In this document: positions 1 to 64,000 of the stretch, in pieces | Numbering within the stretch: the first letter of the stretch is position 1 | Layout of the letters: the number at the start of each line of letters is the position of its first letter | Assembly: GCA_964655705.1 (NCBI GenBank) | Contig: CAZZPP010000001.1 | Coordinates: forward strand, 90,534 to 154,533 | DNA from: an uncultured Candidatus Saccharibacteria bacterium | GTDB lineage: Bacteria; Patescibacteriota; Dojkabacteria; SC72 | DNA: 64,000 bases | Direction: 5' to 3' | Program-made: the position numbers and the translations under genes | Notes under the pieces: model-generated | What the model saw: the letters and a program-made list of their open reading frames with translations, nothing else | What the model was told of the DNA's origin: nothing | Databases searched by the model: none

Positions 1-24
1 ATATACTTTAATACAAATTTCTTA

Positions 25-507
25 ATGGATTTAATATTAATAGGGATATCCTCAATATTACTCTTCATTCTTTTTCTTAATGTAAAAAGCTCTTTCAAGA
101 AGGTTTACAGTATAGAAGCACAAACAAGAGCCGTATTTGATTTTATGTGTATTGCATCCTTTTACATGTTACTAAGTGTGATAATAAGATTAGGGATATC
201 AATATGGGTTTCAGTATTAATAATTGCAATATCTTCTTTAATATTCTTTTGGTCTGACATTAAGATTCATAGAAAAGAGAGTATGCCTGGATTAATAATG
301 AGTTTCATATCAGCAATATTTGTAGCAATAACCTCATGCATATTTTTCAATACCAATATATTCATATTACCTGCAATAGGGACCCTCTCCTTTTACTTAA
401 TTCTCTCGTTATGGAATATTCGGTTTTCTGGTAAGATTAAGTTCATTGAATATTTACCACCTTTCATATATTCAATACTTGCATTAATTTTAATCCTAAA
501 TTTATGA
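25..507 (+). CDS. hypothetical integral membrane protein (about 4 predicted TM helices)
   Basis: 160-aa ORF made almost entirely of hydrophobic helices. Its TGA stop overlaps the next gene's ATG (ATGA). No recognisable catalytic motif. Confidence 0.4.
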   Translation: MDLILIGISSILLFILFLNVKSSFKKVYSIEAQTRAVFDFMCIASFYMLLSVIIRLGISIWVSVLIIAISSLIFFWSDIKIHRKESMPGLIMSFISAIFVAITSCIFFNTNIFILPAIGTLSFYLILSLWNIRFSGKIKFIEYLPPFIYSILALILILNL

Positions 508-1208
508 AAAAAGACATAGTAATCAAAGTAGGAGGCTCAATACTCTATGACCATCTCCTAAATATTAATTTTGATCTATTCAAAAGACTCAAAGAATGGT
601 ATTTAGGAAACAAGAAGGAGTATGACCATATTGTATTTGTTGTAGGAGGGGGAAGGCTATCTAGGGAAATGGAGAATAAGGTGGCGGAATCTGTTAAAGA
701 TATCCAAGGAATACACAATATTGCAATGTCAATTACACAAACCAATTCAATAATCCTTGCCTCATATATTAATGACAAAGAAATCTTCGTACCTAAAACA
801 TTAGGAGAAGCATATGAATTTCTACACTCTAGTGAAAAAGGATATATGGTTAGTGGGGGACTTAAGGTAGGTTGGAGTACAGATATGGATGCAGCAGTAT
901 TTGCAGATGCATTAATACTAGATAGAGTCTACAAAGTATCAAACATTGACTATATATATGACAAAGATCCAAAAGAATTCTTTGAGGCTAGACCTATTAA
1001 GGATATGACTTGGAAGGAGTACTTTAAAATGTTCTCAATACTTCCCAATGAAGAACACACTCCAAATTCCCATATGCCAGTTGACGCCAAGTGCTCGCTG
1101 TTCTGTGCAAAAAAGAATATATCTTACAATGTAACAGGAGGTAAACTACTCTATGAGAATGACTCACTTAAAAAGATTCTTAAACAGGGGACATTTATAC
1201 ACAACTAA
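504..1208 (+). CDS. amino-acid kinase family protein, UMP-kinase-like
   Basis: N-terminal IVIKVGGS and VVGGG glycine-rich kinase motifs; WSTDMDAAVFADAL...YDKDP region resembles the nucleotide-binding segment of UMP/carbamate kinases. Confidence 0.5.
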   Translation: MKKDIVIKVGGSILYDHLLNINFDLFKRLKEWYLGNKKEYDHIVFVVGGGRLSREMENKVAESVKDIQGIHNIAMSITQTNSIILASYINDKEIFVPKTLGEAYEFLHSSEKGYMVSGGLKVGWSTDMDAAVFADALILDRVYKVSNIDYIYDKDPKEFFEARPIKDMTWKEYFKMFSILPNEEHTPNSHMPVDAKCSLFCAKKNISYNVTGGKLLYENDSLKKILKQGTFIHN

Positions 1209-1679
1209 CTATTCAACATCAACAATTTTACACTCCATTTTTCCAGAAGGAGACTCAATATTAATCTTTTCTCCCTTCTTTTTACCTATGAGACTACTCC
1301 CAATTGGGGATTTGTATGATATCTTTGATTCTAGAGGATTTGCTTCATTCTCTCCAACAATTGTATACTTTCTAATCTGTCCTTTACCACACTCAATTGT
1401 TACATGAGACCCAATATCTATAGTAGAACTCTTTTTCTTCTTAACAATAACTGCTCTTTCTAATGTTGCTCGTATACTGAGAATCTTTTCCTCATTAGCT
1501 TGAAAATCATCAACAGCCATTGTATACCCATCATTCTCTTTTAAATCTCCCTGGCTTCTCATCTGATTAAGGGTCTCTTGAAGTTTCTTTCTAAGGTCCC
1601 CCTCCCTATATTTAAGTTCATCTTTTAGTTTCTCGTAACCCTCCTTTGTTAGCAGTACTTGAGAATTCTCCCTTGTCAT
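1209..1679 (-). CDS. greA: transcription elongation factor GreA
   Basis: 156 aa. N-terminal coiled coil with an acidic tip (GDLKENDGY) and the C-terminal FKBP-like motif ISYKSPIGSSLIGKKKGEKI typical of GreA. Confidence 0.85.
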   Translation of the reverse strand: MTRENSQVLLTKEGYEKLKDELKYREGDLRKKLQETLNQMRSQGDLKENDGYTMAVDDFQANEEKILSIRATLERAVIVKKKKSSTIDIGSHVTIECGKGQIRKYTIVGENEANPLESKISYKSPIGSSLIGKKKGEKINIESPSGKMECKIVDVE

Positions 1680-1731
1680 ACCCTTAGGGATTTAAATTTA
1701 TATCGTGCAATAATATATATATTTAAAATGG

Positions 1732-1760
1732 TTGTCAATGATTAACAATCTGTTTATCAA
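1732..1760 (+). promoter_or_regulatory. candidate sigma70-like promoter for tRNA-Glu/trmD (TTGTCA-N17-TATCAA; alternative -10 TAGAAT at 1776..1781)
   Basis: Hexamers read directly upstream of the tRNA. The match to consensus is weak, so this is tentative. Confidence 0.2.
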
Positions 1761-1792
1761 AAGACGTATTTATGATAGAATTACCCTGTTAT

Positions 1793-1867
1793 GCCGCTAT
1801 CGTCTAACGGTTAGGACGCATGATTCTCAATCATGCAATCAGGGTTCGATTCCCTGTAGCGGTACCA
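1793..1867 (+). tRNA. tRNA-Glu (anticodon CTC), CCA encoded
   Basis: Manual cloverleaf: 7-bp acceptor GCCGCTA/TAGCGGT with G1-U72; D-arm GTCT-AACGGTTA-GGAC typical of tRNA-Glu; anticodon stem CATGA/TCATG with loop TTCTCAA; T-arm CAGGG-TTCGATT-CCCTG; discriminator A followed by CCA. Confidence 0.85.
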
Positions 1868-1875
1868 TTTTTACT

Positions 1876-2526
1876 ATGATACATTTTGATATTGTAACAA
1901 TCTTTCCTGAAGTAATATCTGCATACACAAATAGCAGTATAGTAAAACGTGCACAAGAGAAAGGATTAATAAAAATAGATATACACAATCTAAGAGATTG
2001 GGCTTTAGATAAGCATAAGAGTGTAGATGATACCCCATATGGAGGAGGACCAGGAATGGTAATGAAAGTAGAACCGATATATAACTGTTTAAAAGACTTA
2101 AAAAAAGAAAACAGTATAGTAATATTAACATCCCCCAAAGGAGAGAAATTAGTACAAAGTAAATTACATGAACTATCACAAAATAAAGATTCACATTACA
2201 TAGTACTCTGTGGACACTATGAAGGATTTGATCAAAGAGTACATGATAATTTAGTAGATTGGGAATTCTCCATAGGAGAGTATGTCCTATCTGGAGGAGA
2301 GCTACCAGCACTAATCCTCATAGATGGAATAACAAGGTTAATACCAGGTGTATTAGGAAATGAGCAGTCTCTAATCTCTGAAACCTTTAATACAGATACT
2401 CCAGACTATCCAACATATACTAAACCAGAGATATTTCTTAACTGGAAGGTACCAGAGACACTGTTAAGTGGTAATCACAAAGATATTAAGGAGTGGAGAG
2501 AGAAAATGTCAAAAATGAGTAAATAG
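1876..2526 (+). CDS. trmD: tRNA (guanine37-N1)-methyltransferase TrmD
   Basis: DIVTIFPE and DDTPYGGGPGMVM SPOUT/TrmD motifs. The ORF-track start at 1732 runs through the tRNA; the real start is the ATG at 1876 (MIHFDIV), 8 nt after the tRNA. Confidence 0.9.
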   Translation: MIHFDIVTIFPEVISAYTNSSIVKRAQEKGLIKIDIHNLRDWALDKHKSVDDTPYGGGPGMVMKVEPIYNCLKDLKKENSIVILTSPKGEKLVQSKLHELSQNKDSHYIVLCGHYEGFDQRVHDNLVDWEFSIGEYVLSGGELPALILIDGITRLIPGVLGNEQSLISETFNTDTPDYPTYTKPEIFLNWKVPETLLSGNHKDIKEWREKMSKMSK

Positions 2527-2601
2527 TTCCACCTTGTGTGATAATCTGAAATAGAATAGAATAATAAAGATACCTGTAAGATAACTTTTTTACGTTTCCC
2601 A

Positions 2602-3078
2602 ATGTTCCCAATAAGAAAAGAAAAATTCAAGATAACAAAGGAGAAAGAGAAAGAACTCATTAATGAATTAGAAGAACTAAACCAAGAGTTAGTAGAAATT
2701 GCCAATAGAATGGAAGAATCTAGAAGAGATGACTCTGATGAAGACAGTTCAATACTTGGAACCATATCTGTTGAGAAAGAAGGAATCCAAAAACAAATTA
2801 AGGAAATAAGCCAGATTCTAGATAACTATGAAATAATTGAAGAAGGGAATGTATGTGAACCAGATAAAATTAAACTTGGGTCCTCAATTAAAGTTAAGGA
2901 TGGAGATAAGATACTACAGTTTAAATTAGTATCATCTCTTGAAGCTGATCCATTAAAAAACTATATATCTGACAAATCTCCTCTAGGAAAGAAATTACTA
3001 AAAGCTAAAGTGGGAGATACTGTGACAGTAATAGTAAGAACAAATATCATTAGATACAAGATATTAGAAGTTTGTTAG
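2602..3078 (+). CDS. GreA/GreB-family paralog with a divergent N-terminus (Gfh1-like?)
   Basis: C-terminal ISDKSPLGKKLLKAKVGDTV matches the Gre FKBP-like domain. The N-terminal coiled coil lacks the GDL-EN acidic-tip motif and instead carries ESRRDDSDEDSS. Confidence 0.7.
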   Translation: MFPIRKEKFKITKEKEKELINELEELNQELVEIANRMEESRRDDSDEDSSILGTISVEKEGIQKQIKEISQILDNYEIIEEGNVCEPDKIKLGSSIKVKDGDKILQFKLVSSLEADPLKNYISDKSPLGKKLLKAKVGDTVTVIVRTNIIRYKILEVC

Positions 3079-4367
3079 TTAATAACTGAGTTTAAGTCCT
3101 CAATCTTAACTCTTTTCTGTTTCATTGTATCCCTATCTCTTACTGTAACTGTATCATTCTCTAAAGATTCATAATCAATTGTAATACAGTGTGGAGTACC
3201 AATCTCATCCTGATACCTATATCTCTTACCAATATTACCTCTGTCATCCCATACTACCTTGTTACCCTCTGAAAGCAAGTTAAATATATCTCTAGCCTTT
3301 TTAACAATATCCTCCTTGTTATTTACCAATGGGAATATGGCTACCTTGTAAGCAGCAATATCTCTGTGAACCTTAAGTACCGTCCTAATATTCCCATTAC
3401 CCAAATCTTCCTCCTCATATGCATCTAAGAGTAAAAAGAACAGTGTCCTATCTATACCACCAGAAGTCTCAACGATCCATGGAATATATTTCTCATTTGT
3501 TTTAGGATCTGTATATGAGAGATCCTTGTTAGAGAATTTACTATGTTGTGTTAAATCATAATCAGCTCTCCAGTGTATACCCTCATTCTCTGCCCAACCC
3601 CAATCCGTCTTGTATTCAATATCAAATGCTTTCTTAGCATAGAAGACTAGTTTCTCTTTAGGATGTTCGTAGAATCTCAAATTCTCTTCCTTTCTGTAAA
3701 GAGTCTTGAAAAAATTCATCCGCTCCTCTTTCCAGAACTCAAACCATCTCTCCATTTCACTAGGATGAACAAAAAACTGTAAATCCCACTGTTCAAACTC
3801 TCTAGTTCTAAATGTTAATTTGTTAGGAGTAACCTCATTTCTAAAAGCTTTACCAATCTGAGCAATACCAAAAGGAATTTGCTGTCTAGTAGAATCAACA
3901 ACATTTTTAAAATCTAAATATATATTCTGACAAGCCTCACCTCTAAGGTATGCATCCATTTTCTCTCCCTCCAATACTCCTACTTCTGTCTTAAACAACA
4001 TATTGTATTTTCGACTCTCAGTAAACTCAATCCCACCACATTTAGGGCACTTCTCATCAATATCTTCTGGCCTAAATCTTTGATGACACTTCTTACACTC
4101 TACTACCTCATCAGCAAAGCCTGTAAGATGCCCTGATGCCTCCCAGACCTTTGGATGGGTAATAATGGTCCCATCAATACCTACAACATTCTCTCTTCTG
4201 TCTACAATATTCCTCCACCAATATCTCTTTAAATTGTTTTTCATCTCTACACCAACAGGCCCGTAGTCATAGAAGCCTCCCATACCACCATATATTTCAG
4301 AATTAGGAAATATTATTCCTCTTCTTTTTGCTAAAGCTGTAATCTTTTGTAAAGTGTCCTCTGCCAT
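3075..4367 (-). CDS. glyQS: glycyl-tRNA synthetase (class II, homodimeric alpha2 type)
   Basis: GGMGGFYDYGP, the Zn-binding CKKCHQRF...CPKCGG segment, and a class II core with an anticodon-binding C-terminus. Its end overlaps the convergent gre paralog by 4 nt. Confidence 0.9.
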   Translation of the reverse strand: MAEDTLQKITALAKRRGIIFPNSEIYGGMGGFYDYGPVGVEMKNNLKRYWWRNIVDRRENVVGIDGTIITHPKVWEASGHLTGFADEVVECKKCHQRFRPEDIDEKCPKCGGIEFTESRKYNMLFKTEVGVLEGEKMDAYLRGEACQNIYLDFKNVVDSTRQQIPFGIAQIGKAFRNEVTPNKLTFRTREFEQWDLQFFVHPSEMERWFEFWKEERMNFFKTLYRKEENLRFYEHPKEKLVFYAKKAFDIEYKTDWGWAENEGIHWRADYDLTQHSKFSNKDLSYTDPKTNEKYIPWIVETSGGIDRTLFFLLLDAYEEEDLGNGNIRTVLKVHRDIAAYKVAIFPLVNNKEDIVKKARDIFNLLSEGNKVVWDDRGNIGKRYRYQDEIGTPHCITIDYESLENDTVTVRDRDTMKQKRVKIEDLNSVIN

Positions 4368-4447
4368 GAATATATATCTTAATCTTAACTCCCTAATTAT
4401 ACATCATCTCCTTTATGTGTATAGCACATATTTGATAATATGGAGAT

Positions 4448-5320
4448 ATGGCAATTGGAAAAACAATATCCATCACTTCAGGAACCCTTTTGGTAGTAGC
4501 GACCTTCCTCTCAATTTTCTTTCTTAGAGCAAAAGCAAACTTCAAACAAGAGACATCAGAGGTCATATCCGCTCAAACTACTTTGTTAGAGGAAGATATT
4601 CCTAAGCAGGAGGAGAGTTACTCTGTTTCAGTCTGTGATACTACAAGTTGTATATGGATATCAAGTGAAGGATTGGAAAAGGAGGGAGTACTAGATGAGA
4701 ATGCAATATATCAAAGAGTACTAGATAGTGTATTACCATATTTTGAGCAAAAGTATGGTGGTAAAACAGTAGCCAAAAATCGTGCGGGTAGCTTCATATA
4801 TTGGAAGGAAGATCTAATCCCTGATTTTGAAAACATATTTGTGGATATATACAAGGCATTTAAGTTAGGAATTAACAACTCTGTTAATATTGAGATTAAT
4901 GATTTACCAGGAACAGATGGTAAGTATTCTCAAAGATATATTGAGGTAGATGACTCCAAGCAGAAACTCTATGCTTGGGTTGATGGAAAGGTTGTCAAAG
5001 AGATACCCCTCTCTGCTGCAAAAGAGGGATTTCAGGTATTTGGGGTATTCCCAATAGTGGATAAAGGGGTTTCCCCAATCGCTCCAGGAGAGAAATATAT
5101 GCCCTACTGGATGGCTTTCTACTACTCTCCTAAACAAGACTCTTGGTATGGATTACATGCCTTAATATGGTGGTACGATGAAAATGGTAAAAGAGTATAC
5201 GAGCCTGAAACCAACATCGGTATTAGAAGAAGTAGAGGGTGTATTCGTATGTTAGTAGAAGATGCAAAATATCTGTATGAGATATATGAGAAGGGAGATC
5301 CCATATTGATACATGAATAG
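4448..5320 (+). CDS. L,D-transpeptidase (YkuD domain) with N-terminal membrane anchor
   Basis: C-terminal HALIWWYDENG...RRSRGCIRM contains the catalytic His and the SxGCIRM Cys motif of L,D-transpeptidases. An N-terminal TM helix is present. Confidence 0.75.
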   Translation: MAIGKTISITSGTLLVVATFLSIFFLRAKANFKQETSEVISAQTTLLEEDIPKQEESYSVSVCDTTSCIWISSEGLEKEGVLDENAIYQRVLDSVLPYFEQKYGGKTVAKNRAGSFIYWKEDLIPDFENIFVDIYKAFKLGINNSVNIEINDLPGTDGKYSQRYIEVDDSKQKLYAWVDGKVVKEIPLSAAKEGFQVFGVFPIVDKGVSPIAPGEKYMPYWMAFYYSPKQDSWYGLHALIWWYDENGKRVYEPETNIGIRRSRGCIRMLVEDAKYLYEIYEKGDPILIHE

Positions 5321-5374
5321 GGGTATGGGTGTGATATAATTCAGGGAAATATATTAATTTTTTCTTTTGTATAT

Positions 5375-6901
5375 ATGGAGGATTCACTAAAGAGTAATTT
5401 ACAGGGACAGAGGCAGGTAAGAATTGAAAAATTAGAAAAGATTAAAAGTTTAGGTATTAATCCATACCCATCTAAATCAGAAAGAGATATCCAGATTGGA
5501 GATATTAAGGGGAACTTTGAAAAGTATGAGAGTAGTGTTCATACGGTTGTTGGTCGTATATTTGGATGGAGAGCTCATGGTAAATTGATATTTGCAGATA
5601 TCAAGGATCAAACAGGAAATATCCAAGTCATTGTGAAAAGTGATTGGTTAGAAAAAGGATTGAAGGAGGGCTATCTTGAGTGGGAGACTTTAGAGTTATT
5701 GGATCTTGCAGACTTTGTTGAGGTTAAAGGAGAAATTAGTAAGAGCAAAACAGGAGAGATTTCAATATTAGCAAAAAGTATCAAACTCTTGGTTAAAGCC
5801 TTAAGACCAATACCAAGGAAGTTAAAGAACAAAGAGCAGAAATTTAGAAGAAGGTACTTAGATTTAGTAATCAATCCAGAAAGAGTAAAACTCTTTGAAA
5901 GAAAAGCTAAATTCTGGGAAATACAAAGAGAGTTTCTTAAAAAGGAGGGCTTTACTGAAGTAGAGGTACCTGTATTAGAATCAGTTCCAGGGGGGGCTGA
6001 TGCTAAACCCTTTGTAACTCATCATAATGCGCTTGATCTGGATTTATATTTAAGAATATCAACAGAGTTATTTCAAAAAAGATTAATAGGGGGAGGATTT
6101 GAAAAGATCTATGTATTTGGACCAAACTTTAGAAATGAGGGTATGGATGATGAACATCTACAAGAATTCTATGATATCGAGTGGTATTGGGCATATGCTA
6201 ATTACAAAGATAATATGGATTTAGTTAGGAGATTGTTTTTAGAGATTGCACAAAAGATATATGGTAAGACAGAGTTTACTACAAGAGGTCATACATTTGA
6301 TTTAGCAAAGGAATGGGAAGAGATTGATTTTACAGATGTAATTAAACAGAATTTTGGAGTAGATATATTTAAAGATTCAGATGAGAAGATATTAGAAGTA
6401 ACTAAAGAGAAGGGTTTGGAGATTGAGGATGAGAAGAACAGGAATAGGTTGATAGATAGTATGTGGAAATATATTAGAACAACAATTTCTGGTCCAGCTT
6501 TTCTAGTCAATCATCCTATGTTTGTTTCACCTTTAGCTAAATCTAGAGAGGACAATCCTAAAATTACAGAAAGATTCCAGGTGATAATTGCGGGTAGTGA
6601 ACTAGGTAATGGATACTCCGAGATTAATGATCCACAAGACCAGTTGGAGAGATTCCTAGAGCAGCAAAGACTTAGAGAGAGTGGTGATGAAGAAGCACAG
6701 ATGTTAGATATTGATTTTGTAGAGATGTTAGAGTATGGTTTGCCTCCTACTAGTGGGTATGGTCAGAGTGAAAGAGTATTTTGGTTTCTAGAAGATGTCT
6801 CAGGTAGAGAGGGTACACTATTTCCACAAATGAGACCCGAACTAGAACAATCTACGAAAGATATTTACATGGATATATTACCTAAGGGTAAGAAGAAATA
6901 A
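5375..6901 (+). CDS. lysS: lysyl-tRNA synthetase (class II)
   Basis: N-terminal OB fold (GRIFGWRAHGKLIFADIKDQTG); class II motifs FRNEGMDDEHLQEFYDIEWYWAY, GSELGNGYSEINDP, LEYGLPPTSGYGQSERV. Confidence 0.92.
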   Translation: MEDSLKSNLQGQRQVRIEKLEKIKSLGINPYPSKSERDIQIGDIKGNFEKYESSVHTVVGRIFGWRAHGKLIFADIKDQTGNIQVIVKSDWLEKGLKEGYLEWETLELLDLADFVEVKGEISKSKTGEISILAKSIKLLVKALRPIPRKLKNKEQKFRRRYLDLVINPERVKLFERKAKFWEIQREFLKKEGFTEVEVPVLESVPGGADAKPFVTHHNALDLDLYLRISTELFQKRLIGGGFEKIYVFGPNFRNEGMDDEHLQEFYDIEWYWAYANYKDNMDLVRRLFLEIAQKIYGKTEFTTRGHTFDLAKEWEEIDFTDVIKQNFGVDIFKDSDEKILEVTKEKGLEIEDEKNRNRLIDSMWKYIRTTISGPAFLVNHPMFVSPLAKSREDNPKITERFQVIIAGSELGNGYSEINDPQDQLERFLEQQRLRESGDEEAQMLDIDFVEMLEYGLPPTSGYGQSERVFWFLEDVSGREGTLFPQMRPELEQSTKDIYMDILPKGKKK

Positions 6902-7252
6902 ATGGAATCTTTAAAAGAACTTCTTTCTAAATTAAAAGAAGGTAAGAAAGAAGAACAATCTCAAGGAGAGTTATTTGATACAGAGGTATTCTCCAAAAAG
7001 AAGGTGGTTATCAATGACAAGCATAAGTATATATCAAAAGAGTATCAATATTATGGTCTCTCACTAGCAGGTAAATTAGGTGATACTAAAAGAACCACTA
7101 TGTATATTAAATGGGCAAAAGAGAAACCTAGGGTAATACTGGAGAAAGCATATAGTTTTGCTATTGATTACCCAAATGCTAAAGACAGAAGTCGTATCTT
7201 CATTTGGAAGGTAAAGGAGTTGGAGAAGGAGTCTGACTTGAAACAGGAGTAG
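6902..7252 (+). CDS. hypothetical lysine-rich protein
   Basis: 116-aa ORF whose ATG immediately follows the lysS TAA. No recognisable motif. Its 3' end overlaps the convergent nrnA by about 50 nt. Confidence 0.35.
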   Translation: MESLKELLSKLKEGKKEEQSQGELFDTEVFSKKKVVINDKHKYISKEYQYYGLSLAGKLGDTKRTTMYIKWAKEKPRVILEKAYSFAIDYPNAKDRSRIFIWKVKELEKESDLKQE

Positions 7253-8249
7253 TAACTTTTAATATCCTGTTTACAGTATCAAGAACAATGTTAGCAGCAT
7301 GCTCTCCATCATTTGCTACTATTCTAGTAGCTGCAGAGTATTGATGTCCTCCCCCATTTAATGCCTCTGCAATAGTAGAGACCTCTTGATATCCCTTACT
7401 ACTTCTAAATGATACAAGCCATTCATTCTCTGTAGTATACGAGGGTTTAACTATGAATCCCCAGTGTACTCCTTGTATATATCTAACAATATTGTCTCTT
7501 ACAAATTCTTGTGCTCCATTAATCCCAATCTTTGTTAACTTAAGGCTATTAATATCACTCTTGTTAAGATATGTATATGCCATATCATTGATAATATGTA
7601 AATTCTGTATATATACCTTAATTGGAAGTAATGAGTCTACAGGAAACTTGGCACTCTTGTATTCAAATTCCTCTAAATCCAAAGGATATACCTTTCTTAA
7701 CTGAGCCATAAGTCTGTAAGTATCAGGAGTAGTATTGTCATATGCAAATCTCCCAGTATCATATACTATCCCAATCTGTCCCAGAGTAGATATCTCAGGG
7801 GTAATCTTGAACTTCCCTCCCGATACCTCTTTACAGAAATCTAAAATCTGTTCAGTAGTAGAACTCATACTGTTGTTAATAATTACATCCGCATTCATAC
7901 CCTTAGTAGAGTGATGATCCACAATAGCTATCTTAGCCTGGGTAATCTGTATGGTATCTTCTTTCAATATACACATATCCCAACCTACCGCATCAGTAAT
8001 GATAACCAAATCTTCTTGTTGAGTTTCAATAGTTTGGGCAATAATTATCTCATTCATAAAGGGAATCTTTTGTGTTGGGAACTGTCTTGTTTTGAATACA
8101 ACATTCTTTTTTGGATAGAAGGTATTAAGATACTTTTTCAGTATTAAAGAACTTGCAAATGCATCAAAATCTGGTCCTTTATGTGTCAATATCAAAATAT
8201 CATTGGAATTCTCAATTAACTTCTTGAATTTTCTGTACGCCTTTTTCAT
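7200..8249 (-). CDS. nrnA: DHH/DHHA1 phosphoesterase, NrnA-like oligoribonuclease/pAp phosphatase
   Basis: DHH motif IAIVDHHS and DHHA1 GGGH motif (NGGGHQYSAAT). The ~350-aa size is typical of NrnA. Confidence 0.8.
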   Translation of the reverse strand: MKKAYRKFKKLIENSNDILILTHKGPDFDAFASSLILKKYLNTFYPKKNVVFKTRQFPTQKIPFMNEIIIAQTIETQQEDLVIITDAVGWDMCILKEDTIQITQAKIAIVDHHSTKGMNADVIINNSMSSTTEQILDFCKEVSGGKFKITPEISTLGQIGIVYDTGRFAYDNTTPDTYRLMAQLRKVYPLDLEEFEYKSAKFPVDSLLPIKVYIQNLHIINDMAYTYLNKSDINSLKLTKIGINGAQEFVRDNIVRYIQGVHWGFIVKPSYTTENEWLVSFRSSKGYQEVSTIAEALNGGGHQYSAATRIVANDGEHAANIVLDTVNRILKVTTPVSSQTPSPTPLPSK

Positions 8250-8335
8250 ATATGAAAGTATATCAGATTTTGTATTGATAACAGAATATAGAGAGAATAT
8301 AATAAAGGAGAGTAATAATATTTAAACATTTTTAA

Positions 8336-9610
8336 ATGATAGATATAAAAAGGATAGTAGAAGAGAGGGATATAGTAGAAAGAGCCTTAGCTAAAAGAAT
8401 GGGAGTTGAAGATATGCACTTAGATGAGATAGTAGAGATATTTAACAAGAGGAAAGAGGTATTAAAGGAGTATGAGTTAAAAAGAGCAGAGCAGAATAGT
8501 TTCAATGAAAGAATGGCAAAAACAGAAAAAGGCTCTGAAGAGTTTAATCAGTTAATCTCAGATTTGAAAACACTCTCTATTAATGTTAAAGAATTAGAAT
8601 CAGAGGTAAACTCTCTAGAGAGTAAATTAATATCTCTAGTAGAGGTTTTACCAAACATTCCTGATGAAGATTTAGCTGCTGGTGAGAAAGAAGCAAACGA
8701 GGTTTTAAAGGAGGTCGGGGAGAAACCTGTATTTCCATATACAATTAAAGACCATGTTCAACTAGGTACTGATTTGGGGCTTTTCGATTTTGAGAGAGCT
8801 ACTAAACTCTCAGGAAACAATTTCTCAATGTATACAGGTATGGGTGCTAGATTAGAGTGGGCATTAATTTCCTACTTTGTTGATGAACATATTAAAGATT
8901 GCTATGAAATGATTCTACCTCCACATATTGTAGGACAGGAATCTGGATATACTGCAGGTCAACTTCCAAAGTTTCAAGAGGATGTGTATTGGTTAAAGGA
9001 GGGGAATCAATTTCTAATACCTACTGCAGAAACAGCATTAGACAATCTTTTTAGAAATGAGATATTAGAAGAGAGAGATCTTCCAAAGAAATACTTCTCA
9101 TTTACTCCCTGCTATCGGAAAGAGGCAGGTAGTTACAGAGCAAATGAGAGGGGTTTGATTAGAGTACATCAATTTAACAAGGTAGAGATGTATCAATATA
9201 CAAGTAAGGAGAGTTCAGACTTGGCATTTGAAGAGTTAGTTAGAAAAGCAGAAAAGCTTGTTGAGGGTCTAGGTTTACATTACAGAACAAGTAAATTAGC
9301 TGCAGGAGACTGTTCTGCTCCAGCAGCAAGAACATATGATGTGGAGGTATGGCTCCCAGCAGTTGGTCAGTACTACGAAGTAAGTTCCATATCCAATGTC
9401 CGGGAGTATCAATCTAGAAGGGGGAATATGAGGTACAGAAGTAGTAACGGAGGGAAGATTGAGTACATGCATACCCTAAATGCTTCTGGTCTAGCAACAA
9501 GCAGATTAATGGTTGCCTTAGTAGAGACATTCCAACAGGAGGATGGGAGTATATTAGTTCCAGAGGTTTTAAGAAAGTATATTGGGGTAGATAAGATAGA
9601 AAAGAAGTAG
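8336..9610 (+). CDS. serS: seryl-tRNA synthetase
   Basis: N-terminal coiled-coil arm; class II motifs FTPCYRKEAGSYRANERGLIRVHQFNKVEMY and TLNASGLATSR. Confidence 0.92.
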   Translation: MIDIKRIVEERDIVERALAKRMGVEDMHLDEIVEIFNKRKEVLKEYELKRAEQNSFNERMAKTEKGSEEFNQLISDLKTLSINVKELESEVNSLESKLISLVEVLPNIPDEDLAAGEKEANEVLKEVGEKPVFPYTIKDHVQLGTDLGLFDFERATKLSGNNFSMYTGMGARLEWALISYFVDEHIKDCYEMILPPHIVGQESGYTAGQLPKFQEDVYWLKEGNQFLIPTAETALDNLFRNEILEERDLPKKYFSFTPCYRKEAGSYRANERGLIRVHQFNKVEMYQYTSKESSDLAFEELVRKAEKLVEGLGLHYRTSKLAAGDCSAPAARTYDVEVWLPAVGQYYEVSSISNVREYQSRRGNMRYRSSNGGKIEYMHTLNASGLATSRLMVALVETFQQEDGSILVPEVLRKYIGVDKIEKK

Positions 9611-9611
9611 T

Positions 9612-10175
9612 ATGAGTTATTTTTTAGGATTCCTTCCAGACAAAGAGTCTAATTACAAGATTAGAAAGACCCTTGGGGAGGTTAGTATAATATTTGATGG
9701 TTTTGAGATTCCTGTTAGATGGGTAAAACCTCATACATACCATATTACTCTCTACTACCTTGGAGAAAGATATCCTTTTTACAAGCAATATCTTCTAAAA
9801 AAGAAATTAACTAAAATCCACTTCGAAAGTATTAATATATCCCTAAATAGCGTAAAGGTAGGTATATCAAGAAACTACAAAGAATTAATATATATTGATT
9901 TAAAAGATGGTGGGGAACAACTAAGGGAGTTACTCTTAGAGGTGAGAAAAGCAATAGGGGGAAAAGACAGTTCTATGTTCGTACCTCATTTAACGATAGG
10001 AAGAATTAGTAAAGATCTCTCTAAGGAGGAATACAGAAATATATCTTTAGATGTACTAAGATTATCTAAAGAGCTTAAATTAGAAGATATCCACTTTACA
10101 GTTAATTGTATGTACCTCATAGAGAGTAAGAATGGTGTCTATTCTTTTAAGACGAAGTTTGATGCCTCCTTGTAA
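9612..10175 (+). CDS. 2H phosphoesterase (RNA 2',3'-cyclic phosphodiesterase ThpR/LigT-like)
   Basis: Two H-x-T-x motifs (YHITLYYLG and VPHLTIGRI) at the spacing typical of 2H-family enzymes. Confidence 0.7.
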   Translation: MSYFLGFLPDKESNYKIRKTLGEVSIIFDGFEIPVRWVKPHTYHITLYYLGERYPFYKQYLLKKKLTKIHFESINISLNSVKVGISRNYKELIYIDLKDGGEQLRELLLEVRKAIGGKDSSMFVPHLTIGRISKDLSKEEYRNISLDVLRLSKELKLEDIHFTVNCMYLIESKNGVYSFKTKFDASL

Positions 10176-11023
10176 ATCGTTTCTAGATTATTAGTCCATA
10201 TACAATCTTTGTTTCTCCTAAACCATGTTCTTTGTCTTTTGATATATGACATTGTATTTTTAAAAATACTCTCCTTCACGTCTTCAATAGTAATACCATT
10301 CTCGAAATAGTCCCTAAATTCAATATATCCAATACTATTCATCCCTCTGTCTTCATAGGTATAGCCTTTCTTTAAAAGGGCTTTATTCTCTTCAAGCAAT
10401 CCCTCCTCAAACATTCCCTCTATTCTCTCTCTTACTCTTTTTCTTAGAATCTCCCCATCAATATCAATAACAAAATATCTGTTATTTAATTCTTTACCCC
10501 TTTTCCTGTTTACCCCACCCCTTTGAATAGTCCTAATCAATCTATGTCTGTTATTCCTGTCACTCTCATTCATATTTAAGAGATAGTCTTTAGCAATATG
10601 TTGCAACTCTTTAATATTCTTTTCTTTTAAATCAGGTGTATATATATCATTCTTACTAAGATTGTAATTGAATATGACACTATCAATATACAGACCTGTA
10701 CCTCCTACTAAGATTGGGACTTTCTTTTCTTTAAGTAATATCTCCTTAACCATTTGTTGATAGTTAAACAGAGTAAAACTATCCTTTGGATTTACAAAAT
10801 CAAAGAGATAGTGTTTAACACCATTAAAAATATGTATTCCCTCTGAAATCTTTTTTTCAAATTTTGGTTTTGCAGTCCCAATATTTAACTCTCTGTATAC
10901 CTGTCTTGAATCAGCATTGATAATGTACCCATTAATAACCTTTGCTAGATTAATAGCTATATTGGATTTGCCTGATGCAGTAGGACCAGCTAAGACTAGA
11001 ATCTTACCTTCAAAATCTATCAT
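10139..11023 (-). CDS. miaA: tRNA dimethylallyltransferase MiaA
   Basis: P-loop LAGPTASGKS plus NADSRQVYRELNIGTAKP. Overlaps the convergent 2H phosphoesterase gene by 37 nt. Confidence 0.9.
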   Translation of the reverse strand: MIDFEGKILVLAGPTASGKSNIAINLAKVINGYIINADSRQVYRELNIGTAKPKFEKKISEGIHIFNGVKHYLFDFVNPKDSFTLFNYQQMVKEILLKEKKVPILVGGTGLYIDSVIFNYNLSKNDIYTPDLKEKNIKELQHIAKDYLLNMNESDRNNRHRLIRTIQRGGVNRKRGKELNNRYFVIDIDGEILRKRVRERIEGMFEEGLLEENKALLKKGYTYEDRGMNSIGYIEFRDYFENGITIEDVKESIFKNTMSYIKRQRTWFRRNKDCIWTNNLETIYKEASNFVLKE

Positions 11024-11532
11024 CTGAGGATATATCTAGATAGCCAATATGTAAACCATATGCAAAATACTGCTGAAAGAATTGAAATTGCAACTATGAC
11101 CTCTGTTTGAGGAGAAAGAAAAAGTAAGGTAGAGATTCCGAGTAATAGTAAAAAGACTGTTTGTTTAATTGAATCAGAAAGATACTCTTTTCTAATTGAG
11201 TATATCTTAAAACCCTTGGCATCTTTTTTAGAGGAGTAGAACCCAGTTAACAGACCAAGATTAGAGATTAAAAATATTAAGGATATTATTGGAATAATTC
11301 TAAATATTTCTGAAATGTGTACTTTAAAGATTAAATTGGAAAGGAATATCCCTATACCATTTGTAAGAAACAAAGAAGATAGTGAGAGTAGAGATAGAAG
11401 TAGAATTTTCCTATTTTTAGTTGAGAGATATATTGTAAATAGACAGACACACAGGATTGAAAGGAGTAGTAATATCTCAATACTAATTTCATATATACTC
11501 CAATTTTGTAATATGTTTTGTATTAAGTTCAT
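11020..11532 (-). CDS. hypothetical polytopic membrane protein
   Basis: 170 aa, about 5 TM helices. Its start overlaps the stop of the upstream gene; it lies in the same minus-strand operon as miaA. Confidence 0.4.
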   Translation of the reverse strand: MNLIQNILQNWSIYEISIEILLLLSILCVCLFTIYLSTKNRKILLLSLLSLSSLFLTNGIGIFLSNLIFKVHISEIFRIIPIISLIFLISNLGLLTGFYSSKKDAKGFKIYSIRKEYLSDSIKQTVFLLLLGISTLLFLSPQTEVIVAISILSAVFCIWFTYWLSRYILR

Positions 11533-12794
11533 ATCTTTAATGATTTTCTTACATTAGATATATAGTAGGAAGAAATTGATAGGGCTAAGTTACTTACAAT
11601 CATAAGTATTAAGAGATCGTTTGCATACATTTTTACATATCCACTACCGAGTAAAATACTTAGGATACAGATGAAGGTAATTAATAGGGTAACATTAATT
11701 CTAGATTCAATGTTCTCAGCAATTATCCTTATTATCGCAATTATTGATATAACCTCTAAAGCTAGAAGGAATATGTCGACTGGAGTACTGGATATCTTTA
11801 AGTAGGTTATCCACCCAGCAACCGTTATTGTACTAGATATCCCAGAGAGAAGGAGAGTCCTCTTAGGAGTTTTTTCAACTAACATTAAATAGATGTAGAT
11901 AAATATTATGGCTACCAAAATACCCTCTGTTAATTTAATGTAATCAAATTCTGGAATATCTACTACAAGATCTTCTTCACTATTTGAAGAGTAAGAAAGT
12001 CCTACGCTACCAGAGTTAAATAGGATATCAACTACCTTAGCAGAGTCTTTGTCTTGTGCAGATACAGATGGAGCAAAGGTATTGTTTCCTTGAGCTATTT
12101 GAACCTGGGAAACAAACCCATCTATACTTACTCCAACAGTTTGTCCTGCGTACTGTTCCATGAAGTCTTCCCAATCTTTTTGCCAAGGCCATGTTTTAAA
12201 TATCCCGAAGTATGAGTATTCTCCTTCTGAGTTTTTAAGTTTAGCAATAAATACATTTCTAAAGTAATCTCTTGTATATGCTGTCTTAGTATAGTTCTCT
12301 TCTAGGTACGGGGTAAGAGGGTTTTCCTGATCTTCATAGTTGACATCATCCTTTCTGGTAACAACATTTATAATGAAGGGAGACTTTATTAAATTCTCTA
12401 CAGACTCCTTCTCTTTAGATGTTTGAATTTCTATCTTTAGATACTGTTTTTCTTCTTCCTCGTAAAAAGAAATTAATGATTGTTCAACCCCAAACTTCCT
12501 TAATCTTTTTTGTAATACAGACTTAGTATCTTGTAAGTCCTTTTTTAAATCAGTACTATCCTGTGTATCTAATTCAAAGATATACTCCTTAGACCAATAC
12601 ATACTCTCTTTATTTACTAAATCATAGGAAGAGGAAGATGTAATTCTTTCTGTTAGAGGTAGAGATATTAAAACTAAGGCTAGGATGAGAGAACTAATGA
12701 AGATGGAGATGATGTAAGTAAGAAATCCTTTGAGATTAAATTTCTTTAATTTAATTCTTTTAAATTTTAATTTCTTTCTCTTTAACTTCTTCAT
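11529..12794 (-). CDS. hypothetical membrane protein with large extracytoplasmic domain
   Basis: Lys-rich N-terminus, one TM helix, a ~250-aa soluble domain, then 3–4 C-terminal TM helices. Confidence 0.4.
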   Translation of the reverse strand: MKKLKRKKLKFKRIKLKKFNLKGFLTYIISIFISSLILALVLISLPLTERITSSSSYDLVNKESMYWSKEYIFELDTQDSTDLKKDLQDTKSVLQKRLRKFGVEQSLISFYEEEEKQYLKIEIQTSKEKESVENLIKSPFIINVVTRKDDVNYEDQENPLTPYLEENYTKTAYTRDYFRNVFIAKLKNSEGEYSYFGIFKTWPWQKDWEDFMEQYAGQTVGVSIDGFVSQVQIAQGNNTFAPSVSAQDKDSAKVVDILFNSGSVGLSYSSNSEEDLVVDIPEFDYIKLTEGILVAIIFIYIYLMLVEKTPKRTLLLSGISSTITVAGWITYLKISSTPVDIFLLALEVISIIAIIRIIAENIESRINVTLLITFICILSILLGSGYVKMYANDLLILMIVSNLALSISSYYISNVRKSLKI

Positions 12795-13366
12795 TACAGT
12801 AAATCTGAGTCTTTACCTAGTAATATTACTTTGTCTTTCATTAACGCATTTATTAATATGGGATCCCTCTTCTTTTTTCCAAATTCGAAATCCTCAATTT
12901 TCATAGCTACATACCTAATTGATCTACTTAACTCTTTTTCTAAACTACTAACTGCTACAGACAGTTCTCTAATTTTCATATCTCCAATAAAGAGGATATC
13001 AATATCAGATTTCTCAATATATTTGTTTTTTAGAAAAGCCTCTGTCAATATTACTACCTTAATGCCCTCAATAGGGAGGAATTTTTCATAAAGTAATTTT
13101 CCTGTATCTGACTCTTTAAAAAATATCGCCCTTAATTCCCATACAATTGGACACTCCTTGTCAATTGTATACATAATTTTGTTACCATCTTTTTTAGAAG
13201 TTAGTAACCCTGCTTTCTTAAGACTAAGTAATTCTCTTCTTACAGCATTAATCTCCTCTCCTAATTCTCTAACAAGCCCTCTAACATGATAGGGTTTATT
13301 AACGTCTTCCATATACTTGGAAAGTACTCTAATCCTAACTTTTGATATAAATAGACTTTTAAGCAT
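12794..13366 (-). CDS. putative winged-helix DNA-binding protein
   Basis: LVRELGEEINAVRRELLSLKKAGLL resembles an ArsR/MarR-type wHTH. The C-terminal half is unassigned. Confidence 0.35.
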   Translation of the reverse strand: MLKSLFISKVRIRVLSKYMEDVNKPYHVRGLVRELGEEINAVRRELLSLKKAGLLTSKKDGNKIMYTIDKECPIVWELRAIFFKESDTGKLLYEKFLPIEGIKVVILTEAFLKNKYIEKSDIDILFIGDMKIRELSVAVSSLEKELSRSIRYVAMKIEDFEFGKKKRDPILINALMKDKVILLGKDSDLL

Positions 13367-13429
13367 TTCCCCTTCCTTTTTAAAATATTAAGTAGGCCTT
13401 AAAGTACAACTCAAAGACCATGGGGCAAT

Positions 13430-14737
13430 TTATTGCTCAATTATATCAAATTTTCCGATAGAGCGAGGGATTATTGATATCCATACCCTCCCTCTATTAA
13501 ATTCTATCTCTTTACCATCACTATCATAGTATGTAGTCCTGTCTGTTCTAGAAGTTTTTTTCCATGTTCCTGTTGTAATTTTACCATCAATTAAATATGT
13601 AGTACTACCCGAAGCGATAGTTGTTAGAATGATTCTCCCCTTATTATCATATGAGGGAGTATATTCAATCTCTTGAAGAATTAAATTTTTGGCATAGATC
13701 TGAGCACCACTCTCTTGATCAATATGAATCTTCCCACCAGTTTCTTTGTAGTAGGAATTAGTCTTACTATCATAAGTCCATACACTATCATACAATCCAC
13801 TGTTATTTAATCTCTCATGGAAGGTAATATTTATTTTGCTCTTTAGACCCCTGTCTTGTGTAGAGGCATCTTTTTTGAATTTCCATGCCTCAATATCAGG
13901 CATACTATCCCAATTCTTTTCTTCGGCATACTCCCATGCAGTGAAAAGAGAGGAGTACTCATTATGTGGAGCATATCTTACCCCATCATTCCATCTCCAG
14001 GCTCCAATGGTAGCAATTTTTTTAATATTGTAAGCATATACATTCCCGCAAGCATCGGTTTTAGGATTGTCAGTATCTGCACATCCATCATAGATGTAAA
14101 GAGGATCGTAAGGACTTAGCCATTCTAGATAGTACTGTCTTGCACTTCGAATAGGGCCAACTTTTGCTGGTGCCTCACTCCAGAATATTGCTAAATATCT
14201 TGTTATTCCTCCCTCTGCCAGTGCTTCAAAAACAACATCGGCACTATTTAATCCAGATTGAGGTCTAGCATCTGAATGATTATTTATCATTACAGCAACA
14301 GGTCTTCTTTTTTCTAACTCCTTTAATTCTGTCTTAGTAAAAAGTAACCCATTAATTGGACTAACCTCAGTTTTAGGTTCTACAGGAGTAGGAATGGGAA
14401 TATCAAAAGGGACAGAGTCTATGTACTGGGAAAGGATATATCCATTTCCTAAATTAATTATTGTGGAAGGCTTAGCATATGGTTTAGATTTGTAAATACC
14501 AAAGTAGTAGAAGAGTCCTATTCCCATTAGGAGTAATACCCCAAGGGTTACTAGAATCAAAGTCAATTTCTTAGGTTTCTCTTTTTTAACCTTCTCTTTT
14601 GTTTGGGGTACCTCTTTCTCACTCTTAACTTCAGGAGTAGGTACTGGTTTTACAATATCGTTAACCTTTTCAGTTAGTAATTCTTTCTTTCCTTTTCCCT
14701 TTACTTTCTTCTCCGAAATATTTATCTGTTTAGACAT
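13430..14737 (-). CDS. DUF3048 (YerB-like) membrane-anchored protein
   Basis: RPVAVMINNHSDARPQSGLNSADVVFEALAEGGITRYLAIFWS matches the conserved N-terminal core of DUF3048 proteins. A Lys-rich cytoplasmic tail and one TM helix precede it. Confidence 0.55.
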   Translation of the reverse strand: MSKQINISEKKVKGKGKKELLTEKVNDIVKPVPTPEVKSEKEVPQTKEKVKKEKPKKLTLILVTLGVLLLMGIGLFYYFGIYKSKPYAKPSTIINLGNGYILSQYIDSVPFDIPIPTPVEPKTEVSPINGLLFTKTELKELEKRRPVAVMINNHSDARPQSGLNSADVVFEALAEGGITRYLAIFWSEAPAKVGPIRSARQYYLEWLSPYDPLYIYDGCADTDNPKTDACGNVYAYNIKKIATIGAWRWNDGVRYAPHNEYSSLFTAWEYAEEKNWDSMPDIEAWKFKKDASTQDRGLKSKINITFHERLNNSGLYDSVWTYDSKTNSYYKETGGKIHIDQESGAQIYAKNLILQEIEYTPSYDNKGRIILTTIASGSTTYLIDGKITTGTWKKTSRTDRTTYYDSDGKEIEFNRGRVWISIIPRSIGKFDIIEQ

Positions 14738-14832
14738 ATATATAATTTAGCATTAGAAAGGGAGAATGTTAATCCTTTATAGTGGATATTTAATGTGATA
14801 GTATTAAGTTGTATTAATTTAGCAATACTTTT

Positions 14833-15825
14833 ATGAAAAAATATTGGTATATATACCTTGTGGTTTTACTACTAAGTACTGTATTACTAACTGGGTGTAC
14901 TAGAAAGACAAATGATATTGTAGAACAAGACCAAGATGATACACAGGAGGTTGTAGAGGATTTACCGCAGGATGATACAGAGAGCTCCTCAAGTTTTGAT
15001 ACATCTGAATATACAAAAGAAGAGACAACTCTTGGACAAGCGAGTGAATATGAATACACTATTAGAGAGATACGCGCTGAAGAGAAAACAGGATATCATC
15101 AATTCGAGTTTACTCTTTCTTCAAGAGATGGTGATGCTCCTACACCACTTTTTACTGTTACACCAATACTTACAAAAGGAGTATTTAGGGTATCTTTAAC
15201 AAACATTATTGATGACAATACATCTGTAACACATAGTAGTGGAATATCTGTAAACAAGGAGGGTATAACTGGTCTTACAAGAATTGTTACAGACTCTAAT
15301 ACCACTCGTGCCTACGATATTGGGGTATTAGGTTTGAATATGTATATGGTGGAGGTAGAAAATGACGAGTTAGGAATATGGACCTTTGTAGTAAAGGTCT
15401 CATACGATACAAAATATACTCCTCCAAGTATTGATTTTGGGAGTACTGAATTCTCTTCTGAGAATCAAGAGATTGAGGGAGTAACAATTACTCAGGGAGC
15501 AAAGATTACAGACTACTCATACCTTTACTCATCAGGGATAGTGAAATTTACTTTAGAGGTATCTAGTGGAGCATCTAATCCAATTCCTAGTGTAAGTGCA
15601 GCATATGATGAAGAGGGTATATTAATACTTACTTTCCCATCATTAGAACAGGACAAGGTTTCTACATGGGGTAGTACAATTGACCTTCCTTCTGGACTTA
15701 CGGTATCCATATCTAGAGCTGGAGAGAAGTCAGTATATTCATTTAGTGGAATTAGTAACAAAAAACCATTTAGATTAAGTGCTTCTCAGAGTCCTAATGT
15801 AGTAATAGTTGAGATTGATGTTTAA
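14833..15825 (+). CDS. acidic lipoprotein, function unknown
   Basis: Signal peptide with lipobox LLTGC; acidic, Thr/Ser-rich mature part; no enzymatic motif. Confidence 0.5.
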   Translation: MKKYWYIYLVVLLLSTVLLTGCTRKTNDIVEQDQDDTQEVVEDLPQDDTESSSSFDTSEYTKEETTLGQASEYEYTIREIRAEEKTGYHQFEFTLSSRDGDAPTPLFTVTPILTKGVFRVSLTNIIDDNTSVTHSSGISVNKEGITGLTRIVTDSNTTRAYDIGVLGLNMYMVEVENDELGIWTFVVKVSYDTKYTPPSIDFGSTEFSSENQEIEGVTITQGAKITDYSYLYSSGIVKFTLEVSSGASNPIPSVSAAYDEEGILILTFPSLEQDKVSTWGSTIDLPSGLTVSISRAGEKSVYSFSGISNKKPFRLSASQSPNVVIVEIDV

Positions 15826-15827
15826 AT

Positions 15828-16409
15828 ATGTTAGGTAGAGATGAGTGTAAAACTCTTTTAGAAAAATACATCCATACTCCTTGGTTAAAACTTCATATGA
15901 GGGAGAGTGAAGTCATTATGATTTCTCTTGCAAAAAGGTTGGGAGAAGATGAACAGGAATGGGGATTAGCAGGGTTAATACATGACTTAGATTTTGATTA
16001 TGTAGAGAAAGATCCTAAAAGGCATGTCATTGAGTTTGATACCATTCTAAATATTGAGGGTATACAGATTGGTAAGGATATCCCTGAGAATGTTTACCAT
16101 GCAATTAAGGCCCATTATGAGGAGCATCCTTTAATTACTCAAAAGAGGGAATCTAAACTTGATTATGCATTAAGTGCTAGTGAAACTCTTAGTGGATTTC
16201 TAGTTGCATGTGCTTTAGTTCAACCGGACAAAAAAAACAGTAGTGTAGGTGTAGATAGTGTAATGAAGAAATTTAAAAAGAAAGACTTCGCTAAATCTAT
16301 TAACAGGGAGTTAATCTACGATATTGAGAAGATTGGAATATCCTTAGAAGAGTTCTTACAGATCTCGTTAAAAGCTCTTACTGATATTTCAGATGAGCTT
16401 GGGTTGTAG
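15828..16409 (+). CDS. HD-domain phosphohydrolase
   Basis: H...HD signature (LHMRESE...LAGLIHDLD) characteristic of the HD superfamily. Confidence 0.6.
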   Translation: MLGRDECKTLLEKYIHTPWLKLHMRESEVIMISLAKRLGEDEQEWGLAGLIHDLDFDYVEKDPKRHVIEFDTILNIEGIQIGKDIPENVYHAIKAHYEEHPLITQKRESKLDYALSASETLSGFLVACALVQPDKKNSSVGVDSVMKKFKKKDFAKSINRELIYDIEKIGISLEEFLQISLKALTDISDELGL

Positions 16410-16425
16410 TATCTTGTTGTGAAAA

Positions 16426-16722
16426 TTACTTCTTTTTATCAACAAACCTAATCTCCAAATCTTTTCCTAGTGCATTGGCTATTTTAATCAATTTCTCAAT
16501 CGAAACATTCCTCTTTCCAGTTTCTATTTTACTGATTGTACTACGAGGTATACCAGATTTAAGGGATAGTGAGTCTTGAGTAATATGATAACTCTCTCTA
16601 AATTCTTTTATCTGTCTGAGAGCAATTCTTTTTTGCGCCTTAGCATCTAACTCACGAAGTTCTTTTTGGGTAAACATCTCTTTCCTGGCTTCTTCCCAGG
16701 GTATTAATACTGATTTGTTCAT
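16426..16722 (-). CDS. HTH-XRE family transcriptional regulator / HigA-like antitoxin
   Basis: Cro/C1-type HTH (LKSGIPRSTISKIETGKRNVSIEKLIKIANALG), 98 aa, immediately downstream of a RelE/HigB-like gene with a 6-nt spacer. Confidence 0.7.
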   Translation of the reverse strand: MNKSVLIPWEEARKEMFTQKELRELDAKAQKRIALRQIKEFRESYHITQDSLSLKSGIPRSTISKIETGKRNVSIEKLIKIANALGKDLEIRFVDKKK

Positions 16723-16727
16723 TTTAT

Positions 16728-17060
16728 TTATACTAATTTTATTTTTCTTCTAACTGCCTTCTGTATCTCTCTTAGTGGTGTCTTTTGAGTTTTCTTTTTA
16801 AAAGCGCAGAGAATTACAATATCATCATTTTTGTAAACATAGATACATCTATACATTCCATTTTCTCTTACTCTCAATTCGTAAAGATCATATCCTGAAA
16901 GTTTTCTACTTTCTGGATATTTTAATGTTCCAAAATAACTTAGTTCCTTAATTAAAACGTCAAAAGCTTTTATTGTAGTGGATGGAAAGGTTAAAAGCTC
17001 CTCTTGTGCATTATATTCTATGTATACTTTCTTTCGGTTTGATTGTGCCATATATGCCAC
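16728..17060 (-). CDS. RelE/ParE-superfamily toxin, HigB/Gp49-like
   Basis: ~107–110 aa. C-terminal IVILCAFKKKTQKTPLREIQKAVRRK matches the conserved tail of Gp49/HigB-type toxins. Toxin-first gene order as in higBA. The annotated start is GTG; an ATG lies 3 codons downstream. Confidence 0.65.
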   Translation of the reverse strand: MAYMAQSNRKKVYIEYNAQEELLTFPSTTIKAFDVLIKELSYFGTLKYPESRKLSGYDLYELRVRENGMYRCIYVYKNDDIVILCAFKKKTQKTPLREIQKAVRRKIKLV

Positions 17061-17062
17061 AC

Positions 17063-17081
17063 GATGTCAAGTTATATGACA
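17063..17081. promoter_or_regulatory. inverted repeat ATGTCA-N7-TGACAT immediately upstream of the toxin gene (candidate TA operator)
   Basis: Perfect 6-bp arms read directly, positioned at the 5' end of the minus-strand toxin–antitoxin operon. Confidence 0.35.
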
Positions 17082-17122
17082 TATTGTATTTAAAAGGAAT
17101 TAAATATTTCTGAAAAGTTTAG

Positions 17123-17128
17123 TATAAT
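17123..17128 (+). promoter_or_regulatory. TATAAT -10 element 8 nt upstream of tRNA-Pro
   Basis: Exact TATAAT hexamer; the -35 is poor (TTAAAT). Confidence 0.3.
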
Positions 17129-17136
17129 GATTGTTA

Positions 17137-17210
17137 CGGGGTGTAGTTCAGATGGCTAGAACGCTTGCATGGGGTGCAAGAGGTCGCTCGTTCAAGTCGA
17201 GTCACCCCGA
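17137..17210 (+). tRNA. tRNA-Pro (anticodon GGG), CCA not encoded
   Basis: Manual cloverleaf: acceptor CGGGGTG/CACCCCG with the C1-G72 pair typical of bacterial tRNA-Pro and discriminator A; D-arm GTTC-AGATGGCTA-GAAC; anticodon stem CTTGC/GCAAG with loop ATGGGGT (G37); T-arm GCTCG-TTCAAGT-CGAGT. Confidence 0.85.
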
Positions 17211-17212
17211 TT

Positions 17213-17854
17213 TTAATCAGGTGCTGTTAATTCTCCAATAGATACATCGAAACCATATTTTAAAAGATTCATAACTGTATATCCCACACAGCCAGTAGGA
17301 ACATAATCCTTTTTTAACCATTCTCTAGCTATTGGATATCTATCAATATATACAGGTATATTTTGTACAAAGTCTAGTTGAATTTTTTCTTTGTCATACT
17401 TAATATCAAACTCCTTCAAAGCCTTTTTAATTGGCTCATATACAAGATAGAGACCAGATACTGTAACAATCTTGATATCACCTCTTAAGAGGAGATCTGC
17501 CAACATATCCCATTCCTTTCTTCCTCCCTTTGGAGTTTCTTCTCCATTTTTAGTTTTAACTGTATATATTGTGTAATCTCCCATTTGAGATATTTTTGAG
17601 AGGAGATCATTGTAGTCAGAAGTCTGTTGAAAAAATATTAAGGGGATATTACTGTCCAATACCTTCCTAATATATTCATCCCTTTTGTTTAGATACTCTT
17701 TAGTAACATACCTTTTGTTTAGAGTAGGGATTGTGTTCTCACTAAAGAAAGGATGTACAAGAATATTTAATCTTCCATTAGACAGTTTACAGATATTTAG
17801 GAAATATTCTAAACTCTTGCCCTTAGCCTTTGTTACTTCAATATCCTTTCTCAA
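17213..17854 (-). CDS. hypothetical protein (213 aa, soluble)
   Basis: Ends 3 nt after tRNA-Pro on the opposite strand. I recognise no motif. Confidence 0.4.
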   Translation of the reverse strand: MRKDIEVTKAKGKSLEYFLNICKLSNGRLNILVHPFFSENTIPTLNKRYVTKEYLNKRDEYIRKVLDSNIPLIFFQQTSDYNDLLSKISQMGDYTIYTVKTKNGEETPKGGRKEWDMLADLLLRGDIKIVTVSGLYLVYEPIKKALKEFDIKYDKEKIQLDFVQNIPVYIDRYPIAREWLKKDYVPTGCVGYTVMNLLKYGFDVSIGELTAPD

Positions 17855-17908
17855 TGCGCAATTCTAACATTAATATACATATGTAGGAAATAGTATATAT
17901 AATATTGG

Positions 17909-17934
17909 TGTAACAAAGTAAGTATTTTTACGTA
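17909..17934 (+). promoter_or_regulatory. ECF-type promoter TGTAAC-N16-CGTA upstream of the ECF sigma gene; -10 only ~7 nt from the ATG, so possibly leaderless
   Basis: Hexamers and spacing read from the sequence; they match the B. subtilis sigmaW/sigmaX-class consensus (TGAAAC/TGTAAC-N16/17-CGTA). Confidence 0.45.
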
Positions 17935-17941
17935 ATAGTAG

Positions 17942-18448
17942 ATGATAAATAAGATTGAAAATAGACAGGATTTAGAAGAACTCTTTAGATGGTTAAACGA
18001 ACCACTTTACAAATATATATATGTAAGATGTGGATATAACAGGGAGTTAGCTCAAGATATTACACAAGATGTATTTCTAAAGGTATGGGACAAGAGAGAG
18101 ACCTTTAATCCTAAGAAGTCTACACTTAAAAACTGGGTATACATTATTGCTAGAAACCATATTGTAGACCTTTACAGAAAGAAGAAGATTAACTTAAAGA
18201 CTTTAGATGAAGATATACAAGGAAGTGTTAAAGATCATAGTTTAGATACTGAGAATGAACTAATGATGTGCCAGGTGTTAAAGAATTTGAATAGGCTTAA
18301 GGAAGGGGACAAGGAGGTAATAGTACTTAGATATATTGAGGATTTAGAGATAGCTGAGGTAGCACAGATAATTGGAAAGAGTGAGAATACAACTAAAGTT
18401 ATGATACATAGAGCAGTAAAGAGATTAAAATTTTTAGTAAATAAATAA
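17942..18448 (+). CDS. RNA polymerase sigma-70 factor, ECF subfamily
   Basis: Region 2 (ITQDVFLKVWDKRETF...YIIARNHIVDLYRKK) and region 4 HTH (LRYIEDLEIAEVAQIIGKSENTTKVMIHRAVKRLK). Confidence 0.85.
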   Translation: MINKIENRQDLEELFRWLNEPLYKYIYVRCGYNRELAQDITQDVFLKVWDKRETFNPKKSTLKNWVYIIARNHIVDLYRKKKINLKTLDEDIQGSVKDHSLDTENELMMCQVLKNLNRLKEGDKEVIVLRYIEDLEIAEVAQIIGKSENTTKVMIHRAVKRLKFLVNK

Positions 18449-19320
18449 TGGATGAGAGTGAGATTTTAAAAAAATTAAGTGAATTTAAATCTAAGCCAAG
18501 TAAAAGATGGCAGGAAGAAACCTTGGAGAAGTTAAATACCACTGTAACTAATTCCTTAGATATTCGTAATAGTAATATGAACTTAAATAATTTAAATAAT
18601 TCTTTAAACATGAATAAGAAGTTCAGACCAATTGTTGCTTTAGCAACTTTAATTTTAACATTTGCTGTTTTAGGAGGAGTAGCATATGCTTCTGATTCTG
18701 CAATGCCAGGAGAGCCACTCTTTGGAGTAGATAAGGCGATGGAACAGATAAGAAGGACATTGACCTTAAATCCACTAGACAGGGCAGAGTACGAGATGAA
18801 AGTTATGGATGAGAGGATGGAAGAGTTAAAACAGATGAGCTATGAGCAGAATGCTATGGGTATCTCTAATGGTATCGAGGAGGTTGAGGCTCAACAGTTA
18901 AGATTACAGAATATGTTTGCGAATATGTCTCAATTAAGGTCAGAGGGTGATACACAGGAGGCTGAAAGACAGTTACAGGTAATGAACAAAATTGCTGAGA
19001 AACTTGCTGCACAAAGTGGTGTATTAGATCAAACTAGAGAGAAATTAATGGAGAACAAGGATGAGAGTAACTCTTCTGAGTTAGACCAACTTCAGTATCA
19101 GTATATGGAACAGGTACAAAACCAGATAGGGGAATTTGAGAATGAGACTGGGTTAAAGGTAAATACCAATACTCAAACTATTGAGCAGAATCAAGGAGAG
19201 GATTCACAGATTCAAAATGATATTCAGAATCAAGTAAATACTGGTGATGGAGATAGTAACTCGCAGGGAGTTCAGGGTGTAAGTAATAGTAATGGTTCTA
19301 ATGGTAATGGGGGTAGGTAA
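18448..19320 (+). CDS. putative anti-sigma factor (single-pass, DUF5667-like ectodomain, Gln/Asn-rich tail)
   Basis: Start overlaps the sigma stop (TAATG). ~60-aa cytoplasmic N-terminus, one TM helix (IVALATLILTFAVLGGVAYA), then an extracytoplasmic coiled-coil region. Confidence 0.55.
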   Translation: MDESEILKKLSEFKSKPSKRWQEETLEKLNTTVTNSLDIRNSNMNLNNLNNSLNMNKKFRPIVALATLILTFAVLGGVAYASDSAMPGEPLFGVDKAMEQIRRTLTLNPLDRAEYEMKVMDERMEELKQMSYEQNAMGISNGIEEVEAQQLRLQNMFANMSQLRSEGDTQEAERQLQVMNKIAEKLAAQSGVLDQTREKLMENKDESNSSELDQLQYQYMEQVQNQIGEFENETGLKVNTNTQTIEQNQGEDSQIQNDIQNQVNTGDGDSNSQGVQGVSNSNGSNGNGGR

Positions 19321-19343
19321 GAATATTGCAGAATGGTTGTAAA

Positions 19344-19368
19344 AGGGACTCCTATGGGTCCCTTTTTG
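19344..19368 (+). terminator. rho-independent terminator (AGGGAC-TCCTATGG-GTCCCT + TTTTTG)
   Basis: 6-bp GC-containing stem, 8-nt loop and a T-run, 24 nt after the anti-sigma stop. Confidence 0.6.
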
Positions 19369-19425
19369 TTTGTATTCTTTTAGATATTTTGCTACCATAG
19401 AATAATTAAAAAGTCTTTAATTTGT

Positions 19426-19442
19426 TATATATATATATATAT
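19426..19442. repeat. (TA)8 dinucleotide microsatellite ending 4 nt before the ATG of the repeat-protein gene
   Basis: Read directly: tatatatatatatatat. Confidence 0.8.
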
Positions 19443-19445
19443 TAA

Positions 19446-20774
19446 ATGGGCAAAAATAACATATTCTCATTTGTATTAGGTATGGTGATTACAGTAGTAT
19501 TAATGTTACTGCTCTACCCGTTTAAAAGGGATTCCTTAACAGAAGAAACAGGAGATGTTCAAGGTCTCTATGATAGACTACTAAGTTTGGAGTATGTGAA
19601 AGATGTCTCAAATGATGTTGAATTAATATGGAATGAAGTAGTCTCTTCATCAGAGTGGGTTCCCAGTGGTACTGTTACTACAAGTGATGTATTAGAGGGT
19701 AAAACTTTTTACAACAATTCTAGAGATATTCAAACAGGTACATATGTTCCAAAGGAGTTTGAATTTTTAGGTGATGCTTTACAAAATGATGTATTAGAGG
19801 GGAAACTGTTTTACTCTGAGGATGGTGAACTTTTAGCAGGTACTCTTAAACTACCTACTATACCCACATTAACATACAGCGGGAATGCAAGTACTAGTGA
19901 TGTACTAGCAGGTAAGACATTTTACTCTAATTCAGGGACATTAAAAACAGGAACATATACTCCCCCAGTAGTATCATATTTAGGTGATGCACTAGTAACA
20001 GATGTAATGAGTGGTAAGAAGTTCTATTCTAACTCAGGAACACTACTAACAGGGACATGGTCATTTCTAGGAGATGCAGGAGTAGATGAGGTATTAAGTG
20101 GTAAGAAGTTTTACTCTGACTCAGGTACTCTATTAACAGGTACATATACACCTCCAACACCAATAGATTTTACAAATATGCAATACAGTACATATGATGA
20201 TTATGCAGGTATTGACTATCTAGGATATGGAGGAACATTAACAGAGGATTACAAGGGAGAAGAATCAGAGTGGACAAAGATATCAGACAATATATGGAAG
20301 GATGAAAGAGCTGGGATATATTGGAGTAGTGATCAAACTAATACTATGTTAGCACAAGTTCCTTCAATACCTAATACAAACATATTTACCGCAATGTCTC
20401 TCGGCACTTGTGATTACTTTAACTCAGTACCCAGAAGTTCATATGATGGTACAGATGCTGATTGTGGTAATGCAATAAACTGGTGTGCGACATTAGAATT
20501 AGATGGTAGAAGTAATTGGTACTTACCTTCACAAAAAGAATTGATGTTAGCATACATAGATGGAATGTATAACCAAGCAGGAGAGACATTAGCAGATGCA
20601 GCATCATTTACAGTAGGAGATGGTAGTTCAATACACTATGGGTTTTATTGGTCTAGCTCGGAGGTCTCCGGCAATTCAGCGGACGCATGGGTCGTGAACC
20701 TCGGCGGTGGGTATCCCAACGTCAACTCTAAGACGACTACGGGCCGCGGTGTTCGTTGTGTGTCCCGGGACTAG
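19446..20774 (+). CDS. membrane-anchored surface protein with five ~30–40-aa tandem repeats and a DUF1566-like C-terminal domain
   Basis: N-terminal TM helix; repeats with consensus DVLxGKxFYSNSGTLLTGTYTPP; C-terminus ...YWSSS...AWVVNLGGGY...GRGVRCVSRD resembles the DUF1566 (Lcl C-terminal) ending. Confidence 0.6.
   Translation: MGKNNIFSFVLGMVITVVLMLLLYPFKRDSLTEETGDVQGLYDRLLSLEYVKDVSNDVELIWNEVVSSSEWVPSGTVTTSDVLEGKTFYNNSRDIQTGTYVPKEFEFLGDALQNDVLEGKLFYSEDGELLAGTLKLPTIPTLTYSGNASTSDVLAGKTFYSNSGTLKTGTYTPPVVSYLGDALVTDVMSGKKFYSNSGTLLTGTWSFLGDAGVDEVLSGKKFYSDSGTLLTGTYTPPTPIDFTNMQYSTYDDYAGIDYLGYGGTLTEDYKGEESEWTKISDNIWKDERAGIYWSSDQTNTMLAQVPSIPNTNIFTAMSLGTCDYFNSVPRSSYDGTDADCGNAINWCATLELDGRSNWYLPSQKELMLAYIDGMYNQAGETLADAASFTVGDGSSIHYGFYWSSSEVSGNSADAWVVNLGGGYPNVNSKTTTGRGVRCVSRD
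20650..20772 (+). other. GC-rich, NNC-codon-rich 3' segment of the gene above: candidate DGR variable region (VR)
   Basis: Abrupt switch from AT-rich codons (AGA, GGA, AAA) to CGC, CGG, GGC, GCG, GTC, CTC, CCC. Many codons end in C (gtc tcc ggc gac gtc aac ctc ggc ccc aac gtc aac ggc cgc tcc gac). Composition returns to AT-rich right after the stop. Confidence 0.4.
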
Positions 20775-20810
20775 TGTTTAGAATTTGGTAATTTAGTAAT
20801 TTTTTAATTT

Positions 20811-20833
20811 ACCCATCCACAAAGTGGATGGGT
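20811..20833 (+). other. GC-rich hairpin ACCCATCCA-CAAAG-TGGATGGGT, 37 nt downstream of the stop
   Basis: Perfect 9-bp stem read from the sequence with no following T-run, so not a canonical terminator. The position matches the hairpin/cruciform found 3' of DGR VR/IMH elements. Confidence 0.5.
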
Positions 20834-21030
20834 TGCATTAGAAGTATATTGAATTATAGGGGAATAATATTAATATCTCTGTCCCACCTTATAGTCTTTC
20901 TCTCTGTATTACTTTTTTACTTTGTATTCACAATATAGTATGTATTACTAAGTATATATATTTTAGTCATAATCATTATTTTCTGTACATATAACATACA
21001 TATGTCTTAGCATATACATGCATACTTAAA

Positions 21031-21420
21031 TTGTCATCCATATTTAATATGACAAACAAGAAGATGTTTGCATTTGTAGCAATATTTGTTTCAGTATTAG
21101 GATTTGCATTTGTAGGGGCACTTAAACCTGTAATTATTGACTATTCCATTAGGCAGTACACTACACAATCATTCTTTAATGTTAAGGATGAGGAGATACA
21201 GTTAAAAACATTACATTACAATTCAGTTGATCAATCTAGTAAAATGATTAATATGCTAAGTGATGTATTAGGGATAGGGAAGGAGGAGATAGGTATGTCT
21301 TTAAAAGGTGGTATTAAACCAAGTGAGATATTACTTAGTAATGGGATTCTTCTTTCTGATCTAGCCCAGGAGTACTCCTTTGACATTGTAGGTAATGGAT
21401 TAGTTAGATTTAGAGCGTAA
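21031..21420 (+). CDS. small hypothetical membrane/secreted protein
   Basis: 129 aa with an N-terminal hydrophobic segment (FAFVAIFVSVLGFAFVGAL). No motif recognised. Confidence 0.4.
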   Translation: MSSIFNMTNKKMFAFVAIFVSVLGFAFVGALKPVIIDYSIRQYTTQSFFNVKDEEIQLKTLHYNSVDQSSKMINMLSDVLGIGKEEIGMSLKGGIKPSEILLSNGILLSDLAQEYSFDIVGNGLVRFRA

Positions 21421-21491
21421 TACTTGATATTTTGACTAAAATATAGTATATTATAACTAGATACAACGCCTTGCGTTTTACAACGAATTAT

Positions 21492-21516
21492 AACCGGCCA
21501 TCAAGCCGGTTTTTTG
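21492..21516 (+). terminator. rho-independent terminator (AACCGGC-CATCAA-GCCGGTT + TTTTTG)
   Basis: 7-bp GC stem plus T-run. It is preceded by a smaller hairpin AACGC-CTT-GCGTT followed by TTTAC. Confidence 0.65.
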
Positions 21517-21542
21517 TTCTTTAAAATTTACTGCCTACTAAC

Positions 21543-21571
21543 CTTAGTACTAGTGGATCGCTAGTACTAAG
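21543..21571. repeat. 29-bp palindrome CTTAGTACTAG-TGGATCG-CTAGTACTAAG
   Basis: Perfect 11-bp inverted arms read directly; followed by a GTACTAA direct repeat. Confidence 0.8.
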
Positions 21572-21635
21572 TACTAAAGAAGAGACGTTTTCTTTAGTCA
21601 AAACTGTTGGACAGTGTAAGGTGACTTCACTGCAT

Positions 21636-21659
21636 GGAGTTATGTGTACACATAACTCC
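21636..21659. repeat. 24-bp perfect palindrome GGAGTTATGTGT|ACACATAACTCC
   Basis: Read directly. Nested inside a possible longer-range helix AACTGTTGG (21602..21610) / CCGACAGTT (21666..21674) that also contains a CAGTG/CACTG hairpin (21612..21632). Confidence 0.8.
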
Positions 21660-21730
21660 ATACTCCGACAGTTGCAATAAATATTCATTTCTGAAAAAAT
21701 AGGGGGTATTTAAATTAACTTTCAATATTA

Positions 21731-21934
21731 ATGAAAGTATCAATAGACCATTCTAAATGCGTTGCTTGTGGTTCATGTGTTGCAGTATGTCCAGAGGTAT
21801 TTGAAATGAAAGATGATGGGACAGTAGATGTTAAGCAGGAATTTAAGGGTAAAGATATCTCAAGGGAGTTAGAGAGTAAAGTGAAAGAGGCACATGATAT
21901 GTGTCCTTCTTTTGCAATTGTAATTGAGGAGTAA
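21731..21934 (+). CDS. ferredoxin, single [4Fe-4S] cluster type
   Basis: 67 aa with CVACGSCVAVCPEVFE ... CPSFAI, the cysteine pattern of Thermotoga/Pyrococcus-type small ferredoxins. Confidence 0.8.
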   Translation: MKVSIDHSKCVACGSCVAVCPEVFEMKDDGTVDVKQEFKGKDISRELESKVKEAHDMCPSFAIVIEE

Positions 21935-21939
21935 ATATC

Positions 21940-22521
21940 ATGGATGAAAAGATATTATGTATAAAGGGGGAGATCCTTTTTAAGGATGAAAAATGGAATG
22001 GGTTAATGACCTCTGATAAAGAGAAATATCTTTCTTTACTAAAAGAAGAGGGTGAATTTAGAGTAAGAAAGGATTTAGAATCGGACCCTGAATACAAGCA
22101 AGTTATCGCTCAAGTAATTCTTAGATACAAAGATAAATATTTTCTACATAGACAGGTTAAAAAGAATGAAGATAGATTAAACTCTCTTTGTCCTTTACCA
22201 TTAGGTGGGCATATTGAAGAGATTGATTTAGGCAAAGACAATAATATTTTAGAAACAGCGCTGGAAAGAGAGTTGCATGAAGAGGTGGTACTTGGAAGTA
22301 AAATACTTAAAAGAACATATCTAGGGTTAATATATATTGAAGATGAAAATCCTGTTAATTCTGTTCATGTGGGTTTTGTATACGTATTTGATTTAGATGG
22401 AGTGGATGTACATGTGAATGAGCAAGGGTTAGAGGATATTGGGTTTGTAAGTTTAGATTACTTAAAAACTAATACGGAGAAGTTAACGTATTGGAGTAGA
22501 ATAATAATTTATCATTTATAG
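21940..22521 (+). CDS. Nudix hydrolase
   Basis: Nudix box LGGHIEE...LETALERELHEEVV (GX5EX7REUXEEXGU). Confidence 0.7.
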   Translation: MDEKILCIKGEILFKDEKWNGLMTSDKEKYLSLLKEEGEFRVRKDLESDPEYKQVIAQVILRYKDKYFLHRQVKKNEDRLNSLCPLPLGGHIEEIDLGKDNNILETALERELHEEVVLGSKILKRTYLGLIYIEDENPVNSVHVGFVYVFDLDGVDVHVNEQGLEDIGFVSLDYLKTNTEKLTYWSRIIIYHL

Positions 22522-22525
22522 AGAT

Positions 22526-22939
22526 ATGGATGATTGTATATTTTGTAAGATTGTAAAAGGAGATATTCCCTTTTACAAGATATATGAGGATGATGCTGTA
22601 CTAGCTTTTCTAGATATTAATCCTTTGAGTAAAGGACATAGTATAGTTATTCCGAAAGAGCATTATGAAAATATATTAGATATACCAGAAGATTTGTATT
22701 TGAAGATGGGTAAGGTTGCAAAAAAAGTGTCTCAGGTACTAAATGATAAATATCATCCAGAGGGAATTCTAATCAATCAGAATAACGGAAAGAGAGCAGG
22801 CCAGGAGATATTTCATATACATATACATATTAAACCAATATACGAGGATACTACAGTATTTGATGAGACTAATCATAGGAGGAAACCTTCAAAGGAAGAG
22901 ATGGAACTATTAAGAGAAGATCTTGCTAAGGAGTTTTAA
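22526..22939 (+). CDS. HIT-family (histidine triad) nucleotide hydrolase
   Basis: HIHIHI histidine triad and the N-terminal DCIFCKI motif. Confidence 0.85.
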   Translation: MDDCIFCKIVKGDIPFYKIYEDDAVLAFLDINPLSKGHSIVIPKEHYENILDIPEDLYLKMGKVAKKVSQVLNDKYHPEGILINQNNGKRAGQEIFHIHIHIKPIYEDTTVFDETNHRRKPSKEEMELLREDLAKEF

Positions 22940-23779
22940 TTAGTTATTAAAGAATTCTAATATATCTTCCATATACTCTGTATCAATATCAAAATGGCCT
23001 TTGCCATCTAAGGTAACAAAGTCTATGTATACACCATACCCTTCTAACTTTTTAACAAAAGATACAGAGTAGGAGTAAGGAACATTTACATCCTTATTCC
23101 CATGCCAAAGTTTAATATTCATACTCTTTAATTTACTGGCTCTCTGCTGATTCCACTCTGCAGATTTAGTAGTAGGAGCAAGTAATGCAATCTTGTCTAT
23201 ATTCTCAGGATAAGTGGTAGCAAAGTTTAAGGTAGGTAATCCTCCCATACTATATCCAATTAGATATATCTTAGGTTGTATTTTGTATCTCTCTTCTATC
23301 CATTTTTGAAGATTAAGGGTATCTTGTATGGAAGCAGTATTCCCCCAGTTAACACCGTGTTGATTAGAGGCAGAGAATATGTAGTTGTTTAGAGTTAGAG
23401 ATATCCCATATTCCTGTAAATCTTTCATAAATTGCTCTTCCATATTCTGGGTAACAGTTGTATTAGAGCCATGACTATATATTACTAATGTCGGGGGGTT
23501 CTTCTCATTCATGTTTGTTGGTACTACAATATATGCTTGTTGCTCCTCTATTAATGGTAATAACTCTTCAAAGTGAGGACCCTGAGGAAGTATCTCTTCC
23601 TCTTGGATATCTTCATTCTCGCTTTCTTGTATTACTTCTTCTTTTGGAAAATCTTCATCCTGGTGTTTTTTGAAAGGGTTAAAAAATACAATGTAGGTAC
23701 ATATCCCTATGGCTAGTAATATCAAAGGGAGTATGATATTTAACTTCTTTTTTTTCCTTCTTCTTACAGATATATCCAT
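22940..23779 (-). CDS. membrane-anchored alpha/beta-hydrolase (esterase/lipase fold)
   Basis: N-terminal Lys-rich segment plus TM helix; GXSXG nucleophile elbow LIGYSMGG; downstream His/Asp-containing segments. Confidence 0.7.
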   Translation of the reverse strand: MDISVRRRKKKKLNIILPLILLAIGICTYIVFFNPFKKHQDEDFPKEEVIQESENEDIQEEEILPQGPHFEELLPLIEEQQAYIVVPTNMNEKNPPTLVIYSHGSNTTVTQNMEEQFMKDLQEYGISLTLNNYIFSASNQHGVNWGNTASIQDTLNLQKWIEERYKIQPKIYLIGYSMGGLPTLNFATTYPENIDKIALLAPTTKSAEWNQQRASKLKSMNIKLWHGNKDVNVPYSYSVSFVKKLEGYGVYIDFVTLDGKGHFDIDTEYMEDILEFFNN

Positions 23780-23863
23780 ACCTTGATTCTATCATTTCAT
23801 TGAGTTTAGTAAAAACAGTATTCATATTTTAGTATATTCTCTTTTCTGCTATTATGTTTCAAG

Positions 23864-26194
23864 ATGAAGAGGAGGAAAAGTAAAAACAGAATTAAATATA
23901 CAATATTGTTTCTTTTAGGTTGCACACTTTTCTTTCTCACCTCATATCTCTTTTTGAAAAATCTCCAATACCAGAAGATCTTAACTCAAAAGCCATGGGA
24001 TATTCAGGTTGTTAATATCACTACATCTGATATATGGGTATACTGGAAGAGTTCCAGTGATTCTATTCAGAATATTGTTTACAGAGAGGATACTGATGAT
24101 TCTACTGAATATATTGAGGTTAAAAACCTCGAGTATCATACAGACTATATAAATGAGAGTAGGGTATTTTCTACACATATTCAGGATCTAAAACCAGATA
24201 CTAAATACCTATTCAAAATATTGTCTAAGGAGTATGAATGGGATCAAGAGATATCATTTAAGACAAAGGAGGTTACACAAGAGGTCCCATATCCTGAGAT
24301 ACTTACAGGAAAGGCTAATGACAAGAGTTTAATACTGGTAGAGATGCCAGATGAGAAGTTAATGGTGGATACACAGTACCATGGTACCTATGCATTTGAT
24401 TCAAAGGGTAAAGAGTTTACTGTTTCAGAGTATTCTAGATATATTACTGGGGAGGAGTTGGGAGAGAGATTGTCTAAGTTAATATCTCCTAAGGTATATG
24501 CAGCTAGTGGTGCTAATTGTAAAACCAATATTACCATTAGTAGTGTTACATATCCTCCCACTAAAGCAAAAACAATTGACATTCTTAATCGGTGGGTTGC
24601 TGGTTGTCCTATGGGGGGATATCCTGAAACCTGCTATGAGGATGTATATTGTAGATCTTTGAAGTATGGTATTAATCCTGCTTTTGCTATGGCCATATGG
24701 TCTCATGAATCAGGTGGAAGTAACTATGCATATATTAGTGGGGTTGAGGATTTCGGTATTCATGGGCATCCTGATGTTGGGGTTGCTAACTTTGAGAAAC
24801 AGATTGAATATTTCTTACAATATATCGCAGTACCTTCATATATTAGTAGCTGTCAATGGAGTTTAGAGTTTGAACAAGAGTACAGCCCTACTCTTCCTAA
24901 GGAGATGATTATGTGGGCGGCTAGATATTACAAAGGGCAGTGTAGTGATCCTGTAAATCTGAGTCATGGGTATGAATATATTTCGGAGATAAATAGGGTG
25001 TATGGTTGGTATACAAACTCGACATTGACTTGGCCTTTTACAGTATCTAGAAATAGCTCTGTTTGTGATTACTCCTCTTCATTTATCAATACCGCTTACA
25101 ATACTTGTACTTCAAAAGGGGAGCCTACTGATGATCCACCCGAAGATCCTCCAACAGAACCAACTGTAGATGACGGCCAAAAGAAATGGCTTCCCATTAC
25201 TGGTATAGATAATGAGGGAAAGAGAATCTCGCCAGAGGTTGACAGGGAGTGTGAATATTCTGCTGGTTGTATATGTATATGGAATTACAATATTAAGCCA
25301 GGTGAGAGTACCAAGGAGGCTAGTAAAGGATATGTATGTACAGTATCAGGAGAGGTCGTAAGTGCTCCTACACCTAAGTGTGGTACAAGAGCAACTACAT
25401 ATTCAGATTCAACTTCTACTTGGCCATCTGGTTCTACTCTTTGTGAGATTGGTACTGCCCAACCTTCTACCGTTGATTTCCCTTCAGTTGGAAACGATTC
25501 CTCTTGGGAGTGTGTTAGTGGAAGTAAGTCTCAAGATTGTAAGGCTAGGGTATCTGCATTACCTCTTGTATGTTGTTTTAGTAATCAAACAGTATCGTGG
25601 ATTGATTCTAGGGAGTGTAGTGGAGAGGTATTACAAGGTATTGAGAAATCTAAATGTGTTGTGAAGGATGGTGTAATTAATATTGTTAAAGGTACAAACT
25701 TCATCCAAGCTCTTGATGTAGTTAACTACCAGGATGTTCCCATACGTACTGCTAAGGAATTAATCGAATACTCAGCAATGAAAATTTTTGTAGTAGGAGA
25801 ATTTCTGAACAATGAGTGGATTAAGGTTGTTAAATATTCACAAGGTAGTATACATGGACAAGACTTTAATCTAGAGAGTGGGAAGGTTTACTTGGTCGTA
25901 TCTCTAGAGGATATGAAGATTTCTTTTGAGAGTATTTCGAGAATATATGTTTTGCAGGATCTCACTAAATTGGTAGGATGGAATTTAATACCTTCTTCAT
26001 ATTTCGAAGATATATCTGATGAGAGTAGGGATATTCTCTTAGAGAAAGATTTGGAATATATCTCTCAGATTGGGATATGGGATGGGGAGTTAAGTTCGTT
26101 TAACTATACTGCCAGAGATGAGGCAGGAGTAATCTATGGTGACTCATTAGATATTGATGAGCAACAGGGTGTTTTTGTTAAAATAGCAAACTAG
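23864..26194 (+). CDS. large exported Cys-rich multidomain protein (FN3-like N-terminus, possible lysozyme-like segment)
   Basis: 776 aa. N-terminal TM/signal; WDIQVVNITTSDIWVYWKS FN3-like region; AMAIWSHESGGSNYAYISG loosely resembles glucosaminidase/lysozyme-like ESG motifs; more than 25 cysteines in the C-terminal half. Confidence 0.45.
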   Translation: MKRRKSKNRIKYTILFLLGCTLFFLTSYLFLKNLQYQKILTQKPWDIQVVNITTSDIWVYWKSSSDSIQNIVYREDTDDSTEYIEVKNLEYHTDYINESRVFSTHIQDLKPDTKYLFKILSKEYEWDQEISFKTKEVTQEVPYPEILTGKANDKSLILVEMPDEKLMVDTQYHGTYAFDSKGKEFTVSEYSRYITGEELGERLSKLISPKVYAASGANCKTNITISSVTYPPTKAKTIDILNRWVAGCPMGGYPETCYEDVYCRSLKYGINPAFAMAIWSHESGGSNYAYISGVEDFGIHGHPDVGVANFEKQIEYFLQYIAVPSYISSCQWSLEFEQEYSPTLPKEMIMWAARYYKGQCSDPVNLSHGYEYISEINRVYGWYTNSTLTWPFTVSRNSSVCDYSSSFINTAYNTCTSKGEPTDDPPEDPPTEPTVDDGQKKWLPITGIDNEGKRISPEVDRECEYSAGCICIWNYNIKPGESTKEASKGYVCTVSGEVVSAPTPKCGTRATTYSDSTSTWPSGSTLCEIGTAQPSTVDFPSVGNDSSWECVSGSKSQDCKARVSALPLVCCFSNQTVSWIDSRECSGEVLQGIEKSKCVVKDGVINIVKGTNFIQALDVVNYQDVPIRTAKELIEYSAMKIFVVGEFLNNEWIKVVKYSQGSIHGQDFNLESGKVYLVVSLEDMKISFESISRIYVLQDLTKLVGWNLIPSSYFEDISDESRDILLEKDLEYISQIGIWDGELSSFNYTARDEAGVIYGDSLDIDEQQGVFVKIAN

Positions 26195-26275
26195 TAGTTA
26201 GTTGACATATTGGGGTATATAAAATATGATTACCCCTATATACTGCTCATAATTAATATTTAATATTCGTTTATT

Positions 26276-27040
26276 ATGCCAAAGGCAAAGAAGGTAGAAA
26301 AGAGTGATGAGATTGTAGTTAACCTTGATACAGTAATAATTCCAGCATCAATAGTATTGGCAGGAATAATCATTGCCCTATCAATATTTTTTACTAACAA
26401 AGGTAATGATAATACCACTTCTGATGATCAAACTCAGGGAATTCAAGAGGAAGATTCAGGTGTAGCACAAGACGAGTTTCCAGATGCTAATACAGTTATA
26501 GGGGATAGTCCCTATCTAGGTGATATTAAGAAGGCTAAGGTAGCCATAGTTGAGTATACAGATTTCCAGTGTCCTTACTGTCAAAGACATGCAACAGATA
26601 CCAAACCAAGTATTATTGCAGATTATGTAGATACAGGTAAGATTATATATGTAGTTAGAAACTTCCCATTAGATTTCCATGGAGAGATTGCAATACAGAG
26701 TGCTAATGCAGGACTTTGTGTTAATGAGTTAGCGGGAGCAAAGAAGTATTTTGAATTTTACAACCAGGGCTTTGTCAAAACATCTGTTGAAGAGTTAGCA
26801 GCAGTTGCTCAAGCATTGGGAGTAAATATGGATAAATACAATACATGTATGAGTGAGAATAGATACAAAGGGCAAATAGACAAAGATTTCGCAGATGGTC
26901 AAGCAGCAGGGGTACAGGGTACTCCAGGATTTGTAATTGGAGTATTGGATAAGGATGGTAATGTAGAGGGTAAATTAATAGCTGGTGCTTATCCATATGA
27001 GTCATTCAAAGTTCTCATTGATGAGATGTTAGGGAAGTAG
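26276..27040 (+). CDS. DsbA-family thiol:disulfide oxidoreductase, membrane-anchored
   Basis: N-terminal TM helix; thioredoxin-fold CxxC active site FQCPYCQRH; GTPGFVIG cis-Pro loop. Confidence 0.8.
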   Translation: MPKAKKVEKSDEIVVNLDTVIIPASIVLAGIIIALSIFFTNKGNDNTTSDDQTQGIQEEDSGVAQDEFPDANTVIGDSPYLGDIKKAKVAIVEYTDFQCPYCQRHATDTKPSIIADYVDTGKIIYVVRNFPLDFHGEIAIQSANAGLCVNELAGAKKYFEFYNQGFVKTSVEELAAVAQALGVNMDKYNTCMSENRYKGQIDKDFADGQAAGVQGTPGFVIGVLDKDGNVEGKLIAGAYPYESFKVLIDEMLGK

Positions 27041-27061
27041 GTTAGTTATTTTTTGATAATT

Positions 27062-27088
27062 AAAAGGGAGGATATCCTCCCTTTTTTC
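27062..27088. terminator. bidirectional intrinsic terminator (palindrome AAAGGGAGGAT|ATCCTCCCTTT flanked by A-run and T-run)
   Basis: Perfect 8-bp GC-rich palindrome sitting exactly between the stops of two convergent genes (27040 and 27089), with TTTTTT on the plus side and TTTT on the minus side. Confidence 0.65.
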
Positions 27089-28213
27089 TTAATTCTTTTT
27101 AATTGATTTCTTCTTACCTATCTCTTTAGATTTTGCAAATCCATCATACTTCATTCTAATTACTGAACCTATGGTTATTGCTATTAGGGAGATACTATAC
27201 AGTCCTCTAACTATTGGTATTAATTTTAATATTACAGATATACTTCGGCCAATTAGAAGAGAGATAAATCTCCCATAATCTCTCTGTTTAGTTAACTGTA
27301 ATATTTTGTGTCCTATGGCAGACTCTGTCCATATGATACCAAAGGTTGAGAGGAAGAGTAGGATACCTATCACTAAGAATGCCAATGGTACTCCTATTAA
27401 CGTAAGTAGTAGCAAAAATATTGGTATTGGTATTGCAAATATTGTTACTATTCCTACAGCATAACTTTTTAAAAGATCTGTCCATGAGGATGTAATCTTT
27501 TTTTCTATCTTTAGTGTTTTAACAGGCGCGGAAAGTATGAGAATGGTTCCTACAATGTACATTCCTACAAAGTTGATTAATCCAAGTACTAAATTAAAAC
27601 CTAAGAAATCTTCTTTTGTTAACTTAACATCTTCATCTGTCTTGGTACTCTTAGTTCCTGCTATTAGTTCTCCTGAGATATCATTTTCATCTAATGTATA
27701 GTTGTCACTCCCTATTAGGAAATCCCCTCCTACGGATGCAGTAGAGGTTAGTTGCCCTGTTACTACTCTTATATCATCTGATATTGATCCATCTATACTT
27801 AATTGGCCTGAGGCTGATAGTATATCTCCTGTAACATTAGCATTTATATCTCCTATTATTGCTGCTAGATAGATATTGTCTCTCATGGTTCCAGATATAC
27901 TTACATTGGAGCCAAGGGCTACTGTATTTCCTGATACTATTCCTGTTACTTTTATATTAGTTCCAAAGGTATACAGGTCTCCTGTGATTGTTCCATCTAT
28001 CAATATGTTTTCTCCAATTATGATTAAATCTCCATCTACTATTCCACTTATTGTTATATTGTCTCCTGTTACATACAGGTCATCTTCTACAATAGATTCT
28101 TTATCTAGGGTATACTCTCCTGTTTCCATTTTAGCTGCATATGTAGGAGTTATTAGGAGAAAGAATAGTAAGAGGGTTGATATTAATATATTTCTTATCT
28201 TTAATTTAAACAT
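27089..28213 (-). CDS. bactofilin-like beta-helical repeat domain fused to a polytopic membrane domain
   Basis: Signal peptide; ~150 aa of degenerate hexad repeats (ISGIVDGDLIIIGENILIDGTITGDLYTFGTNIKVTGIVSGNTVALGSNVSISG) as in bactofilin/DUF583 polymer-forming proteins; then ~5 TM helices and a basic C-terminal tail. Confidence 0.5.
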   Translation of the reverse strand: MFKLKIRNILISTLLLFFLLITPTYAAKMETGEYTLDKESIVEDDLYVTGDNITISGIVDGDLIIIGENILIDGTITGDLYTFGTNIKVTGIVSGNTVALGSNVSISGTMRDNIYLAAIIGDINANVTGDILSASGQLSIDGSISDDIRVVTGQLTSTASVGGDFLIGSDNYTLDENDISGELIAGTKSTKTDEDVKLTKEDFLGFNLVLGLINFVGMYIVGTILILSAPVKTLKIEKKITSSWTDLLKSYAVGIVTIFAIPIPIFLLLLTLIGVPLAFLVIGILLFLSTFGIIWTESAIGHKILQLTKQRDYGRFISLLIGRSISVILKLIPIVRGLYSISLIAITIGSVIRMKYDGFAKSKEIGKKKSIKKN

Positions 28214-28267
28214 TATTGTTTAACATTAAGTTATATTATTAATATATTAGCATATTGTATATCCCAT

Positions 28268-29155
28268 TTGTTAGTCATTTCCAATTTAAGTATGTATAAT
28301 CGAATGATGAAAATTTCAATAGTAATTGTTAACTATAATGGCGTTCATTTACTAAAAAAGAATTTAAAATCCGTAGTTAATACTCAGTATCCTCACTTTG
28401 ATGTTGTAGTAGTAGATAATGCATCTGTAGATGATAGTGTTCAGTATTTAAAGAAGGAGTTTCCTACTGTTAAGGTTGTTGAGAGTAAAGAGAATTTAGG
28501 ATTTGGTAGGGGTAATAACTTGGGAGTAGCTGCATATCCCAACTATGATGCATATCTGTTTTTAAATAATGATGTAAGTGTACCTAAAGACTTCCTAGAT
28601 AATATGGTTAAGGTATTAGAGAGGGACCCTAAGATTGGTGCTGTAGGACCTAAAATACTTTACTCTAAAAAAAGAGATGGTAAATATATTGTTAATTCTG
28701 CTGGTATTCAGGTAGATAAACATTTTCTGTCATATGACAGATATGATAAACAGGAAGATAGTCAAATGTTCAATGTAATTGAGCAGATTGATGCAATAAT
28801 GGGAGGGGCATTCTTAGTTAAAAGAGAGGTTTTTGAAAAAAGTGAAGGCTTTGATCCTAGTATGTTCCTTTACTATGAAGATATAGATCTATCTCTTAGA
28901 ATTAGAGATTTAGGATACAAGATATACTATGTTGGTACTTCTCATGTATATCATGATCATATGGCTTCTTCTAAGAAATTGGGAATGAGAAGAAGAAATG
29001 TTATGAATATGTGTAATAGGTATAGGAGTTTGAAAAGGAGATTAGGAATTGGTATAGCAATTAAGGAAAGTATCTGGTATCTTTTTAACTGGTTAATATG
29101 GAAAATGATATACTCTAAGAAGATAACTTTAAAGGAATATTTTAAAAACAGGTAA
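28268..29155 (+). CDS. glycosyltransferase family 2
   Basis: ISIVIVNYNG ... VVVDNASVDDS ... DxD-type motifs of GT-A fold GT2 enzymes (rhamnosyltransferase-like). Confidence 0.8.
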   Translation: MLVISNLSMYNRMMKISIVIVNYNGVHLLKKNLKSVVNTQYPHFDVVVVDNASVDDSVQYLKKEFPTVKVVESKENLGFGRGNNLGVAAYPNYDAYLFLNNDVSVPKDFLDNMVKVLERDPKIGAVGPKILYSKKRDGKYIVNSAGIQVDKHFLSYDRYDKQEDSQMFNVIEQIDAIMGGAFLVKREVFEKSEGFDPSMFLYYEDIDLSLRIRDLGYKIYYVGTSHVYHDHMASSKKLGMRRRNVMNMCNRYRSLKRRLGIGIAIKESIWYLFNWLIWKMIYSKKITLKEYFKNR

Positions 29156-29928
29156 TGAGAAGTAATGATTTAGACCTATACAAACAGTTTGTAAAAACAA
29201 CCTTTAAGATGAGATACAAAGGCTCTATCTTAGGTTTCTTTTGGGTATTGCTTAAACCCTTCTTTATGTTTTTAATCCTGTTTATGATTTTCTCTCGAGT
29301 ATCTGGGTCTACAACAGGACTTACATCACAGCAGTACGCTGTATATCTTCTCTCAGGTTTGATTGTATATACATTCTTTAATGAAGGAATGATTTGGGGT
29401 ATGGGTGCAATTATGGAGAGAGCAGGATTAATTGTAAAGATTAATTTCAGAAGAGAGGTTGTTGTTGCTAGCTCTCTTACCATGGCATTGATTAACTTTA
29501 GCATCAATCTAGGTATTGTAATTGCAGTAGCATTAATTTTAAATATCAGTTTAACATTTCTAGGTTTGGCATATATTCTTTTAATATGCTTCACAATGTT
29601 TTTGGCACTCTATGGTGTTTCTTTCTTTACCAGTATCTGGTTAGTTCATGTAAGGGATCTTCAGCACATTATGGAACTAGTATTACAGCTTCTCTTCTAT
29701 GCTAGTGCTGTATTTTTCCCAATTGAGATGATTCCTGAGAATTTTAGATTCATTGTATACTACAATCCTGTTGCAAGATTTATTAAAGCTGTTAGAGAAG
29801 CATTGATATATGGAAATATAACAGATATTAAATTTGTTTTAGTAGCACTTGTAACATCCTTAATTTTAGTTGTAATTGGTAGTAGATATTTTAATAGACA
29901 TATTAAAAAAATAGCAGAGCATTTTTAA
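29155..29928 (+). CDS. ABC-2 type polysaccharide/teichoic-acid export permease (Wzm/TagG-like)
   Basis: 6-TM ABC-2 permease with a characteristic N-terminus (MRYKGSILGFFWVLLKP). Translationally coupled to the next gene. Confidence 0.8.
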   Translation: MRSNDLDLYKQFVKTTFKMRYKGSILGFFWVLLKPFFMFLILFMIFSRVSGSTTGLTSQQYAVYLLSGLIVYTFFNEGMIWGMGAIMERAGLIVKINFRREVVVASSLTMALINFSINLGIVIAVALILNISLTFLGLAYILLICFTMFLALYGVSFFTSIWLVHVRDLQHIMELVLQLLFYASAVFFPIEMIPENFRFIVYYNPVARFIKAVREALIYGNITDIKFVLVALVTSLILVVIGSRYFNRHIKKIAEHF

Positions 29929-29931
29929 AAA

Positions 29932-30666
29932 ATGGAAAAGAATATAGCAATTAAAGTAGAAAATTTAACAAAGAATTTTAGAATCCCAGAACATGGTTCA
30001 GCTAATACCATACAGGAGAGATTTGTAAATCCCTTCTCAAAAAAAAGAATGATTGATTTTACTGCGGTAAAAAATCTTTCATTTGAGGTTAAGAAAGGAG
30101 AATTTTTTAGTGTAATTGGTCCTAATGGTGCAGGAAAATCAACTCTTCTAAAACTAATTTCTGGAATATATGTTCCTACACAAGGCAGTATTACAGTTGA
30201 TGGAAAACTAGTTCCTTTCTTAGAGCTTGGTGTTGGATTTAATCCAGATCTTAGTGCTAGAGAGAATGTATATTTAAATGGTGTTATTTTAGGATTAACT
30301 AAGAAAGAGGTAGATAACCATATTGATGATATTTTTGAATTTGCAGAACTTAAAGAATTTCAAGATCTTTCCATAAAGAAGTTCTCTTCTGGTATGAATG
30401 TTAGATTGGCATTTTCAATAGCAATTCAAGTTAAGTCAGATGTACTAGTATTAGATGAGGTATTAGCTGTAGGAGATGGTGAGTTTCAAAAGAAATGTTT
30501 TGCATACTTTGATGAGATTGTTGGTAAAAAAACAATACTGTTTGTATCTCATGGTTTGGAAAGTGTAAAGAAGTATTCAGATAGGGTACTGTGGTTGAAA
30601 GAGGATAAGTCATATGAGATAGGGAATCCAAATGAGATGGTAGCGAAATATAGTAAGACTTTTTAG
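29932..30666 (+). CDS. ABC transporter ATP-binding protein (Wzt/TagH-like)
   Basis: Walker A GPNGAGKST; signature FSSGMNVRLAF; Walker B VLVLDE. Confidence 0.85.
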   Translation: MEKNIAIKVENLTKNFRIPEHGSANTIQERFVNPFSKKRMIDFTAVKNLSFEVKKGEFFSVIGPNGAGKSTLLKLISGIYVPTQGSITVDGKLVPFLELGVGFNPDLSARENVYLNGVILGLTKKEVDNHIDDIFEFAELKEFQDLSIKKFSSGMNVRLAFSIAIQVKSDVLVLDEVLAVGDGEFQKKCFAYFDEIVGKKTILFVSHGLESVKKYSDRVLWLKEDKSYEIGNPNEMVAKYSKTF

Positions 30667-30668
30667 AT

Positions 30669-32558
30669 ATGAAATTAAAAGAGATTTTTCAAAGAGTTAT
30701 ACAGAGATTTCCAATATATTTGGTTCAGTTTAAGACCTTAGTTAAAAAAGAGGGTGTATTTTTTACTTTTAAAAGAGCTTCTAAAAAAATATTTAGATTT
30801 TTACATTCAAGGGGTAGGGTTGGGGATTTAAATAGGATACTGTTTAAAGAGTGGATGAGTAATGTAGAGAGTGTATATCTTAATCAAAAGAGTATGAAAA
30901 AGGATTTGTCTAATCTTAAGGTTAAACCTAAGTTTAGTATAATATTTCCTGTATGGAATAAGTCAGAAGAGATGTTGCAGAGTGCACTAGATTCAATTAC
31001 TAATCAGATATATGATAACTGGGAGATATGTATATCTGATGGTTCTAGTAAGGGTGTAAAAGAGAGTAAGGAGTTTTTAGAGGGGTTTAAAAAAGAATAT
31101 CCTAAGAGGGTTAAACTTTCTTTTCTTTCAGAGGAGTTAAGAGATGGTATTAATATTATACAAAATAGTAATAACGCTATATCTTTAGCTACTGGGCAGT
31201 ATCTTGTGTTTATGGATTGTGATGATGAGATTTCTCCTAACTGTTTACTTGAATTAGCTAAGGGTATTAATGATAACCCTAAGGTAGATTTTTTGTATAG
31301 TGATTTTGATAAGATAGACCAGAGAGGGAATAGGTTTGATCCTTCTTTTTGGCCTGATTGGTCTCCTCATACTCTTACTTCACAGATGTATACTACTCAT
31401 GTTACTTGTTACAAAAAAGAGGTATTTGAAGAGTTAGGGGGATTGGTAGAGGGGACACAGGGTGCACAGGATTGGGATTTAGTTTTAAGGTATGTTACTG
31501 CGTATCATCTTAAATGGAATGTTGTACATATTCCTAAAATTCTTTATCACTGGAGGGTGTATCCTGGTTCTACTGCGCTAGCTAATAGTGGAGATAAGGA
31601 TTGGGCATATGAGAATCAGAGGGGTGTATTAGAGGGGTATTTAAAAAGGAGAGAGTTAAAGGGAGAGGTAATTGAGGGTGCTTTTGAGGGTAGTTGGAGG
31701 GTTAAGTTTGAGATAATAGGGAATCCTAAGGTTAGTATAGTTATTCCTACTAAGGATAAGGTGGAGTATTTAAAAAGAGCAATTGATAGTATTAGAGAGC
31801 ATACTAAATACAGTAATTATGAGATTGTTGTTGTTGATAATAGGTCAGTAGAGGAAGAGACTTTAGAGTATTTGAAAGAGATTAAAAGGGATGGGGTTAA
31901 GGTTTTAGAGTATGATATGCCTTTCCATTTTGGTAAATTGTATAACTGGGCTAGTAAACAGGTAGATGGGGAATATATGTTAATACTAAATAATGATATT
32001 AGGGTTTTAAATGATGGTTGGTTAGAGAGTATGTTAGAGTGGTGTCAACTTCCAGAGGTTGGTAGTGTTGGTGCTAAGCTTTACTATCCTAATGGGAAGA
32101 TACAGCATGCTGGGGTAATTGTTGGAGCAGGGGGTGCTGCTGCTCATTCTCATAGGTTAGAGGATGGGGAGAGTTTCGGTTATAATGGGGCTTTGGTTAA
32201 TGTTAGAAACTATTTAGCTGTTACAGGAGCTTGTGTTATGGTAAAGAGAGATTTGTTTTTAGATATGAATGGTTTTAATGAGGTGTTTGATCCTGCTTAT
32301 CAGGATGTAGATTTTGGTATTAGATTATTTGAAAGAGGATTGTATAATGTTTATACTCCTTATACAGAGTTATTACATTATGAATCAATTACGAGATTAG
32401 ATACAAAGAACAATGAGAAATTAGAGAAGGATACTGTTAATGCAGAGAAGTTGAGAAAGAGATGGCCACAGTATATTGAATATATCGGGGGTAGAGATCC
32501 TTTTTACAATGATAATTTATCTTATGCACATGAGGATTTTAGGATTAGAACTGAGTAA
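30669..32558 (+). CDS. two-domain glycosyltransferase (tandem GT2 modules)
   Basis: Two separate GT-A signatures: PKFSIIFPVWNKSE...ICISDGSS and PKVSIVIPTKDKVEYLKRAIDSI...EIVVVDNRS. Confidence 0.75.
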   Translation: MKLKEIFQRVIQRFPIYLVQFKTLVKKEGVFFTFKRASKKIFRFLHSRGRVGDLNRILFKEWMSNVESVYLNQKSMKKDLSNLKVKPKFSIIFPVWNKSEEMLQSALDSITNQIYDNWEICISDGSSKGVKESKEFLEGFKKEYPKRVKLSFLSEELRDGINIIQNSNNAISLATGQYLVFMDCDDEISPNCLLELAKGINDNPKVDFLYSDFDKIDQRGNRFDPSFWPDWSPHTLTSQMYTTHVTCYKKEVFEELGGLVEGTQGAQDWDLVLRYVTAYHLKWNVVHIPKILYHWRVYPGSTALANSGDKDWAYENQRGVLEGYLKRRELKGEVIEGAFEGSWRVKFEIIGNPKVSIVIPTKDKVEYLKRAIDSIREHTKYSNYEIVVVDNRSVEEETLEYLKEIKRDGVKVLEYDMPFHFGKLYNWASKQVDGEYMLILNNDIRVLNDGWLESMLEWCQLPEVGSVGAKLYYPNGKIQHAGVIVGAGGAAAHSHRLEDGESFGYNGALVNVRNYLAVTGACVMVKRDLFLDMNGFNEVFDPAYQDVDFGIRLFERGLYNVYTPYTELLHYESITRLDTKNNEKLEKDTVNAEKLRKRWPQYIEYIGGRDPFYNDNLSYAHEDFRIRTE

Positions 32559-32561
32559 TAA

Positions 32562-34523
32562 TTATTTCAATAGATAGATAGTTGCATTCCCAAATTGTTT
32601 TTGTTTTTCTAAACAGGAAGAGTCTTGGAAATTAATTGTTGATAGAACATATTTAACACCTAAATCTTTTAATTTAGAATCACAGGGGCTTATGTTAACT
32701 ACTAGAAGATCATTTTGAATTAGGGTAATAGGCTCTTCTCCTGTTTCAAGATCAAAGAAAAGTACATGAGCATAGCGATTGTAAATATTATGGTATTCTT
32801 TCTCTGAATCAATTACAGACCAAATCTCAAATTGTGGGTAAGGATGTATTCCATTTAATATATTCGCATTATTGGCAAGGGCGTATTGAGCATAGTGGTG
32901 GTCACCGTATATAACCCATTTAGAATCATCATCTGTACTTAAGTCGGTAATATAGTTAGCTAAATCAGTATCAGTTAAAACATCTAATCCTTTATAGAGT
33001 GGATTAACATATACAGTTGATATTAAACCAAAGAGTAAAATAACTATCATAAATAGTTTCTTATATCCTCTCAAAAACATGAATATTAATGTAGATACTA
33101 AAATTGTAGCTAAGAGAATCTTTACATATGGGAGGACGGAAGTTGGCCATGTAAAAAATGTTGGATTTAAAGAATAAAGATATCTTCCTGTTAAAAAGGT
33201 AAGTATAGCATTAAAAAGGATTAAAAGAAGTGAGAGAATTTTATCTAAAATCTTTTTCTTGTCAAATTTGTATGTATCAGAACTAAACATATATAAAAGA
33301 AGGAAATAATTTGAGAAACCCATTGCTAGCAATAATCTTTGTGGTGGGACCATATATAATCCAGAATATTTCGAAATGAAATCTGGTAATGGTAATAGAG
33401 ACCATACGAAAAATAGTAATAAAGGTGCTGCGATAGATATTCCAATGATATCAACTTTTTTTCTCGTTCTAAGATTTATAATATTTTTATAAACCATCCA
33501 AATTATCAAAGGTATAAAAATCATAAAAAAATTTGAAGCTTCACATTGATTTGCATATGGAGCGCCATTTGAATCTGACTGCATCAAAATATCATAGAAG
33601 CCATCAAAGATTTGGTATGGGTTTCCTAATCCTGCGGTAACAAAGCGCTCACCAGGATAGACAGTATTTGTCATTATTGAGATTACATCTTTAAAAGATG
33701 TGTAGAATATTAATACAAATGATATTACTATTGCTAAAGAAAGGGCAAGGGATGAAATGAATAAAAGGATACTCTTTTTGTTATTTAAAAATTCTTTTCT
33801 CTCTTTTATTACTATTCCAATAGCAAGGAATACTGTAACTATCGCCAAGGGTATTTGGAATGGTGGATATAAAATTAAACCAAAAGAAATTATGGTATAT
33901 GCAAGAGCAAGAGAGTATCCAATATATGAAAATATTTTTTTACTTTTAACTAATTTAATAAAGAAGAATAGCCCAAAAGATATTAAACCGATTGGTGCCA
34001 TAGGATCTGCAGATAACCACCATTGAACAAAGGGAGTAACTAAAAATAATAAGGATCCACTAATAGAGAGTAGGAAGTTCTTATTTGTTAATTCAAATAA
34101 AAGGAAGTATGTTCCTAAAAGCATAAGGATAATTCTTGACCACCAATGGATTGCATATGATAGGTTGGTGTTGTCACTTAAAAGGAAGGGCCAACTAGCG
34201 GGTTCAAAAAAAGTAAATATATCTCTAGTAGGAACATTATGAGAGTATCCTAAGTTCGTGCCTTCTCCTATATCTGTGTTAATCATTGATTCATCATTAA
34301 TATCTTGAGATAATAATATGGGAGTACCAAATAAGAATTCATCACTTCTTGTTGCTCTTGGGTGCCCAAGTATAATATTTGTATCTTCTTGATTAGGAAA
34401 GAGTATTTCAGAGTATCGTCCAATGGCAGAGCCATGTAGATGGAATGCAGATAGAATAATGCCAATTAATATTATGATAATTGGGTATATTAACAATTTG
34501 TATTTTTTTAGCATGCTCTTCAT
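32562..34523 (-). CDS. large polytopic membrane protein (GT-C-like / polymerase-like; function unassigned)
   Basis: 653 aa with more than 12 predicted TM helices and a C-terminal soluble domain, embedded among GT genes. Confidence 0.4.
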   Translation of the reverse strand: MKSMLKKYKLLIYPIIIILIGIILSAFHLHGSAIGRYSEILFPNQEDTNIILGHPRATRSDEFLFGTPILLSQDINDESMINTDIGEGTNLGYSHNVPTRDIFTFFEPASWPFLLSDNTNLSYAIHWWSRIILMLLGTYFLLFELTNKNFLLSISGSLLFLVTPFVQWWLSADPMAPIGLISFGLFFFIKLVKSKKIFSYIGYSLALAYTIISFGLILYPPFQIPLAIVTVFLAIGIVIKERKEFLNNKKSILLFISSLALSLAIVISFVLIFYTSFKDVISIMTNTVYPGERFVTAGLGNPYQIFDGFYDILMQSDSNGAPYANQCEASNFFMIFIPLIIWMVYKNIINLRTRKKVDIIGISIAAPLLLFFVWSLLPLPDFISKYSGLYMVPPQRLLLAMGFSNYFLLLYMFSSDTYKFDKKKILDKILSLLLILFNAILTFLTGRYLYSLNPTFFTWPTSVLPYVKILLATILVSTLIFMFLRGYKKLFMIVILLFGLISTVYVNPLYKGLDVLTDTDLANYITDLSTDDDSKWVIYGDHHYAQYALANNANILNGIHPYPQFEIWSVIDSEKEYHNIYNRYAHVLFFDLETGEEPITLIQNDLLVVNISPCDSKLKDLGVKYVLSTINFQDSSCLEKQKQFGNATIYLLK

Positions 34524-34584
34524 TTAAGTGTATATTGAATATATAATTATAATATTTTATCTTATTTTGCATACGATTTAAACA

Positions 34585-35355
34585 ATGAAAATCTCAATAA
34601 TAACAACAAACTATAATACAGATAAATATCTAGAGAGAACTATTAAAAGTGTTCTTAATCAAAAAGGAGACTTCGAATTAGAATATATCATTACAGATGG
34701 TAAATCTACTGATAAAAGTTTAGATATTATTAAAAAATATAAAGATAAAATAAAATATATATCTGAGAAAGATAAAGGACAATCAGATGGAATAAATAAA
34801 GGATTAAGAATGGCTACAGGAGATATATTAGCATTTCTTAATTCAGATGATATATATACTGAAGGAGCATTAGATAAGGTAGTAAGATATTTTAAAGATA
34901 ATCCAGATTGTATGTGGTTAACAGGGTATTGTAGGATAATAGATGAGAATGATAATGAGATTAAGAAATATGTAACAAAGTATAAGAATAGGAAGTTAGA
35001 GAGATTTACTCTCGAGCAGTTATTGATTGAAAATTGTATCTCTCAACCAGCAACTTTTTGGAGAAGAGAACTACTAGATGAGGTGGGATATATTGATGAG
35101 AGTTTGCATTTTTCTATGGATCAAGATTTATGGGCTAGGTTTGCTAAGAAGTATGAATTAAATTTAATTAGAGATTATCTAGCAGAGTTTAGATTTACTT
35201 CTGATACTAAAACAGGGTCTAGCATAGAAAAGACGCTTGCTGAATCAGGAATTATTGCAGAAAGATATTCAGGAAAGAAAGGGGTATTAATCTTACAGAA
35301 CCTTAGCAATTTGAAAAGAATATTGGTTTACCGATATTTGCCTAAAAAGGATTAG
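34585..35355 (+). CDS. glycosyltransferase family 2
   Basis: MKISIITTNYNTDKYLERTIKSVLNQ ... ITDGKSTDKS. Confidence 0.75.
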   Translation: MKISIITTNYNTDKYLERTIKSVLNQKGDFELEYIITDGKSTDKSLDIIKKYKDKIKYISEKDKGQSDGINKGLRMATGDILAFLNSDDIYTEGALDKVVRYFKDNPDCMWLTGYCRIIDENDNEIKKYVTKYKNRKLERFTLEQLLIENCISQPATFWRRELLDEVGYIDESLHFSMDQDLWARFAKKYELNLIRDYLAEFRFTSDTKTGSSIEKTLAESGIIAERYSGKKGVLILQNLSNLKRILVYRYLPKKD

Positions 35356-35364
35356 AAAGAGCAT

Positions 35365-35697
35365 CTATTTTGTATCAGTTTTGTCTTTAGCTATTTTTCT
35401 AACTAACTTAGTTATTTCTTTTTCAAGTTTGTTTATTTTTTCACTTTGTCTAAATATATAATAGAAGAGAAAGATAATTGAGAGATATACTAATACATCT
35501 ATACCTCTTCCTACACCAAATAGTTGTCCTACTTTATCTATTGTATTTGTTGGCAACCAAATAAATACTAGTGCTATTCCCCAGAATATTCCCCAAAAGA
35601 GTAATTTAAATAGTTGTGTTCTATCCTTAAGTACTTTGATTAAGAATTGAATTAACACTATTACTATTATCCCAGTAGCAATATATTGAATAATCAT
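35365..35697 (-). CDS. DUF2304-like small membrane protein (GT2-associated)
   Basis: 110 aa with 3 TM helices; in the same operon as, and overlapping, a DPM1-like GT2, the usual pairing for this family. Confidence 0.5.
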   Translation of the reverse strand: MIIQYIATGIIVIVLIQFLIKVLKDRTQLFKLLFWGIFWGIALVFIWLPTNTIDKVGQLFGVGRGIDVLVYLSIIFLFYYIFRQSEKINKLEKEITKLVRKIAKDKTDTK

Positions 35698-36383
35698 TAT
35701 TTAAGTTTAGATGATATTAATTTGAAAGCAATATTTATACTGTTAGATATGCTTTGTCCTTTAGCTTGTGAGTATTCTGTGTAATGTATTGTTACTGGTA
35801 CTTCTGTATATTTAAGATTTAATACCTTTATCTTATCTAATATCTCAGATGCATGTTCCATACGGTCATGTTGAAGATTTAATTTCTTAGCAGTTTCTGC
35901 TGTCATTACTCTTAATCCGTTATGCACATCTGTTAACCATATTTGAGAGAGTAGGTAGGTAAAGATTATCCCTATTTTTAAGACGATTTTCTTTTTTAAG
36001 GGAACATTATTTTCTTGTAGAAATCTAGAGCCTAATACTATGTCATATTTGCCTTCTATTAATGTATTTAACATATGATCTAAATCTTTAACATCGTGTT
36101 GTCCATCTGAATCAAAATGAACTATATATTTAGCACCCTTATCTAATGCTATCTCCATTCCTGTTTGTAATGCTGCTCCTTGTCCTCTATTAATAATATG
36201 TTTTGTTACAATTACATCTGTATTCTCTTTTACAACATTATATCCATTATCTTTGCTACCATCATCTACAACAACAATATTATTATATCCTGCTTCTTTT
36301 AAAGATTTAATTACATTGAGAATCATTTTAGAGTCGTTGTAGAGAGGGATTGTGATGTAGACGTTGGATTTGTTAGGTTTCAT
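35697..36383 (-). CDS. GT2 polyprenyl-phosphate glycosyltransferase (DPM1/GtrB-like catalytic domain)
   Basis: VYITIPLYND...IVVVDDGSKDN...DSDGQHD motifs. The ORF track starts at a TTG at 36422; the ATG at 36383 (MKPNKSNVYITIP) is preferred. Confidence 0.7.
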   Translation of the reverse strand: MKPNKSNVYITIPLYNDSKMILNVIKSLKEAGYNNIVVVDDGSKDNGYNVVKENTDVIVTKHIINRGQGAALQTGMEIALDKGAKYIVHFDSDGQHDVKDLDHMLNTLIEGKYDIVLGSRFLQENNVPLKKKIVLKIGIIFTYLLSQIWLTDVHNGLRVMTAETAKKLNLQHDRMEHASEILDKIKVLNLKYTEVPVTIHYTEYSQAKGQSISNSINIAFKLISSKLK

Positions 36384-36402
36384 ACCCAGAATTATTTTAT
36401 AA

Positions 36403-37440
36403 TTATTTAGACCCCGAAACAAATTTTTTTAGGAATCTTCTCAATTTAAAAGGAATTATTTTTCTTCGTAGATTCTTGAACCTAGAAAAATTTTCATTTT
36501 GTTGATTTATAGAAGGTTCTTTTGTCGGTTCTAATTCTACTTGAAGTGTATCCGAGAGTAAATCAAACATCTTTTTGCATGAAAGGATATCGTATATATT
36601 ATCTAATTTATTGTTGTTTTTAATAAATTGGAGTGTTATATAAGCATTTACGAGATTGTTTTCTTTTAAATTGGTCCCAAAACTATTTGCAAATTTTGTA
36701 TATAATGATTCGGAAGCTTGGGTTAATTGACTTTCAATGAATTGGTCTAGAATTAGCAACAATTCTATTTTTATACGAGTATTATTTGTTTTTGTCTCAT
36801 TGTTTTGATGCCATCTGTAATAGGTAAGAATTTTTTCGCATCGGTCTATTCTTGCATTTGGTATAAATTTTAGCCATAACTCTAAATCGTAAGCAGTAAT
36901 TAAATTCTCATTAAATAATCCATATTTATCAAAAAAAGATTTTTTAATCATTACGGATGATTTGCAAAAATAATTTTTCTCAATAAATCTAAAAATGATA
37001 TCTCGATCGAAGATTTCTACAGGATTAAATAAATTCCAAGTTTGATTGAAATGTTCATCCGGTAAACCCAAACCGTTCTCATCAATCGCCTCGACTTTTG
37101 TAATTGAAATATCATACCCAGATTTAATTAGATCTATCTGATTTTGCAACTTTTCTGGGTGATATTTGTCATCAGCATCTAAAAAACAAATGTATTTACC
37201 TTGAGAGATACGAAGTCCTCTATTTAGGGTTTTTGAAACGCCACAATTTTTTTGGACAAGAAATGTAATTCTTTTGTCTTCATACTGTTTGATTAATCTA
37301 ATAGAATCGTCTTTAGATCCATCATCAATGATAATGAGTTCCCAATTTTTAAATGTCTGATTGATAACAGAATCTATTGCTCTCGTAATAAATCTGTCGT
37401 AATTGTAAGAAGGTATGATGATACTTATTTCCGGTTTCAT
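36403..37440 (-). CDS. glycosyltransferase family 2
   Basis: MKPEISIIIPSYNYDRFITRAIDSVINQTFKNWELIIIDDGSKDDS. Confidence 0.8.
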   Translation of the reverse strand: MKPEISIIIPSYNYDRFITRAIDSVINQTFKNWELIIIDDGSKDDSIRLIKQYEDKRITFLVQKNCGVSKTLNRGLRISQGKYICFLDADDKYHPEKLQNQIDLIKSGYDISITKVEAIDENGLGLPDEHFNQTWNLFNPVEIFDRDIIFRFIEKNYFCKSSVMIKKSFFDKYGLFNENLITAYDLELWLKFIPNARIDRCEKILTYYRWHQNNETKTNNTRIKIELLLILDQFIESQLTQASESLYTKFANSFGTNLKENNLVNAYITLQFIKNNNKLDNIYDILSCKKMFDLLSDTLQVELEPTKEPSINQQNENFSRFKNLRRKIIPFKLRRFLKKFVSGSK

Positions 37441-37517
37441 ATATTGTGATATAAATACTTTATGTTTAAAGATTATATATTTATATTATTTTTGATACAA
37501 TATGCATTGTAATATAT

Positions 37518-38498
37518 ATGAGAAATGATTACTCGGAAAAAAGGAAACAGTTTGTTTACAGACACATTAACAGGGTGTTAGTAAACACTTATTCTAGGAG
37601 AATAAATAAGGTGCCAAAAGTAAAATATGACGGTTTGATTTCGATAATAATTCTTAGCTTTAATCGTGTTAGAGATACAAAATTCTCAATTGAACAGTTA
37701 TATAAGCATTCAAAATTTCCTTTTGAGGTTATAGTTCTTGATAATAACTCAGATAAAGAGCAACTAGAAGAGTTAAAAAGATTTGTTAAAAGATATAAGA
37801 ATCTCAGACTAATTGAATCCAAGAGAAATTTAGGTGCAGCAAGAGGGAAAGCTGAAGCTGCCAAATATGGTATAGGCAAGTATTATTTCTTTCTAGATAA
37901 TGATGTCGTAGTAACTCCATATTATATGGAGAATCTGATGAGAACACTTCTAGTAGATAGCAAAACAGTAGCTGTTTGTTCAAAAGTTATATTTCCGGAT
38001 TGTACAATTCAATTTAATGGTGGAACGCTCAAAGAGGATAAAGATTTTTATATCTTTAATTTGCTTGATAGCGGGAAGTTGTTTTGGCAAAGAGAAACAA
38101 TTAATAACTATGTGAGATGTCCTTGGGTGCCAGGTGGTTCAACATTATGGAGGGCAAAATATTATAAAAAGTTTCCCATTGATGAAAAAATGGAGGGAAG
38201 TTATGAAGATAATGAGGTTTGTATAAGGATTAACAAGGCAGGTTATAATGTTCGTAACTGTCCACATTCAATAACTATTCATCATCATATGTATTTCCAA
38301 GATTACAAATTCAACTTAAGAGAAAAAAAATATATCGAGGGGAGATATGATACCTCAAGAACAACGAAGGCTTTAAGGAGATTCTGGAATGTTCATAAGA
38401 AAGCCTTTGTTTTTAATTGTGAAGAAGCGACATATGGTTTCTTGAAAGATTATTCAAAAAAGAACATAAAAAAATTTATAATGAGTAAAGATGAATAA
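37518..38498 (+). CDS. GT2-like glycosyltransferase
   Basis: ISIIILSFNRVRDT...EVIVLDNNSDKEQ; DND metal-binding motif. Confidence 0.65.
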   Translation: MRNDYSEKRKQFVYRHINRVLVNTYSRRINKVPKVKYDGLISIIILSFNRVRDTKFSIEQLYKHSKFPFEVIVLDNNSDKEQLEELKRFVKRYKNLRLIESKRNLGAARGKAEAAKYGIGKYYFFLDNDVVVTPYYMENLMRTLLVDSKTVAVCSKVIFPDCTIQFNGGTLKEDKDFYIFNLLDSGKLFWQRETINNYVRCPWVPGGSTLWRAKYYKKFPIDEKMEGSYEDNEVCIRINKAGYNVRNCPHSITIHHHMYFQDYKFNLREKKYIEGRYDTSRTTKALRRFWNVHKKAFVFNCEEATYGFLKDYSKKNIKKFIMSKDE

Positions 38499-39468
38499 AA
38501 TTAGAAATTTTATTAACAACACAGAAAAGTATGGAAAGATAGGGGTAATAAAATTTTATTTGAACAATTTGTTATGGGGGGAACAAATAGAGTTTAATAC
38601 TACGAAACTTTTAAAATATTTAATAAAAGATATTCTTAATCCACCGATTAAGTTTGTAAACAAGAAGGCGAATGAACTTAGAAGGGTAGCACTGAGATTT
38701 ATAAAAAAACCAAAAGTTTCAATAATTATGTCTGTATATAATGGACAAGGTTATCTAGAAGAATCAGTTGAAAGTATTTTAAATCAGAGTTTTAGGGATT
38801 TCGAATTTCTGATTGTAGATGATAATTCAGAAGATTCATCTTTCCCTATTATTGAGAGATATTCGAATCTAGATAAAAGGGTGAAAGTATTTCGAAACAA
38901 AGAAAATATTGGATTAACGAAATCACTTAATTTTTTATTAGATAAAGCTCAAGGAGATTATATTGCCAGAATGGATTCTGATGACGTTTCTTTGCCTGAC
39001 AGGATATTAAAACAACACAATTTTTTAGAAAGGCATAAAGACATATTTTTAGTAGGTACGGGAGCTTTTAATATTAATGAGAAAGGTATAATACTTTCTC
39101 AATCAGAGCCGTTAACAACATCAAGCAAGGTTTCAAAAAGATTGCCCATTGGGAATTGTATATATCATCCATCAATAATGTTTAGAAACAAGAAATTAAG
39201 ATATAGAGAAAAATTCATGTTTTCACAAGATTACGATTTATATCTAAATTTGCTTTCTTTAGGTGAGAAAATAGCAAATGTGAACGAACCCTTACTAAAA
39301 TACAGAATAAATTCGAAATCAATTTCTAATCAAAGACATAAAGCTCAAGAATTATTTGCACAACAGGCAAGAAAATTTTATGTACAAAGGAAACAATCTA
39401 AAAACAATGAAGATGATTATTCCAGTTTTTTATCACAATCAATTTTTGAACAAGAGGAGGGTAAGTAG
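38491..39468 (+). CDS. glycosyltransferase family 2
   Basis: PKVSIIMSVYNGQGYLEESVESILNQSFRDFEFLIVDDNSEDSS. Confidence 0.8.
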   Translation: MNKIRNFINNTEKYGKIGVIKFYLNNLLWGEQIEFNTTKLLKYLIKDILNPPIKFVNKKANELRRVALRFIKKPKVSIIMSVYNGQGYLEESVESILNQSFRDFEFLIVDDNSEDSSFPIIERYSNLDKRVKVFRNKENIGLTKSLNFLLDKAQGDYIARMDSDDVSLPDRILKQHNFLERHKDIFLVGTGAFNINEKGIILSQSEPLTTSSKVSKRLPIGNCIYHPSIMFRNKKLRYREKFMFSQDYDLYLNLLSLGEKIANVNEPLLKYRINSKSISNQRHKAQELFAQQARKFYVQRKQSKNNEDDYSSFLSQSIFEQEEGK

Positions 39469-39567
39469 ATATTTCACCAAAGGTTATTATTAAGGTCTAA
39501 TTGAAATAAAAATCTTAACTTGTAAGTGATTTGTTCGATATGTTAAAATCCTTATATAATACAAAAT

Positions 39568-41805
39568 TTGATTCAAATGCTAGATTTATCAATAATCATA
39601 ATAGGGGGTAGTAATTATCAAGAAACATATAAGACTTTAAGAAATATAAAGATTTTAAGGGACACTTGTAGTAAGAAAGTCCGACTTCATCTACTTCTTA
39701 ACAAAAATGTTGAAGAGGTTAATAAGATTACTAAAAAAGCAAAGGAACTTATAAATGACATTGAGATTCCAGTTGACACATTTTCAGACTTTTCAGAAAT
39801 CAGAGAGTATGTTACAAAAACTTGCGAGGAGAAGTACATCCTTTTTATTAATAGTGGGAATTATCTGTCACTAGATACTTTTAATAATTTCTATAAAATA
39901 TGTAATCTGTCTAATCATCAAATTTATCTTACTGAGAAAAAAGTTTTTTTTGAAAAAGAATACTATACAGAAGATAATATAGCATCGTCAGATACTTCCT
40001 TTAGCAATTTTTCATTTCTTATCCAAGATCTGTGGAATTTAAATCCATGGGGTAGTACCTTTTTCATTTCCAAAAAGGATCTTGAGGGTATTGAGCTTTC
40101 TAAAATCAACCATGAATTTAAAGTTGGGACCGAGATTATCACTTTTTTTTGCAATTGTCTAAGTAATGGGATGGAGTTTGTTATTATTCCCCAAACAATA
40201 TCATTTTACAGAAAAAATATGCAGTCACTTCGTTTGTCTAGTGATTATGTTACTCCCAAGATTGAGTTGTTTGCACCAGAGAACTTCGAAATTAAGAATC
40301 AGAGAATTATATCAGAGGTTTCAGAAAAGAACAGAAACCATTTAAAGAAAACACTACACCATTGGTTCCCCAAATTCTGTATTTTGTTCTCAAACTTTAA
40401 GAAAAAGTATGAATTTATTTTAGCGAAAATTAATGATAAAGAAGATAAGAGAAGCATTATTAAAAAGATTCCATCAGTGATATTTCCCAATTTATATCTT
40501 AAGATTTTTGTTATTAAAGAAAGAATTAAAAAGTTATTTGGAGAAAAAAACGAAAAACAATTCTATCCCTTATGGTTTGTGAACGAATGGAAGTTAATGA
40601 ACAACATAGAGCCAATTCTTTTCCCGCCAGAGAACAGAATATATGAAAAGGTGTTGTTAACAAATATCAACTTAGACAACTATTTGCAAGAAATGTACTC
40701 GCACTTCCCTTCTAATATAGATTATCTTATTGTTTGCCCTTGGTTGAAAAGAGGTGGTGCAGATAAATTGGCAATAAATTTGATAAAAGGAATTAAAAAA
40801 ATCTTTCCAAATAAAGAGGTTGGTTTATTACTTACAGAAAAAACTAATTCAGAAATAAAATCTATGTTACCTGAAGATATATATTTCTTTGATTTTGGGA
40901 ATAGTTTTCCAGACATAAATGCCCCTGAAAGAGAGGCTTTGCTGTTAAGGTTTATCATACAAAATAGTCCAAAGAAAACAATTAATATTAATTCACATTC
41001 TTTGTTTAATATCCTTCTTAAATATAGTAAACCTATATCGCTGTACACAAAAATATACTGTTTTTGTTTTAGTCCAAGTAAAGCTCCCAATGGTCAATTG
41101 ACAGGGTTTTCCTTTGATTTTATCCCATTTATCATAGATGATTTAGAAACGGTTTTTACAGATAACACTAATATCATCAATGTCTTAGTAGAGATGTTTG
41201 GTTTGGATAAGAATAAGTTCTCTGTTATTTATCAACCGGTAGAGATTGAAAAATATATTGAAAAGACATATATAGACAAGAGAGAATGGAATGTTCTATG
41301 GGCAAGTAGAATAGATTATGAAAAACTTCCAAGTGTTTTAGAAAAGATAATTGCAAAATCGTCAGGGAAAAATCTAGTATTTCATATATATGGAAACTCA
41401 CTTTTAGACAAGCAATTTCCTTTGAAAAGATTTAATAAATATAAACATGCTTTTACATATGGTGCCTATGTAGGTGGATTATCAGGTATTGATTATTCAA
41501 AATATGATATATTTCTTTATACATCAGAATTTGATGGTATGCCTAACACAGTTTTAGAAGCACTATCTTTGGGTATTCCAGTTATATCGTCAAATGTTGG
41601 AGGTATTAAAGAGGTGATAGAGGATGGAGTTACAGGTTTCCTGGTAGATGATATATATGATGAAACGAAGTATTTTGATTTATTAGAAAGAGTAATAGAG
41701 AGGAAAAATGATTTGAATAGGATAAGGTTAAATGCAAGTAAGAAACTTAATAATCAACATTCTTGGGATGTTTATCTTGACAGACTAAAGGAAATATTAG
41801 CATAA
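39568..41805 (+). CDS. bimodular glycosyltransferase (N-terminal GT-A-like region + C-terminal GT4/GT-B domain)
   Basis: C-terminal EFDGMPNTVLEALSLGIPVISSNVGGIKEVIEDGVTGFLVDD is the GT4 E-x7-E region; the N-terminal half is GT2-like. Confidence 0.7.
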   Translation: MIQMLDLSIIIIGGSNYQETYKTLRNIKILRDTCSKKVRLHLLLNKNVEEVNKITKKAKELINDIEIPVDTFSDFSEIREYVTKTCEEKYILFINSGNYLSLDTFNNFYKICNLSNHQIYLTEKKVFFEKEYYTEDNIASSDTSFSNFSFLIQDLWNLNPWGSTFFISKKDLEGIELSKINHEFKVGTEIITFFCNCLSNGMEFVIIPQTISFYRKNMQSLRLSSDYVTPKIELFAPENFEIKNQRIISEVSEKNRNHLKKTLHHWFPKFCILFSNFKKKYEFILAKINDKEDKRSIIKKIPSVIFPNLYLKIFVIKERIKKLFGEKNEKQFYPLWFVNEWKLMNNIEPILFPPENRIYEKVLLTNINLDNYLQEMYSHFPSNIDYLIVCPWLKRGGADKLAINLIKGIKKIFPNKEVGLLLTEKTNSEIKSMLPEDIYFFDFGNSFPDINAPEREALLLRFIIQNSPKKTININSHSLFNILLKYSKPISLYTKIYCFCFSPSKAPNGQLTGFSFDFIPFIIDDLETVFTDNTNIINVLVEMFGLDKNKFSVIYQPVEIEKYIEKTYIDKREWNVLWASRIDYEKLPSVLEKIIAKSSGKNLVFHIYGNSLLDKQFPLKRFNKYKHAFTYGAYVGGLSGIDYSKYDIFLYTSEFDGMPNTVLEALSLGIPVISSNVGGIKEVIEDGVTGFLVDDIYDETKYFDLLERVIERKNDLNRIRLNASKKLNNQHSWDVYLDRLKEILA

Positions 41806-41811
41806 CAAAAT

Positions 41812-42450
41812 ATGAAAGAAAAAGAATTCTCAAAATTTTTGATTAATAATTCTCCAAATACTGATTTTGTGTCAAAACTGAAAATAAAATATAGACCATA
41901 TATTTGTCCTTTTGACACTATATTAGATATGGTTGGAGATCAAAAAAAAGTTTTTGATATTGGATGTGGATCAGGAATGTTTCTATCTCTATATGCCGAG
42001 TATAAAAGACCGATTAAAATTGGAGGAGTAGAAGTTGATGAGAAGCTGATTGCTAATAGTAAAATATTACTTCAAAAATATAAGGTACCAAAGTATCTTG
42101 AAGTATATGATGGAAAAGAAATCCCAAATGAAATATCTGATTATAATTTTATAACTCTGATTGATGTTTTACATCATATCTCCCCAACAGATCAAAAGAA
42201 TTTTCTTGAAAGAATAATTGAAAAAATGTCGAAAGGAAGTATTTTAATAGTTAAGGATATAGATAGAGACAGCCCATTAGTAATTTTTAATAAAATTCAT
42301 GACTTAATATTTTCCAAGGAAGTGAGTTATGAATTGAGTTACAAAGAGTTGAAATCAGATATTTCTAAAAAAGGTTTAGAAATAGTGAAGAGTTTTAAGA
42401 AAACAAAGATAGTGTATCCCCATTACTTTTTATTAATAAAGAAGATATGA
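41812..42450 (+). CDS. class I SAM-dependent methyltransferase
   Basis: Motif I VFDIGCGSGMF and the following acidic loop. Confidence 0.7.
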   Translation: MKEKEFSKFLINNSPNTDFVSKLKIKYRPYICPFDTILDMVGDQKKVFDIGCGSGMFLSLYAEYKRPIKIGGVEVDEKLIANSKILLQKYKVPKYLEVYDGKEIPNEISDYNFITLIDVLHHISPTDQKNFLERIIEKMSKGSILIVKDIDRDSPLVIFNKIHDLIFSKEVSYELSYKELKSDISKKGLEIVKSFKKTKIVYPHYFLLIKKI

Positions 42451-42881
42451 GAAAAGAATATACATTCTTAAGATATTTTCTTGTTGGTATATCTACCGTT
42501 GCAATAGATTATTTTTTGTATTTAATCCTAATAAAATTTCAATTAGAAGAGGTTTTTGCAAATGTTATATCTGTTTTTGTGTCAGTAATATTTAATTTTT
42601 TAATGCAAAATTATTGGTCTTTTAGGGCAGGGGGGGCAGAAAAAATAAAGAAAATAACAAAATATATAGTTATAACTACATTTAATTATTTTTTTAATGT
42701 CATTGCATTTTATTTTCTATTTGAAGAGTTTTTATTTGAAAAATTATTTAACAATATATGTAGTTTAAATATGAGTTTCCTGCCAGAAGGAGTAATGACC
42801 AAATTTTTTATTGCAGGAATAATTATGTGTTGGAACTATTTTATCTTTAAGTATTGGGTATTTAAAAAAAATGAACCTTAA
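42447..42881 (+). CDS. GtrA-family small membrane protein (polyprenyl-P-sugar translocation)
   Basis: 144 aa with 4 TM helices and a conserved FLRYFLVGISTVAIDYFLY N-terminus. Confidence 0.7.
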   Translation: MRKEYTFLRYFLVGISTVAIDYFLYLILIKFQLEEVFANVISVFVSVIFNFLMQNYWSFRAGGAEKIKKITKYIVITTFNYFFNVIAFYFLFEEFLFEKLFNNICSLNMSFLPEGVMTKFFIAGIIMCWNYFIFKYWVFKKNEP

Positions 42882-43416
42882 ATTTTATACAAAATTTTGG
42901 TTAAAAACTGATAAAAAAGAGATCCCAACACAAGTAATTGATTCTATATATGAAATAGATTGGAAAAATGTTCAAAAACGTTTTAAGGTAATTGTTTTTG
43001 ATTTAGATGATACACTTGGAGAACATGGGGGAGAAATATCTAGTGTAAGTTTAAATCTGCTTTCAAGACTAAATAAAGATGGTTTAAGAGTAGTTATTTT
43101 ATCAAATTGTCGTACCTCAAGAGAAAGTATATTAAGAAATAGCCTAAAGAATTTGAAGGTTGATATTATTAGTAATTCTGATAAGCCAAACCCGGATAAT
43201 TATTGCAAGGTTATTAAGAAGTTAAAGGCATTACCTTCTGAATGTATAGTAGTTGGTGATAGGGTTGCGACGGATCTTTTTGGAGCATTTATATGTGATA
43301 TACCAGAGAGAATTTTAGTCAAACCATATTCAGAAGTGTTTGGGGGTAAAAAACCTGGAGTTATCTATAGAACTGCTAGGATGATTGAAAACTTCTGTTC
43401 TAAAGATAAAGAATAA
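42871..43416 (+). CDS. HAD-superfamily phosphatase
   Basis: Motif I VIVFDLDDTLGEH; downstream SN and GD motifs. Confidence 0.7.
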   Translation: MNLKFYTKFWLKTDKKEIPTQVIDSIYEIDWKNVQKRFKVIVFDLDDTLGEHGGEISSVSLNLLSRLNKDGLRVVILSNCRTSRESILRNSLKNLKVDIISNSDKPNPDNYCKVIKKLKALPSECIVVGDRVATDLFGAFICDIPERILVKPYSEVFGGKKPGVIYRTARMIENFCSKDKE

Positions 43417-44290
43417 TAGCAAAAGTAATAATCCACCCTAAGATACTAATTTGAATTATTCTATCTTTAAAGAGAGTATCTGTGGGGGAGCCACTTTTTT
43501 CAAAAGTAATGGATAATTGTAAATATCTTAATATCCCCATTAACACAAATATCGAAGTTATAAATATATTATCTGATTTGTATCTTATTATTGTTTGTTC
43601 TGAAAGTGTATACATTAAATATGATACTAATGTTACGGCAGAGGTTATTACTAAGATAGAATCGACAAATTGAAGGTTATATCCATCTACAGACTTTCTC
43701 ATGCTCCTTCCGGTTTTTTGAGCTATTAATAAATCATCTCGTCTTTTCGCAAATCCAAGAAATAGTGCAAGTAAAAAGGTCATAATAATAATCCAAGAAT
43801 TAATTCTTATATCACCGGATGCACCTCCAATAAGTATTCTAATAACGAAACCAAGAGCAATAGTAAACACATCAATAATACCAATATGCTTAATCCAGAA
43901 AGTATATAGAATATTAATTGCAGTATAAGTTAAAAATAGGTATAAAACGTCTAGGTTGTTAAAGAATAGGGCAATTAAAATTCCAGAGACAAAGAAGATA
44001 AAGGAAATAGTTTGAGCTTCTTTTACAGATACTTTACCAGAGGCTAAAGGTCGATTTTTCTTTTCAGGATGTTTTTTATCATTTTTGATATCAACGATAT
44101 CATTTAATATATATATTGAACTTGAAACTAGACAAAAGGCGAAAAAAGCAATTAAGTTCTTTTCAAGAATATTAATATCTAGGAACTTAAGGCCAAAAAA
44201 TGTAGGTAGGAAAATAAAGAGATTCTTAACATAATGTTTAATTCTCACTAGTTTCATAAAATCTTTAAGTTCCATCACAGAGAATATCAA
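43400..44290 (-). CDS. decaprenyl-phosphate phosphoribosyltransferase (UbiA family, Rv3806c-like)
   Basis: Match to mycobacterial DPPR synthase along the whole protein: IKHYVKNLFIFLP vs QWVKNVLVLAAP; YILNDIVDIKNDKKHPEKKNRPLASG vs YLVNDVRDVEADREHPTKRFRPIAAG; AKRRDDLLIAQKTGRSMRKS vs GKRYAELHLAERTGAAIRKS. Confidence 0.8.
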   Translation of the reverse strand: MIFSVMELKDFMKLVRIKHYVKNLFIFLPTFFGLKFLDINILEKNLIAFFAFCLVSSSIYILNDIVDIKNDKKHPEKKNRPLASGKVSVKEAQTISFIFFVSGILIALFFNNLDVLYLFLTYTAINILYTFWIKHIGIIDVFTIALGFVIRILIGGASGDIRINSWIIIMTFLLALFLGFAKRRDDLLIAQKTGRSMRKSVDGYNLQFVDSILVITSAVTLVSYLMYTLSEQTIIRYKSDNIFITSIFVLMGILRYLQLSITFEKSGSPTDTLFKDRIIQISILGWIITFAIILYL

Positions 44291-44351
44291 ATATTGCTTT
44301 CTTCTTCAACCTAAAATATAATTTTGTATCTAATCAGATTGTTTTTATCAT

Positions 44352-46046
44352 ATGACAATAAAAAACTTTTTTAGCGACAGGAAAAATATAGCTGATATAC
44401 TACTATTTTTAACTTCTCATATATTATTACTGTCATTTTTTATTTTACTTATTACTAGTGTTTTTTTCTTTCTTGGTGGTGTAATAAATGTTTTTATTTT
44501 TCCGCTATCTTTTCTATTAAGTAGTATTATTTGTTCTATTTATTACAAAGGATTTTTTAAAAAAGGTTCAGTTATTAATATTATTATAGCGACACTTCTC
44601 TTGGTTCTTATTTACGTCACTTCATATTTTTTAGCTGACAATTTTTATGATATATCTTGGGATGGACAAGAGTATCATCAGGAAATAATTATTCAGCTTT
44701 CTGAAAACGAATGGAATCCTATTAAAGAAGATGTTCCTGAATCCGTAGATGAATATATGAAACCATGGGTGAAGCATTACCCTAAGAGCTCAGAGATATT
44801 AGCATCGTCCGTATTTGAAATTACGAATTTTATAGAATCTGGGAAAATTTTTAACCTACTTTTTATATTTACATCCTTCTTTCTCATTTTGGGACTTATT
44901 TTGAAATATTCTAGTATTAGCTTATTTATAGCAATATTATTATCTTTTTCTAGTGCTTTTAGTCCCGTATCAGTATATCAATCTCTTTCATATTATGTAG
45001 ATGGTCAAGTGGCTTCTATGGCGCTGATACTCTTTGGCTTAATTTTCCTTATTATCAAATCAAAAAATGAAAAACACCTTATTCTTTGGATAAGTGCAAT
45101 GGTACTTTTAATCAATCTTAAATTTACAGGGGTAGCATTTACAGGTTTGGCTTGTATATGTTTGCTTGGTTTCTCATTATTTCAAGAGAACAAAAGATTT
45201 ATAAAAAAGATATTCTTAGCAGAGATTATTGGAGTAGTGATAGCTATTTTTCTTGTTGGCTTTAGTCCATATATTGAAAACACATATGAAAAAGGACATC
45301 CATTTTATCCATTGGGTGGAAGGGAGGCAAGAGATATCACCTCTGGAATTACACCGATTGAGATAGTTGAATTAAAAGGGGTTAGAAGGTTTGTTGTATC
45401 ATACTTTACATTAACTAATGACGGGGAAAGAATATATCCGAGATTACCATTTATACCGAACCCAAATTTAGGACAATTCCCAAGAACTTATGGAGATGCT
45501 CGTGTAAGTGGAGAGGGTTTGTTCTTTATGGAAATCTTCATTATTGCAGCACTATTATTTTTTAAGATACTACTTGTAGATAGAGATAAGAAAAGAAATT
45601 TTTATCTGTTGATTTCCCTATTCTTCCTGATTGTAGGAGTAGTAGTTGTTCCTGACAATTGGTGGGCGAGATATGTTCCTTTTCTTTATTTGATACCTTG
45701 GACTATTTTAGTGTTTTCTATTTGGGATAAAAAGAAAATGTGTTTTCTTTCACAATTATTACTTTTTGTAATGCTTCTAAATAGTTGTACAGAAATTGTA
45801 AAGTATATTAAACCTCAAATTTATTCAACACAAGTAATAAATTATGTAATAGAGGAAGCAAATTCTTCATCTGATTCAGTTGTAGTATTCTCTCCATCTG
45901 GATTCTTTTATAACAATATTGAGAGATTTGTGGAGAATGGGATAGATTATGAAATAGTTAAAGATGAAACTAAATGGTTGTCTATTGAGGGAGAATTATA
46001 TACATTCCCAAATTCAGATTTATTTATTAAAATATTTAAGGAATAA
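44352..46046 (+). CDS. large polytopic membrane protein, candidate GT-C glycosyltransferase
   Basis: 564 aa with ~12 TM helices and a C-terminal soluble domain, divergent from the DPPR synthase gene. The fold assignment is inferred from context only. Confidence 0.4.
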   Translation: MTIKNFFSDRKNIADILLFLTSHILLLSFFILLITSVFFFLGGVINVFIFPLSFLLSSIICSIYYKGFFKKGSVINIIIATLLLVLIYVTSYFLADNFYDISWDGQEYHQEIIIQLSENEWNPIKEDVPESVDEYMKPWVKHYPKSSEILASSVFEITNFIESGKIFNLLFIFTSFFLILGLILKYSSISLFIAILLSFSSAFSPVSVYQSLSYYVDGQVASMALILFGLIFLIIKSKNEKHLILWISAMVLLINLKFTGVAFTGLACICLLGFSLFQENKRFIKKIFLAEIIGVVIAIFLVGFSPYIENTYEKGHPFYPLGGREARDITSGITPIEIVELKGVRRFVVSYFTLTNDGERIYPRLPFIPNPNLGQFPRTYGDARVSGEGLFFMEIFIIAALLFFKILLVDRDKKRNFYLLISLFFLIVGVVVVPDNWWARYVPFLYLIPWTILVFSIWDKKKMCFLSQLLLFVMLLNSCTEIVKYIKPQIYSTQVINYVIEEANSSSDSVVVFSPSGFFYNNIERFVENGIDYEIVKDETKWLSIEGELYTFPNSDLFIKIFKE

Positions 46047-46085
46047 GCAACTTTATGAATGAAGCAAATCTGAAATATTATAATA

Positions 46086-46916
46086 TTATCGCATTTGATC
46101 AGTAACATACTCAGTATTCATTATTCTCCAGTAGTCAGGGCCATACTTTTTACCTAGAACTAAGTCCATATTTTTTTGTGCCAATCTTTCTCTTTTGTTT
46201 GATGTCATATTCATTCTTTTCATCTTATACCCAACATTTGTTTCTTTACGAACTTGAATGCTCTCGTCAATCCAAATTGTTCTCCCTGATTTTCTTGCCA
46301 AATAGCAGGTTTCTACATCAATACCCCATGCATATGTGAGTTCTTTATCAAATCTCCCAATGCTATTAAACCAATCTGCTCTATAAAGAGAACATATATT
46401 ATCAATAAAGAAAGTTTGCCTAAATTGCACTTTAGTACTCCTATTTTTTAAATGATTCCAATATGTTGTAGAATCTTCTGTTAATGATGCATGAACTCCA
46501 ATTGCATTGTCATCTTGTAATAATTGTTTAATCATTGAAGAAACAGGTTTCTTTGTTTGTTTAACGAATTCTGTGCTAGTAATTAAGAACATATATGCAA
46601 AATAGTTAAAATATTTTTTATCTGATTGCGCTAATCCTTTTAACTATCCATTTGTTGTTTGGACATTGTTTTTAATAAACACATTAGTTTTCTTTGAGGG
46701 TTTTGTTAAATCAGAGCCATTATCTATTAGATAAATATCGATTGGCCAGGTTTCATTCTTTTTCAAGTAATCATAAAGAGCTTCAGCTCTTTCATTCATA
46801 TTGTAATTTACAATAAATACTGCAACTTTTTTTGTTTTCCAATTGATTAATTTTTTAATCCGATCTCTTGACCCCATAAGTGTGTAAAGAATAGAAATAT
46901 TATAATTATTACACAA
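46086..46916 (-). pseudogene. GT2 glycosyltransferase interrupted by an in-frame TAG (46644..46646)
   Basis: The 90-aa ORF (VAVFIVNYNMNE...LIDNGSD, the GT2 N-terminal motif) and the 168-aa ORF are in the same frame (both start at coordinate ≡ 2 mod 3), separated by a single TAG. The conceptual readthrough gives a normal ~276-aa GT2. Confidence 0.6.
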
Positions 46917-47067
46917 ATTGCATTAATTGTAATCAATATCTAAAACCCTGACTTTTCCAAAGGTGAAAACTGTTTGCTTGTTTTGTTTTTAAGTTGTAAA
47001 AAAAATATACTCTATAGTACCCTATATTAGTTCTACTAAGGCTATCTAACTTTATCTATATATAAAC

Positions 47068-48081
47068 ATGAAAATCCTAGTAACAGGTGGTGCAGGCTTT
47101 ATTGGCTCCTACTTTATCAAATATTGGCTATCTAAATATCCTAATGACAGTATTACTAATTTAGATAAATTAACATACTGTGGAAATTTAGAAAACCTTA
47201 AAGAAGTAGAAAACAACCCCAATTACAAATTTGTAAAAGGAGACATATGTGACAAAGAATTAGTAATGGAAATAACAAAAGGAATAGATCTCATTGTACA
47301 CTTCGCTGCAGAATCCCATGTAGACAGAAGTATAGAAGGACCACAAGAATTTGTAAAAACAAATGTAGAAGGAACACTAAACCTACTAGAAGCAGCCCTT
47401 GCAAATGGAAATATTAGATTCCATCACGTATCAACAGATGAAGTATTTGGAGAACTACCACTAGATGACCCTAACGCTAAGTTTAGTGAAACAACCCCAT
47501 ACTCACCTAAAAGTGTATACTCAGCATCTAAAGCTAGCTCAGACCACCTAGTAAGAGCATATTACCATACACACAAACTACCCATTACAATATCCAACTG
47601 TTCTAACAACTACGGACCTAACCAATTCCCAGAAAAATTAATACCCCTAGCAATAACAAGAGCAATAATGGATGAAGAAATACCAGTATATGGGCAAGGA
47701 ACCCAAGTAAGAGACTGGATACACGTAGAAGACCATTGTAAGGGTATAGAGATGTGTATTCAAAAGGGAGAGATAGGACAAACATATCTATTTGGAGGTA
47801 ATGGAGAGAAACAAAATATATGGATAATTAAAAAGATCCTCGAATATCTAGACAAACCCCAATCCCTAATTGTACATGTAGGAGATAGAAAGGGACATGA
47901 CCTAAGATATGCAATAGATTTTAGTAAATCAAAACAAGAGTTAGGATATATTCCTACTAAATCTGTAGACCAATGGCTAAAAGATACAGTACAGTGGTAT
48001 GTAAACAACCAAGATTGGTGGAAACCACTTAAACCACAAGCAGATATACAAGCAGAGAGATACCTAGAAAAGAGAATATAA
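47068..48081 (+). CDS. rmlB: dTDP-glucose 4,6-dehydratase
   Basis: MKILVTGGAGFIGS Rossmann motif; catalytic HVSTDEVFG and YSASKASSDHLVRAY (YxxxK). Confidence 0.9.
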   Translation: MKILVTGGAGFIGSYFIKYWLSKYPNDSITNLDKLTYCGNLENLKEVENNPNYKFVKGDICDKELVMEITKGIDLIVHFAAESHVDRSIEGPQEFVKTNVEGTLNLLEAALANGNIRFHHVSTDEVFGELPLDDPNAKFSETTPYSPKSVYSASKASSDHLVRAYYHTHKLPITISNCSNNYGPNQFPEKLIPLAITRAIMDEEIPVYGQGTQVRDWIHVEDHCKGIEMCIQKGEIGQTYLFGGNGEKQNIWIIKKILEYLDKPQSLIVHVGDRKGHDLRYAIDFSKSKQELGYIPTKSVDQWLKDTVQWYVNNQDWWKPLKPQADIQAERYLEKRI

Positions 48082-48221
48082 ATATATAAAATCCATAAAT
48101 TTGGCCTAATTTGTGGAATCAATTCCTTGAATTAGGCCTAAAATATACAGTTAAATGTTGAAAAAGGCTGAAATGATTGTAAATACCGGATAAATTGGAA
48201 TGTGTATATAGTATTAAAGTG

Positions 48222-48250
48222 TTGACAATCGTACAAATTAGGCGTAATAT
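48222..48250 (+). promoter_or_regulatory. near-consensus sigma70 promoter TTGACA-N17-TAATAT upstream of the AAA ATPase gene
   Basis: Hexamers and 17-nt spacer read directly. Flanked by repeated CGTACAAATTA(G/A)GC motifs (48230.. and 48262..) and an upstream inverted repeat GGCCTAATT...AATTAGGCC (~48100..48142). Confidence 0.55.
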
Positions 48251-48282
48251 GTACGATATAACGTACAAATTAAGCATAAAAT

Positions 48283-49419
48283 ATGCAGTATAAAATTAAA
48301 AGAACAATAGAAGGATCAATCAGAAACGACTTTTTTAAAGGGAAAGTTATAATCATAGCAGGACCTAGACAAGTTGGTAAAACTACCCTTGTTGAACATC
48401 TTCTTAAGAATTCTACAAATGTAATTACATTTAATGGTGATAGCAGGAAAGATCGTAACTCTCTTGCTAAAAATGATTTTGAGTTTATGAATAAGCTTAT
48501 CGGTGAAAATGAGATTGTATTTATTGACGAAGCTCAAAAGGTAGAAGAAATCGGAAATACTCTTAAACTATTAGTAGATAAGTATAAAGAAGAGAAACAA
48601 ATAATAGCTACAGGCTCTTCTAGTCTTAATCTCTTATCTAATACTTCAGAACCTTTAACAGGCAGGAAGTTTGTATACGAATTATATCCATTATCAGTTG
48701 GTGAGATATATTCTCAAAGACATCCTCTTGATTTAGATAAGGAATTAGAGAACTTGTTAATATATGGTTCGTACCCAGATATATATAATGGGAGTCTTAA
48801 ACTAAAGGAGAATCGTCTTGTTGAAATTTCCAGAAGTTATCTATACAAAGATATCTTAGAATTGGAAGAGGTAAGGAATTCCTCTTCGATTGACAAGCTT
48901 CTTTCGGCATTAGCTTTGCAAATTGGCTCAGAAGTATCACTTAGGGAATTAAGTAACCTTTTAAATTTACATATTGGTACAGTAGAAAGATATATTGATC
49001 TATTAGAAAAAAACTACGTAATCTTTAGATTGCCACCATATTACACTAATGAAAGAAAAGTACTTTCTAAACAAAACAAAATATATTTCTATGACTTAGG
49101 TATTAGAAATGCGTTAATAAATAATTTTAATCCATTAAGTAAAAGAAATGATAGAGGGGCTCTATGGGAAAATTTTCTCATTATTGAAAGGATGAAATTA
49201 AATGCATATACCAATAGATATGTCTCTAAATTCTTCTGGAGAACATATGATGGAGCTGAGATTGACTATATCGAAAAATATGCAGATTCTCTAGATGGTT
49301 TTGAATTTAAATGGAGTAAGGTTAAGAATGCTCCTAAAAGTTGGCTTGAATATACCAATGCCAAATATGAGTTAATAAATATGGACAATTTTAAGAAGTT
49401 TTTAAAGATATCTAAATAA
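48283..49419 (+). CDS. AAA+ ATPase with DUF4143 domain (COG1373 family)
   Basis: Walker A IIIAGPRQVGKTTL, Walker B VFIDEAQK, and the C-terminal DUF4143-like region. Confidence 0.8.
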   Translation: MQYKIKRTIEGSIRNDFFKGKVIIIAGPRQVGKTTLVEHLLKNSTNVITFNGDSRKDRNSLAKNDFEFMNKLIGENEIVFIDEAQKVEEIGNTLKLLVDKYKEEKQIIATGSSSLNLLSNTSEPLTGRKFVYELYPLSVGEIYSQRHPLDLDKELENLLIYGSYPDIYNGSLKLKENRLVEISRSYLYKDILELEEVRNSSSIDKLLSALALQIGSEVSLRELSNLLNLHIGTVERYIDLLEKNYVIFRLPPYYTNERKVLSKQNKIYFYDLGIRNALINNFNPLSKRNDRGALWENFLIIERMKLNAYTNRYVSKFFWRTYDGAEIDYIEKYADSLDGFEFKWSKVKNAPKSWLEYTNAKYELINMDNFKKFLKISK

Positions 49420-49436
49420 TATTTAAAAATACAAAT

Positions 49437-50525
49437 ATGAAAGCACTCATACTAGCAGGAGGAAGAGGAACTAGACTAAGACCACTTACTCATACAAAAA
49501 ATAAACACGCTCTACCAATAGGGAATAGACCAATGATAGAGAGAATAATTAGAGATGCAATAGATTTAGATATTAAAGATATCATAATAAATATCAATAA
49601 AGGAGATAAAGAAATACCAGAACTACTTGGAGATGGAAGCAAATTTGGAAAAAATATTAAAATACACTACATAGAACAACCAGAACCCAATGGAATGATG
49701 TATCCCATTAAATTAGCACAAAAACTCATAGGAGATGATGACTTTCTTTTCTCTGCAGGAGACAATATCCTAACAGGAGGACTTAAACAACATTACAAAG
49801 ATTTTAAAAAGAAAAAATCAGATGCACATGTATTAGTAGTCAAAAGACCAGACTATCAAAACTTTGGAGTAGCTGTAATGAAAGGAGACAAGATAGTAAA
49901 GACTGTAGAAAAACCACAAGAATATGTAAGTGATTTAGTACTCTCTGCTATTTACTTCTTTACTCCAGCAGTATTTAAAGCATTTAAATATGCTAAACCA
50001 ATAGATCCAAAGGGTACTGGAAAACCAGAGTACTACCCACCAGTAATAAATAACTGGTTGATAGAAAATGGATATACCTTTACAGCATCAGAGGTAACAG
50101 GATGGTGGAAAGATACAGGAGCTCCTGAAGACATATTACTAGCTAACAGACTAATACTAGAAAAAGAAGTACTTACTATTGAAGATGGAGATATTACAGA
50201 TAGTCAAATAGAGGGAAATGTAGAAATTAAAAAGGGTGCTAAAGTAACAAACAGTGTACTAAGAGGACCCATATCCATAGCAGAAGATGTAGTAGTAGAG
50301 AATGCATATATTGGTCCTTTTACATCTATAGGGGCAGGAAGTATTGTAAAAAATGTAGAGATAGAAAACAGTATACTAATGGGTAATTGTAATGTACATG
50401 ATATAGATAGAAGATTAGATAGTTGTTTAATTGGGTGGGATGCAGAAGTAACAAGTAAGAATGGTCATCCTAAAGCAGATAGCATGTATATTGGAGATAA
50501 CTCCATAGTTCAACTTAGTAAATAG
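49437..50525 (+). CDS. rmlA: glucose-1-phosphate thymidylyltransferase, long form with C-terminal left-handed beta-helix
   Basis: MKALILAGGRGTRLRPLT nucleotidyltransferase motif; ~120-aa C-terminal hexapeptide-repeat extension as in archaeal-type long RmlA/sugar-1-P nucleotidyltransferases. Confidence 0.75.
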   Translation: MKALILAGGRGTRLRPLTHTKNKHALPIGNRPMIERIIRDAIDLDIKDIIININKGDKEIPELLGDGSKFGKNIKIHYIEQPEPNGMMYPIKLAQKLIGDDDFLFSAGDNILTGGLKQHYKDFKKKKSDAHVLVVKRPDYQNFGVAVMKGDKIVKTVEKPQEYVSDLVLSAIYFFTPAVFKAFKYAKPIDPKGTGKPEYYPPVINNWLIENGYTFTASEVTGWWKDTGAPEDILLANRLILEKEVLTIEDGDITDSQIEGNVEIKKGAKVTNSVLRGPISIAEDVVVENAYIGPFTSIGAGSIVKNVEIENSILMGNCNVHDIDRRLDSCLIGWDAEVTSKNGHPKADSMYIGDNSIVQLSK

Positions 50526-50626
50526 TAAATACAAAGAAAAAAAGTGGGAGGCGTCGCTCAGCACCTCGTAAGTGCAGGGTCGTATTCTCCCTCATGATTA
50601 CTCCAATTATATCACGGTTACTTTTT

Positions 50627-50635
50627 TGATATAAT
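50627..50635 (+). promoter_or_regulatory. extended -10 promoter element TGaTATAAT upstream of rmlC
   Basis: Read directly, 28 nt upstream of the rmlC ATG; no good -35. Confidence 0.3.
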
Positions 50636-50663
50636 GCTCATAGTAATTTTTTAACTCTCTTGC

Positions 50664-51221
50664 ATGGAATTCGAAAAAAACATCAATGGTATAGAAGGAT
50701 TAGTAGTGATTACCCCTAAAGTATTTGGCGATGAGAGAGGTTTTTTTAAAGAAACATTCAATGAAAGAGAATTTAAAGAAAATGGAATAGATATCCACTG
50801 GATACAAGCTAATCATTCAAGATCTAGTAAAGGAGTATTAAGAGGATTACATTGGCAAAAGCAACCTCATGCACAAGATAAATTAGTAAGAGTAACAACA
50901 GGAAGAGTATTAGATGTAGCAGTAGATATTAGAAAGGATTCTCCCACATTTGGTAAGTATGCAATGGTTGAATTAACAGAAGATAATCATAAGATGTTTT
51001 TACTACCTGCAGGATTTGCTCATGGTTTTGTAGCATTAAGTGATGTTGTAGATTTTGAATATAAGGTGGGGACAAGTACATACAACAAAGAAAGTGATAG
51101 GGGGATAATATACAATGATCCAGATATAGGTATACAGTGGGGAGTAGATAATCCTTTAGTATCTGAAAAAGATGGGAGTGCTCCATTACTTAAAGATATA
51201 GATCCTTCTGACCTTTTTTAA
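50664..51221 (+). CDS. rmlC: dTDP-4-dehydrorhamnose 3,5-epimerase
   Basis: Cupin fold with RGFFKETFN and the HWQKQP/His-Asp catalytic region. Confidence 0.9.
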   Translation: MEFEKNINGIEGLVVITPKVFGDERGFFKETFNEREFKENGIDIHWIQANHSRSSKGVLRGLHWQKQPHAQDKLVRVTTGRVLDVAVDIRKDSPTFGKYAMVELTEDNHKMFLLPAGFAHGFVALSDVVDFEYKVGTSTYNKESDRGIIYNDPDIGIQWGVDNPLVSEKDGSAPLLKDIDPSDLF

Positions 51222-51238
51222 TTTAAATATTTTTAATA

Positions 51239-52087
51239 ATGAGTAAGAAAGTATTAGTATTTGGTTCAAATGGAATGTTAGGAAATTACCTTTCTAAATT
51301 ACTAGAAAGTGAAGGGTATGAAGTTCTAAGAAATGATATATCCAAAGGAGGAATAGATATAACAGAGCAACAACAGGTAAGAGACTTGATATTTGAATCA
51401 GGCGTAGAGCATGTAGTAAATTGCGCTGCATATACTAATGTAAATAAGGCAGAGGGAGAGGATAGGGAGATAGCATTTAAAGTTAACGCTAATGCTCCAA
51501 AATATATGGCTCAGGCATGTAATGAGATGGGGATACAATTTGTACATGTATCTACAGATTACATATTTGGAGAAAACCGAAAAGAAGGATATCCAGAGGA
51601 ATACAAAAATTTTAAACCTCTTAGTGTATATGGAGAATCTAAACTACAAGGAGAGTTTAATGTATTAGAAGAGAAACCAAACTCATACATATTTAGAACC
51701 TCATGGCTATTTGGACCAAATGCAACTAACTTTATAGATAAAATATCTAAGTATGCGAAAGAGTTACCAGAACTAAAAGTTGTAACAGATGAGGTTGGAT
51801 GCCCAACATATGTTAAAGATTTAAGTAAAGGTATACTTCTTGCAGTTGAAGAAAAGATTGAACCAGGGATATACCATTTATGTAGTAAGGATCATCTTTC
51901 TAGATATGAATTTGCACAAGAGATTCTAAGTATGCAAGAAATAGATACTCCAATTAAGGAGTGTAAACTAGATGATTTCGAAAGAGCAGCACAAGTTCCA
52001 CATTACTCTGTACTACTCAATACTAAACTTCCGGAAGCAAGAAGTTACAAAGATATGTTAAGTGATTATTTTTCAGAAAAAGAGTAA
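51239..52087 (+). CDS. rmlD: dTDP-4-dehydrorhamnose reductase
   Basis: VLVFGSNGMLG Rossmann motif; YGESK catalytic Tyr-Lys; ~280 aa. Confidence 0.85.
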   Translation: MSKKVLVFGSNGMLGNYLSKLLESEGYEVLRNDISKGGIDITEQQQVRDLIFESGVEHVVNCAAYTNVNKAEGEDREIAFKVNANAPKYMAQACNEMGIQFVHVSTDYIFGENRKEGYPEEYKNFKPLSVYGESKLQGEFNVLEEKPNSYIFRTSWLFGPNATNFIDKISKYAKELPELKVVTDEVGCPTYVKDLSKGILLAVEEKIEPGIYHLCSKDHLSRYEFAQEILSMQEIDTPIKECKLDDFERAAQVPHYSVLLNTKLPEARSYKDMLSDYFSEKE

Positions 52088-52107
52088 ATAATTTAAATAT
52101 TCTTAAT

Positions 52108-53073
52108 ATGAAATTAATAGTATTTTCAATCTGTTTAAATGAAGAAAAAACAATAGGGGAGTTACTAGATAGAATACCTAAGAAAATAGAAGGTATTGAT
52201 GAAATAGTTAAAATGGTAATAGATGATGGAAGTACAGATAATACTGTTAAAATTGCTAAAGAACATGGAGCATTAGTATATTCTAATCATAGACAAAAGA
52301 AATTAGCATACTCATTTCAAGTAGCAATAGATAAAGCATTAAAATTGGGAGCAGATATATCAGTAAATATAGATGGAGACCTACAATTCTTACCAGAAGA
52401 AATACCCCTACTAGTTAAACCAATAGTAGATGGAACTGCACAATTTGTAGCAGGTAGTAGATTTAGTAAAGGTAAAAGACCAGAGAATATGTCTAAGGGT
52501 AAATACTTAGGTAATCAGTTAGGAGCTTATGTGGTCAGTAAGTTAACAGATCAGAAGTTTGAGGATGTTACATGTGGTTTTAGAGCATACTCTAAAGAAG
52601 CTATGTTACAGTTAAATATTAATAGTAAATATACATATACCCAAGAATCATTCCAATTAATGGCTTCTAAAAATCTTAATATTGTACAGGTACCAATAAG
52701 TATTAAATACTTTGAAGGAAGAAAATCAAGAGTAGTAAAAAGTGTATTTAGTTTTATTACTGTATCTGCCTTTAATATATTAAGAGCATTTAGAGATTTT
52801 GCTCCTATGAAATTCTTTGGGCTATTAAGTCTAATCCCCTTTATATTTGGAATATTAGCAATGCTGTTTGTAATAATATATAGATTAAAAACAGGAACAT
52901 TTACACCCTTTAAATTCTTAGGACTAGCTGGGATATATTCTTTTACTTTAGGTATAGTAATAGCTCTTTTTGGTCTACTTTCTGATATGTTAGGTAGAAT
53001 GGTAAATAATCAAGAGAAGATTCTGTATTACAGTAAGAAGAATTACTACTCTAAACTTAAAAAGAAAAAATAG
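52108..53073 (+). CDS. GtrB/ArnC-like GT2 polyprenyl-phosphate glycosyltransferase with two C-terminal TM helices
   Basis: FSICLNEEKTIGELLDRIP...MVIDDGSTDNT...DGDLQ catalytic domain followed by two TM helices. Confidence 0.75.
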   Translation: MKLIVFSICLNEEKTIGELLDRIPKKIEGIDEIVKMVIDDGSTDNTVKIAKEHGALVYSNHRQKKLAYSFQVAIDKALKLGADISVNIDGDLQFLPEEIPLLVKPIVDGTAQFVAGSRFSKGKRPENMSKGKYLGNQLGAYVVSKLTDQKFEDVTCGFRAYSKEAMLQLNINSKYTYTQESFQLMASKNLNIVQVPISIKYFEGRKSRVVKSVFSFITVSAFNILRAFRDFAPMKFFGLLSLIPFIFGILAMLFVIIYRLKTGTFTPFKFLGLAGIYSFTLGIVIALFGLLSDMLGRMVNNQEKILYYSKKNYYSKLKKKK

Positions 53074-53148
53074 TGTTTATTGAAGAGTAGATTCCTTTAA
53101 AGTAGAATAATTAAATTACTAATACTTTAATTTATTTTTATCTAAATA

Positions 53149-54162
53149 ATGAGACGAGTCGGAATAATAGGGTGTGGTCATATATTAATTAGACATATTG
53201 AGGCTATAAAGGAAAATCCTCAAGAATTCGAATTGGTTGCCCTTTGTGATATCAATGAAGAAGTCCTTAATAATGCAGTAAAAGAGAATGGTAATGTTAA
53301 AGGATTTACTGATTACAAAGAAATGTTAGAAGAGATGAAAGGAGATATGGACTTTGTAGTTATCGCTACTCCTAACCATTTGCACTATCCTATGGCAATG
53401 GATGCTTTGCATTCTGAATATGATATTCTAATTGAAAAACCAATAGCTTTTGAAGCAGAGAAGGTACAAGAAATTCAAGATGAAGCTGATAAATTAGGAA
53501 GAGAAGCATACTGTGTTTTGCAGGTAAGATATAATCCTACTGTAAAGATGATGAAAAAGGTTCTTGAAGAAGAGTTATTAGGTGATATCCGAGCTATAAC
53601 ATTTATTCAAAGATGGCAAAGACCAGTAGGATATTTTAAGGATTGGAGAGGTTCTATTGATGAGGGGGGAAGATCTCTTTATGAATATGCAATCCACTAT
53701 CTTGATATCATACAGCTTCTTTTTGGAGTCCCTGATGTTAAGTCAACAGATACATTCAATCATAAGCATATGGATATTCCATTTGAGGATACTTCATACT
53801 CTATAGTTCAATACAAAAATGGAGCCTCAGGTAGTATTGAGGTCAATGTTGCAGTTGAACCATCAAACTTAGAATGTTCAATTGCGATAATGGGTTCTCA
53901 AGGGTATCTAAAAATTAGTGGAAATGCACTAGATAAAGTAGAAAGAGCTTCTTTTGAAACAGAGGAATTACAAAAGAAATGGGAGGAGATAGAATCTTCA
54001 AGCGGAGAATCCATTACCCCAAATTCCTATGGTACTCATGTTGGTTCATGTCCAAACCACCCAGTTTTATATTCTGAAATTGCTAAAGGAAATGGTTTAA
54101 AGGTTTCTGAATCAGTCAATTCAATAAAGTTCATTCAAGATGTATATAAGGAGGAGAAGTAA
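53149..54162 (+). CDS. Gfo/Idh/MocA-family NAD-dependent oxidoreductase (WbpB-like sugar 3-dehydrogenase candidate)
   Basis: RVGIIGCGHI Rossmann motif, the EKP motif region and a C-terminal alpha/beta domain; sits with aminotransferase and acetyltransferase genes. Confidence 0.75.
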   Translation: MRRVGIIGCGHILIRHIEAIKENPQEFELVALCDINEEVLNNAVKENGNVKGFTDYKEMLEEMKGDMDFVVIATPNHLHYPMAMDALHSEYDILIEKPIAFEAEKVQEIQDEADKLGREAYCVLQVRYNPTVKMMKKVLEEELLGDIRAITFIQRWQRPVGYFKDWRGSIDEGGRSLYEYAIHYLDIIQLLFGVPDVKSTDTFNHKHMDIPFEDTSYSIVQYKNGASGSIEVNVAVEPSNLECSIAIMGSQGYLKISGNALDKVERASFETEELQKKWEEIESSSGESITPNSYGTHVGSCPNHPVLYSEIAKGNGLKVSESVNSIKFIQDVYKEEK

Positions 54163-54820
54163 TATGGAATTAAAAGAGGGTTTTAATATTAAAGATTTTG
54201 TTGTATTTGATACAAATATAAGAATACATCCTGATGCAGAAATAGCTAAAGACTCTGTAATAGGAAATGGCTCATTAATTTTGGATTGTAAGTTAGGGAA
54301 AGTTAAGCTTGGAGTTGGTTGTATTGTAGGAAATTACTCTATGATAGAAGACAATGTTGAGATAGGAGATGGTTCTAAAGTATGGCACTATAGTCATATT
54401 CGTAATAGTGTCACTATTGGAAAGAACTGTATTCTCGGAGATTATGTATTCATTGATTCTGGTGTTGTAATTGGCGATGAAACAAAAATACAAAATTATG
54501 TACCTGTTTATCACGGTGTGGAGATGGAAGAAGGTGTTTTTCTTGGACCTAACTCATTAACAACAAACGATATGATTCCTAGAGCAAGAACAGAAGAAGG
54601 AGAGATTAAAGGTACTCAGGATTGGCAGGTCTCTTCTATACATATTGGAAAAGATGCATCAATAGGAGCAGGAGCTGTCTTAAGACCAGGAATAAAAATT
54701 GGAGAGAAAGCATTAATTGGGGCAGGTGCTGTTGTTACAAAGGATGTTCCAGCGGGAGCAATTGTTGTTGGTACTCCTGCCAAAATATTGAGATATATAG
54801 AAGGATACGATCCTAAATAA
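54140..54820 (+). CDS. hexapeptide-repeat sugar N-acetyltransferase (WbpD/PglD-like)
   Basis: Left-handed beta-helix repeats throughout ([LIV]G-x-x-x-x-I). Confidence 0.8.
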   Translation: MYIRRRSNMELKEGFNIKDFVVFDTNIRIHPDAEIAKDSVIGNGSLILDCKLGKVKLGVGCIVGNYSMIEDNVEIGDGSKVWHYSHIRNSVTIGKNCILGDYVFIDSGVVIGDETKIQNYVPVYHGVEMEEGVFLGPNSLTTNDMIPRARTEEGEIKGTQDWQVSSIHIGKDASIGAGAVLRPGIKIGEKALIGAGAVVTKDVPAGAIVVGTPAKILRYIEGYDPK

Positions 54821-54837
54821 ATTTTTATGATATTCAG

Positions 54838-55944
54838 ATGATTCCTATATCTAAACCTTTAATAGAAGAGGAAGAGATTAATGCGGTAGTTGAAGTATTA
54901 AAATCAGGAATGATTGCACAAGGTCCAAAAACAGCAGAATTAGAAGCTATGTTTGCAAAACTGTGTGGTACAAAACATGCTGTTGCTTTCTCAAATGGTA
55001 CTACAGCTATTCATACAGCTGTAAGAGCGTTAGGTATAAGTGACGATGATGAGGTTATTACAGTTCCTTTTACCTTTGTAGCCACTGCAAATCCTGTATT
55101 GATGGAGAGAGGAAAAGTAGTATTTGTTGATATATCAGAAGATGATTTCTGTATTGACCCAAACAAGATTGAGGAGAAAGTAACAGATAGAACGAAAGCA
55201 ATTATTCCCGTTGATCTATTTGGTCAAATATACAAATACAAAGAGGTTAAGGAAATTGCAGATAAACATAACTTAAAGATATTAGAGGATGCTTGCCAGG
55301 CAGTTGGAGCTACTCAAGATGGAAAAACGGCAGGTAGTTTTGGTGATGTAGGAGCATTTTCCTTGTATGCAACCAAGAATATTGCAACAGGTGAGGGTGG
55401 AATGTTAACTACTAATGATGAGGAAATAGCTAGACAAGCAAAAATGTTTAGACATCATGGACAAGATGAGGCTGTAAGGTATGAATACTTAGCACTGGGT
55501 CACAACTATAGACTAACAGATTTAGCCGCTGCTTTAGGTGTAGAGCAGATGAAAAAGATAGATAGGATAATAAATACGAGAGTGAGAAATGCATGTCTAT
55601 ATACTGAAGGACTATCAAGCATAGAAGGTATAATTACACCTAAGATAATGGAAAACAATACACATGTATTCCATCAGTATACGATAAGGGTTACAGAGCA
55701 GTATGGTAAAACTAGAGATGAATTGATGACATTTCTAAAAGAGAATGAAATAGGTTGTGGTGTTTACTATCCAAAGCCACTACATCTTCATGAGCATTTT
55801 AGAAAAATGGGATATAAAGAGGGTGATTTCCCAGTTTCTGAGAAACTTTCTAAAGAGGTTCTCTCTTTGCCTGTTAATCCATTTGTTACTGAAAAGGATG
55901 TTGAATTGATAGTTGGAAAGATAAAAGAATTTTTTAAGAAATAA
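54838..55944 (+). CDS. DegT/DnrJ/EryC1/StrS-family PLP-dependent sugar aminotransferase (WbpE-like)
   Basis: Fold-type I aminotransferase; conserved lysine region SLYATKNIATGEGG. Confidence 0.85.
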   Translation: MIPISKPLIEEEEINAVVEVLKSGMIAQGPKTAELEAMFAKLCGTKHAVAFSNGTTAIHTAVRALGISDDDEVITVPFTFVATANPVLMERGKVVFVDISEDDFCIDPNKIEEKVTDRTKAIIPVDLFGQIYKYKEVKEIADKHNLKILEDACQAVGATQDGKTAGSFGDVGAFSLYATKNIATGEGGMLTTNDEEIARQAKMFRHHGQDEAVRYEYLALGHNYRLTDLAAALGVEQMKKIDRIINTRVRNACLYTEGLSSIEGIITPKIMENNTHVFHQYTIRVTEQYGKTRDELMTFLKENEIGCGVYYPKPLHLHEHFRKMGYKEGDFPVSEKLSKEVLSLPVNPFVTEKDVELIVGKIKEFFKK

Positions 55945-55963
55945 ATTTTTATTAGTTTCTATC

Positions 55964-57289
55964 TTGAATAATCAGAATGAAACAATTGCCATTTGTGGTC
56001 TTGGCTATGTTGGATACCCAGTTGCAATGCTATTTGCTGATGCAGGTTTTAATGTAATTGGGGTAGATATCTTAGAAGAAAGAGTACAGAGATTAAATGA
56101 GGGAGAAAACCCAATAAAAGGTCAGGAGCCGGGATTAGATGAATTAGTAGAGAAAGTTATTAAAAAAGGTAATTTTAGAGCAACTGCGGATGTTAAAGAG
56201 TATTGTAAGGCTGACTTCATTATAGTAGCAGTTCAAACTCCTGTGGCAGAAGAAAACAAAAAACCAACATATGAGAATTTAAAGGCAGCTTTAAGAAGTA
56301 TAGGACAGAATATGAAAAAGGGTGTTACTGTAGTTATTGAATCAACAATAGCTCCTGGTACTATGGAACATATTGTAAAACCAATTTTAGAAGAAGAATC
56401 AAAAATGATTGCGGGAAAAGATTTCCATCTTGCTAATTGTCCCGAAAGATTAATGCCGGGCCATCTATTAGAAAATATCAGGTATTACAATCGAGTAGTT
56501 GGTGGGTGGACCCCAGAGTCAGCAACAAAAGTAAAAGAGTTATACAAACATGTAATACAAGGAGAGTTAGAGGAAACAGATTGTATTACAGCAGAGATAG
56601 TAAAGGCAGGTGAAAATACTTATAGGGATGTTCAGATTGCATTTGCAAATGAGATGGCACTGTTATGTGAAGCATATAAAGCAAATGTATGGGAAGTAAG
56701 GAAATTAATAAATAACTGTAGGAAGGTAACAGAAACAAGGCCGGAAGCTTTAAGACAGATGCATTTCCCGGGTGCTGGTGTGGGTGGTCACTGTATTCCT
56801 AAAGATTCCTGGCTGCTTATACATGAAGTAAGGGATATTGTTAATCCTAAACTTATTCCTACTGCTAGATATATAAATGATTTTATGCCTATCCATATGT
56901 TTGAACTACTTGAGAGTGCAGTTAAGGAGGTTGGAAAAGAAATAAAAGACCTAGATGTATTGGTTTTGGGTTGGGCATATGATGCTAATTCGGATGATGA
57001 TAGGAATACTCCTACCAAGCCTTTTATAGAGAAATTAGAGGAAGCAGGAGTAAAATATGAAATACATGATTCATTTATTGATGAGTACAAGGGTAATATT
57101 AAGGAGATATTAAAGGGTAAAGATGCAATAGTGTTAATGACGGGTCATGATGAATACAAAGGATTAAAGTATGAAGAGATTCTAGGAGTAATGAATGAGA
57201 AACCTATTATCATTGATGGTAGGAATATTTTTGATAAAGAGAAAGTAAGAAAGGCGGGCTTTGTATATAAGGGGGTTGGGAATATATAA
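55964..57289 (+). CDS. nucleotide-sugar 6-dehydrogenase (UDP-GlcNAc/UDP-ManNAc dehydrogenase, WbpA/WecC-like)
   Basis: IAICGLGYVGYPVAMLFADAGFNVIGVD Rossmann motif; catalytic Cys region GGHCIPKD; C-terminal UDP-binding domain. Confidence 0.85.
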   Translation: MNNQNETIAICGLGYVGYPVAMLFADAGFNVIGVDILEERVQRLNEGENPIKGQEPGLDELVEKVIKKGNFRATADVKEYCKADFIIVAVQTPVAEENKKPTYENLKAALRSIGQNMKKGVTVVIESTIAPGTMEHIVKPILEEESKMIAGKDFHLANCPERLMPGHLLENIRYYNRVVGGWTPESATKVKELYKHVIQGELEETDCITAEIVKAGENTYRDVQIAFANEMALLCEAYKANVWEVRKLINNCRKVTETRPEALRQMHFPGAGVGGHCIPKDSWLLIHEVRDIVNPKLIPTARYINDFMPIHMFELLESAVKEVGKEIKDLDVLVLGWAYDANSDDDRNTPTKPFIEKLEEAGVKYEIHDSFIDEYKGNIKEILKGKDAIVLMTGHDEYKGLKYEEILGVMNEKPIIIDGRNIFDKEKVRKAGFVYKGVGNI

Positions 57290-57316
57290 TTCATTTATTA
57301 TTGATATAATTAGTCT

Positions 57317-58411
57317 ATGTTAAATAAGAAAACAATTGCAATTGTAGTTCCTGCATATAATGAAGAGAAACAAATAGGGAAGGTAATTGAAACTATGCCT
57401 GATTTTGTTGATAGGATAGTTATTGTTAATGATAAGAGTAAGGATAATACTCAAGAGGTTGTAATAGAGTATATTAAAAATGATAAGTCCGAGGTAAGAG
57501 ATTTAAATCATAGAAAGAAAATTATCCCTAATGGTTATAATCATGCAGAGATAATTGCTGAAAAAATTGTTGGTGAAGAAAAAGTTAGATTTTTACCATC
57601 TGAAGTAAAAAATAAGGACCCTAAAAATTCTAGAATAATATTGATTAATCATTTAAAAAATGGCTCTGTAGGAGCCGCTATAGCTACTGGATATAGATGG
57701 TGTATGGAAAACAATATTGATTGTACTGCAGTGATGGGGGGAGATGGGCAGATGGACCCTAATGAGTTAGAGGATATCTGCATGCCTGTTGTTAATGAAG
57801 AGGTTGATTATGTTAAGGGTAATAGATTAAAACATAGATCTGCGACTTTTGTTATTCCTAAGATAAGGTATTTTGGTAACTCAATTCTTTCATTAATGAC
57901 TAAGATTGCTAGTGGTTATTGGCAAATATCTGATACTCAAACTGGTTATACTGCGATATCTCTTGAGGGATTAAAGGGTATACATCTTTATGATATATAT
58001 CCTTCGTATGGTTGTCCTAATGATATTTTGGTTAAGCTTAATATTGCGAATTTTTCTATTAAAGAGGTTCCTATTAAACCTGTTTATGATGTTGGAGAGG
58101 AATCTAAGATGAAGATCTTTAAGGTAATTCCTAGAATAAGTTGGCTACTTTTTAAACTATTTTGGAAAAGGTTGTACAAGAAGTATCTCTTTAGAGATTT
58201 TCATCCTCTATTTCTTCTTTATCATTTGTCCATTTTCTTACTGTTAATTAACATTCCATATACATTAGCGGTATTAAATGATGTGTTTTTGGGAAACAAA
58301 ATATCTACTAATTCATTAATTGCTTTTATGTTTTTAGGTATTACTGGTTTCCAATCTCTTTTCTTTGCTATGTGGATGGATATGATAGATAACCAGAGAT
58401 TACAGAAATAA
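57317..58411 (+). CDS. membrane-anchored GT2 glycosyltransferase (GtrB-like)
   Basis: IAIVVPAYNEEKQIGKVIETMP...IVIVNDKSKDNT; C-terminal TM helices. Confidence 0.75.
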   Translation: MLNKKTIAIVVPAYNEEKQIGKVIETMPDFVDRIVIVNDKSKDNTQEVVIEYIKNDKSEVRDLNHRKKIIPNGYNHAEIIAEKIVGEEKVRFLPSEVKNKDPKNSRIILINHLKNGSVGAAIATGYRWCMENNIDCTAVMGGDGQMDPNELEDICMPVVNEEVDYVKGNRLKHRSATFVIPKIRYFGNSILSLMTKIASGYWQISDTQTGYTAISLEGLKGIHLYDIYPSYGCPNDILVKLNIANFSIKEVPIKPVYDVGEESKMKIFKVIPRISWLLFKLFWKRLYKKYLFRDFHPLFLLYHLSIFLLLINIPYTLAVLNDVFLGNKISTNSLIAFMFLGITGFQSLFFAMWMDMIDNQRLQK

Positions 58412-58431
58412 CTTAAAACTTTTATTCTTAT

Positions 58432-60414
58432 ATGTGTGGGATTTTAGGTTTTGTAAAAACAGGAAATTCTGATATAGAGGAAGTAGGTATTGAGAAAATT
58501 CTTAAGCATCTATATTCATTCTCTGAAATCAGAGGCCATGACTCCTCGGGTATCGCAGTGGTAGAAGATAAGAAAATATTTGTGTACAAGAGAGCTATAC
58601 CTGCTTCTAGCTTTATTAAGACAAAGCCTTATAAAGAGCTAATTTCTAATGAAACAAAAATTCAAGCAATTATCGCTCATGCGCGTATGGAGACTAATGG
58701 ATCTTTTGCTGAGAATAGAAATAATCAACCAGTAGTGAAAGATGGGTTGATTACGGTACATAATGGAATTATTGTAAATGATGAAGAGTTATGGAAGAAA
58801 TATCCAGACCTGAAAAGGAAATACGAGGTTGATACGGAGGTCTTTAATTCCTTGGTGACTCTTCACACTCAGAAAGAGGGGGATCTTTTATCATCAATCA
58901 AAAAGACACTAAAATTGATAAAGGGTTCATACTCTTTTGCAACTCTATTTGAGAAATATAATTATCTACTTTTAGCTACAAATACTGGATCCTTGTATTA
59001 TATTAAGGGTAATAAATCTATTGTTTTCGCCTCTGAATTTGAATTTCTCAACTCTATGAAGAACAAGTATCCATCCGTATTTAGTAAATGCATTATTTCT
59101 CAATTAAAAGCAAAGGAATTTATATTGATAAATTTGAATAATACTGAAATTATTAATAATGATAAATCAAAAAGAAAAGAAATAGAAAAAAAAGAACGAA
59201 AATCTGAAATGATAGATGTTGTTGAAATTGAAAATACTAAAAGAAAAAGAAATGAACTTCTTAATGACAAAAAAAAATCTGAAGTAACAAAATTTATAAA
59301 GTCCGAGTATGACAATAGAATTGATAGAATTAGGGGATTACGAAGATGTAAGAAATGTATATTACCTGAAACTATGCCTTTTATTGAATTCGATGAAGAA
59401 GGTGTTTGTAATTATTGTAGAGGTTATAAAAAAATTAAACACAATGGTGTAGAGAATTTGGAGAAAATACTTTCCCAATATCGTAGAACTGACGGAAGAC
59501 CAGATTGTATTATGGCATTTAGTGGAGGAAGAGATAGTAGCTATGCACTTCACTATATTAAAAATGAAATGAAAATGAATCCTGTTGCATATTCTTACGA
59601 TTGGGGAATGTTGACTGACTTAGGAAGAAGAAATCAAGCAAGAATGACAGGTTCATTAGGAATTGAGCATATCCTTATCTCCGCTGATATTCAAAGAAAA
59701 AGAGAAAATATAAGAATGAATGTAAAGGCTTGGTTAAAAAGACCTAATTTAGGAACAGTCCCATTATTTATGGCTGGGGATAAGCAGTATTTTTACTATG
59801 CTAGCATGTTAAGTAAACAAATGGATTTGGATTTAGTAATACTTAGTGAAAATCTATTAGAAGTTACAAATTTTAAAACAGGTTTTTGTGGTATTAAACC
59901 AAAGAAAGTGAAAGGTAAAAAATTCTATGCATTATCATTATCTTCAATGTTTAAACTAGTGGCATTTTATGGAAAAGAATATTTATTAAATCCGGCATAT
60001 ATAAACAGATCTTTAATTGATAGTATCGGAGCGTTTGGTTCTTACTATGTAATGCCTCATAAATTACTTTCACTCTATTCATATATTCCTTGGGACGAAA
60101 AAGAAGTTGAAGATGTCCTTTTAAATAAATATGATTGGGAAATTGCAAAAGATACTAATAGTACATGGAGGATTGGAGATGGGACAGCATCTTTTTATAA
60201 TTACATTTATTATATGATTGCTGGTTTTTCTGAAATAGATACATTTAGAAGTAATCAGATTAGAGAAGGGGTTTTATCAAGGGAAGAGGCTTTATTATGT
60301 GCAGAAAAAGAAAATAAACCTAGAATAGAATCCTTAATATGGTATACAGATACAATAGGAATTGACTTGTTTGAAGCCTTGAAAAGAATTAATTCTGTTA
60401 AAACCTTATACTAA
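58432..60414 (+). CDS. fused class II glutamine amidotransferase + Zn-ribbon + PP-loop sugar amidotransferase (AsnB-like/WbpG-WbuX-like)
   Basis: Ntn nucleophile MCGILGF with a ~210-aa GATase II domain; Lys-rich linker; CKKC...CNYC Zn-ribbon; PP-loop AFSGGRDSS ATP-pyrophosphatase domain. Confidence 0.7.
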   Translation: MCGILGFVKTGNSDIEEVGIEKILKHLYSFSEIRGHDSSGIAVVEDKKIFVYKRAIPASSFIKTKPYKELISNETKIQAIIAHARMETNGSFAENRNNQPVVKDGLITVHNGIIVNDEELWKKYPDLKRKYEVDTEVFNSLVTLHTQKEGDLLSSIKKTLKLIKGSYSFATLFEKYNYLLLATNTGSLYYIKGNKSIVFASEFEFLNSMKNKYPSVFSKCIISQLKAKEFILINLNNTEIINNDKSKRKEIEKKERKSEMIDVVEIENTKRKRNELLNDKKKSEVTKFIKSEYDNRIDRIRGLRRCKKCILPETMPFIEFDEEGVCNYCRGYKKIKHNGVENLEKILSQYRRTDGRPDCIMAFSGGRDSSYALHYIKNEMKMNPVAYSYDWGMLTDLGRRNQARMTGSLGIEHILISADIQRKRENIRMNVKAWLKRPNLGTVPLFMAGDKQYFYYASMLSKQMDLDLVILSENLLEVTNFKTGFCGIKPKKVKGKKFYALSLSSMFKLVAFYGKEYLLNPAYINRSLIDSIGAFGSYYVMPHKLLSLYSYIPWDEKEVEDVLLNKYDWEIAKDTNSTWRIGDGTASFYNYIYYMIAGFSEIDTFRSNQIREGVLSREEALLCAEKENKPRIESLIWYTDTIGIDLFEALKRINSVKTLY

Positions 60415-61535
60415 TGAAAAAGATAATCAACATTTTATTCAATGACTTTACAAATGATAATAGAGTATTCAAAGAATCTCAGAGCTTAATTAATGAAGGA
60501 TATAATGTTGAATTAGTTGCTACTAGGTTTGATAGAAATAATCCAATTGATGAAGAAATTAAAGGAATAAAAGTACATAGAGTTTCTGTTGGAAAGTTCA
60601 ATTTTCTTCCATTAAATCTTTTTTTGTTTTGGTTAAAAGTAGTTAGATTGTATAAAAAAGAAGCAATATTTCATTGTAATGATTTATATGCCCTACCTCC
60701 AGCATTTTTCATTAAAAAATTCATAAATAGAAATGTAAAGATTGTGTATGACTGTCATGAGCATGAGACAGAAGCTGGCATATATATAGAGAAACCAATC
60801 TTAAAGTGGTTTGCCAAGGTGACTGAAAAGGTGATGATAAAGTCAGTAGACAATGTAATTACAGTTAGTGAATCTATTGCAGAGGACTATGTAAAGTTAT
60901 ATGCAATTGAAAAACCACAATTAGTTCTGAACTGTCCGAACTACAAAGAATACAGAGGTTTGGATATTTTTAGAAAGAAATTTAAACTAGGTAAGGAAAA
61001 GATAATTTTCCTTTTTCAAGGGGAATATTTAAAGGGGAGAGGAGTAGACAATTTAATTGAAATATTCAAAGTACTTGAAAAAGAAAATAAAAGTCTAGTG
61101 CTTATACTTTTAGTTTATGGAGAAGGTATTGAGAGCTTAAAAGAGAAAATCAAAGGAATACAGAATATCTTTTGGCATGATAAGGTGTCAAAGGACATTT
61201 ATATGGATTATGTGGCTTCATGTGATTGGGGTATATATTTAATGGAAAATATTTGTAAAAATCACGATTATGCTTTACCTAATAAACTTTTTGACTATAT
61301 TATGGCAGGTTTACCAGTGGTGGTATCAAACCTGAAGGAAATGAGCAAATTTGTTGATGAAAATCATATCGGTTATACTGTTGATTCAACAAACCCCGAT
61401 AATATAGTTAAATTACTAAAGGGATTCACAAATACGAGTAAAGAGGAATTCAGTGAGAATCTTAAAATAGTATCAAAAAAATATTGTTGGGAAGAGCAAG
61501 AAAAAGTATTAATTAAAATATATAATTCATTGTAA
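60414..61535 (+). CDS. GT-B fold glycosyltransferase (GT4-like, divergent)
   Basis: N-terminal GT4-type sugar-binding region and a C-terminal nucleotide-binding half, but with weak motifs. Placement is by architecture. Confidence 0.5.
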   Translation: MKKIINILFNDFTNDNRVFKESQSLINEGYNVELVATRFDRNNPIDEEIKGIKVHRVSVGKFNFLPLNLFLFWLKVVRLYKKEAIFHCNDLYALPPAFFIKKFINRNVKIVYDCHEHETEAGIYIEKPILKWFAKVTEKVMIKSVDNVITVSESIAEDYVKLYAIEKPQLVLNCPNYKEYRGLDIFRKKFKLGKEKIIFLFQGEYLKGRGVDNLIEIFKVLEKENKSLVLILLVYGEGIESLKEKIKGIQNIFWHDKVSKDIYMDYVASCDWGIYLMENICKNHDYALPNKLFDYIMAGLPVVVSNLKEMSKFVDENHIGYTVDSTNPDNIVKLLKGFTNTSKEEFSENLKIVSKKYCWEEQEKVLIKIYNSL

Positions 61536-61537
61536 AT

Positions 61538-62602
61538 ATGAAAGTAATTTCATTAATAGGAGCTAGACCTCAATATATAAAAGAAGCGGTGCTAAATAAA
61601 GCTTTTAAAGAAGCCGGTGTAGAAGAAATAATAGTAAACTCTGGTCAACACTATGATTATAATATGGCTGATGTATTTTTTGAGAAATTAAATATTAAAG
61701 CACCTGATTACAATCTTAAAGTAGGATCTGGTTTACATGGTGAAATGACTGCAAAGATAATGATTGAATTTGAGAAGTTAGTCATGGACATCAAACCGGA
61801 CGTAGTTTTGGTATATGGAGATACCAATACAACATTAGCTGGAGCAATTGTTACAACAAAATTAAAAATACCTTTAGCGCATGTTGAGGCTGGAGTTAGA
61901 ATGCTTCCTAAGGATATGCCAGAAGAAATAAATAGGACATTAACAGATAGGATATCTAATTACCTTTTCTGTCCCTCAGAATTGTCAGTAGTAAATCTTA
62001 AAAAGGAGGGTATTACCCAGGGGGTATATTTTACTGGAGATGTAACATATGATTTGTTTTTACAATCCAAGGAACATTTTGATTACTCTGTATATGAAAA
62101 TATGAAATTAGAGGAGAATAAATATATATTAGTTACTCTTCATAGAGATTATAATGTTGATGATAATGAGAGATTTGAGAAAATACTTAAAGAATTAGAT
62201 AAACTATCAAAAGATTTTAGAATAGTATTTCCAATACACCCAAGAAGTAAAAAAAGGATAGAACAATTTGGATATGAAAAGTATATTAATGGAATAGAGT
62301 TAATTGAACCCATAGACTATCTTTCTTTAATGGGATTACTTCAACATAGTAAGAGTGTGATTACTGATAGTGGAGGATTTCAAAAGGAGGCATACTTTAG
62401 TAAAAAACCTGCATACTTACCTATGCCTGATCCAGCATGGCACGAATTAGTTAATTACGGAATGAATACTTTGTGTGAAGCGGACAATATATATGAAAAG
62501 ATTTTAGATGAGAAAGATTATAATTATGTTCCTAATATATATGGGCAAGGAGATGCAGGAGAGAAAATAGTTAATATACTTGGAGAAAGAATAGATGTTT
62601 AA
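61538..62602 (+). CDS. wecB: UDP-N-acetylglucosamine (or UDP-GlcNAc3NAcA) 2-epimerase, non-hydrolysing
   Basis: MKVISLIGARPQYIKEA; HVEAGVR; DSGGFQKEAY motifs of WecB/WbpI/MnaA. Confidence 0.9.
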   Translation: MKVISLIGARPQYIKEAVLNKAFKEAGVEEIIVNSGQHYDYNMADVFFEKLNIKAPDYNLKVGSGLHGEMTAKIMIEFEKLVMDIKPDVVLVYGDTNTTLAGAIVTTKLKIPLAHVEAGVRMLPKDMPEEINRTLTDRISNYLFCPSELSVVNLKKEGITQGVYFTGDVTYDLFLQSKEHFDYSVYENMKLEENKYILVTLHRDYNVDDNERFEKILKELDKLSKDFRIVFPIHPRSKKRIEQFGYEKYINGIELIEPIDYLSLMGLLQHSKSVITDSGGFQKEAYFSKKPAYLPMPDPAWHELVNYGMNTLCEADNIYEKILDEKDYNYVPNIYGQGDAGEKIVNILGERIDV

Positions 62603-63770
62603 AGAAAAGAATATTTTATATATCGTACATTCATATCATTCTTTCCAAAAAGATAGTATAGAGGCTTTAGCTAAAGAATTTAACAATGTATATGTAATAG
62701 TAAGATATAAACCCATTGCTGAGATATCAAAATATTTACCAATAAAGAGTCTTAGTATACATACCAGAGAGCATGCAATACAGGAGGAAGGGAAGCCTGA
62801 GAATGTTCATCTATACACAGCTCCCCTCTGGTATCTGCCAATCAATTTTTTTTACAAATTTCTAGGGGATTATCACTTTAAAGTAGTAGATAGAATTATA
62901 AAAAGAGAGAAAATTAAATTTGATTTAATTCATGCACATTTTACATGGACCTCTGGGTATGTTGGAATGAGGCTTAAAGAAAAATATAATGTGCCCTTTG
63001 TTTTAAATATTCATAGTAGTCGAACGCTAGAGGAAGAACTAAAGTTCAAAAATAAAAGGGCAATCTCTATATGGAAGAGTGCAGATGCAATTATTAGGGT
63101 TAATAAAGAAAATATTGAAGAACTAAAGCAGTACAATAAAGAGACATACTATATCCCAAATGGCTTTAATCAGAATTTGTTTTTTCCCACTAGTAAAATG
63201 GAAGCTAGAAAATCTCTAAATCTAGATTTAGATAAAGAGATACTTTTATCAGTAGGTCATTTAGATGAGGTTAAGGGTCATATTTATCTCGTCCATGCTG
63301 TTAACGAGTTGATAAAAAAGAAAGGATTAACTAATCTGAGGTTGTATATAGTAGGCGAGGGGGAATATAGAAAAAGTTTAGAAAAAAAGATAAAAGATTT
63401 CGGGCTTGAGGAATATATATATTTAGTTGGTAAAAAATTTCACCAAGATTTACCTGCTTGGTTTAATGCTTGTGATATATTTGTTTTACCAAGTTTGTCA
63501 GAGAGTTTTGGAATTGTTCAACTAGAGGCCTTGGCTTGTGGTAAGCCTGTAGTTGCTACACTTAATTCTGGAAGTAAACAACTCATTACTTCAGATCGAT
63601 TAGGCTTACTGTGTAGGGTTGGAGATCCACTTGATCTAAGTAAAAAATTACATTTAGCATTAAGTAAAAGATGGTCTGATGCAGAAATTATTAAATATTC
63701 ACAGAGATATACTTGGAGTAATATAGTTAAAGAGTTTTTATCAATATATAGAAAGATATTAGAGAAATAA
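62595..63770 (+). CDS. glycosyltransferase family 4 (GT-B)
   Basis: E-x7-E motif SESFGIVQLEALACGKPVVAT. Confidence 0.85.
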   Translation: MFKEKNILYIVHSYHSFQKDSIEALAKEFNNVYVIVRYKPIAEISKYLPIKSLSIHTREHAIQEEGKPENVHLYTAPLWYLPINFFYKFLGDYHFKVVDRIIKREKIKFDLIHAHFTWTSGYVGMRLKEKYNVPFVLNIHSSRTLEEELKFKNKRAISIWKSADAIIRVNKENIEELKQYNKETYYIPNGFNQNLFFPTSKMEARKSLNLDLDKEILLSVGHLDEVKGHIYLVHAVNELIKKKGLTNLRLYIVGEGEYRKSLEKKIKDFGLEEYIYLVGKKFHQDLPAWFNACDIFVLPSLSESFGIVQLEALACGKPVVATLNSGSKQLITSDRLGLLCRVGDPLDLSKKLHLALSKRWSDAEIIKYSQRYTWSNIVKEFLSIYRKILEK

Positions 63771-63771
63771 T

Positions 63772-64000
63772 ATGATTGATTTTGTAAAAAAAATAATAAA
63801 TAAATATATTGGGGATAGTGCATATAAAAAGAATATCCTTTTAATGTCAGGTGGAAGAGTAGTAGCACAATTAATACCTATATTAATTACTCCCATTATT
63901 ACAAGAATATATTCACCTGAAGAATTTGGACTATTTGCCGTCTTCTTAACAATCGCTTCTTTTATTGCGATGATTTCTAATGGTAGATACTGTTTAGCAA
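63772..64000 (+). CDS. polysaccharide flippase (Wzx/MOP-family), 5' partial at window end
   Basis: ATG at 63772 immediately after the GT4 stop; N-terminus KNILLMSGGRVVAQLIPILITPIITRIYSPEEFG matches the first TM hairpin of Wzx/RfbX flippases. The ORF runs off the window. Confidence 0.5.
   Translation, partial: MIDFVKKIINKYIGDSAYKKNILLMSGGRVVAQLIPILITPIITRIYSPEEFGLFAVFLTIASFIAMISNGRYCLA

Follow-up and report, generated by a model that had tools for sequence, protein, structure and literature searches.

How did the tail of a single gene in an AT-rich bacterial genome come to be rich in GC and in C-ending codons, and if a diversity-generating retroelement (DGR) wrote it, what serves it now? The gene lies in a 64-kb stretch of DNA, all of which was analysed and which we call the window. 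To our knowledge, DGRs alone among prokaryotic systems produce targeted protein hypervariation. Their frequency is particularly high in CPR bacteria, in which they presumably adjust attachment to host cells; the DGRs of Patescibacteria/CPR were reportedly the subject of Paul et al. in Nat Microbiol in 2017. The DGR system itself is of a known kind, and the distinctive point here is a target module without its cassette. The features discussed below, including the variable repeat (VR) and its relation to a template repeat (TR) in a related genome, are as follows.

19446–20774, + strand: DGR target gene (open reading frame; Pfam PF07603; 280 homologues)
19761–20145, + strand: four tandem repeats of 29–37 amino acids each (GDA..DVL.GK.FYSNSGTLLTGTY), from a repeat search of the window
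20298–20762, + strand: Lcl_C/DUF1566 domain, residues 285–439, with a predicted C-type-lectin fold
20648–20768, + strand: VR, 121 nt, codons 402–441, with adenine-only differences from the L002 TR
20748–20768, + strand: IMH-like 3' end of the VR, 21 nt, GGTGTTCGTTGTGTGTCCCGG, common to every family VR and TR
20769–20810, + strand: spacer between VR and hairpin, 42 nt, including the last codon and the stop codon, with the motif AGAATTTGGTAATTTAGTAATTTTTTAATTT; conserved in relatives
20811–20833, + strand: hairpin/cruciform-forming inverted repeat, ACCCATCCA-CAAAG-TGGATGGGT, with a 9–10 bp stem; five stem variants in relatives
20835..20836, no strand: breakpoint at which homology to all related loci ends (blastn of the L004 cassette; 3'-flank alignment)

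The target gene and its variable tail

The 442 amino acid product of the target gene has an N-terminal hydrophobic anchor, tandem repeats and an Lcl_C/DUF1566 domain that ends in the VR. The four tandem repeats are the stalk joining the membrane anchor to the lectin domain; the nearest homologue (P0002, 482 amino acids) carries one repeat more. Where the homologues are named, they belong to Candidatus Dojkabacteria / Patescibacteria. The original prediction had read the C-terminus as DUF1566-like with a C-type-lectin fold, and the profile search agrees: PF07603 (Lcl_C, formerly DUF1566) matches with 50.6 bits (E 2.9e-13; profile positions 4–116 of 117), above its curated gathering threshold of 34.9 bits. 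A match to Fib_succ_major is weak (E 0.0022) and below cut-off. The fold check by modelling points the same way, as the domain models as a C-type-lectin fold, and the VR sits at the C-terminus of this predicted domain, as expected of a DGR target. The full-length structure prediction has a pLDDT of 41, too low to be informative, and a PDB sequence search with the protein returned no relevant match.

The tail of the gene had been singled out as the clearest compositional anomaly of the window, with an abrupt GC-rich switch, an excess of NNC codons and a return to AT-rich sequence after the stop codon. The measurements bear this out in full. GC content is 0.63 at 20650–20749 and again 0.35 or less past the stop codon, and 20622–20790 is the sole stretch of the 64 kb in which any 100-nt segment reaches 55% GC (overall GC, 32%). 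Within codons 403–442, 42% of the codons end in C, against 9% in the remaining gene, and the GC content is 62% against 36%.

What is the source of this composition? A degenerate VR/TR pattern, run across species-representative genome contigs, matched one related genome, L002. Against the TR of L002, which belongs to a related Dojkabacteria genome and not to the window's own genome, the 121 nt of the VR show 29 mismatches, all 29 of them at TR adenines (48 available) and none at the 73 non-A positions (P about 1.6e-15). Mismatches confined to the adenines of another copy are just what had been predicted. The substitutions are A>G (19), A>T (5) and A>C (5). Comparison with other family TRs gives 27–29 mismatches at A and 2–10 at other positions. 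The family TR, which encodes S-N-N-S-T/N-N-A-W-N-V-N-L-N-N-G-N-T-N-N-N-N-K-T-N-T-N-N-G-V-R-C-V-S-R, templates 19 of the VR codons by AAC/AAT/ACN. This parent is A-rich with 41% GC, and 24 A-to-G/C substitutions supply the GC excess of the VR; both the jump in GC and the NNC/NNT codons of the tail are due to these changes.

The homologues tell how the variation is distributed. In 86 of them, column entropy reaches 3.0–3.3 bits at 16 codons and about 1.4–1.5 bits at the 3 ACN-templated codons, and the columns flanking the variable codons are invariant (entropy about 0). The residues at the variable sites are the 15 that can be reached from AAY (Y N D G S F R T V A L I H P C), with K and E near zero. 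Proteins with 372 of 372 scaffold residues identical share only about 20% identity over the 19 VR sites, i.e., variation is saturated even among otherwise 100% identical proteins. Hypervariability at specific codon positions, another expectation of the original prediction, is thus seen at the level of the family, where it is restricted to the TR-adenine-templated codons of otherwise conserved proteins.

Could the GC-rich patch have arisen with no DGR at all, either from a high-GC DUF1566 homologue, through gene conversion or horizontal transfer, or by ordinary diversifying selection? Recombination does shape the target gene, since its identity to different relatives swings between 20% and 98% per 60-nt bin, making it a mosaic. 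However, the nearest parent of the patch is the A-rich, 41%-GC TR, from which it differs at adenines alone, and its GC excess consists of the A-to-G/C substitutions described above, so that conversion from a high-GC homologue, the alternative first raised for this tail, is rejected. Moreover, every homologue found lies on an AT-rich Dojkabacteria-like contig with the same pattern, and the restriction to AAY-accessible residues, with saturation between identical scaffolds, is more than point mutation and selection suffice to explain. We consider an origin without a DGR scarcely credible; the VR at 20648–20768 was almost certainly written by one.

The 3' end of the target module

In direct comparison of all copies, VR and TR begin to diverge at 20769, with GACTAG in the VR and TACTTA in the TR. 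The IMH-like block just before this point carries, in some relatives, non-A differences from the adjacent TR; these are expected if homing does not overwrite the block. From the IMH-like block through the hairpin (20748 to 20835, 88 nt) the window shows one mismatch to L008/L009, the segment 20780–20835 is 98% identical to L004, and the spacer motif is still recognisable in the distant L023. We dropped the idea that this conservation of the 3' flank is a sign of current activity: it is uninformative on that point, given that identities of 90–98% to one relative or another occur elsewhere in the gene as well.

The hairpin starts 36 nt past the stop codon and 42 nt past the VR end. It had been described as a perfect, GC-rich 9-bp hairpin without a T-run, and all of this stands except the base composition: the stem has only 5 G-C pairs in 9, and the hairpin is GC-rich only relative to its AT-rich genome. 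An alternative folding has a 10-bp stem and a 3-nt loop (−16.6 kcal/mol). Taken alone the hairpin is unremarkable, since the window holds about eight distinct perfect hairpins of at least 9 bp; it stands out through its conservation in relatives. It is found 42 nt 3' of every family VR and 3' of no TR, and the five stem variants at this position in relatives show compensatory changes with no broken pair, which agrees with its proposed role as an accessory DGR hairpin. An IMH-type VR end together with an inverted repeat at the VR but not at the TR is a mark of DGR targets. By analogy with BPP-1, the precedent for hairpin function (PMC3240598), it is presumably the target-recognition element for retrohoming. 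We also considered an intrinsic (rho-independent) terminator and rejected it: the stem is followed by TGCATTAG, with no T-run, and a terminator scan returned only the terminator of the upstream gene at 19341–19366.

Related cassettes and the empty 3' flank

A complete DGR comprises a cognate TR and a DGR-clade reverse transcriptase (RT), usually with avd; within the 64-kb window we find neither, in agreement with what had been noted at the outset. Sequence (blastn-short) and repeat searches, and a search with the TR-containing cassette of a relative as the query, gave no second copy of the VR segment in the window. Neither a Y[x]DD motif scan nor tblastn, with an RT and an Avd of the family as queries (best E values 3.5 and 0.31, respectively), detected an RT or Avd there. 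No remnants of a cassette (spacer, TR, avd) were found in the window, nor any synteny with relatives downstream of the target gene: homology ceases 2 nt 3' of the hairpin, at 20835. The locus is an orphan target module, with VR, IMH-like end, spacer and hairpin intact and no adjoining cassette.

What do related loci carry at this place? Among the 15 with enough downstream sequence, 14 have the cassette next to the target. Past the hairpin, a conserved spacer of about 230 nt leads to the TR, which is followed by avd and RT, both on the strand opposite to TR and target; the VR-to-TR distance in the 14 loci is 403–417 nt (about 405). The family RT has the motifs IGNLTSQ and YVDD. L011 and L016 are two full loci on one contig, 23 kb apart, and L008 carries tandem targets. 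In four loci (L007, L008, L010, L013) the TR and avd are kept and the RT is reduced to its last 85 amino acids, and the VRs adjoining these remnants are still fully diverged from the TR. In L006 an IS is inserted between hairpin and TR. We rejected the RT gene calls of 151 and 253 amino acids in relatives as decayed RTs; the frames are open for at least 356 codons, without a 5' ATG, so the short calls are gene-calling artefacts. An NCBI-only RT, P0329, was considered as a candidate from the window's own assembly and rejected, since it belongs to GCA_001577815.1.

If the family mechanism applies here, an A-rich TR would be transcribed, and the DGR reverse transcriptase with Avd would copy the transcript, misincorporating opposite template adenines. 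The cDNA would then replace the VR, guided by the invariant IMH-like end of 21 nt and by the hairpin 3' of it. The outcome would be a re-randomised ligand-binding face on the C-type-lectin-fold domain, displayed on a membrane-anchored stalk. The expected TR, equal to 20648–20768 at all non-A positions, would be about TTGGTCTAGCTCGGAGGTCTCCAACAATTCAACAAACGCATGGAACGTAAACCTAAACAATGGAAATACCAACAACAACAATAAGACAAATACAAACAACGGAGTTCGTTGTGTATCCCGG.

We infer, with a confidence only just below even, that a TR-avd-RT cassette at some other place in the genome still acts in trans to diversify the intact target module. Genomes with several units in the family (L011/L016, and the tandem targets of L008) speak for action in trans, as do the RT-truncated units with their fully diverged neighbouring VRs, and other DGRs are known to have non-adjacent and remote targets (PMC5758913). 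Possibly, then, a CPR target is rewritten in trans although it lies more than 43 kb and 19 kb from any cassette on either side. If this reading is right, the minimal cis module may tentatively be given as the 121-nt VR, the 21-nt IMH-like end, the 42-nt spacer and the hairpin, ending 2 nt past the stem. Speaking against action in trans are the lack of a cognate TR, Avd or RT in the 64 kb, the adjoining cassette in 14 of 15 related loci and the genomic position of the target. The tRNA-Pro(GGG) found 5' of the target in L015 and L002/L021, whose cassettes adjoin the target, also precedes the gene here, and the locus is syntenic with L015 through this tRNA and the upstream orf330/orf193. The shared linkage makes the locus look ancestral, with its cassette removed, rather than a dispersed extra copy.

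The same observations favour a frozen relic, in which the VR was written by a DGR, the cassette was recently deleted or replaced with none compatible left, and the gene is now an ordinary surface lectin with one fixed variant. We regard this as a serious possibility, somewhat short of an even chance. The cassette usual in relatives is missing in the window, with an abrupt break at 20835, and both the L015 synteny and the tRNA-Pro linkage in L002/L021 point to loss in situ. Family cassettes do erode, as the 85 amino acid RT remnants and the IS in L006 show; a single adjacent target is usual for CPR DGRs (PMC5758913); and assembly of the 179-kb contig ran through the VR without a break. However, there is no decay (the open reading frame is intact, with 0 of 73 non-A differences in the VR and a single difference over the 88 nt of IMH-like block, 3' flank and hairpin), so any loss of the cassette would be very recent, and the family has multi-unit genomes and units that apparently share one RT.

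Alternatively, the cassette may really follow the hairpin, the contig having been mis-joined just past it to unrelated sequence. DGR loci are repeat-rich and population-variable and disturb assemblies in this family; in the P0037/L001 assembly the target gene runs directly into the TR (all-Asn), beside bAvd and RVT_1 genes. Many related contigs terminate in or near the target gene, and the break in the window comes immediately 3' of a palindromic element. Yet no inverted duplication or other anomaly is present around 20836, and complete loci of relatives assemble correctly within contigs of 216 kb and 808 kb. In addition, a de Bruijn mis-join requires a shared k-mer, so some genome in the sample must still join the hairpin end to the downstream sequence of the window. 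Such an artefact is improbable.

The locus is a clean example with very strong sequence evidence, and it would be an incremental advance for the field either as a target served in trans or as a relic. Should a cassette at another site act on it, CPR bacteria do have remote targeting, the locus delimits a sufficient cis-acting module, and the DGR target repertoires of tiny CPR genomes are under-counted. If no cassette serves it, the locus is a snapshot of a hypervariable receptor becoming fixed upon loss of the retroelement.

Comparison with known DGRs

The DGR of Legionella pneumophila LdtA is similar in having a C-terminal VR in the DUF1566/Lcl_C C-type-lectin domain of a surface-anchored protein, AAY-templated codons and a GC-containing inverted repeat past the VR. 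The locus described here differs in its host, a CPR bacterium with 32% GC, and in its protein, which is anchored by an N-terminal transmembrane segment, carries a repeat stalk and has no lipoprotein signal. It also has no adjacent avd-TR-RT in the window, and the avd and RT genes of related loci run convergent to the TR rather than co-oriented with it.

DGRs of Patescibacteria/CPR (PMC5758913; clade 2 of Roux et al. 2021, PMC8144416) share the taxon and the cellular context; a phage origin was rejected, as the conserved VR/TR end of the family had no match among the viral contigs of IMG/VR. Like them, our related loci carry an opposite-strand Avd-type gene and a single target beside the cassette. 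In 90% of CPR DGRs the architecture is B3, TR-(avd)-RT, with avd on the reverse and RT on the forward strand (Wu et al. 2018, PMC5758913), whereas the related loci are TR-(avd)-(RT) with the RT reversed too, and the window, having no cassette, does not show B3. Large metagenome surveys are unable to detect remote targets, and a cassette-less copy such as this one would escape them (PMC8144416).

Treponema denticola TvpA and other remote-target DGRs (PMC5758913) likewise have a target without a local cassette, which would need diversification in trans. There, cassette and remote targets are seen in one complete genome, while the cassette of our target is not seen in 64 kb; all remote targets reported to date are from outside CPR (PMC5758913).

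The prototype, the BPP-1 Mtd DGR (Guo et al. 2011, PMC3240598), also has its VR at the C-terminus of a C-type-lectin fold and an invariant 3' block common to VR and TR, followed by divergence (IMH versus IMH*). Its hairpin too lies 3' of the VR and is absent at the TR, and the structure of the stem matters while its sequence does not. The differences concern detail: the loop is CAAAG (5 nt) or AAA (3 nt) in the window and a 4-nt GRNA in BPP-1, the hairpin lies 42 nt from the VR end against 4–34 nt there, the window stem has its 5 G-C pairs in 9, and the host DNA is chromosomal, not phage.

Composition of the target gene and origin of its variable repeat

The ORF at 19446..20774 (+) encodes a 442-amino-acid protein with an above-threshold match to Pfam Lcl_C (DUF1566) at residues 285-439; its N-terminal half comprises a hydrophobic anchor and four tandem repeats of 29-37 amino acids each. 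In the 64-kb window (32% GC), 20622..20790 is the sole stretch where a 100-nt window gets to 55% GC, with a peak of 63%. Codons 403-442 have 62% GC, and 42% of them end in C, against 36% and 9% in the remaining gene. Neither a second copy of this GC-rich segment nor a reverse transcriptase (RT) or accessory protein (Avd) gene was found within the 64-kb window. Re-measured in this way, the original description of the sequence (a GC- and NNC-rich patch, a hairpin lacking a T-run, no template repeat (TR) copy or RT) is accurate.

A degenerate search of species-representative genomes for a variable repeat (VR) paired with a TR gave one match, on an 808-kb contig (L002/L021), where VR and TR are separated by 410 nt. 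We compared window positions 20648..20768 with this TR, which belongs to a related genome, and found 92 identities and 29 mismatches. All 29 mismatches fall on the 48 TR adenines and none on the 73 other positions (hypergeometric P 1.6e-15); the changes from TR to window VR are A>G (19), A>T (5) and A>C (5). The TR, with AAC, AAT and ACN codons, has 41% GC and the window VR 61%, so adenine-only substitution explains both the compositional anomaly and the NNC/NNT codons. The segment had been predicted to be the VR of a diversity-generating retroelement (DGR), and the confinement of mismatches to adenines of the family TR bears this out. The alternative offered with it, gene conversion from a high-GC homologue, is ruled out by the same adenine-only pattern and the low GC of the TR. 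Any explanation that dispenses with a DGR is, in our judgment, extremely improbable.

VR/TR homology begins at 20648 (TTGGTCTAGC...) and ends at 20768 (...TCCCGG), past which the VR continues as GACTAG and the TRs as TACTTA. The last 21 nt of the VR are an invariant block common to all family VRs and TRs. In some relatives this block is unlike that of the adjacent TR at non-A positions, which fits the expectation for an IMH-type region that escapes overwriting by homing.

Is the protein variable at the same place? A protein search gave 280 homologues, the named ones being Candidatus Dojkabacteria or Patescibacteria. Across an alignment of 86 of these homologues, conservation of the protein is good save for 19 positions within the last 35 residues, a restriction to specific codons that the original prediction would lead one to expect. 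Sixteen sites (residues 409, 410, 412, 413, 416, 418, 420, 421, 423, 425-428, 431, 433, 434) have an entropy of 3.0-3.3 bits and three (424, 430, 432) of 1.4-1.5 bits, and they are interspersed with invariant residues. Proteins with 372/372 identity at scaffold positions are only about 20% identical at the 19 sites, no higher than proteins 65% identical overall. The residues found there (Y, N, D, G, S, F, R, T, V, A, L, I, H, P, C) are those that adenine changes in AAY codons can reach; K and E are essentially absent. One public entry, P0037 (L001 989-2203), shows Asn throughout the variable sites. On its contig the target gene passes straight into the TR, followed by the sequence that belongs downstream of the TR and by bAvd and RVT_1 genes; this "protein" is therefore an assembly chimera crossing from VR to TR.

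The full-length structure prediction is unusable (pLDDT 41). Residues 236-442, modelled with a more diverse alignment, reach pLDDT 81 and pTM 0.80, and the folds named for this model are invasin and intimin lectin-like and formylglycine-generating-enzyme-type domains. The window feature belongs to the DUF1566/CLec2 type of DGR target, here in a CPR bacterium; DGRs of this type and taxon are reportedly documented by Paul et al. 2017. Since a cognate TR and an RT, two defining parts of a complete DGR, are absent from the 64-kb window, we class it as a DGR target module and not as a DGR. This orphan status is its only unusual aspect, the element type and the taxon both being well documented (PMC5758913, PMC8144416). 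A published survey assigns DUF1566-type VRs to CLec2 (category d), a C-type-lectin class for which Legionella LdtA is the example (PMC5758913).

A conserved hairpin downstream of the VR

Positions 20811..20833, 36 nt past the stop codon, form an inverted repeat (ACCCATCCA/TGGATGGGT) that lacks a T-run and can pair over 10 bp with AAA as its loop (-16.6 kcal/mol). Every related locus has a hairpin at the equal position downstream of the VR, never downstream of the TR.

Hairpin variants in the family (stem - loop - stem)
Window and most relatives: ACCCATCCA - CAAAG - TGGATGGGT
L002, L006, L020: ACCCCTCCA - CAAAG - TGGAGGGGT
L011, L018: ACCCCTCCAA - gctctga - TTGGAGGGGT
L016: ATCCATCCAAT - caatg - ATTGGATGGAT
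L023 (distant): ATCATCCGATC - ttta - GATCGGATGAT

Stem differences among the five variants are compensatory, with no broken pair, and together with the constant position this upholds the prediction of a hairpin 3' of the VR. In BPP-1 a hairpin/cruciform past the VR is required for efficient retrohoming, and stem structure counts while its sequence does not (PMC3240598); the family hairpin likewise keeps its pairing while the stem sequence varies. The window hairpin is unlike the phage consensus (GRNA loop, 4-34 bp from the VR) in its loop and in its distance of 42 nt.

Architecture of related loci and the missing cassette

The 14 independent related loci with sufficient downstream sequence have the TR core 403-417 nt past the VR core, with avd and RT beyond it on the other strand, and the cassette adjoins the target in 14 of 15 related loci. 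The window differs from L008/L009 at one position in 88 nt, from the 21-nt block to 2 nt past the hairpin, and its similarity to relatives ends at 20835. No remnant of spacer, TR, avd or RT was found anywhere in the 64-kb window, as had been claimed for TR and RT. An assembly mis-join after the hairpin seems an unlikely cause. In L006 an IS (about 2205-3324) has inserted about 22 nt past the hairpin and parts the VR from wherever the TR lies; its transposase is rve-type and its ends are terminal inverted repeats.

The family order is target(+)-hairpin-spacer-TR(+), convergent with avd(-) and RT(-) (L001-L005, L021, L023-L025). Because the TR ends right at the stop codon of avd, what follows the TR on the 3' side of its RNA is antisense to that gene. 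These loci, all outside the window, are thus TR-(avd)-(RT), unlike the TR-(avd)-RT (B3) reported for most CPR DGRs (PMC5758913). The family RT contains IGNLTSQ and YVDD motifs. Directly 5' of the TR lies an almost invariant non-coding spacer of about 190 nt (L002-L025; e.g., L004 4450-4650), predicted to form two long stem-loop domains, the sequences being too similar for covariation; no Rfam match was found for it. This spacer could belong to the DGR RNA as its 5' portion, or could supply its promoter and leader.

Public RT calls of 151 and 253 amino acids are start-codon artefacts, not truncations: the frames are open for at least 356 codons with no ATG near the 5' end (L002 1631-2698, L004 5141-6208, L003 12092-13198). 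In L007, L008, L010 and L013, the RT is reduced to its last 85 residues after avd, followed by an unrelated 165-amino-acid ORF. L008 has two target genes in tandem, and Ga0116142_10000305 carries two complete DGR loci (L011, L016) 23 kb apart. The family therefore duplicates and erodes its units.

Genomic neighbourhood and the fate of the cassette

The window and L015 share the upstream genes orf330 and orf193 and a 100%-identical tRNA-Pro(GGG).

Features between tRNA-Pro and target
17137..17210, +, tRNA-Pro(GGG) (ARAGORN; absent from the Rfam gathering-threshold scan)
17942-18448, +, ECF-type sigma-70 gene, overlapping the DUF5667 gene by one base
18448-19320, +, DUF5667 membrane protein, anti-sigma-like
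19341-19366, T-run terminator after the DUF5667 gene, directly upstream of the DGR target

The tRNA identity extends over 75 nt (L015 1845-1919), while identity in neighbouring genes is only about 70%. Both L015 and L002/L021 have the target 2-3 kb downstream of tRNA-Pro, behind recombinase/integrase and IS1595 genes, which suggests a tRNA-Pro-linked island; in the window the sigma factor and DUF5667 genes take their place. Other family loci have groES-groEL or IS1595 upstream of the target. Judged from synteny, the window would appear to hold the ancestral locus minus its cassette.

Two readings of the orphan target carry most weight. The one we rank first, tentatively and at a little under an even chance, is that a cassette elsewhere in the genome acts on the target in trans. 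A recent relic, whose cassette was lost and no longer serves the target, comes second, as a serious possibility that also falls short of even. The usual adjacency of the cassette and a synteny pointing to loss in situ favour a relic, as does a survey in which the targets of CPR DGRs were single and adjacent, and remote ones occurred only outside CPR (PMC5758913). Trans action is favoured by a target module that shows no decay (no non-A difference, a single change in the flank, an intact ORF), and by a family that includes multi-unit genomes and units with TR and avd but only the last 85 RT residues. The whole gene is a recombination mosaic in which patches match different relatives at 90-98% identity, so a conserved 3' flank does not decide between the two readings.

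Within 19446-20645 the best-identity relative switches from one 60-nt bin to the next: L021 is 93-95% identical at 19806-19985 and L004 91-98% at 20226-20285 and 20466-20585. Only P0002 shares with the window an insertion at about 20346-20405; it is the closest homologue (482 amino acids, one additional stalk repeat; an 8,207-nt NCBI contig outside the window). The P0002 VR carries non-adenine-type changes (SSSQAS, KF, an E), and P0002 could represent a second copy of the target within the same assembly. A candidate NCBI RT was rejected as partner of the target, since it comes from another assembly.

Between orf193 and tRNA-Pro is a toxin and putative antitoxin pair that the syntenic L015 lacks, and a large secreted or anchored protein is encoded 3 kb downstream of the target.

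Other nearby genes
16426-16722, -, 98-amino-acid ORF, putative HTH antitoxin, adjoining the toxin gene
16728-17060, -, Gp49/HigB-like toxin gene (Pfam PF05973)
23864-26194, +, 776-amino-acid Cys-rich protein, secreted or anchored, whose N-terminal domain is fn3 / purple-acid-phosphatase

Follow-up and report, generated by a model that had tools for sequence, protein, structure and literature searches.

A ferredoxin gene (Pfam Fer4_15/Fer4_13) lies near one third of the way into the window, the 64-kb stretch of DNA that was analysed, which has a G+C content of 32%. It is followed by genes for a Nudix-like protein and a HIT protein, and it is preceded, on the same strand, by genes for an ECF sigma factor, a DUF5667 protein, an Lcl_C-domain protein (all assigned by Pfam) and an unannotated protein of 129 amino acids. 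An earlier note on this DNA had described the stretch ahead of the ferredoxin gene as packed with palindromes, and all of the features that it listed were located there by direct reading and repeat finding. These include a terminator-like hairpin with AACCGGC/GCCGGTT arms and a run of six T (21492–21516, also returned by a terminator scan), a pair of perfect 11-bp arms (21543–21553 and 21561–21571), a tandem GTACTAA repeat (21564–21577) and a CAGTG/CACTG hairpin (21612–21632). Two descriptions had to be amended: the large perfect palindrome exists but spans 28 bp (21634–21661) instead of 24, and the 9-bp complementarity that encloses it does pair AACTGTTGG (21602–21610) with CCGACAGTT, but the latter occupies positions 21665–21673, one base away from where it had been placed. 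A further perfect hairpin, with 9-bp arms at 21573–21598, was absent from the list.

The density of dyad symmetry is as unusual as had been stated. In a census of the window for perfect arms of at least 9 bp with a loop of at most 12, three of the 13 distinct perfect hairpins sit in this region, within a span of 120 bp, and no palindrome in the window is longer than the one of 28 bp. The folding energy of the 310-nt region is −94.5 kcal/mol, compared to −57.3 ± 4.8 kcal/mol in dinucleotide shuffles (z = −7.8), and its minus strand gives a z of −6.6 against such shuffles.

The palindromes are helices of a conserved plus-strand RNA

Orthologous loci were retrieved by aligning homologues of the Nudix-like protein that are 71–94% identical to it and are named Candidatus Dojkabacteria by their sources, which resulted in a set of 40 loci, each from the genome of a different species. 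BLASTN matches of the intergenic region display 72–93% identity while the flanking 129-aa protein is only 32–69% identical in those species. A scan of metagenomes with the H3 sequence (Table 1) supplied 14 more contigs. The Dojkabacteria contigs originate from samples of the anaerobic-digester or activated-sludge kind (L044 belongs to an activated-sludge assembly, and L013 and L015 are AnMBR bins), and the final alignment, A4, comprises 31 distinct orthologues from genomes and metagenomes of Candidatus Dojkabacteria, a lineage of the CPR. Among its approximately 220 columns, 66 are invariant and 54 near-invariant; over the same species, the identity of the 129-aa protein drops to 32–45%.

The RNAalifold consensus of this alignment contains 55 base pairs in seven helices, and compensatory changes are present in 27 of these pairs. 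Paired cells make up 98.8% of 1699, compared to 34–49% when the partners are slid by one to three columns, and changes on both sides of a pair are found in 117 cells, compared to 28.8 ± 4.8 in shuffles. The observed values on all five measures were reached by none of 500 shuffles. Each helix other than the T1 stem carries at least two covarying pairs. On the plus strand, G·U pairs occupy 109 cells and A·C mismatches six, which shows that the pairing takes place in RNA transcribed from this strand. The region is therefore an evolutionarily conserved structured RNA, as judged by compensatory pairs and by strand-specific wobble alike. Covariation among homologous intergenic regions had been proposed in the earlier note as a check, and the paired segments proved to be conserved and to carry compensatory changes; the remark that no ORF explains the region likewise extends to the orthologues, in which neither strand has a conserved ORF. 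That the region encodes a small protein or a type I toxin was rejected, as the open stretches on either strand are truncated at the N-terminus or change frame from one orthologue to another; the H2–H3 segment, which is invariant, alone stays open throughout.

The earlier note had left the choice between a multi-stem RNA, possibly a leader of the ferredoxin gene, and a pair of operator sites. Covariation in seven helices of 31 orthologues, the strand bias of wobble pairs and the lack of a conserved ORF strongly support the structured RNA, leaving the other parts of that proposal, an ordinary ferredoxin leader (see below) and operators, unsupported. That the palindromes are DNA operators through which dimeric proteins regulate the ferredoxin promoter is scarcely credible. 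In this one genome, perfect dyads do lie just upstream of the promoter (10–130 bp 5′ of the ferredoxin −35 box), as palindromic operators of dimeric factors do. In the orthologues, however, the centre of the palindrome is replaced by asymmetric, non-palindromic loops, the sequences of the arms change freely and in a compensatory manner with complementarity being kept, and one-sided changes give G·U on the plus strand only, at the ratio quoted above. Moreover, seven relatives keep the ferredoxin promoter without having the dyads. The symmetry is not conserved as DNA, and the substitutions follow the rules of RNA pairing; as this pairing resides on the plus strand, double-stranded operator sites are excluded.

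What had been seen as palindromes is thus a set of helices that belong to a single conserved gene for a structured RNA. This gene is single-copy, occupies approximately positions 21424–21673 of the plus strand and consists of two domains (Table 1). Domain A includes the promoter P1, a single-stranded 5′ segment, hairpin H1 and the internal terminator T1, with a conserved GAAUUAU spacer between the latter two. Domain B includes hairpins H2 and H3 and a three-way junction that is formed by P4 (21602–21610 with 21665–21673), H4a and H4b. The transcript is predicted to start near position 21459 and would be at least 215 nt long. The match to the RNA covariance model terminates at 21674, and no terminator was found between domain B and the next gene.

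Table 1 Features of the RNA gene and of the adjacent ferredoxin gene (positions in the window)
Feature	Position	Strand	Description	Basis
P1, predicted sigma-70-type promoter	21424–21452	+	−35 TTGATA (21424–21429), 17-nt spacer, −10 TATATT (21447–21452)	Promoter scan
Single-stranded 5′ segment	21465–21473	+	AACGCCUUG	Near-invariant columns in alignments A3 and A4
H1, small hairpin	21474–21485	+	CGUU-UUAC-AACG	Covariation
T1, predicted internal intrinsic terminator	21492–21516	+	AACCGGC-CAUCAA-GCCGGUU + U6	Terminator scan, alignment
Linker, variable	21517–21542	+		Length and sequence differ among species
H2, hairpin	21543–21571	+	11-bp arms, near-invariant 7-nt loop UGGAUCG	Covariation
H3, hairpin	21573–21598	+	ACUAAAGAAGA-GACG-UUUUCUUUAGU, apex GAGACGUU near-invariant	Covariation
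P4, 5′ arm	21602–21610	+	AACUGUUGG, closes the three-way junction	Covariation
H4a	21612–21632	+	CAGUG-U-AAG-GUGA-CUU-CACUG	Covariation
H4b	21634–21661	+	28-bp perfect palindrome; as RNA, a hairpin of 12–14 bp	Covariation
P4, 3′ arm	21665–21673	+	CCGACAGUU, one G·U	Last conserved position of the RNA
Predicted ferredoxin promoter	21672–21700	+	−35 TTGCAA (21672–21677), 17 nt, TG (21692–21693), −10 AAAAAT (21695–21700)	Consensus only
Ferredoxin gene	21731–21934	+	Fer4_15/Fer4_13	Pfam

All helices of domain B show covariation. H2 is 99.4% paired, with compensatory changes in 4 of 10 pairs (exchanges of A–U and U–A, and GUAC replaced by CUGU/ACAG in orthologue L018), and its one-sided changes yield G·U on the plus strand. 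H3 is 99.7% paired and shows compensatory changes of U–A to C–G (three sequences) and of A–U to G–C (L028); its loop is invariant with the sole exception of L007. Compensatory changes are found in 5 of the 7 counted pairs of P4 (97.7% paired), in 6 of the 8 pairs of H4a (100% paired), where AAG/CUU, GAG/CUC, GGG/CCC and GAAA/UUUC replace one another, and in 7 of the 8 counted pairs of H4b. The apex of H4b is a non-palindromic loop of 4–7 nt in at least 11 orthologues, such as AGCAAGA in L020, L023, L025 and others.

The AACGCCUU stretch of the 5′ segment is complementary to the apex of H3 (GAGACGUU) at seven of eight positions. L007, which is alone in altering this apex, has CG replaced by UU there and CG replaced by AA in the 5′ segment. 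As this coordinated change represents a single evolutionary event in one lineage, it is suggestive only, and the pseudoknot of the 5′ segment with the H3 loop is a candidate. A CsrA-type GGA decoy, SRP RNA, 6S RNA and a tRNA-like structure were also considered for the element and dropped: the only conserved GGA is that of the H2 loop, and no model matched.

Domain A carries a predicted promoter and a predicted internal terminator

P1 boxes of the form TTGAnn and TATAnn, separated by 17 (16–18) nt and often accompanied by an extended TG, can be read in 30 of the 31 orthologues and are lost in L023. The −10 box ends 14–17 nt upstream of the conserved CCTTGCG anchor, L007 being an outlier with 23 nt. 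P1 is also retained in both alternative gene contexts in which the unit resides (L045 and L028, see below). Its hexamers, 16–18-nt spacing and conserved position are those of a sigma-70 promoter, and we therefore consider P1 a predicted promoter.

The consensus fold leaves the 5′ segment AACGCCUUG unpaired. This segment may serve as a seed or as a protein-binding site, or it may pair with the H3 loop in the candidate pseudoknot. The first of two tandem hairpins in the earlier note, AACGC/GCGTT (21465–21477), overlaps it. This hairpin can form in the present sequence but is not maintained in relatives, where it is 83.7% paired and broken by sequence changes with no compensatory change; the conserved hairpin is instead CGTT/AACG at 21474–21485, that is, H1. 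Two of the four H1 pairs display compensatory changes (CGUC/GACG, CAUUUC/GAAAUG, CGUAU/AUACG), and 98.4% of its cells are paired.

The T1 stem is 100% paired in 31 of 31 orthologues, with exchanges between GC and GU on the plus strand, and its energy ranges from −11 to −18 kcal/mol. Five or more consecutive T follow the stem in 30 of the 31 orthologues, the exception being L026, which has GGTCTTTT at this location. With its GC-rich stem-loop and U-tract, T1 is thus a predicted intrinsic terminator that is conserved in the family. It is not a mere terminator of the upstream gene, for it stands behind the unit's own promoter and moves with the RNA to other gene contexts.

In 18 of the 31 orthologues, which belong to the deeper branches, a third segment located after the U-tract (e.g. 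AACCGACC) can pair with the 3′ arm of T1 at a similar energy. This segment covaries with the arm (GGCCGG/CCGGCC in L018, GGUCGG/CCGACC in L045), and the resulting alternative hairpin wins in the full-length fold of L020. The subclade to which the window belongs has lost the segment.

Only about 30 nt precede T1 in the transcript, and no complement of the T1 5′ arm was found upstream of it upon reading the alignment; a classical anti-terminator is therefore absent. A riboswitch or attenuator with an expression platform was rejected accordingly, there being no sensing domain and anti-terminator upstream of T1. Antisense regulation of the ferredoxin start by the 5′ segment was discarded as well: in 22 species, the duplex energies of this segment with the ferredoxin start region are no better than those of shuffled seeds, for which reason the pairing of the two that a repeat finder had returned is treated as chance. 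Elsewhere in the 64-kb window, candidate targets for this segment did not exceed chance expectation.

Gene contexts, possible transfer and repeated loss of the unit

A covariance model built from A4 has a single match in the window (231.6 bits), and neither long palindrome recurs elsewhere in it even when three mismatches are allowed. The metagenome contigs carry one copy of the RNA each. P1, domain A, T1 and domain B co-occur in 31 of 31 orthologues, and neither domain was ever found without the other. The unit is not confined to one gene context. In L045 and L048, the complete unit including P1 precedes a small ORF and genes for an ABC transporter, a cytochrome-b5-like protein, ferredoxin and the HIT protein, and in L028 the complete unit is followed by an Fe/Mn SOD gene, inserted ahead of the ferredoxin gene. 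The RNAs of L045 and L018 are 87% identical and their ferredoxins only 56%, which hints at a lateral transfer of the RNA cassette.

The spacer between the genes for the 129-aa protein and ferredoxin has a bimodal length: about 300 nt in 18 loci and 64–73 nt in five, with intermediates of 112 and 142 nt. In a neighbour-joining tree of the Nudix-like protein, the RNA-bearing loci span a large clade, and seven empty sites (L003, L005, L008, L010, L011, L014 and L022) are nested among RNA-bearing sisters. At the empty sites the covariance model had no match, nor did it have one in species that are more distant; the RNA gene is restricted to one subclade of Candidatus Dojkabacteria.

The empty sites display three types of breakpoint. 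L005 and L003 retain ATACT..ACAGTTG, which represents the end of H4b and the 3′ arm of P4; L014 retains a degenerate P1 and both arms of P4; and in L010 and L011 everything is gone up to the −35 box of the ferredoxin promoter. As 3′ remnants of the RNA persist, these sites are deletions and not unfilled insertion targets, and the breakpoints indicate that relatives deleted the RNA independently at least three times. Repeated loss implies that the RNA is accessory, that is, dispensable in at least some lineages; being present in one subclade only, and dispensable there, it is not a universal component.

A clean presence or absence among close relatives, residence in a second and a third gene context and the disparity between RNA and ferredoxin identities in L045 and L018 are also properties of a mobile element that is selfish or in decay (a MITE-like element or a cassette) and whose hairpins serve transposition or recombination and not the host. 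We consider this explanation very improbable. The unit is present in a single copy per locus and per window, it has neither terminal inverted repeats nor a target duplication, and the 3′ remnants at the empty sites indicate deletion. Furthermore, strong purifying selection acts on the loops and on a structure that is specific to the RNA strand, and no similar sequence was found in viral contigs (searched with the H3 pattern), phage genomes or plasmids. A MITE- or REP-type repeat was rejected on similar grounds: the 64-kb window and each related contig contain a single copy, without TIR or TSD.

The predicted ferredoxin promoter is conserved at all loci, including those that lack the RNA and those of more distant species. 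The 3′ arm of P4 overlaps its −35 box by 2 nt, and at the empty sites the stop codon is joined almost directly to ACAGTTGCAATA, the start of the conserved promoter-like element. As the RNA stops at the −35 box of a separate promoter, the structured region is a discrete unit located 5′ of the ferredoxin's own predicted promoter and not an ordinary ferredoxin leader.

A more elaborate leader can still be envisaged, in which the ferredoxin–Nudix–HIT operon (the SOD or transporter genes in other species) has P1 as an additional, regulated promoter, T1 is an attenuator, and domain B modulates how stable the downstream mRNA is or how it is processed or translated. The element is always 5′ of ferredoxin and co-oriented with it, with zero to three genes between them, no terminator separates domain B from the next gene, and the downstream genes are redox-related (ferredoxin, Fe/Mn SOD, cytochrome-b5-like protein), all of which suits such a long cis-acting RNA. 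On the other hand, the ferredoxin's own conserved promoter after domain B suffices in relatives that deleted the element, the order of sensor and terminator known from riboswitches is inverted, with the large structured part following the terminator, and pairing of the RNA with the ferredoxin start region does not rise above shuffled controls. On balance, we regard this leader as unlikely.

A new RNA family and its possible mode of action

A search of the window with Rfam 15 (4227 models, including 6S, SRP, tmRNA, RNase P, riboswitches, T-box and known sRNAs) at gathering thresholds returned one tRNA only. The comparison with known RNA families proposed in the earlier note accordingly ends without a match to any Rfam 15 family within the element. 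In a permissive scan of positions 21300–21850, the best hit was RNAI with 20.9 bits, compared to a threshold of 47, and on the wrong strand; scans of six orthologous loci returned nothing in the element. The RNA is a new family that is absent from Rfam, and a full-text search of the literature found no description of it.

Comparative genomics has produced orphan structured RNA motifs in bacteria, for instance the set of Weinberg 2010 (PMC2864571). Many such motifs are now Rfam families of unknown function. The present RNA resembles them in being lineage-restricted, intergenic and composed of multiple covarying helices with conserved loops, but differs in matching none of the 4227 Rfam 15 models, in belonging to a CPR phylum and in that a conserved terminator lies midway through the unit. 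Its likeness to an ordinary trans-acting sRNA with a Rho-independent terminator is confined to domain A (promoter, segment, hairpin, spacer, GC stem and U-tract). In contrast to such sRNAs, a conserved structured domain of 160 nt always follows the terminator here, and no target was identified.

The nearest functional analogy appears to be that with EutX and Rli55 of Enterococcus and Listeria, which were reportedly described in Science in 2014 as riboswitch-terminated sRNAs with a short and a long form, the latter sequestering the ANTAR regulator EutV. Shared with them are a promoter of its own, an internal terminator that divides a short from a read-through form, and 3′ hairpins with conserved loops. 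The RNA described here, however, has neither an AdoCbl nor any other Rfam aptamer; its 5′ domain is only about 30 nt long and has no evident anti-terminator; its loops of 7 and 4 nt are not paired ANTAR hexaloops; and there are no eut genes and no homology in sequence or structure. Considering (i) the lack of an aptamer, (ii) the lack of ANTAR-type loops and (iii) the lack of homology, membership in this group is excluded.

Combining these findings, we tentatively propose, at somewhat less than even confidence, that the unit encodes a terminator-gated regulatory RNA with two forms, a short one of about 58 nt and a long read-through one. Most transcripts initiated at P1 would stop at T1, giving rise to a small RNA of about 58 nt in which the conserved 5′ segment is exposed. 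Transcripts that pass T1 would acquire domain B, the invariant loops of which would bind a partner, either a protein or another RNA. The read-through form may fold back on the 5′ segment via the candidate pseudoknot of AACGCCUU with the H3 loop GAGACGUU, and read-through transcripts would run on into the downstream redox gene or genes. No binding partner or target was identified in the ferredoxin start region or among matches to the 5′ segment in the window. No sensor or anti-terminator is recognisable upstream of T1, which leaves the control of the gating without an explanation.

Initiation near position 21459, termination at T1 and passage beyond it are all predicted events, a point that weighs against gating. 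T1 could also simply end a small RNA together with the upstream operon, in which case domain B would be left without a demonstrated source of transcription.

It is unlikely, if a little less so than the long leader, that the unit comprises two adjacent and functionally separate RNAs, domain A being an ordinary trans-acting base-pairing sRNA of about 58 nt and domain B an independent stable RNA that is released by processing of read-through or upstream transcripts or that originates from an unrecognised promoter. Domain A has the classic layout of an sRNA, with a promoter, a single-stranded segment, a small hairpin, an A/U-rich spacer and a strong terminator, and domain B forms a complete fold, closed by a stem of its own and with loops that are invariant. 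Such independence is at odds with the joint presence of A and B in 31 of 31 orthologues and in both alternative contexts, and with the coordinated change of the 5′ segment in A and the H3 loop in B in one lineage. Furthermore, the variable linker has no conserved promoter: no −10/−35 pair at a fixed spacing was found in it across the orthologues.

Going beyond terminator gating as such, a joint reading of all these properties, which we consider rather doubtful as a whole, would make the unit the representative of an undescribed class of two-domain riboregulators in the CPR, a cassette of promoter plus RNA that moves laterally between Dojkabacteria lineages and is repeatedly lost. A strong promoter would drive a very small 5′ module followed by a terminator that looks unconditional, and rare or regulated read-through would add a 160-nt effector domain. 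The effector domain would then fold back on the 5′ module, titrate a protein and couple to redox genes such as those for ferredoxin and SOD.

Members of the CPR (Patescibacteria) have tiny genomes and are nearly all uncultured, and to our knowledge very few regulatory RNAs have been documented in them. A well-supported family of seven helices with its own predicted promoter, a predicted internal terminator and near-invariant loops represents a concrete and testable case of RNA-based regulation in this group. The losses add a natural experiment, as a single clean deletion, next to a ferredoxin promoter that is otherwise identical, separates close relatives that have the RNA from those that lack it.

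Genes flanking the RNA

Upstream of the conserved RNA, a run of same-strand genes encoding an ECF sigma factor, a DUF5667 protein, an Lcl_C-domain protein and an unannotated 129-aa protein ends at T1, the predicted internal intrinsic terminator of the RNA, which may also serve as the terminator of this operon. The start of the DUF5667 gene overlaps the stop of the sigma factor gene. The 129-aa protein, whose gene is preceded by a 257-nt AT-rich spacer, carries a hydrophobic segment at its N-terminus; its listed TTG start is doubtful, as the gene prediction in the related locus L001 gives this protein a length of 118 aa.

All of the genes that follow the RNA are redox-related, counting an Fe/Mn superoxide dismutase gene, which lies between the RNA and the ferredoxin in L028, and a cytochrome-b5-like gene in L045.

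Coordinates of features in the window and in related loci
Sequence	Positions	Strand	Feature
Window	1793-1864		tRNA, Rfam
Window	17137-17210		tRNA-Pro(GGG), ARAGORN
Window	17942-21420		Run of four genes
Window	19341-19366		A-tract/hairpin/T-tract
Window	20775-21030		AT-rich spacer
Window	20811-20833		GC-rich hairpin
Window	26276-27040	+	ORF
Window	27062-27085		Palindrome
Window	27089-28213	-	ORF
L014	2683-2794		Spacer
L018	2521-2738		RNA copy
L028	1864-2723		Stretch with superoxide dismutase gene
L045	6161-6380	-	RNA copy

Decay and possible transfer of the RNA

An intermediate spacer of 112 nt in L014 retains a degenerate P1, the predicted sigma-70 promoter of the RNA, and both arms of P4, the helix that closes its three-way junction (AAACTGT...ACAGTTG), the intervening sequence being deleted. 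This spacer is what remains of the RNA gene after decay.

The RNAs of L045/L048 and L018/L053 are 87% identical, and the ferredoxins of the same loci only 56%. The L045 locus contains neither the 129-aa gene nor Nudix. Such sequence comparisons suggest that the promoter-plus-RNA cassette may have been transferred laterally.

Other hairpins and tRNA calls

A perfect 24-bp palindrome (AAAAGGGAGGATATCCTCCCTTTT) located between convergent ORFs looks like a bidirectional intrinsic terminator. A similar A-tract/hairpin/T-tract element and a GC-rich hairpin are each positioned after a gene.

ARAGORN places a tRNA-Pro(GGG) in the window; this tRNA is absent from the Rfam matches at gathering thresholds, where a different tRNA is the sole one listed for the window. 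A tRNA near-identical to this tRNA-Pro(GGG) is found upstream of the ferredoxin in L036.

Follow-up and report, generated by a model that had tools for sequence, protein, structure and literature searches.

A predicted module for lipid-linked pentofuranose in a surface-polysaccharide locus of a probable Dojkabacteria bacterium

We consider it probable that the neighbouring genes listed in Table 1 include a module that makes a polyprenyl-phosphate-linked pentofuranose and transfers it. They sit within an extensive locus for surface polysaccharide, and the host is probably a member of the Dojkabacteria (CPR/Patescibacteria). The support consists of family and fold assignments, conservation of the active site, the lack of DprE1/DprE2 in the window (the whole 64-kb stretch of DNA analysed here) and linkage of the components across phyla; from these we infer what the enzymes do, which lipid carries the sugar, that the GtrA-family protein has a flippase role, which glycan is the acceptor and which anomer results. 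Systems of this type have been described, and called widespread, by Kelly et al. 2024 (PNAS, PMC11127046), so that the chemistry is not as unexpected as the sequence-only reading of this DNA had presented it. New are the Dojkabacteria-like (CPR) setting, the non-orthologous phosphatase and the large unannotated GT-C family; in other words, the pathway type has been known since 2024, and the phosphatase and final transferase are unlike the published ones. PGAP names homologues of the synthase 'decaprenyl-phosphate phosphoribosyltransferase' in many phyla, Dojkabacteria included.

Under the proposed pathway, the UbiA-type enzyme would transfer, at the cytoplasmic face, 5-phosphoribosyl from PRPP to polyprenyl phosphate, and the soluble HAD-IIIA phosphatase would take off the 5-phosphate to give polyprenyl-phospho-beta-D-ribofuranose. 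With no epimerase gene encoded nearby, the sugar would remain ribofuranose. The GtrA-family protein would aid the transfer of the lipid-linked sugar into the outer leaflet, where the 13-helix GT-C enzyme would attach the pentofuranose to a glycan exported beforehand. The most likely acceptor is the rhamnose-containing, ABC-transporter-dependent polymer of the surrounding genes, which include an ABC-2 permease and ATPase (29155-30666), rmlB, rmlA, rmlC and rmlD (47068-52087) and, elsewhere in the window, many GT2/GT4 genes. The linkage formed would be alpha if the GT-C enzyme is inverting, as in Citrobacter. Decaprenyl is, in our judgement, an unlikely carrier lipid here.

Table 1. Genes of the predicted module and the adjoining methyltransferase gene (positions in the window)
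Product	Coordinates	Strand	Length	Assignment
Class I SAM-dependent methyltransferase	41812..42450	+	212 aa	PF13489 + PF13847, E about 1e-10
GtrA-family 4-helix membrane protein	42447..42881	+	144 aa	PF04138 GtrA_DPMS_TM, E 2.3e-19 over 9-139
Soluble HAD phosphatase (HAD-IIIA, YqeG/PGP-phosphatase-like)	42871..43416	+	181 aa	PF00702, PF09419
Polyprenyl-phosphate 5-phosphoribosyltransferase (Rv3806c/PPPRS-type UbiA-superfamily), predicted	43400..44275	-	291 aa	PF01040, NF008977
13-TM GT-C-fold glycosyltransferase, unannotated family	44352..46046	+	564 aa	AlphaFold2 + Foldseek

Gene arrangement and synthase

The GtrA, HAD, UbiA and 564-aa ORFs all lie where the sequence-only reading had placed them, and two details of that reading change. 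The UbiA ORF given as 43400..44290 exists but is on the minus strand, and its mechanical extension reaches a TTG at 44290; because database proteins, both identical (291 aa) and related, begin at MELKDF, the gene probably spans 43400-44275. The 17-nt overlap of the HAD and UbiA genes (43400-43416) is likewise present but, as a consequence of the minus-strand location of UbiA, is convergent (3'-3') and does not represent translational coupling. This overlap is kept in three other loci (L007, L008 and L010), whose GT-C proteins are only 36-37% identical. The UbiA and GT-C genes are divergent, with a spacer of 76 bp, and the GtrA gene overlaps both of its neighbours, the upstream methyltransferase gene (4 nt) and the HAD gene (11 nt). 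The synthase gene is on the strand opposite to its partner genes, which we counted against reading the genes as one module.

The UbiA protein (PF01040, E 2e-26) has as its top NCBIfam model NF008977, decaprenyl-phosphate phosphoribosyltransferase (225.3 bits, E 1e-66), falling just short of the curated equivalog cut-off of 234 bits, and the three models for this activity lead its matches (225, 193 and 159 bits). The whole-length alignment with Rv3806c claimed earlier was recovered against PDB 8j8j (E 1.2e-37, residues 7-286 aligned to 18-296), at an identity of only 25.8%. Furthermore, 11 of the 13 PRPP/Mg-site residues, with roles taken from PMC10994848, are identical to those of Rv3806c (R22, K28, Y70, N73, D77, D81, K87, R90, Y138, K143 and K208), the other two being conservative changes (Q135->N and Y157->F), and all of these positions of the UbiA protein are conserved across 120 homologues. 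Such comparisons support a grouping with Rv3806c-type phosphoribosyltransferases as opposed to aromatic or heme prenyltransferases.

Phosphatase, GtrA-family protein and GT-C-like protein

The partner types described beside the synthase were borne out, namely a GtrA-family protein (PF04138), a HAD protein with intact motifs and a protein with the GT-C fold. The HAD protein matches PF00702 (E 3e-11) and PF09419 (E 9e-8), its N-terminus is not hydrophobic, and all four HAD motifs are intact in the translation (DLDDT, 44-48; S78-N; K105-P; GDRVATD, 129-135). Its top NCBIfam model is TIGR01668 (YqeG-type HAD-IIIA; 62 bits, under the 89-bit cut-off), which by profile match sets its subfamily apart from the experimentally characterised PRP domain of the PF12710 type. 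In ORF15-type enzymes, a fused HAD phosphatase strips the 5-phosphate (Kelly et al. 2024, PMC11127046), and we propose that the protein encoded here is a polyprenyl-phospho-ribose-5-phosphate 5'-phosphatase. Given its resemblance to the housekeeping YqeG family, this role rests on synteny, in about five Dojkabacteria-like loci, and on analogy.

The GtrA-family protein may serve as the translocator, or as an escort, of the lipid-linked pentose; a flippase role of GtrA proteins has never been directly demonstrated (Kelly et al. 2024, PMC11127046). Loci of Dojkabacteria and of Pedobacter/Parapedobacter have GtrA genes beside their UbiA/GT-C pairs; EamA/SMR-like genes take their place in Firmicutes loci. 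The methyltransferase gene is the first of a methyltransferase-GtrA-HAD run, an order that is kept in five loci (L001-L003, L007 and L008); on the contig of P0006 the order is methyltransferase-acyltransferase-HAD. By synteny only, the methyltransferase is a possible accessory of the module.

The 564-aa protein matches no Pfam family and, searched as a single sequence or as a family profile, no PDB sequence. Its AlphaFold2 model (pLDDT 93.4, pTM 0.94) adopts a GT-C fold, as had been suggested, with 13 transmembrane helices in place of the approximately 12 first counted. The top 25 Foldseek matches in the PDB are all GT-C enzymes, PglB, ArnT, ALG12, STT3, Pmt, ALG3/9 and EmbA/B/C among them; the first ten have a probability of 1.00 (E 6e-4 to 8e-3) and the rest 0.66-1.00, and the TM-scores against solved GT-C structures are modest (0.25-0.46). 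The predicted topology is N-in/C-out, and the invariant residues D100, D104, Y108, N122, D217, K257 and R440 are all in predicted outside loops. We propose that the protein may be an extracytoplasmic pentofuranosyltransferase. HAD-GT-C fusions occur, in which the HAD domain sits on the cytoplasmic N-terminus. A 1-nt deletion splits the GT-C gene in two variants from metagenomes, and therefore the module may be dispensable.

Linkage across genomes and alternative readings

Comparative genomics supports a linkage of the module components across phyla. A search with the profile of the GT-C family yielded 79 loci in other genomes. About 55 of these (55-56) contain a DPPRS-like UbiA gene, in 53 cases no more than 1.2 kb from the GT-C gene; in the other 24, UbiA is absent over a distance of 8 kb. 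A phosphatase is encoded in 49 of the 55 UbiA-positive loci (33 PAP2/DUF212, 13 HAD PF12710 and three YqeG-like HAD), and such phosphatases are absent from all 24 UbiA-negative ones. Small transporters are present in 42 UbiA-positive loci (33 EamA/SMR, nine GtrA). Both the phosphatase type and the transporter type are thus interchangeable among loci. In Pedobacter (L017), GtrA, UbiA, GT-C and HAD genes form, in this order, a single co-directional run, and in L085 a HAD-UbiA fusion adjoins a member of the same GT-C family.

The earlier statement that the window holds no DprE1/DprE2 was confirmed. Of the 62 window ORFs of at least 130 aa, 48 were scanned against Pfam, and none of these is a FAD_binding_4 or adh_short protein. 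A DprE1 homologue, itself validated by its match to PDB DprE1 (E 3e-83), and its DprE2-like neighbour were also run with phmmer against every six-frame ORF of 50 aa or more and matched nothing at E<=10. Arabinose is therefore not expected. Moreover, no DprE1/DprE2-like gene is adjacent to the GT-C gene in 85 loci of the family, apart from two generic SDR matches; the only SDR-fold proteins of the window are RmlB and RmlD, with RmlA and RmlC alongside; and in known systems the epimerase clusters with the synthase. These findings argue against the same module acting with an epimerase, encoded outside the window or belonging to an unrecognised family, that converts the lipid-ribose to arabinofuranose or xylofuranose before transfer. 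We regard this as unlikely, although DprE1/E2 or an SDR epimerase is present in related systems (DPPRS-DprE1-DprE2-GT39 on a Chondrinema plasmid; Rhizobium CCGE531), the GT-C studied by Kelly et al. 2024 (PMC11127046) can be donor-promiscuous, the search covered a 64-kb part of the genome, and nine Firmicute loci carry an Fe-dependent alcohol dehydrogenase gene no more than 4 kb from the GT-C gene, in L023 directly upstream of UbiA. The prediction of polyprenyl-phospho-ribofuranose and extracytoplasmic pentofuranosylation is well supported bioinformatically, its choice of ribofuranose over arabinofuranose being drawn from the absence of an epimerase within 64 kb only.

It is very improbable that the genes are mere neighbours in a crowded glycan locus, the HAD protein being a housekeeping YqeG-like enzyme and the GT-C enzyme drawing on a different lipid-linked donor, such as a polyprenyl-phospho-hexose from the GT2 encoded at 35697-36422. 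A second candidate lipid-linked system (GT2, DUF2304 and a 653-aa DUF7657/DUF7654 membrane protein) does exist 7 kb upstream, but its GT2/DUF2304 pair accompanies the 653-aa protein and not the 564-aa one; the YqeG family is the top match of the HAD protein, but at a score below its cut-off. The opposite strand of the synthase gene and the 24 loci without UbiA also favour chance proximity. Against it stand the short GT-C to UbiA distances, the confinement of the phosphatases to UbiA-positive loci, the HAD-GT-C and HAD-UbiA fusions and the retention of the HAD/UbiA overlap at 36-66% protein identity. Finally, the possibility that the UbiA ORF is a conventional prenyltransferase (for quinone, heme O or archaeal-type lipid) unrelated to PRPP, with which its membership of the UbiA superfamily and the Asp-rich motif common to all members would agree, is effectively refuted by the scores of the heme-O, ubiquinone, menaquinone, chlorophyll and GGGP prenyltransferase models (at most 56 bits, some 170 below the DPPRS model), by far weaker PDB matches to DGGGP synthase (E 1e-7) and UbiA (E 1e-4) than to Rv3806c, by a neighbourhood without quinone or heme genes, and by retention of the K/R cluster and of the contacts to the 5-phosphate and the ribose, which prenyl-transferring UbiA enzymes do not conserve (PMC10994848).

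Comparison with known systems

The three-component system of Citrobacter youngae O1/O2 comprises ORF15 (PRP-PPPRS), the ORF14 transporter, ORF12 (GT-C/GT136) and an optional epimerase, ORF13 (PMC11127046). The module predicted here would share with it a PRPP-dependent UbiA-type synthase, removal of the 5-phosphate by a HAD enzyme, a small transporter and the order of reactions; its GT-C enzyme would also act outside on a finished, ABC-transporter-exported polymer, and without an epimerase the product would again be ribofuranose. The ABC transporter and rml context of the locus parallels the ABC-transporter-dependent O antigen that is decorated in C. youngae. However, the phosphatase is here a separate gene, of the YqeG/PGP-phosphatase-like IIIA type as opposed to the PF12710-type PRP, and the transporter candidate belongs to the GtrA family; separate-phosphatase and SMR-type-transporter variants are already listed in the SI of Kelly et al. 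(PMC11127046). The GT-C enzyme here has 13 TM helices, with conserved acidic residues following TM3, and ends in a small alpha/beta domain, whereas that of C. youngae has 11 TM helices and a carbohydrate-binding module. In sequence it resembles neither ArnT nor any other GT-C of solved structure, nor the GT-C of Rhizobium CCGE531, whose system is among those that Kelly et al. list (hhalign probability 0.4%). The hosts differ as well, a probable CPR bacterium here and a proteobacterium in the case of C. youngae.

The mycobacterial decaprenyl-phospho-arabinose pathway is made up of Rv3806c, Rv3807c, DprE1/DprE2, Rv3789 and the Emb/Aft GT-C enzymes. The synthase described here is a full-length Rv3806c homologue with a conserved PRPP site, a Rv3789-like GtrA-family protein adjoins it, and the fold of the putative consumer GT-C also matches EmbA/B/C and AftD. 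Unlike the mycobacterial pathway, the window lacks DprE1/E2, the phosphatase is a HAD and not a PAP2 protein (Firmicute versions of the module use PAP2/DUF212), the GT-C sequence is unrelated to Emb/Aft, and the carrier lipid is presumably not decaprenyl.

D-arabinofuranosylation of group IV pilin in Pseudomonas aeruginosa depends on a PPPRS, DprE1/E2 homologues and the GT-C TfpW (PMC11127046). There, too, a non-actinobacterial Rv3806c homologue is paired with a GT-C enzyme, but with an epimerase pair and a pilin target, in contrast to the polysaccharide locus and the epimerase-free window here.

Gtr-type O-antigen glucosylation by Shigella and Salmonella phages employs the GtrA flippase, the polyprenyl-phosphate glucosyltransferase GtrB and a GtrV-type GT-C. 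The likeness lies in the three-part design, in which a GtrA-family protein is combined with a GT-C that acts extracytoplasmically on a completed glycan; the Gtr donor synthase is a GT2 enzyme that uses UDP-glucose, whereas here this step would be performed by a PRPP-dependent UbiA-type enzyme together with a phosphatase.

The predicted synthase and its neighbours

By full-length homology and by the residues of its substrate site, we assign the UbiA-family protein, as a predicted member, to the Rv3806c-type subfamily of polyprenyl-phosphate phosphoribosyltransferases. Among all PDB sequences, the top match was Rv3806c (8j8j, E 1.2e-37), which aligns end to end as the sequence-only reading had claimed (residues 7-286 against 18-296; 25.8% identity overall), followed by DGGGP synthase (1e-7) and then UbiA (1e-4). 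Three NCBIfam models of decaprenyl-phosphate phosphoribosyltransferase gave 225 bits (NF008977; 225.3 bits, narrowly below the curated equivalog cut-off of 234), 193 bits (NF008978; 192.6, below the cut-off of 207) and 159 bits, with E-values from 1e-66, for NF008977, to 1e-46; the NCBIfam model of the HAD-UbiA fusion gave 178 bits, on the UbiA half of the fusion. The models of heme-O, ubiquinone, menaquinone (MqnP), chlorophyll (ChlG) and GGGP prenyltransferases reached at most 56 bits.

In the cryo-EM structure of Rv3806c, N73 and D77 are Mg2+ ligands, R22, K87, R90, K143 and K208, together with Y138, form the pyrophosphate-binding K/R cluster, and K28, Y70, Q135 and Y157 contact the ribose and its 5-phosphate, the latter contacts being unconserved in prenyl-transferring UbiA enzymes (PMC10994848). 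Mapped through the alignment, 11 of 13 PRPP/Mg-site residues are identical in the synthase, namely R11, N58, D62, D66, K72, R75, Y124, K129 and K194 in the 291-aa numbering, along with the ribose/5-phosphate contacts K17 (=K28) and Y55 (=Y70). The Mg2+ motif NDxxDxxxD is kept, and the Mg2+ ligands and the pyrophosphate K/R cluster are nearly invariant in 120 homologues. Q135 is replaced by N121, which retains the amide, N being the residue that 119 of 121 family members have here, and Y157 by F143; Phe at this position also occurs in some mycobacteria (PMC10994848). A quinone, heme or chlorophyll prenyltransferase identity, the placement that the sequence-only reading had named as its refutation, is rejected on model scores (at most 56 against 225 bits), PDB matches and site residues.

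The synthase has over 7,000 matching proteins in the databases. Of the homologues that carry an organism name, the nearest are from Candidatus Dojkabacteria MAGs (52-59% identity), and on these neighbours the window probably belongs to a Dojkabacteria-like CPR bacterium; NCBI names the close Dojkabacteria homologues decaprenyl-phosphate phosphoribosyltransferase. Remoter homologues in Nitrospirae, Saprospiraceae, Sulfurovum and Bacillota already carry this name from NCBI/JGI, as do proteins on plasmids of Bacteroidota, Alphaproteobacteria and haloarchaea; with homologues named across phyla, the family is not restricted to actinobacteria. Within the literature library searched, no paper was found that links Patescibacteria with an Rv3806c-type phosphoribosyltransferase.

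The coordinates and domain calls made from the sequence for these genes, including the GtrA-family and HAD phosphatase calls, were right (ORF list, Pfam/NCBIfam; see the table). Translation of the synthase most likely starts at 44275, since identical and related database proteins begin MELKDF. The 17-nt overlap of the synthase and HAD genes that had been described is indeed present but joins them 3' end to 3' end; the synthase gene lies on the minus strand and is not co-transcribed with its partners.

Features of the proposed pentose module and the polysaccharide locus around it (window positions)
Feature	Position	Strand	Remarks
ABC-2 permease and ATPase	29155-30666		
653-aa DUF7657/DUF7654 membrane protein	32562-34523	-	
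GT2 glycosyltransferase	34585-35355	+	
DUF2304 protein	35365-35697	-	
GT2 glycosyltransferase	35697-36422	-	
GT4 glycosyltransferase	39568-41805	+	Start of tight plus-strand run (ORF list)
SAM methyltransferase	41812-42450	+	ORF list
GtrA-family protein	42447-42881	+	PF04138, E 2e-19; 4-nt overlap with methyltransferase gene
HAD hydrolase	42871-43416	+	PF00702, PF09419; 11-nt overlap with GtrA gene
UbiA-family synthase	43400-44290 as ORF; most likely 43400-44275 (291 aa)	-	PF01040
564-aa membrane protein (predicted GT-C)	44352-46046	+	Divergent from UbiA gene across 76 bp
168-aa ORF	46086-46592	-	Weak TIGR01556 match
90-aa ORF	46644-46916	-	
dTDP-rhamnose genes	47068-52087		
rmlB	47068-48081		
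AAA_14/DUF4143 ATPase	48283-49419	+	Between rmlB and rmlA
rmlA	49437-50525		
UDP-sugar dehydrogenase, oxidoreductase, acetyltransferase and aminotransferase set	53149-57289		
UDP-GlcNAc 2-epimerase	61538-62602		

The GtrA protein scores 70.1 bits with PF04138, against a gathering cut-off of 26.1, over profile positions 1-117 of 117. It thus passes the Pfam gathering threshold, and it has the length (about 120-150 aa) and the four helices of the family. Encoded within the plus-strand run of genes, it is the candidate for the dedicated small transporter of lipid-linked pentose in a three-component system. In the HAD protein, motifs I-IV (DxDxT, S/T, K, GDxxxD) are intact (D44-L-D46-D-T48, S78, K105, G129-D130...D135), and these together with the matches to PF00702, PF09419 and PF13242 identify it as a predicted HAD superfamily phosphatase. 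Its best NCBIfam match is TIGR01668 (YqeG-type HAD-IIIA), at 62 bits and below the cut-off of 89.1; neither the PF12710-type HADs, at E<=1e-3, nor the fusion model NF006088 matched it.

One large polysaccharide locus, with at least 10 GT2/GT4 genes, occupies the window from about 28 kb on. The dTDP-rhamnose set within it is interrupted by an AAA_14/DUF4143 ATPase gene. Directly downstream of the gene for the 564-aa protein, two short minus-strand ORFs resemble parts of one GT2 rhamnosyltransferase-like gene, that of 168 aa its C-terminal and that of 90 aa its N-terminal half; the pair, called as separate ORFs of 168 and 77 aa at three other loci (L001-L003) as well, may be a conserved split gene or a pseudogene. 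Elsewhere in the locus (32562-36422), the minus-strand genes for the 653-aa membrane protein, the DUF2304 protein and a small GT2, a trio also found on the contig of a 66%-identity relative, accompany another GT2 gene on the plus strand; the trio is a second candidate lipid-linked glycosylation set, which may consist of a GtrB-like synthase and another large membrane transferase. In this AT-rich sequence, a promoter/terminator scan gave 46 sites where 51 were expected and was thus not informative.

The 564-aa membrane protein

The 564-aa protein matches no Pfam family and only one NCBIfam model, a 'putative glycosyltransferase', at 23 bits; its homologues are all named 'hypothetical protein' and have no Pfam domains. 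Searches of PDB chains, including ArnT, Emb and Aft, with its sequence and with the family profile returned nothing meaningful. Evidence on its nature came from an AlphaFold2 model (mean pLDDT 93.4, pTM 0.94) based on an alignment of 84 sequences, for which the top 25 Foldseek matches in the PDB are all GT-C enzymes (PglB, ArnT, ALG12, STT3/OST, Pmt, ALG3, ALG9, EmbA/B/C), at TM-scores of only 0.25-0.46. The top 10 have a probability of 1.00 (E 6e-4 to 8e-3) and the other 15 of 0.66-1.00; for PglB, ArnT, ALG12 and STT3, a probability of 1.00 goes with TM-scores of 0.37-0.46. From the model helices and the positive-inside rule, we derived a topology of 13 transmembrane helices in which the N-terminus lies inside and a C-terminal alpha/beta domain outside. 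The invariant residues D100, D104, Y108, N122, D217, K257 and R440 are all found in loops predicted to face outside, D100 and D104 in an acidic loop of 64 residues and D217, K257 and R440 in others.

Measured by helix number (7-13), by the acidic residues conserved in one of its extracytoplasmic loops and by its likeness in fold to solved GT-C enzymes, the 564-aa protein is predicted to be a GT-C fold glycosyltransferase. The earlier description of a GT-C-like protein with about 12 helices was borne out in its fold by the structure prediction, the helix count being 13. The invariant outside residues would fit the GT-C active site expected to bind a polyprenyl-phosphate sugar.

The family of this protein is large and without annotation: of 1.84 billion cluster representatives (clusters at 50% identity) scanned in full with HMMER, 2,460 matched at E<=1e-30, a number that rises to 3,645 when the threshold is relaxed to E<=1e-10. 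At no fewer than 2,460 clusters, it spans Patescibacteria, Bacteroidota, Bacillota (Brevibacillus, Paenibacillus, Pelosinus), Cyanobacteria, Myxococcota and others.

At two loci from metagenome assemblies (L001, 1644-3337; L002, 1280-2973), the GT-C gene is split into ORFs of 183 aa and 381 or 385 aa by the loss of one T from the T5 run (GGGAAAATTTTTAACC) at window position 44848, the synthase being identical; the gene is intact in the window and in a third assembly. The split could reflect population-level on/off variation, decay or an assembly error.

Linkage across genomes and the identity of the sugar

Scanning a single genome of each GTDB species for a pattern of the GT-C family, we collected 79 loci; the pattern was taken from a 15-sequence subset because the 84-sequence alignment was too diverse for such a search. 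We determined the gene content of these loci by searching six-frame ORFs with purpose-built profiles. The hosts are Dojkabacteria/Patescibacteria, Cyanobacteria, Myxococcota, Binatia, Bacteroidota (Pedobacter, Parapedobacter, Dyadobacter, Runella), Bacillota (Brevibacillus, Paenibacillus, Pelosinus, Solibacillus) and others. An Rv3806c-like UbiA gene lies within 8 kb of the GT-C gene at 55-56 of the 79 loci and within 1.2 kb, nearly always co-directional, at 53. A phosphatase gene is present at 49 UbiA-positive loci (PAP2/DUF212 type at 33, HAD PF12710 type at 13, YqeG-like HAD, as in the window, at 3) and a small transporter gene at 42 (EamA/SMR-like at 33, GtrA at 9); none of the 24 UbiA-negative loci carries such a phosphatase.

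Gene order varies, as in GtrA-UbiA-GT-C-HAD(PF12710) in Pedobacter (L017), FeADH-UbiA-EamA-PAP2(DUF212)-GT-C-DUF4127 in Pelosinus (L023) and UbiA-GT-C-HAD in a Bacteroidota MAG (L004). Three homologues (P0174, P0165, P0216) are fusions in which a HAD precedes the GT-C on its cytoplasmic N-terminal side, and in Hyphomonas (L085) a HAD-UbiA fusion adjoins a GT-C of the 564-aa family. The convergent UbiA/HAD overlap persists in Dojkabacteria-like relatives with GT-C proteins just 36-37% identical (L007, L008, L010 and the contig of P0006), usually together with GtrA and the methyltransferase. Because the synthase/GT-C pair is constant and the phosphatases and transporters are interchangeable, this gene content provides strong evidence that synthase, phosphatase, transporter and GT-C would fill four roles in one pathway; three types of phosphatase and two of transporter around a constant pair are clean comparative evidence for obligatory steps. 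An extracytoplasmic phosphatase was rejected, because the HADs of the fusions lie at the N-terminal, cytoplasmic end of the GT-C and the HAD of the window lacks both a signal and a membrane segment.

Several further genes accompany the module. In all Dojkabacteria-like versions of the module (L007, L008, the P0006 contig), a SAM methyltransferase gene immediately precedes the GtrA gene, or an acyltransferase gene in its stead, and the HAD gene; this suggests a methylated product or acceptor. Acyl_transf_3 (OafA-like) acyltransferases also recur: in P0243 (1062 aa), one forms the N-terminal part of a fusion with the GT-C, one takes the place of GtrA on the P0006 contig, and others are adjacent at L006 and in the Chondrinema locus L086, hinting at coupled O-acylation. 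At Firmicute loci of the Pelosinus, Brevibacillus and Paenibacillus type, genes for an Fe-dependent alcohol dehydrogenase (9 loci) and for a DUF4127 protein (10 loci) border the module, at 5084-6232 and 9589-11169 in L023; the dehydrogenase could be an alternative sugar-modifying oxidoreductase. In Parapedobacter koreensis (L030, 2498-11533), a GtrA-UbiA pair is followed by four paralogous GT-C copies and one HAD gene, suggesting several acceptor or linkage specificities on a single donor; because one donor may thus feed several GT-Cs, some GT-C loci would have no synthase of their own.

The pentose itself depends on whether the donor is epimerised. On a plasmid of Chondrinema litorale (NZ_CP111066.1; L086, 5998-11863), genes for a DPPRS, DprE1, DprE2 (SDR), an acyltransferase and GT39-family GT-Cs make up, by predicted function, a complete arabinofuranose-type set in a Bacteroidota host. 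Its FAD enzyme matches DprE1 in the PDB at E 3e-83, and we used this homologue and its SDR neighbour as DprE1/DprE2 probes. Neither matched any six-frame ORF of the 64-kb window at E<=10, nor did they find a counterpart beside the GT-C family in 85 loci, two generic SDR matches aside. Of the 62 window ORFs with 130 aa or more, Pfam scans covered 48; none of these encodes a FAD_binding_4 or adh_short protein, and the only SDR-fold enzymes among the scanned ORFs are RmlB and RmlD, with RmlA and RmlC alongside. The earlier claim that the window holds no DprE1/DprE2 pair is upheld, and an arabinose donor made by such a pair encoded in the window is rejected. Since no epimerase was found, the lipid-linked donor, judged within the 64-kb window, most likely stays ribofuranose.

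Proposed function and relation to known systems

Taken together, these results make it probable that the module works as a source of a lipid-linked ribofuranose donor coupled to extracytoplasmic transfer. In this scheme, PRPP-derived ribofuranose side chains would be placed on a rhamnose-containing surface polymer. The same module could operate with its pentose changed by an epimerase that was not seen, a variant that we regard as unlikely. Chance adjacency, or other roles for these genes, is left with little probability.

Beyond ribofuranose transfer in the window, we tentatively propose that the 564-aa protein founds a large family of polyprenyl-phospho-pentofuranose GT-C enzymes that would be distinct from GT136 by the latter's description, unseen by Pfam and the PDB, and accompanied by an Rv3806c-like synthase and by whatever phosphatase and transporter are available in a given lineage; CPR bacteria such as Dojkabacteria might in this way decorate a surface polymer with ribofuranose made from PRPP. 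The main lead is this synthase-linked family together with the predicted PRPP-derived ribofuranose at the CPR cell surface. If true, it would be among the first concrete predictions on CPR surface glycan chemistry, with a full gene set for PRPP-based pentofuranosylation in an uncultivated CPR lineage that has small genomes and an envelope chemistry about which hardly anything is known, and would make a testable prediction: ribofuranose side chains on a rhamnose-containing polymer. With an Rv3806c-like synthase almost always as its genomic partner, the very large unannotated GT-C family is also a promising candidate as a new CAZy family and as a source of glyco-engineering enzymes.

Compared with the mycobacterial DPA pathway, the module differs in that the DprE1/DprE2 pair was not found in the 64-kb window, in its HAD phosphatase as opposed to the PAP2-type Rv3807c, and in a GT-C that has no sequence match to Emb/Aft PDB chains and resembles them at the level of fold only.

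The closer counterpart is the C. youngae system, in which ORF15, a PF12710-type HAD fused to an Rv3806c homologue, was shown biochemically to produce polyprenyl-phospho-ribofuranose from PRPP, and ORF12, the founding GT-C of CAZy GT136, transfers ribofuranose to the O antigen in the periplasm; ORF13 can epimerise the donor to xylofuranose (PMC11127046). What the sequence-only reading proposed is essentially this published pathway. The supporting information of that study describes variants whose phosphatase is a separate protein and variants whose transporter is of the SMR type, and accepts Rv3789/GtrA-type transporters as variants of the ArnE/F-like one of the prototype (PMC11127046). The present module differs in its probable CPR host and in its putative phosphatase, a separate YqeG/PGP-phosphatase-like HAD-IIIA protein, adjacent and conserved in synteny, as opposed to the fused PF12710-type PRP domain of the prototype. 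Its GT-C is set apart from ORF12, going by the description of the latter, in helix count and C-terminal domain; ArnT is said to be the nearest solved relative of ORF12 (PMC11127046), whereas the 564-aa protein and its family profile show no similarity to ArnT in the PDB search, and hhalign gave a probability of 0.4% against the Rhizobium CCGE531 GT-C listed by Kelly et al. Indirectly, these comparisons speak against placing the 564-aa protein in GT136. What is new here is limited to a variant; the type of pathway is already established and nothing is overturned. Here too, the gene for a GT-C-fold transferase lies next to that for the synthase, and an ABC-transporter-dependent polymer would be decorated afterwards from outside, as in C. 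youngae (PMC11127046).
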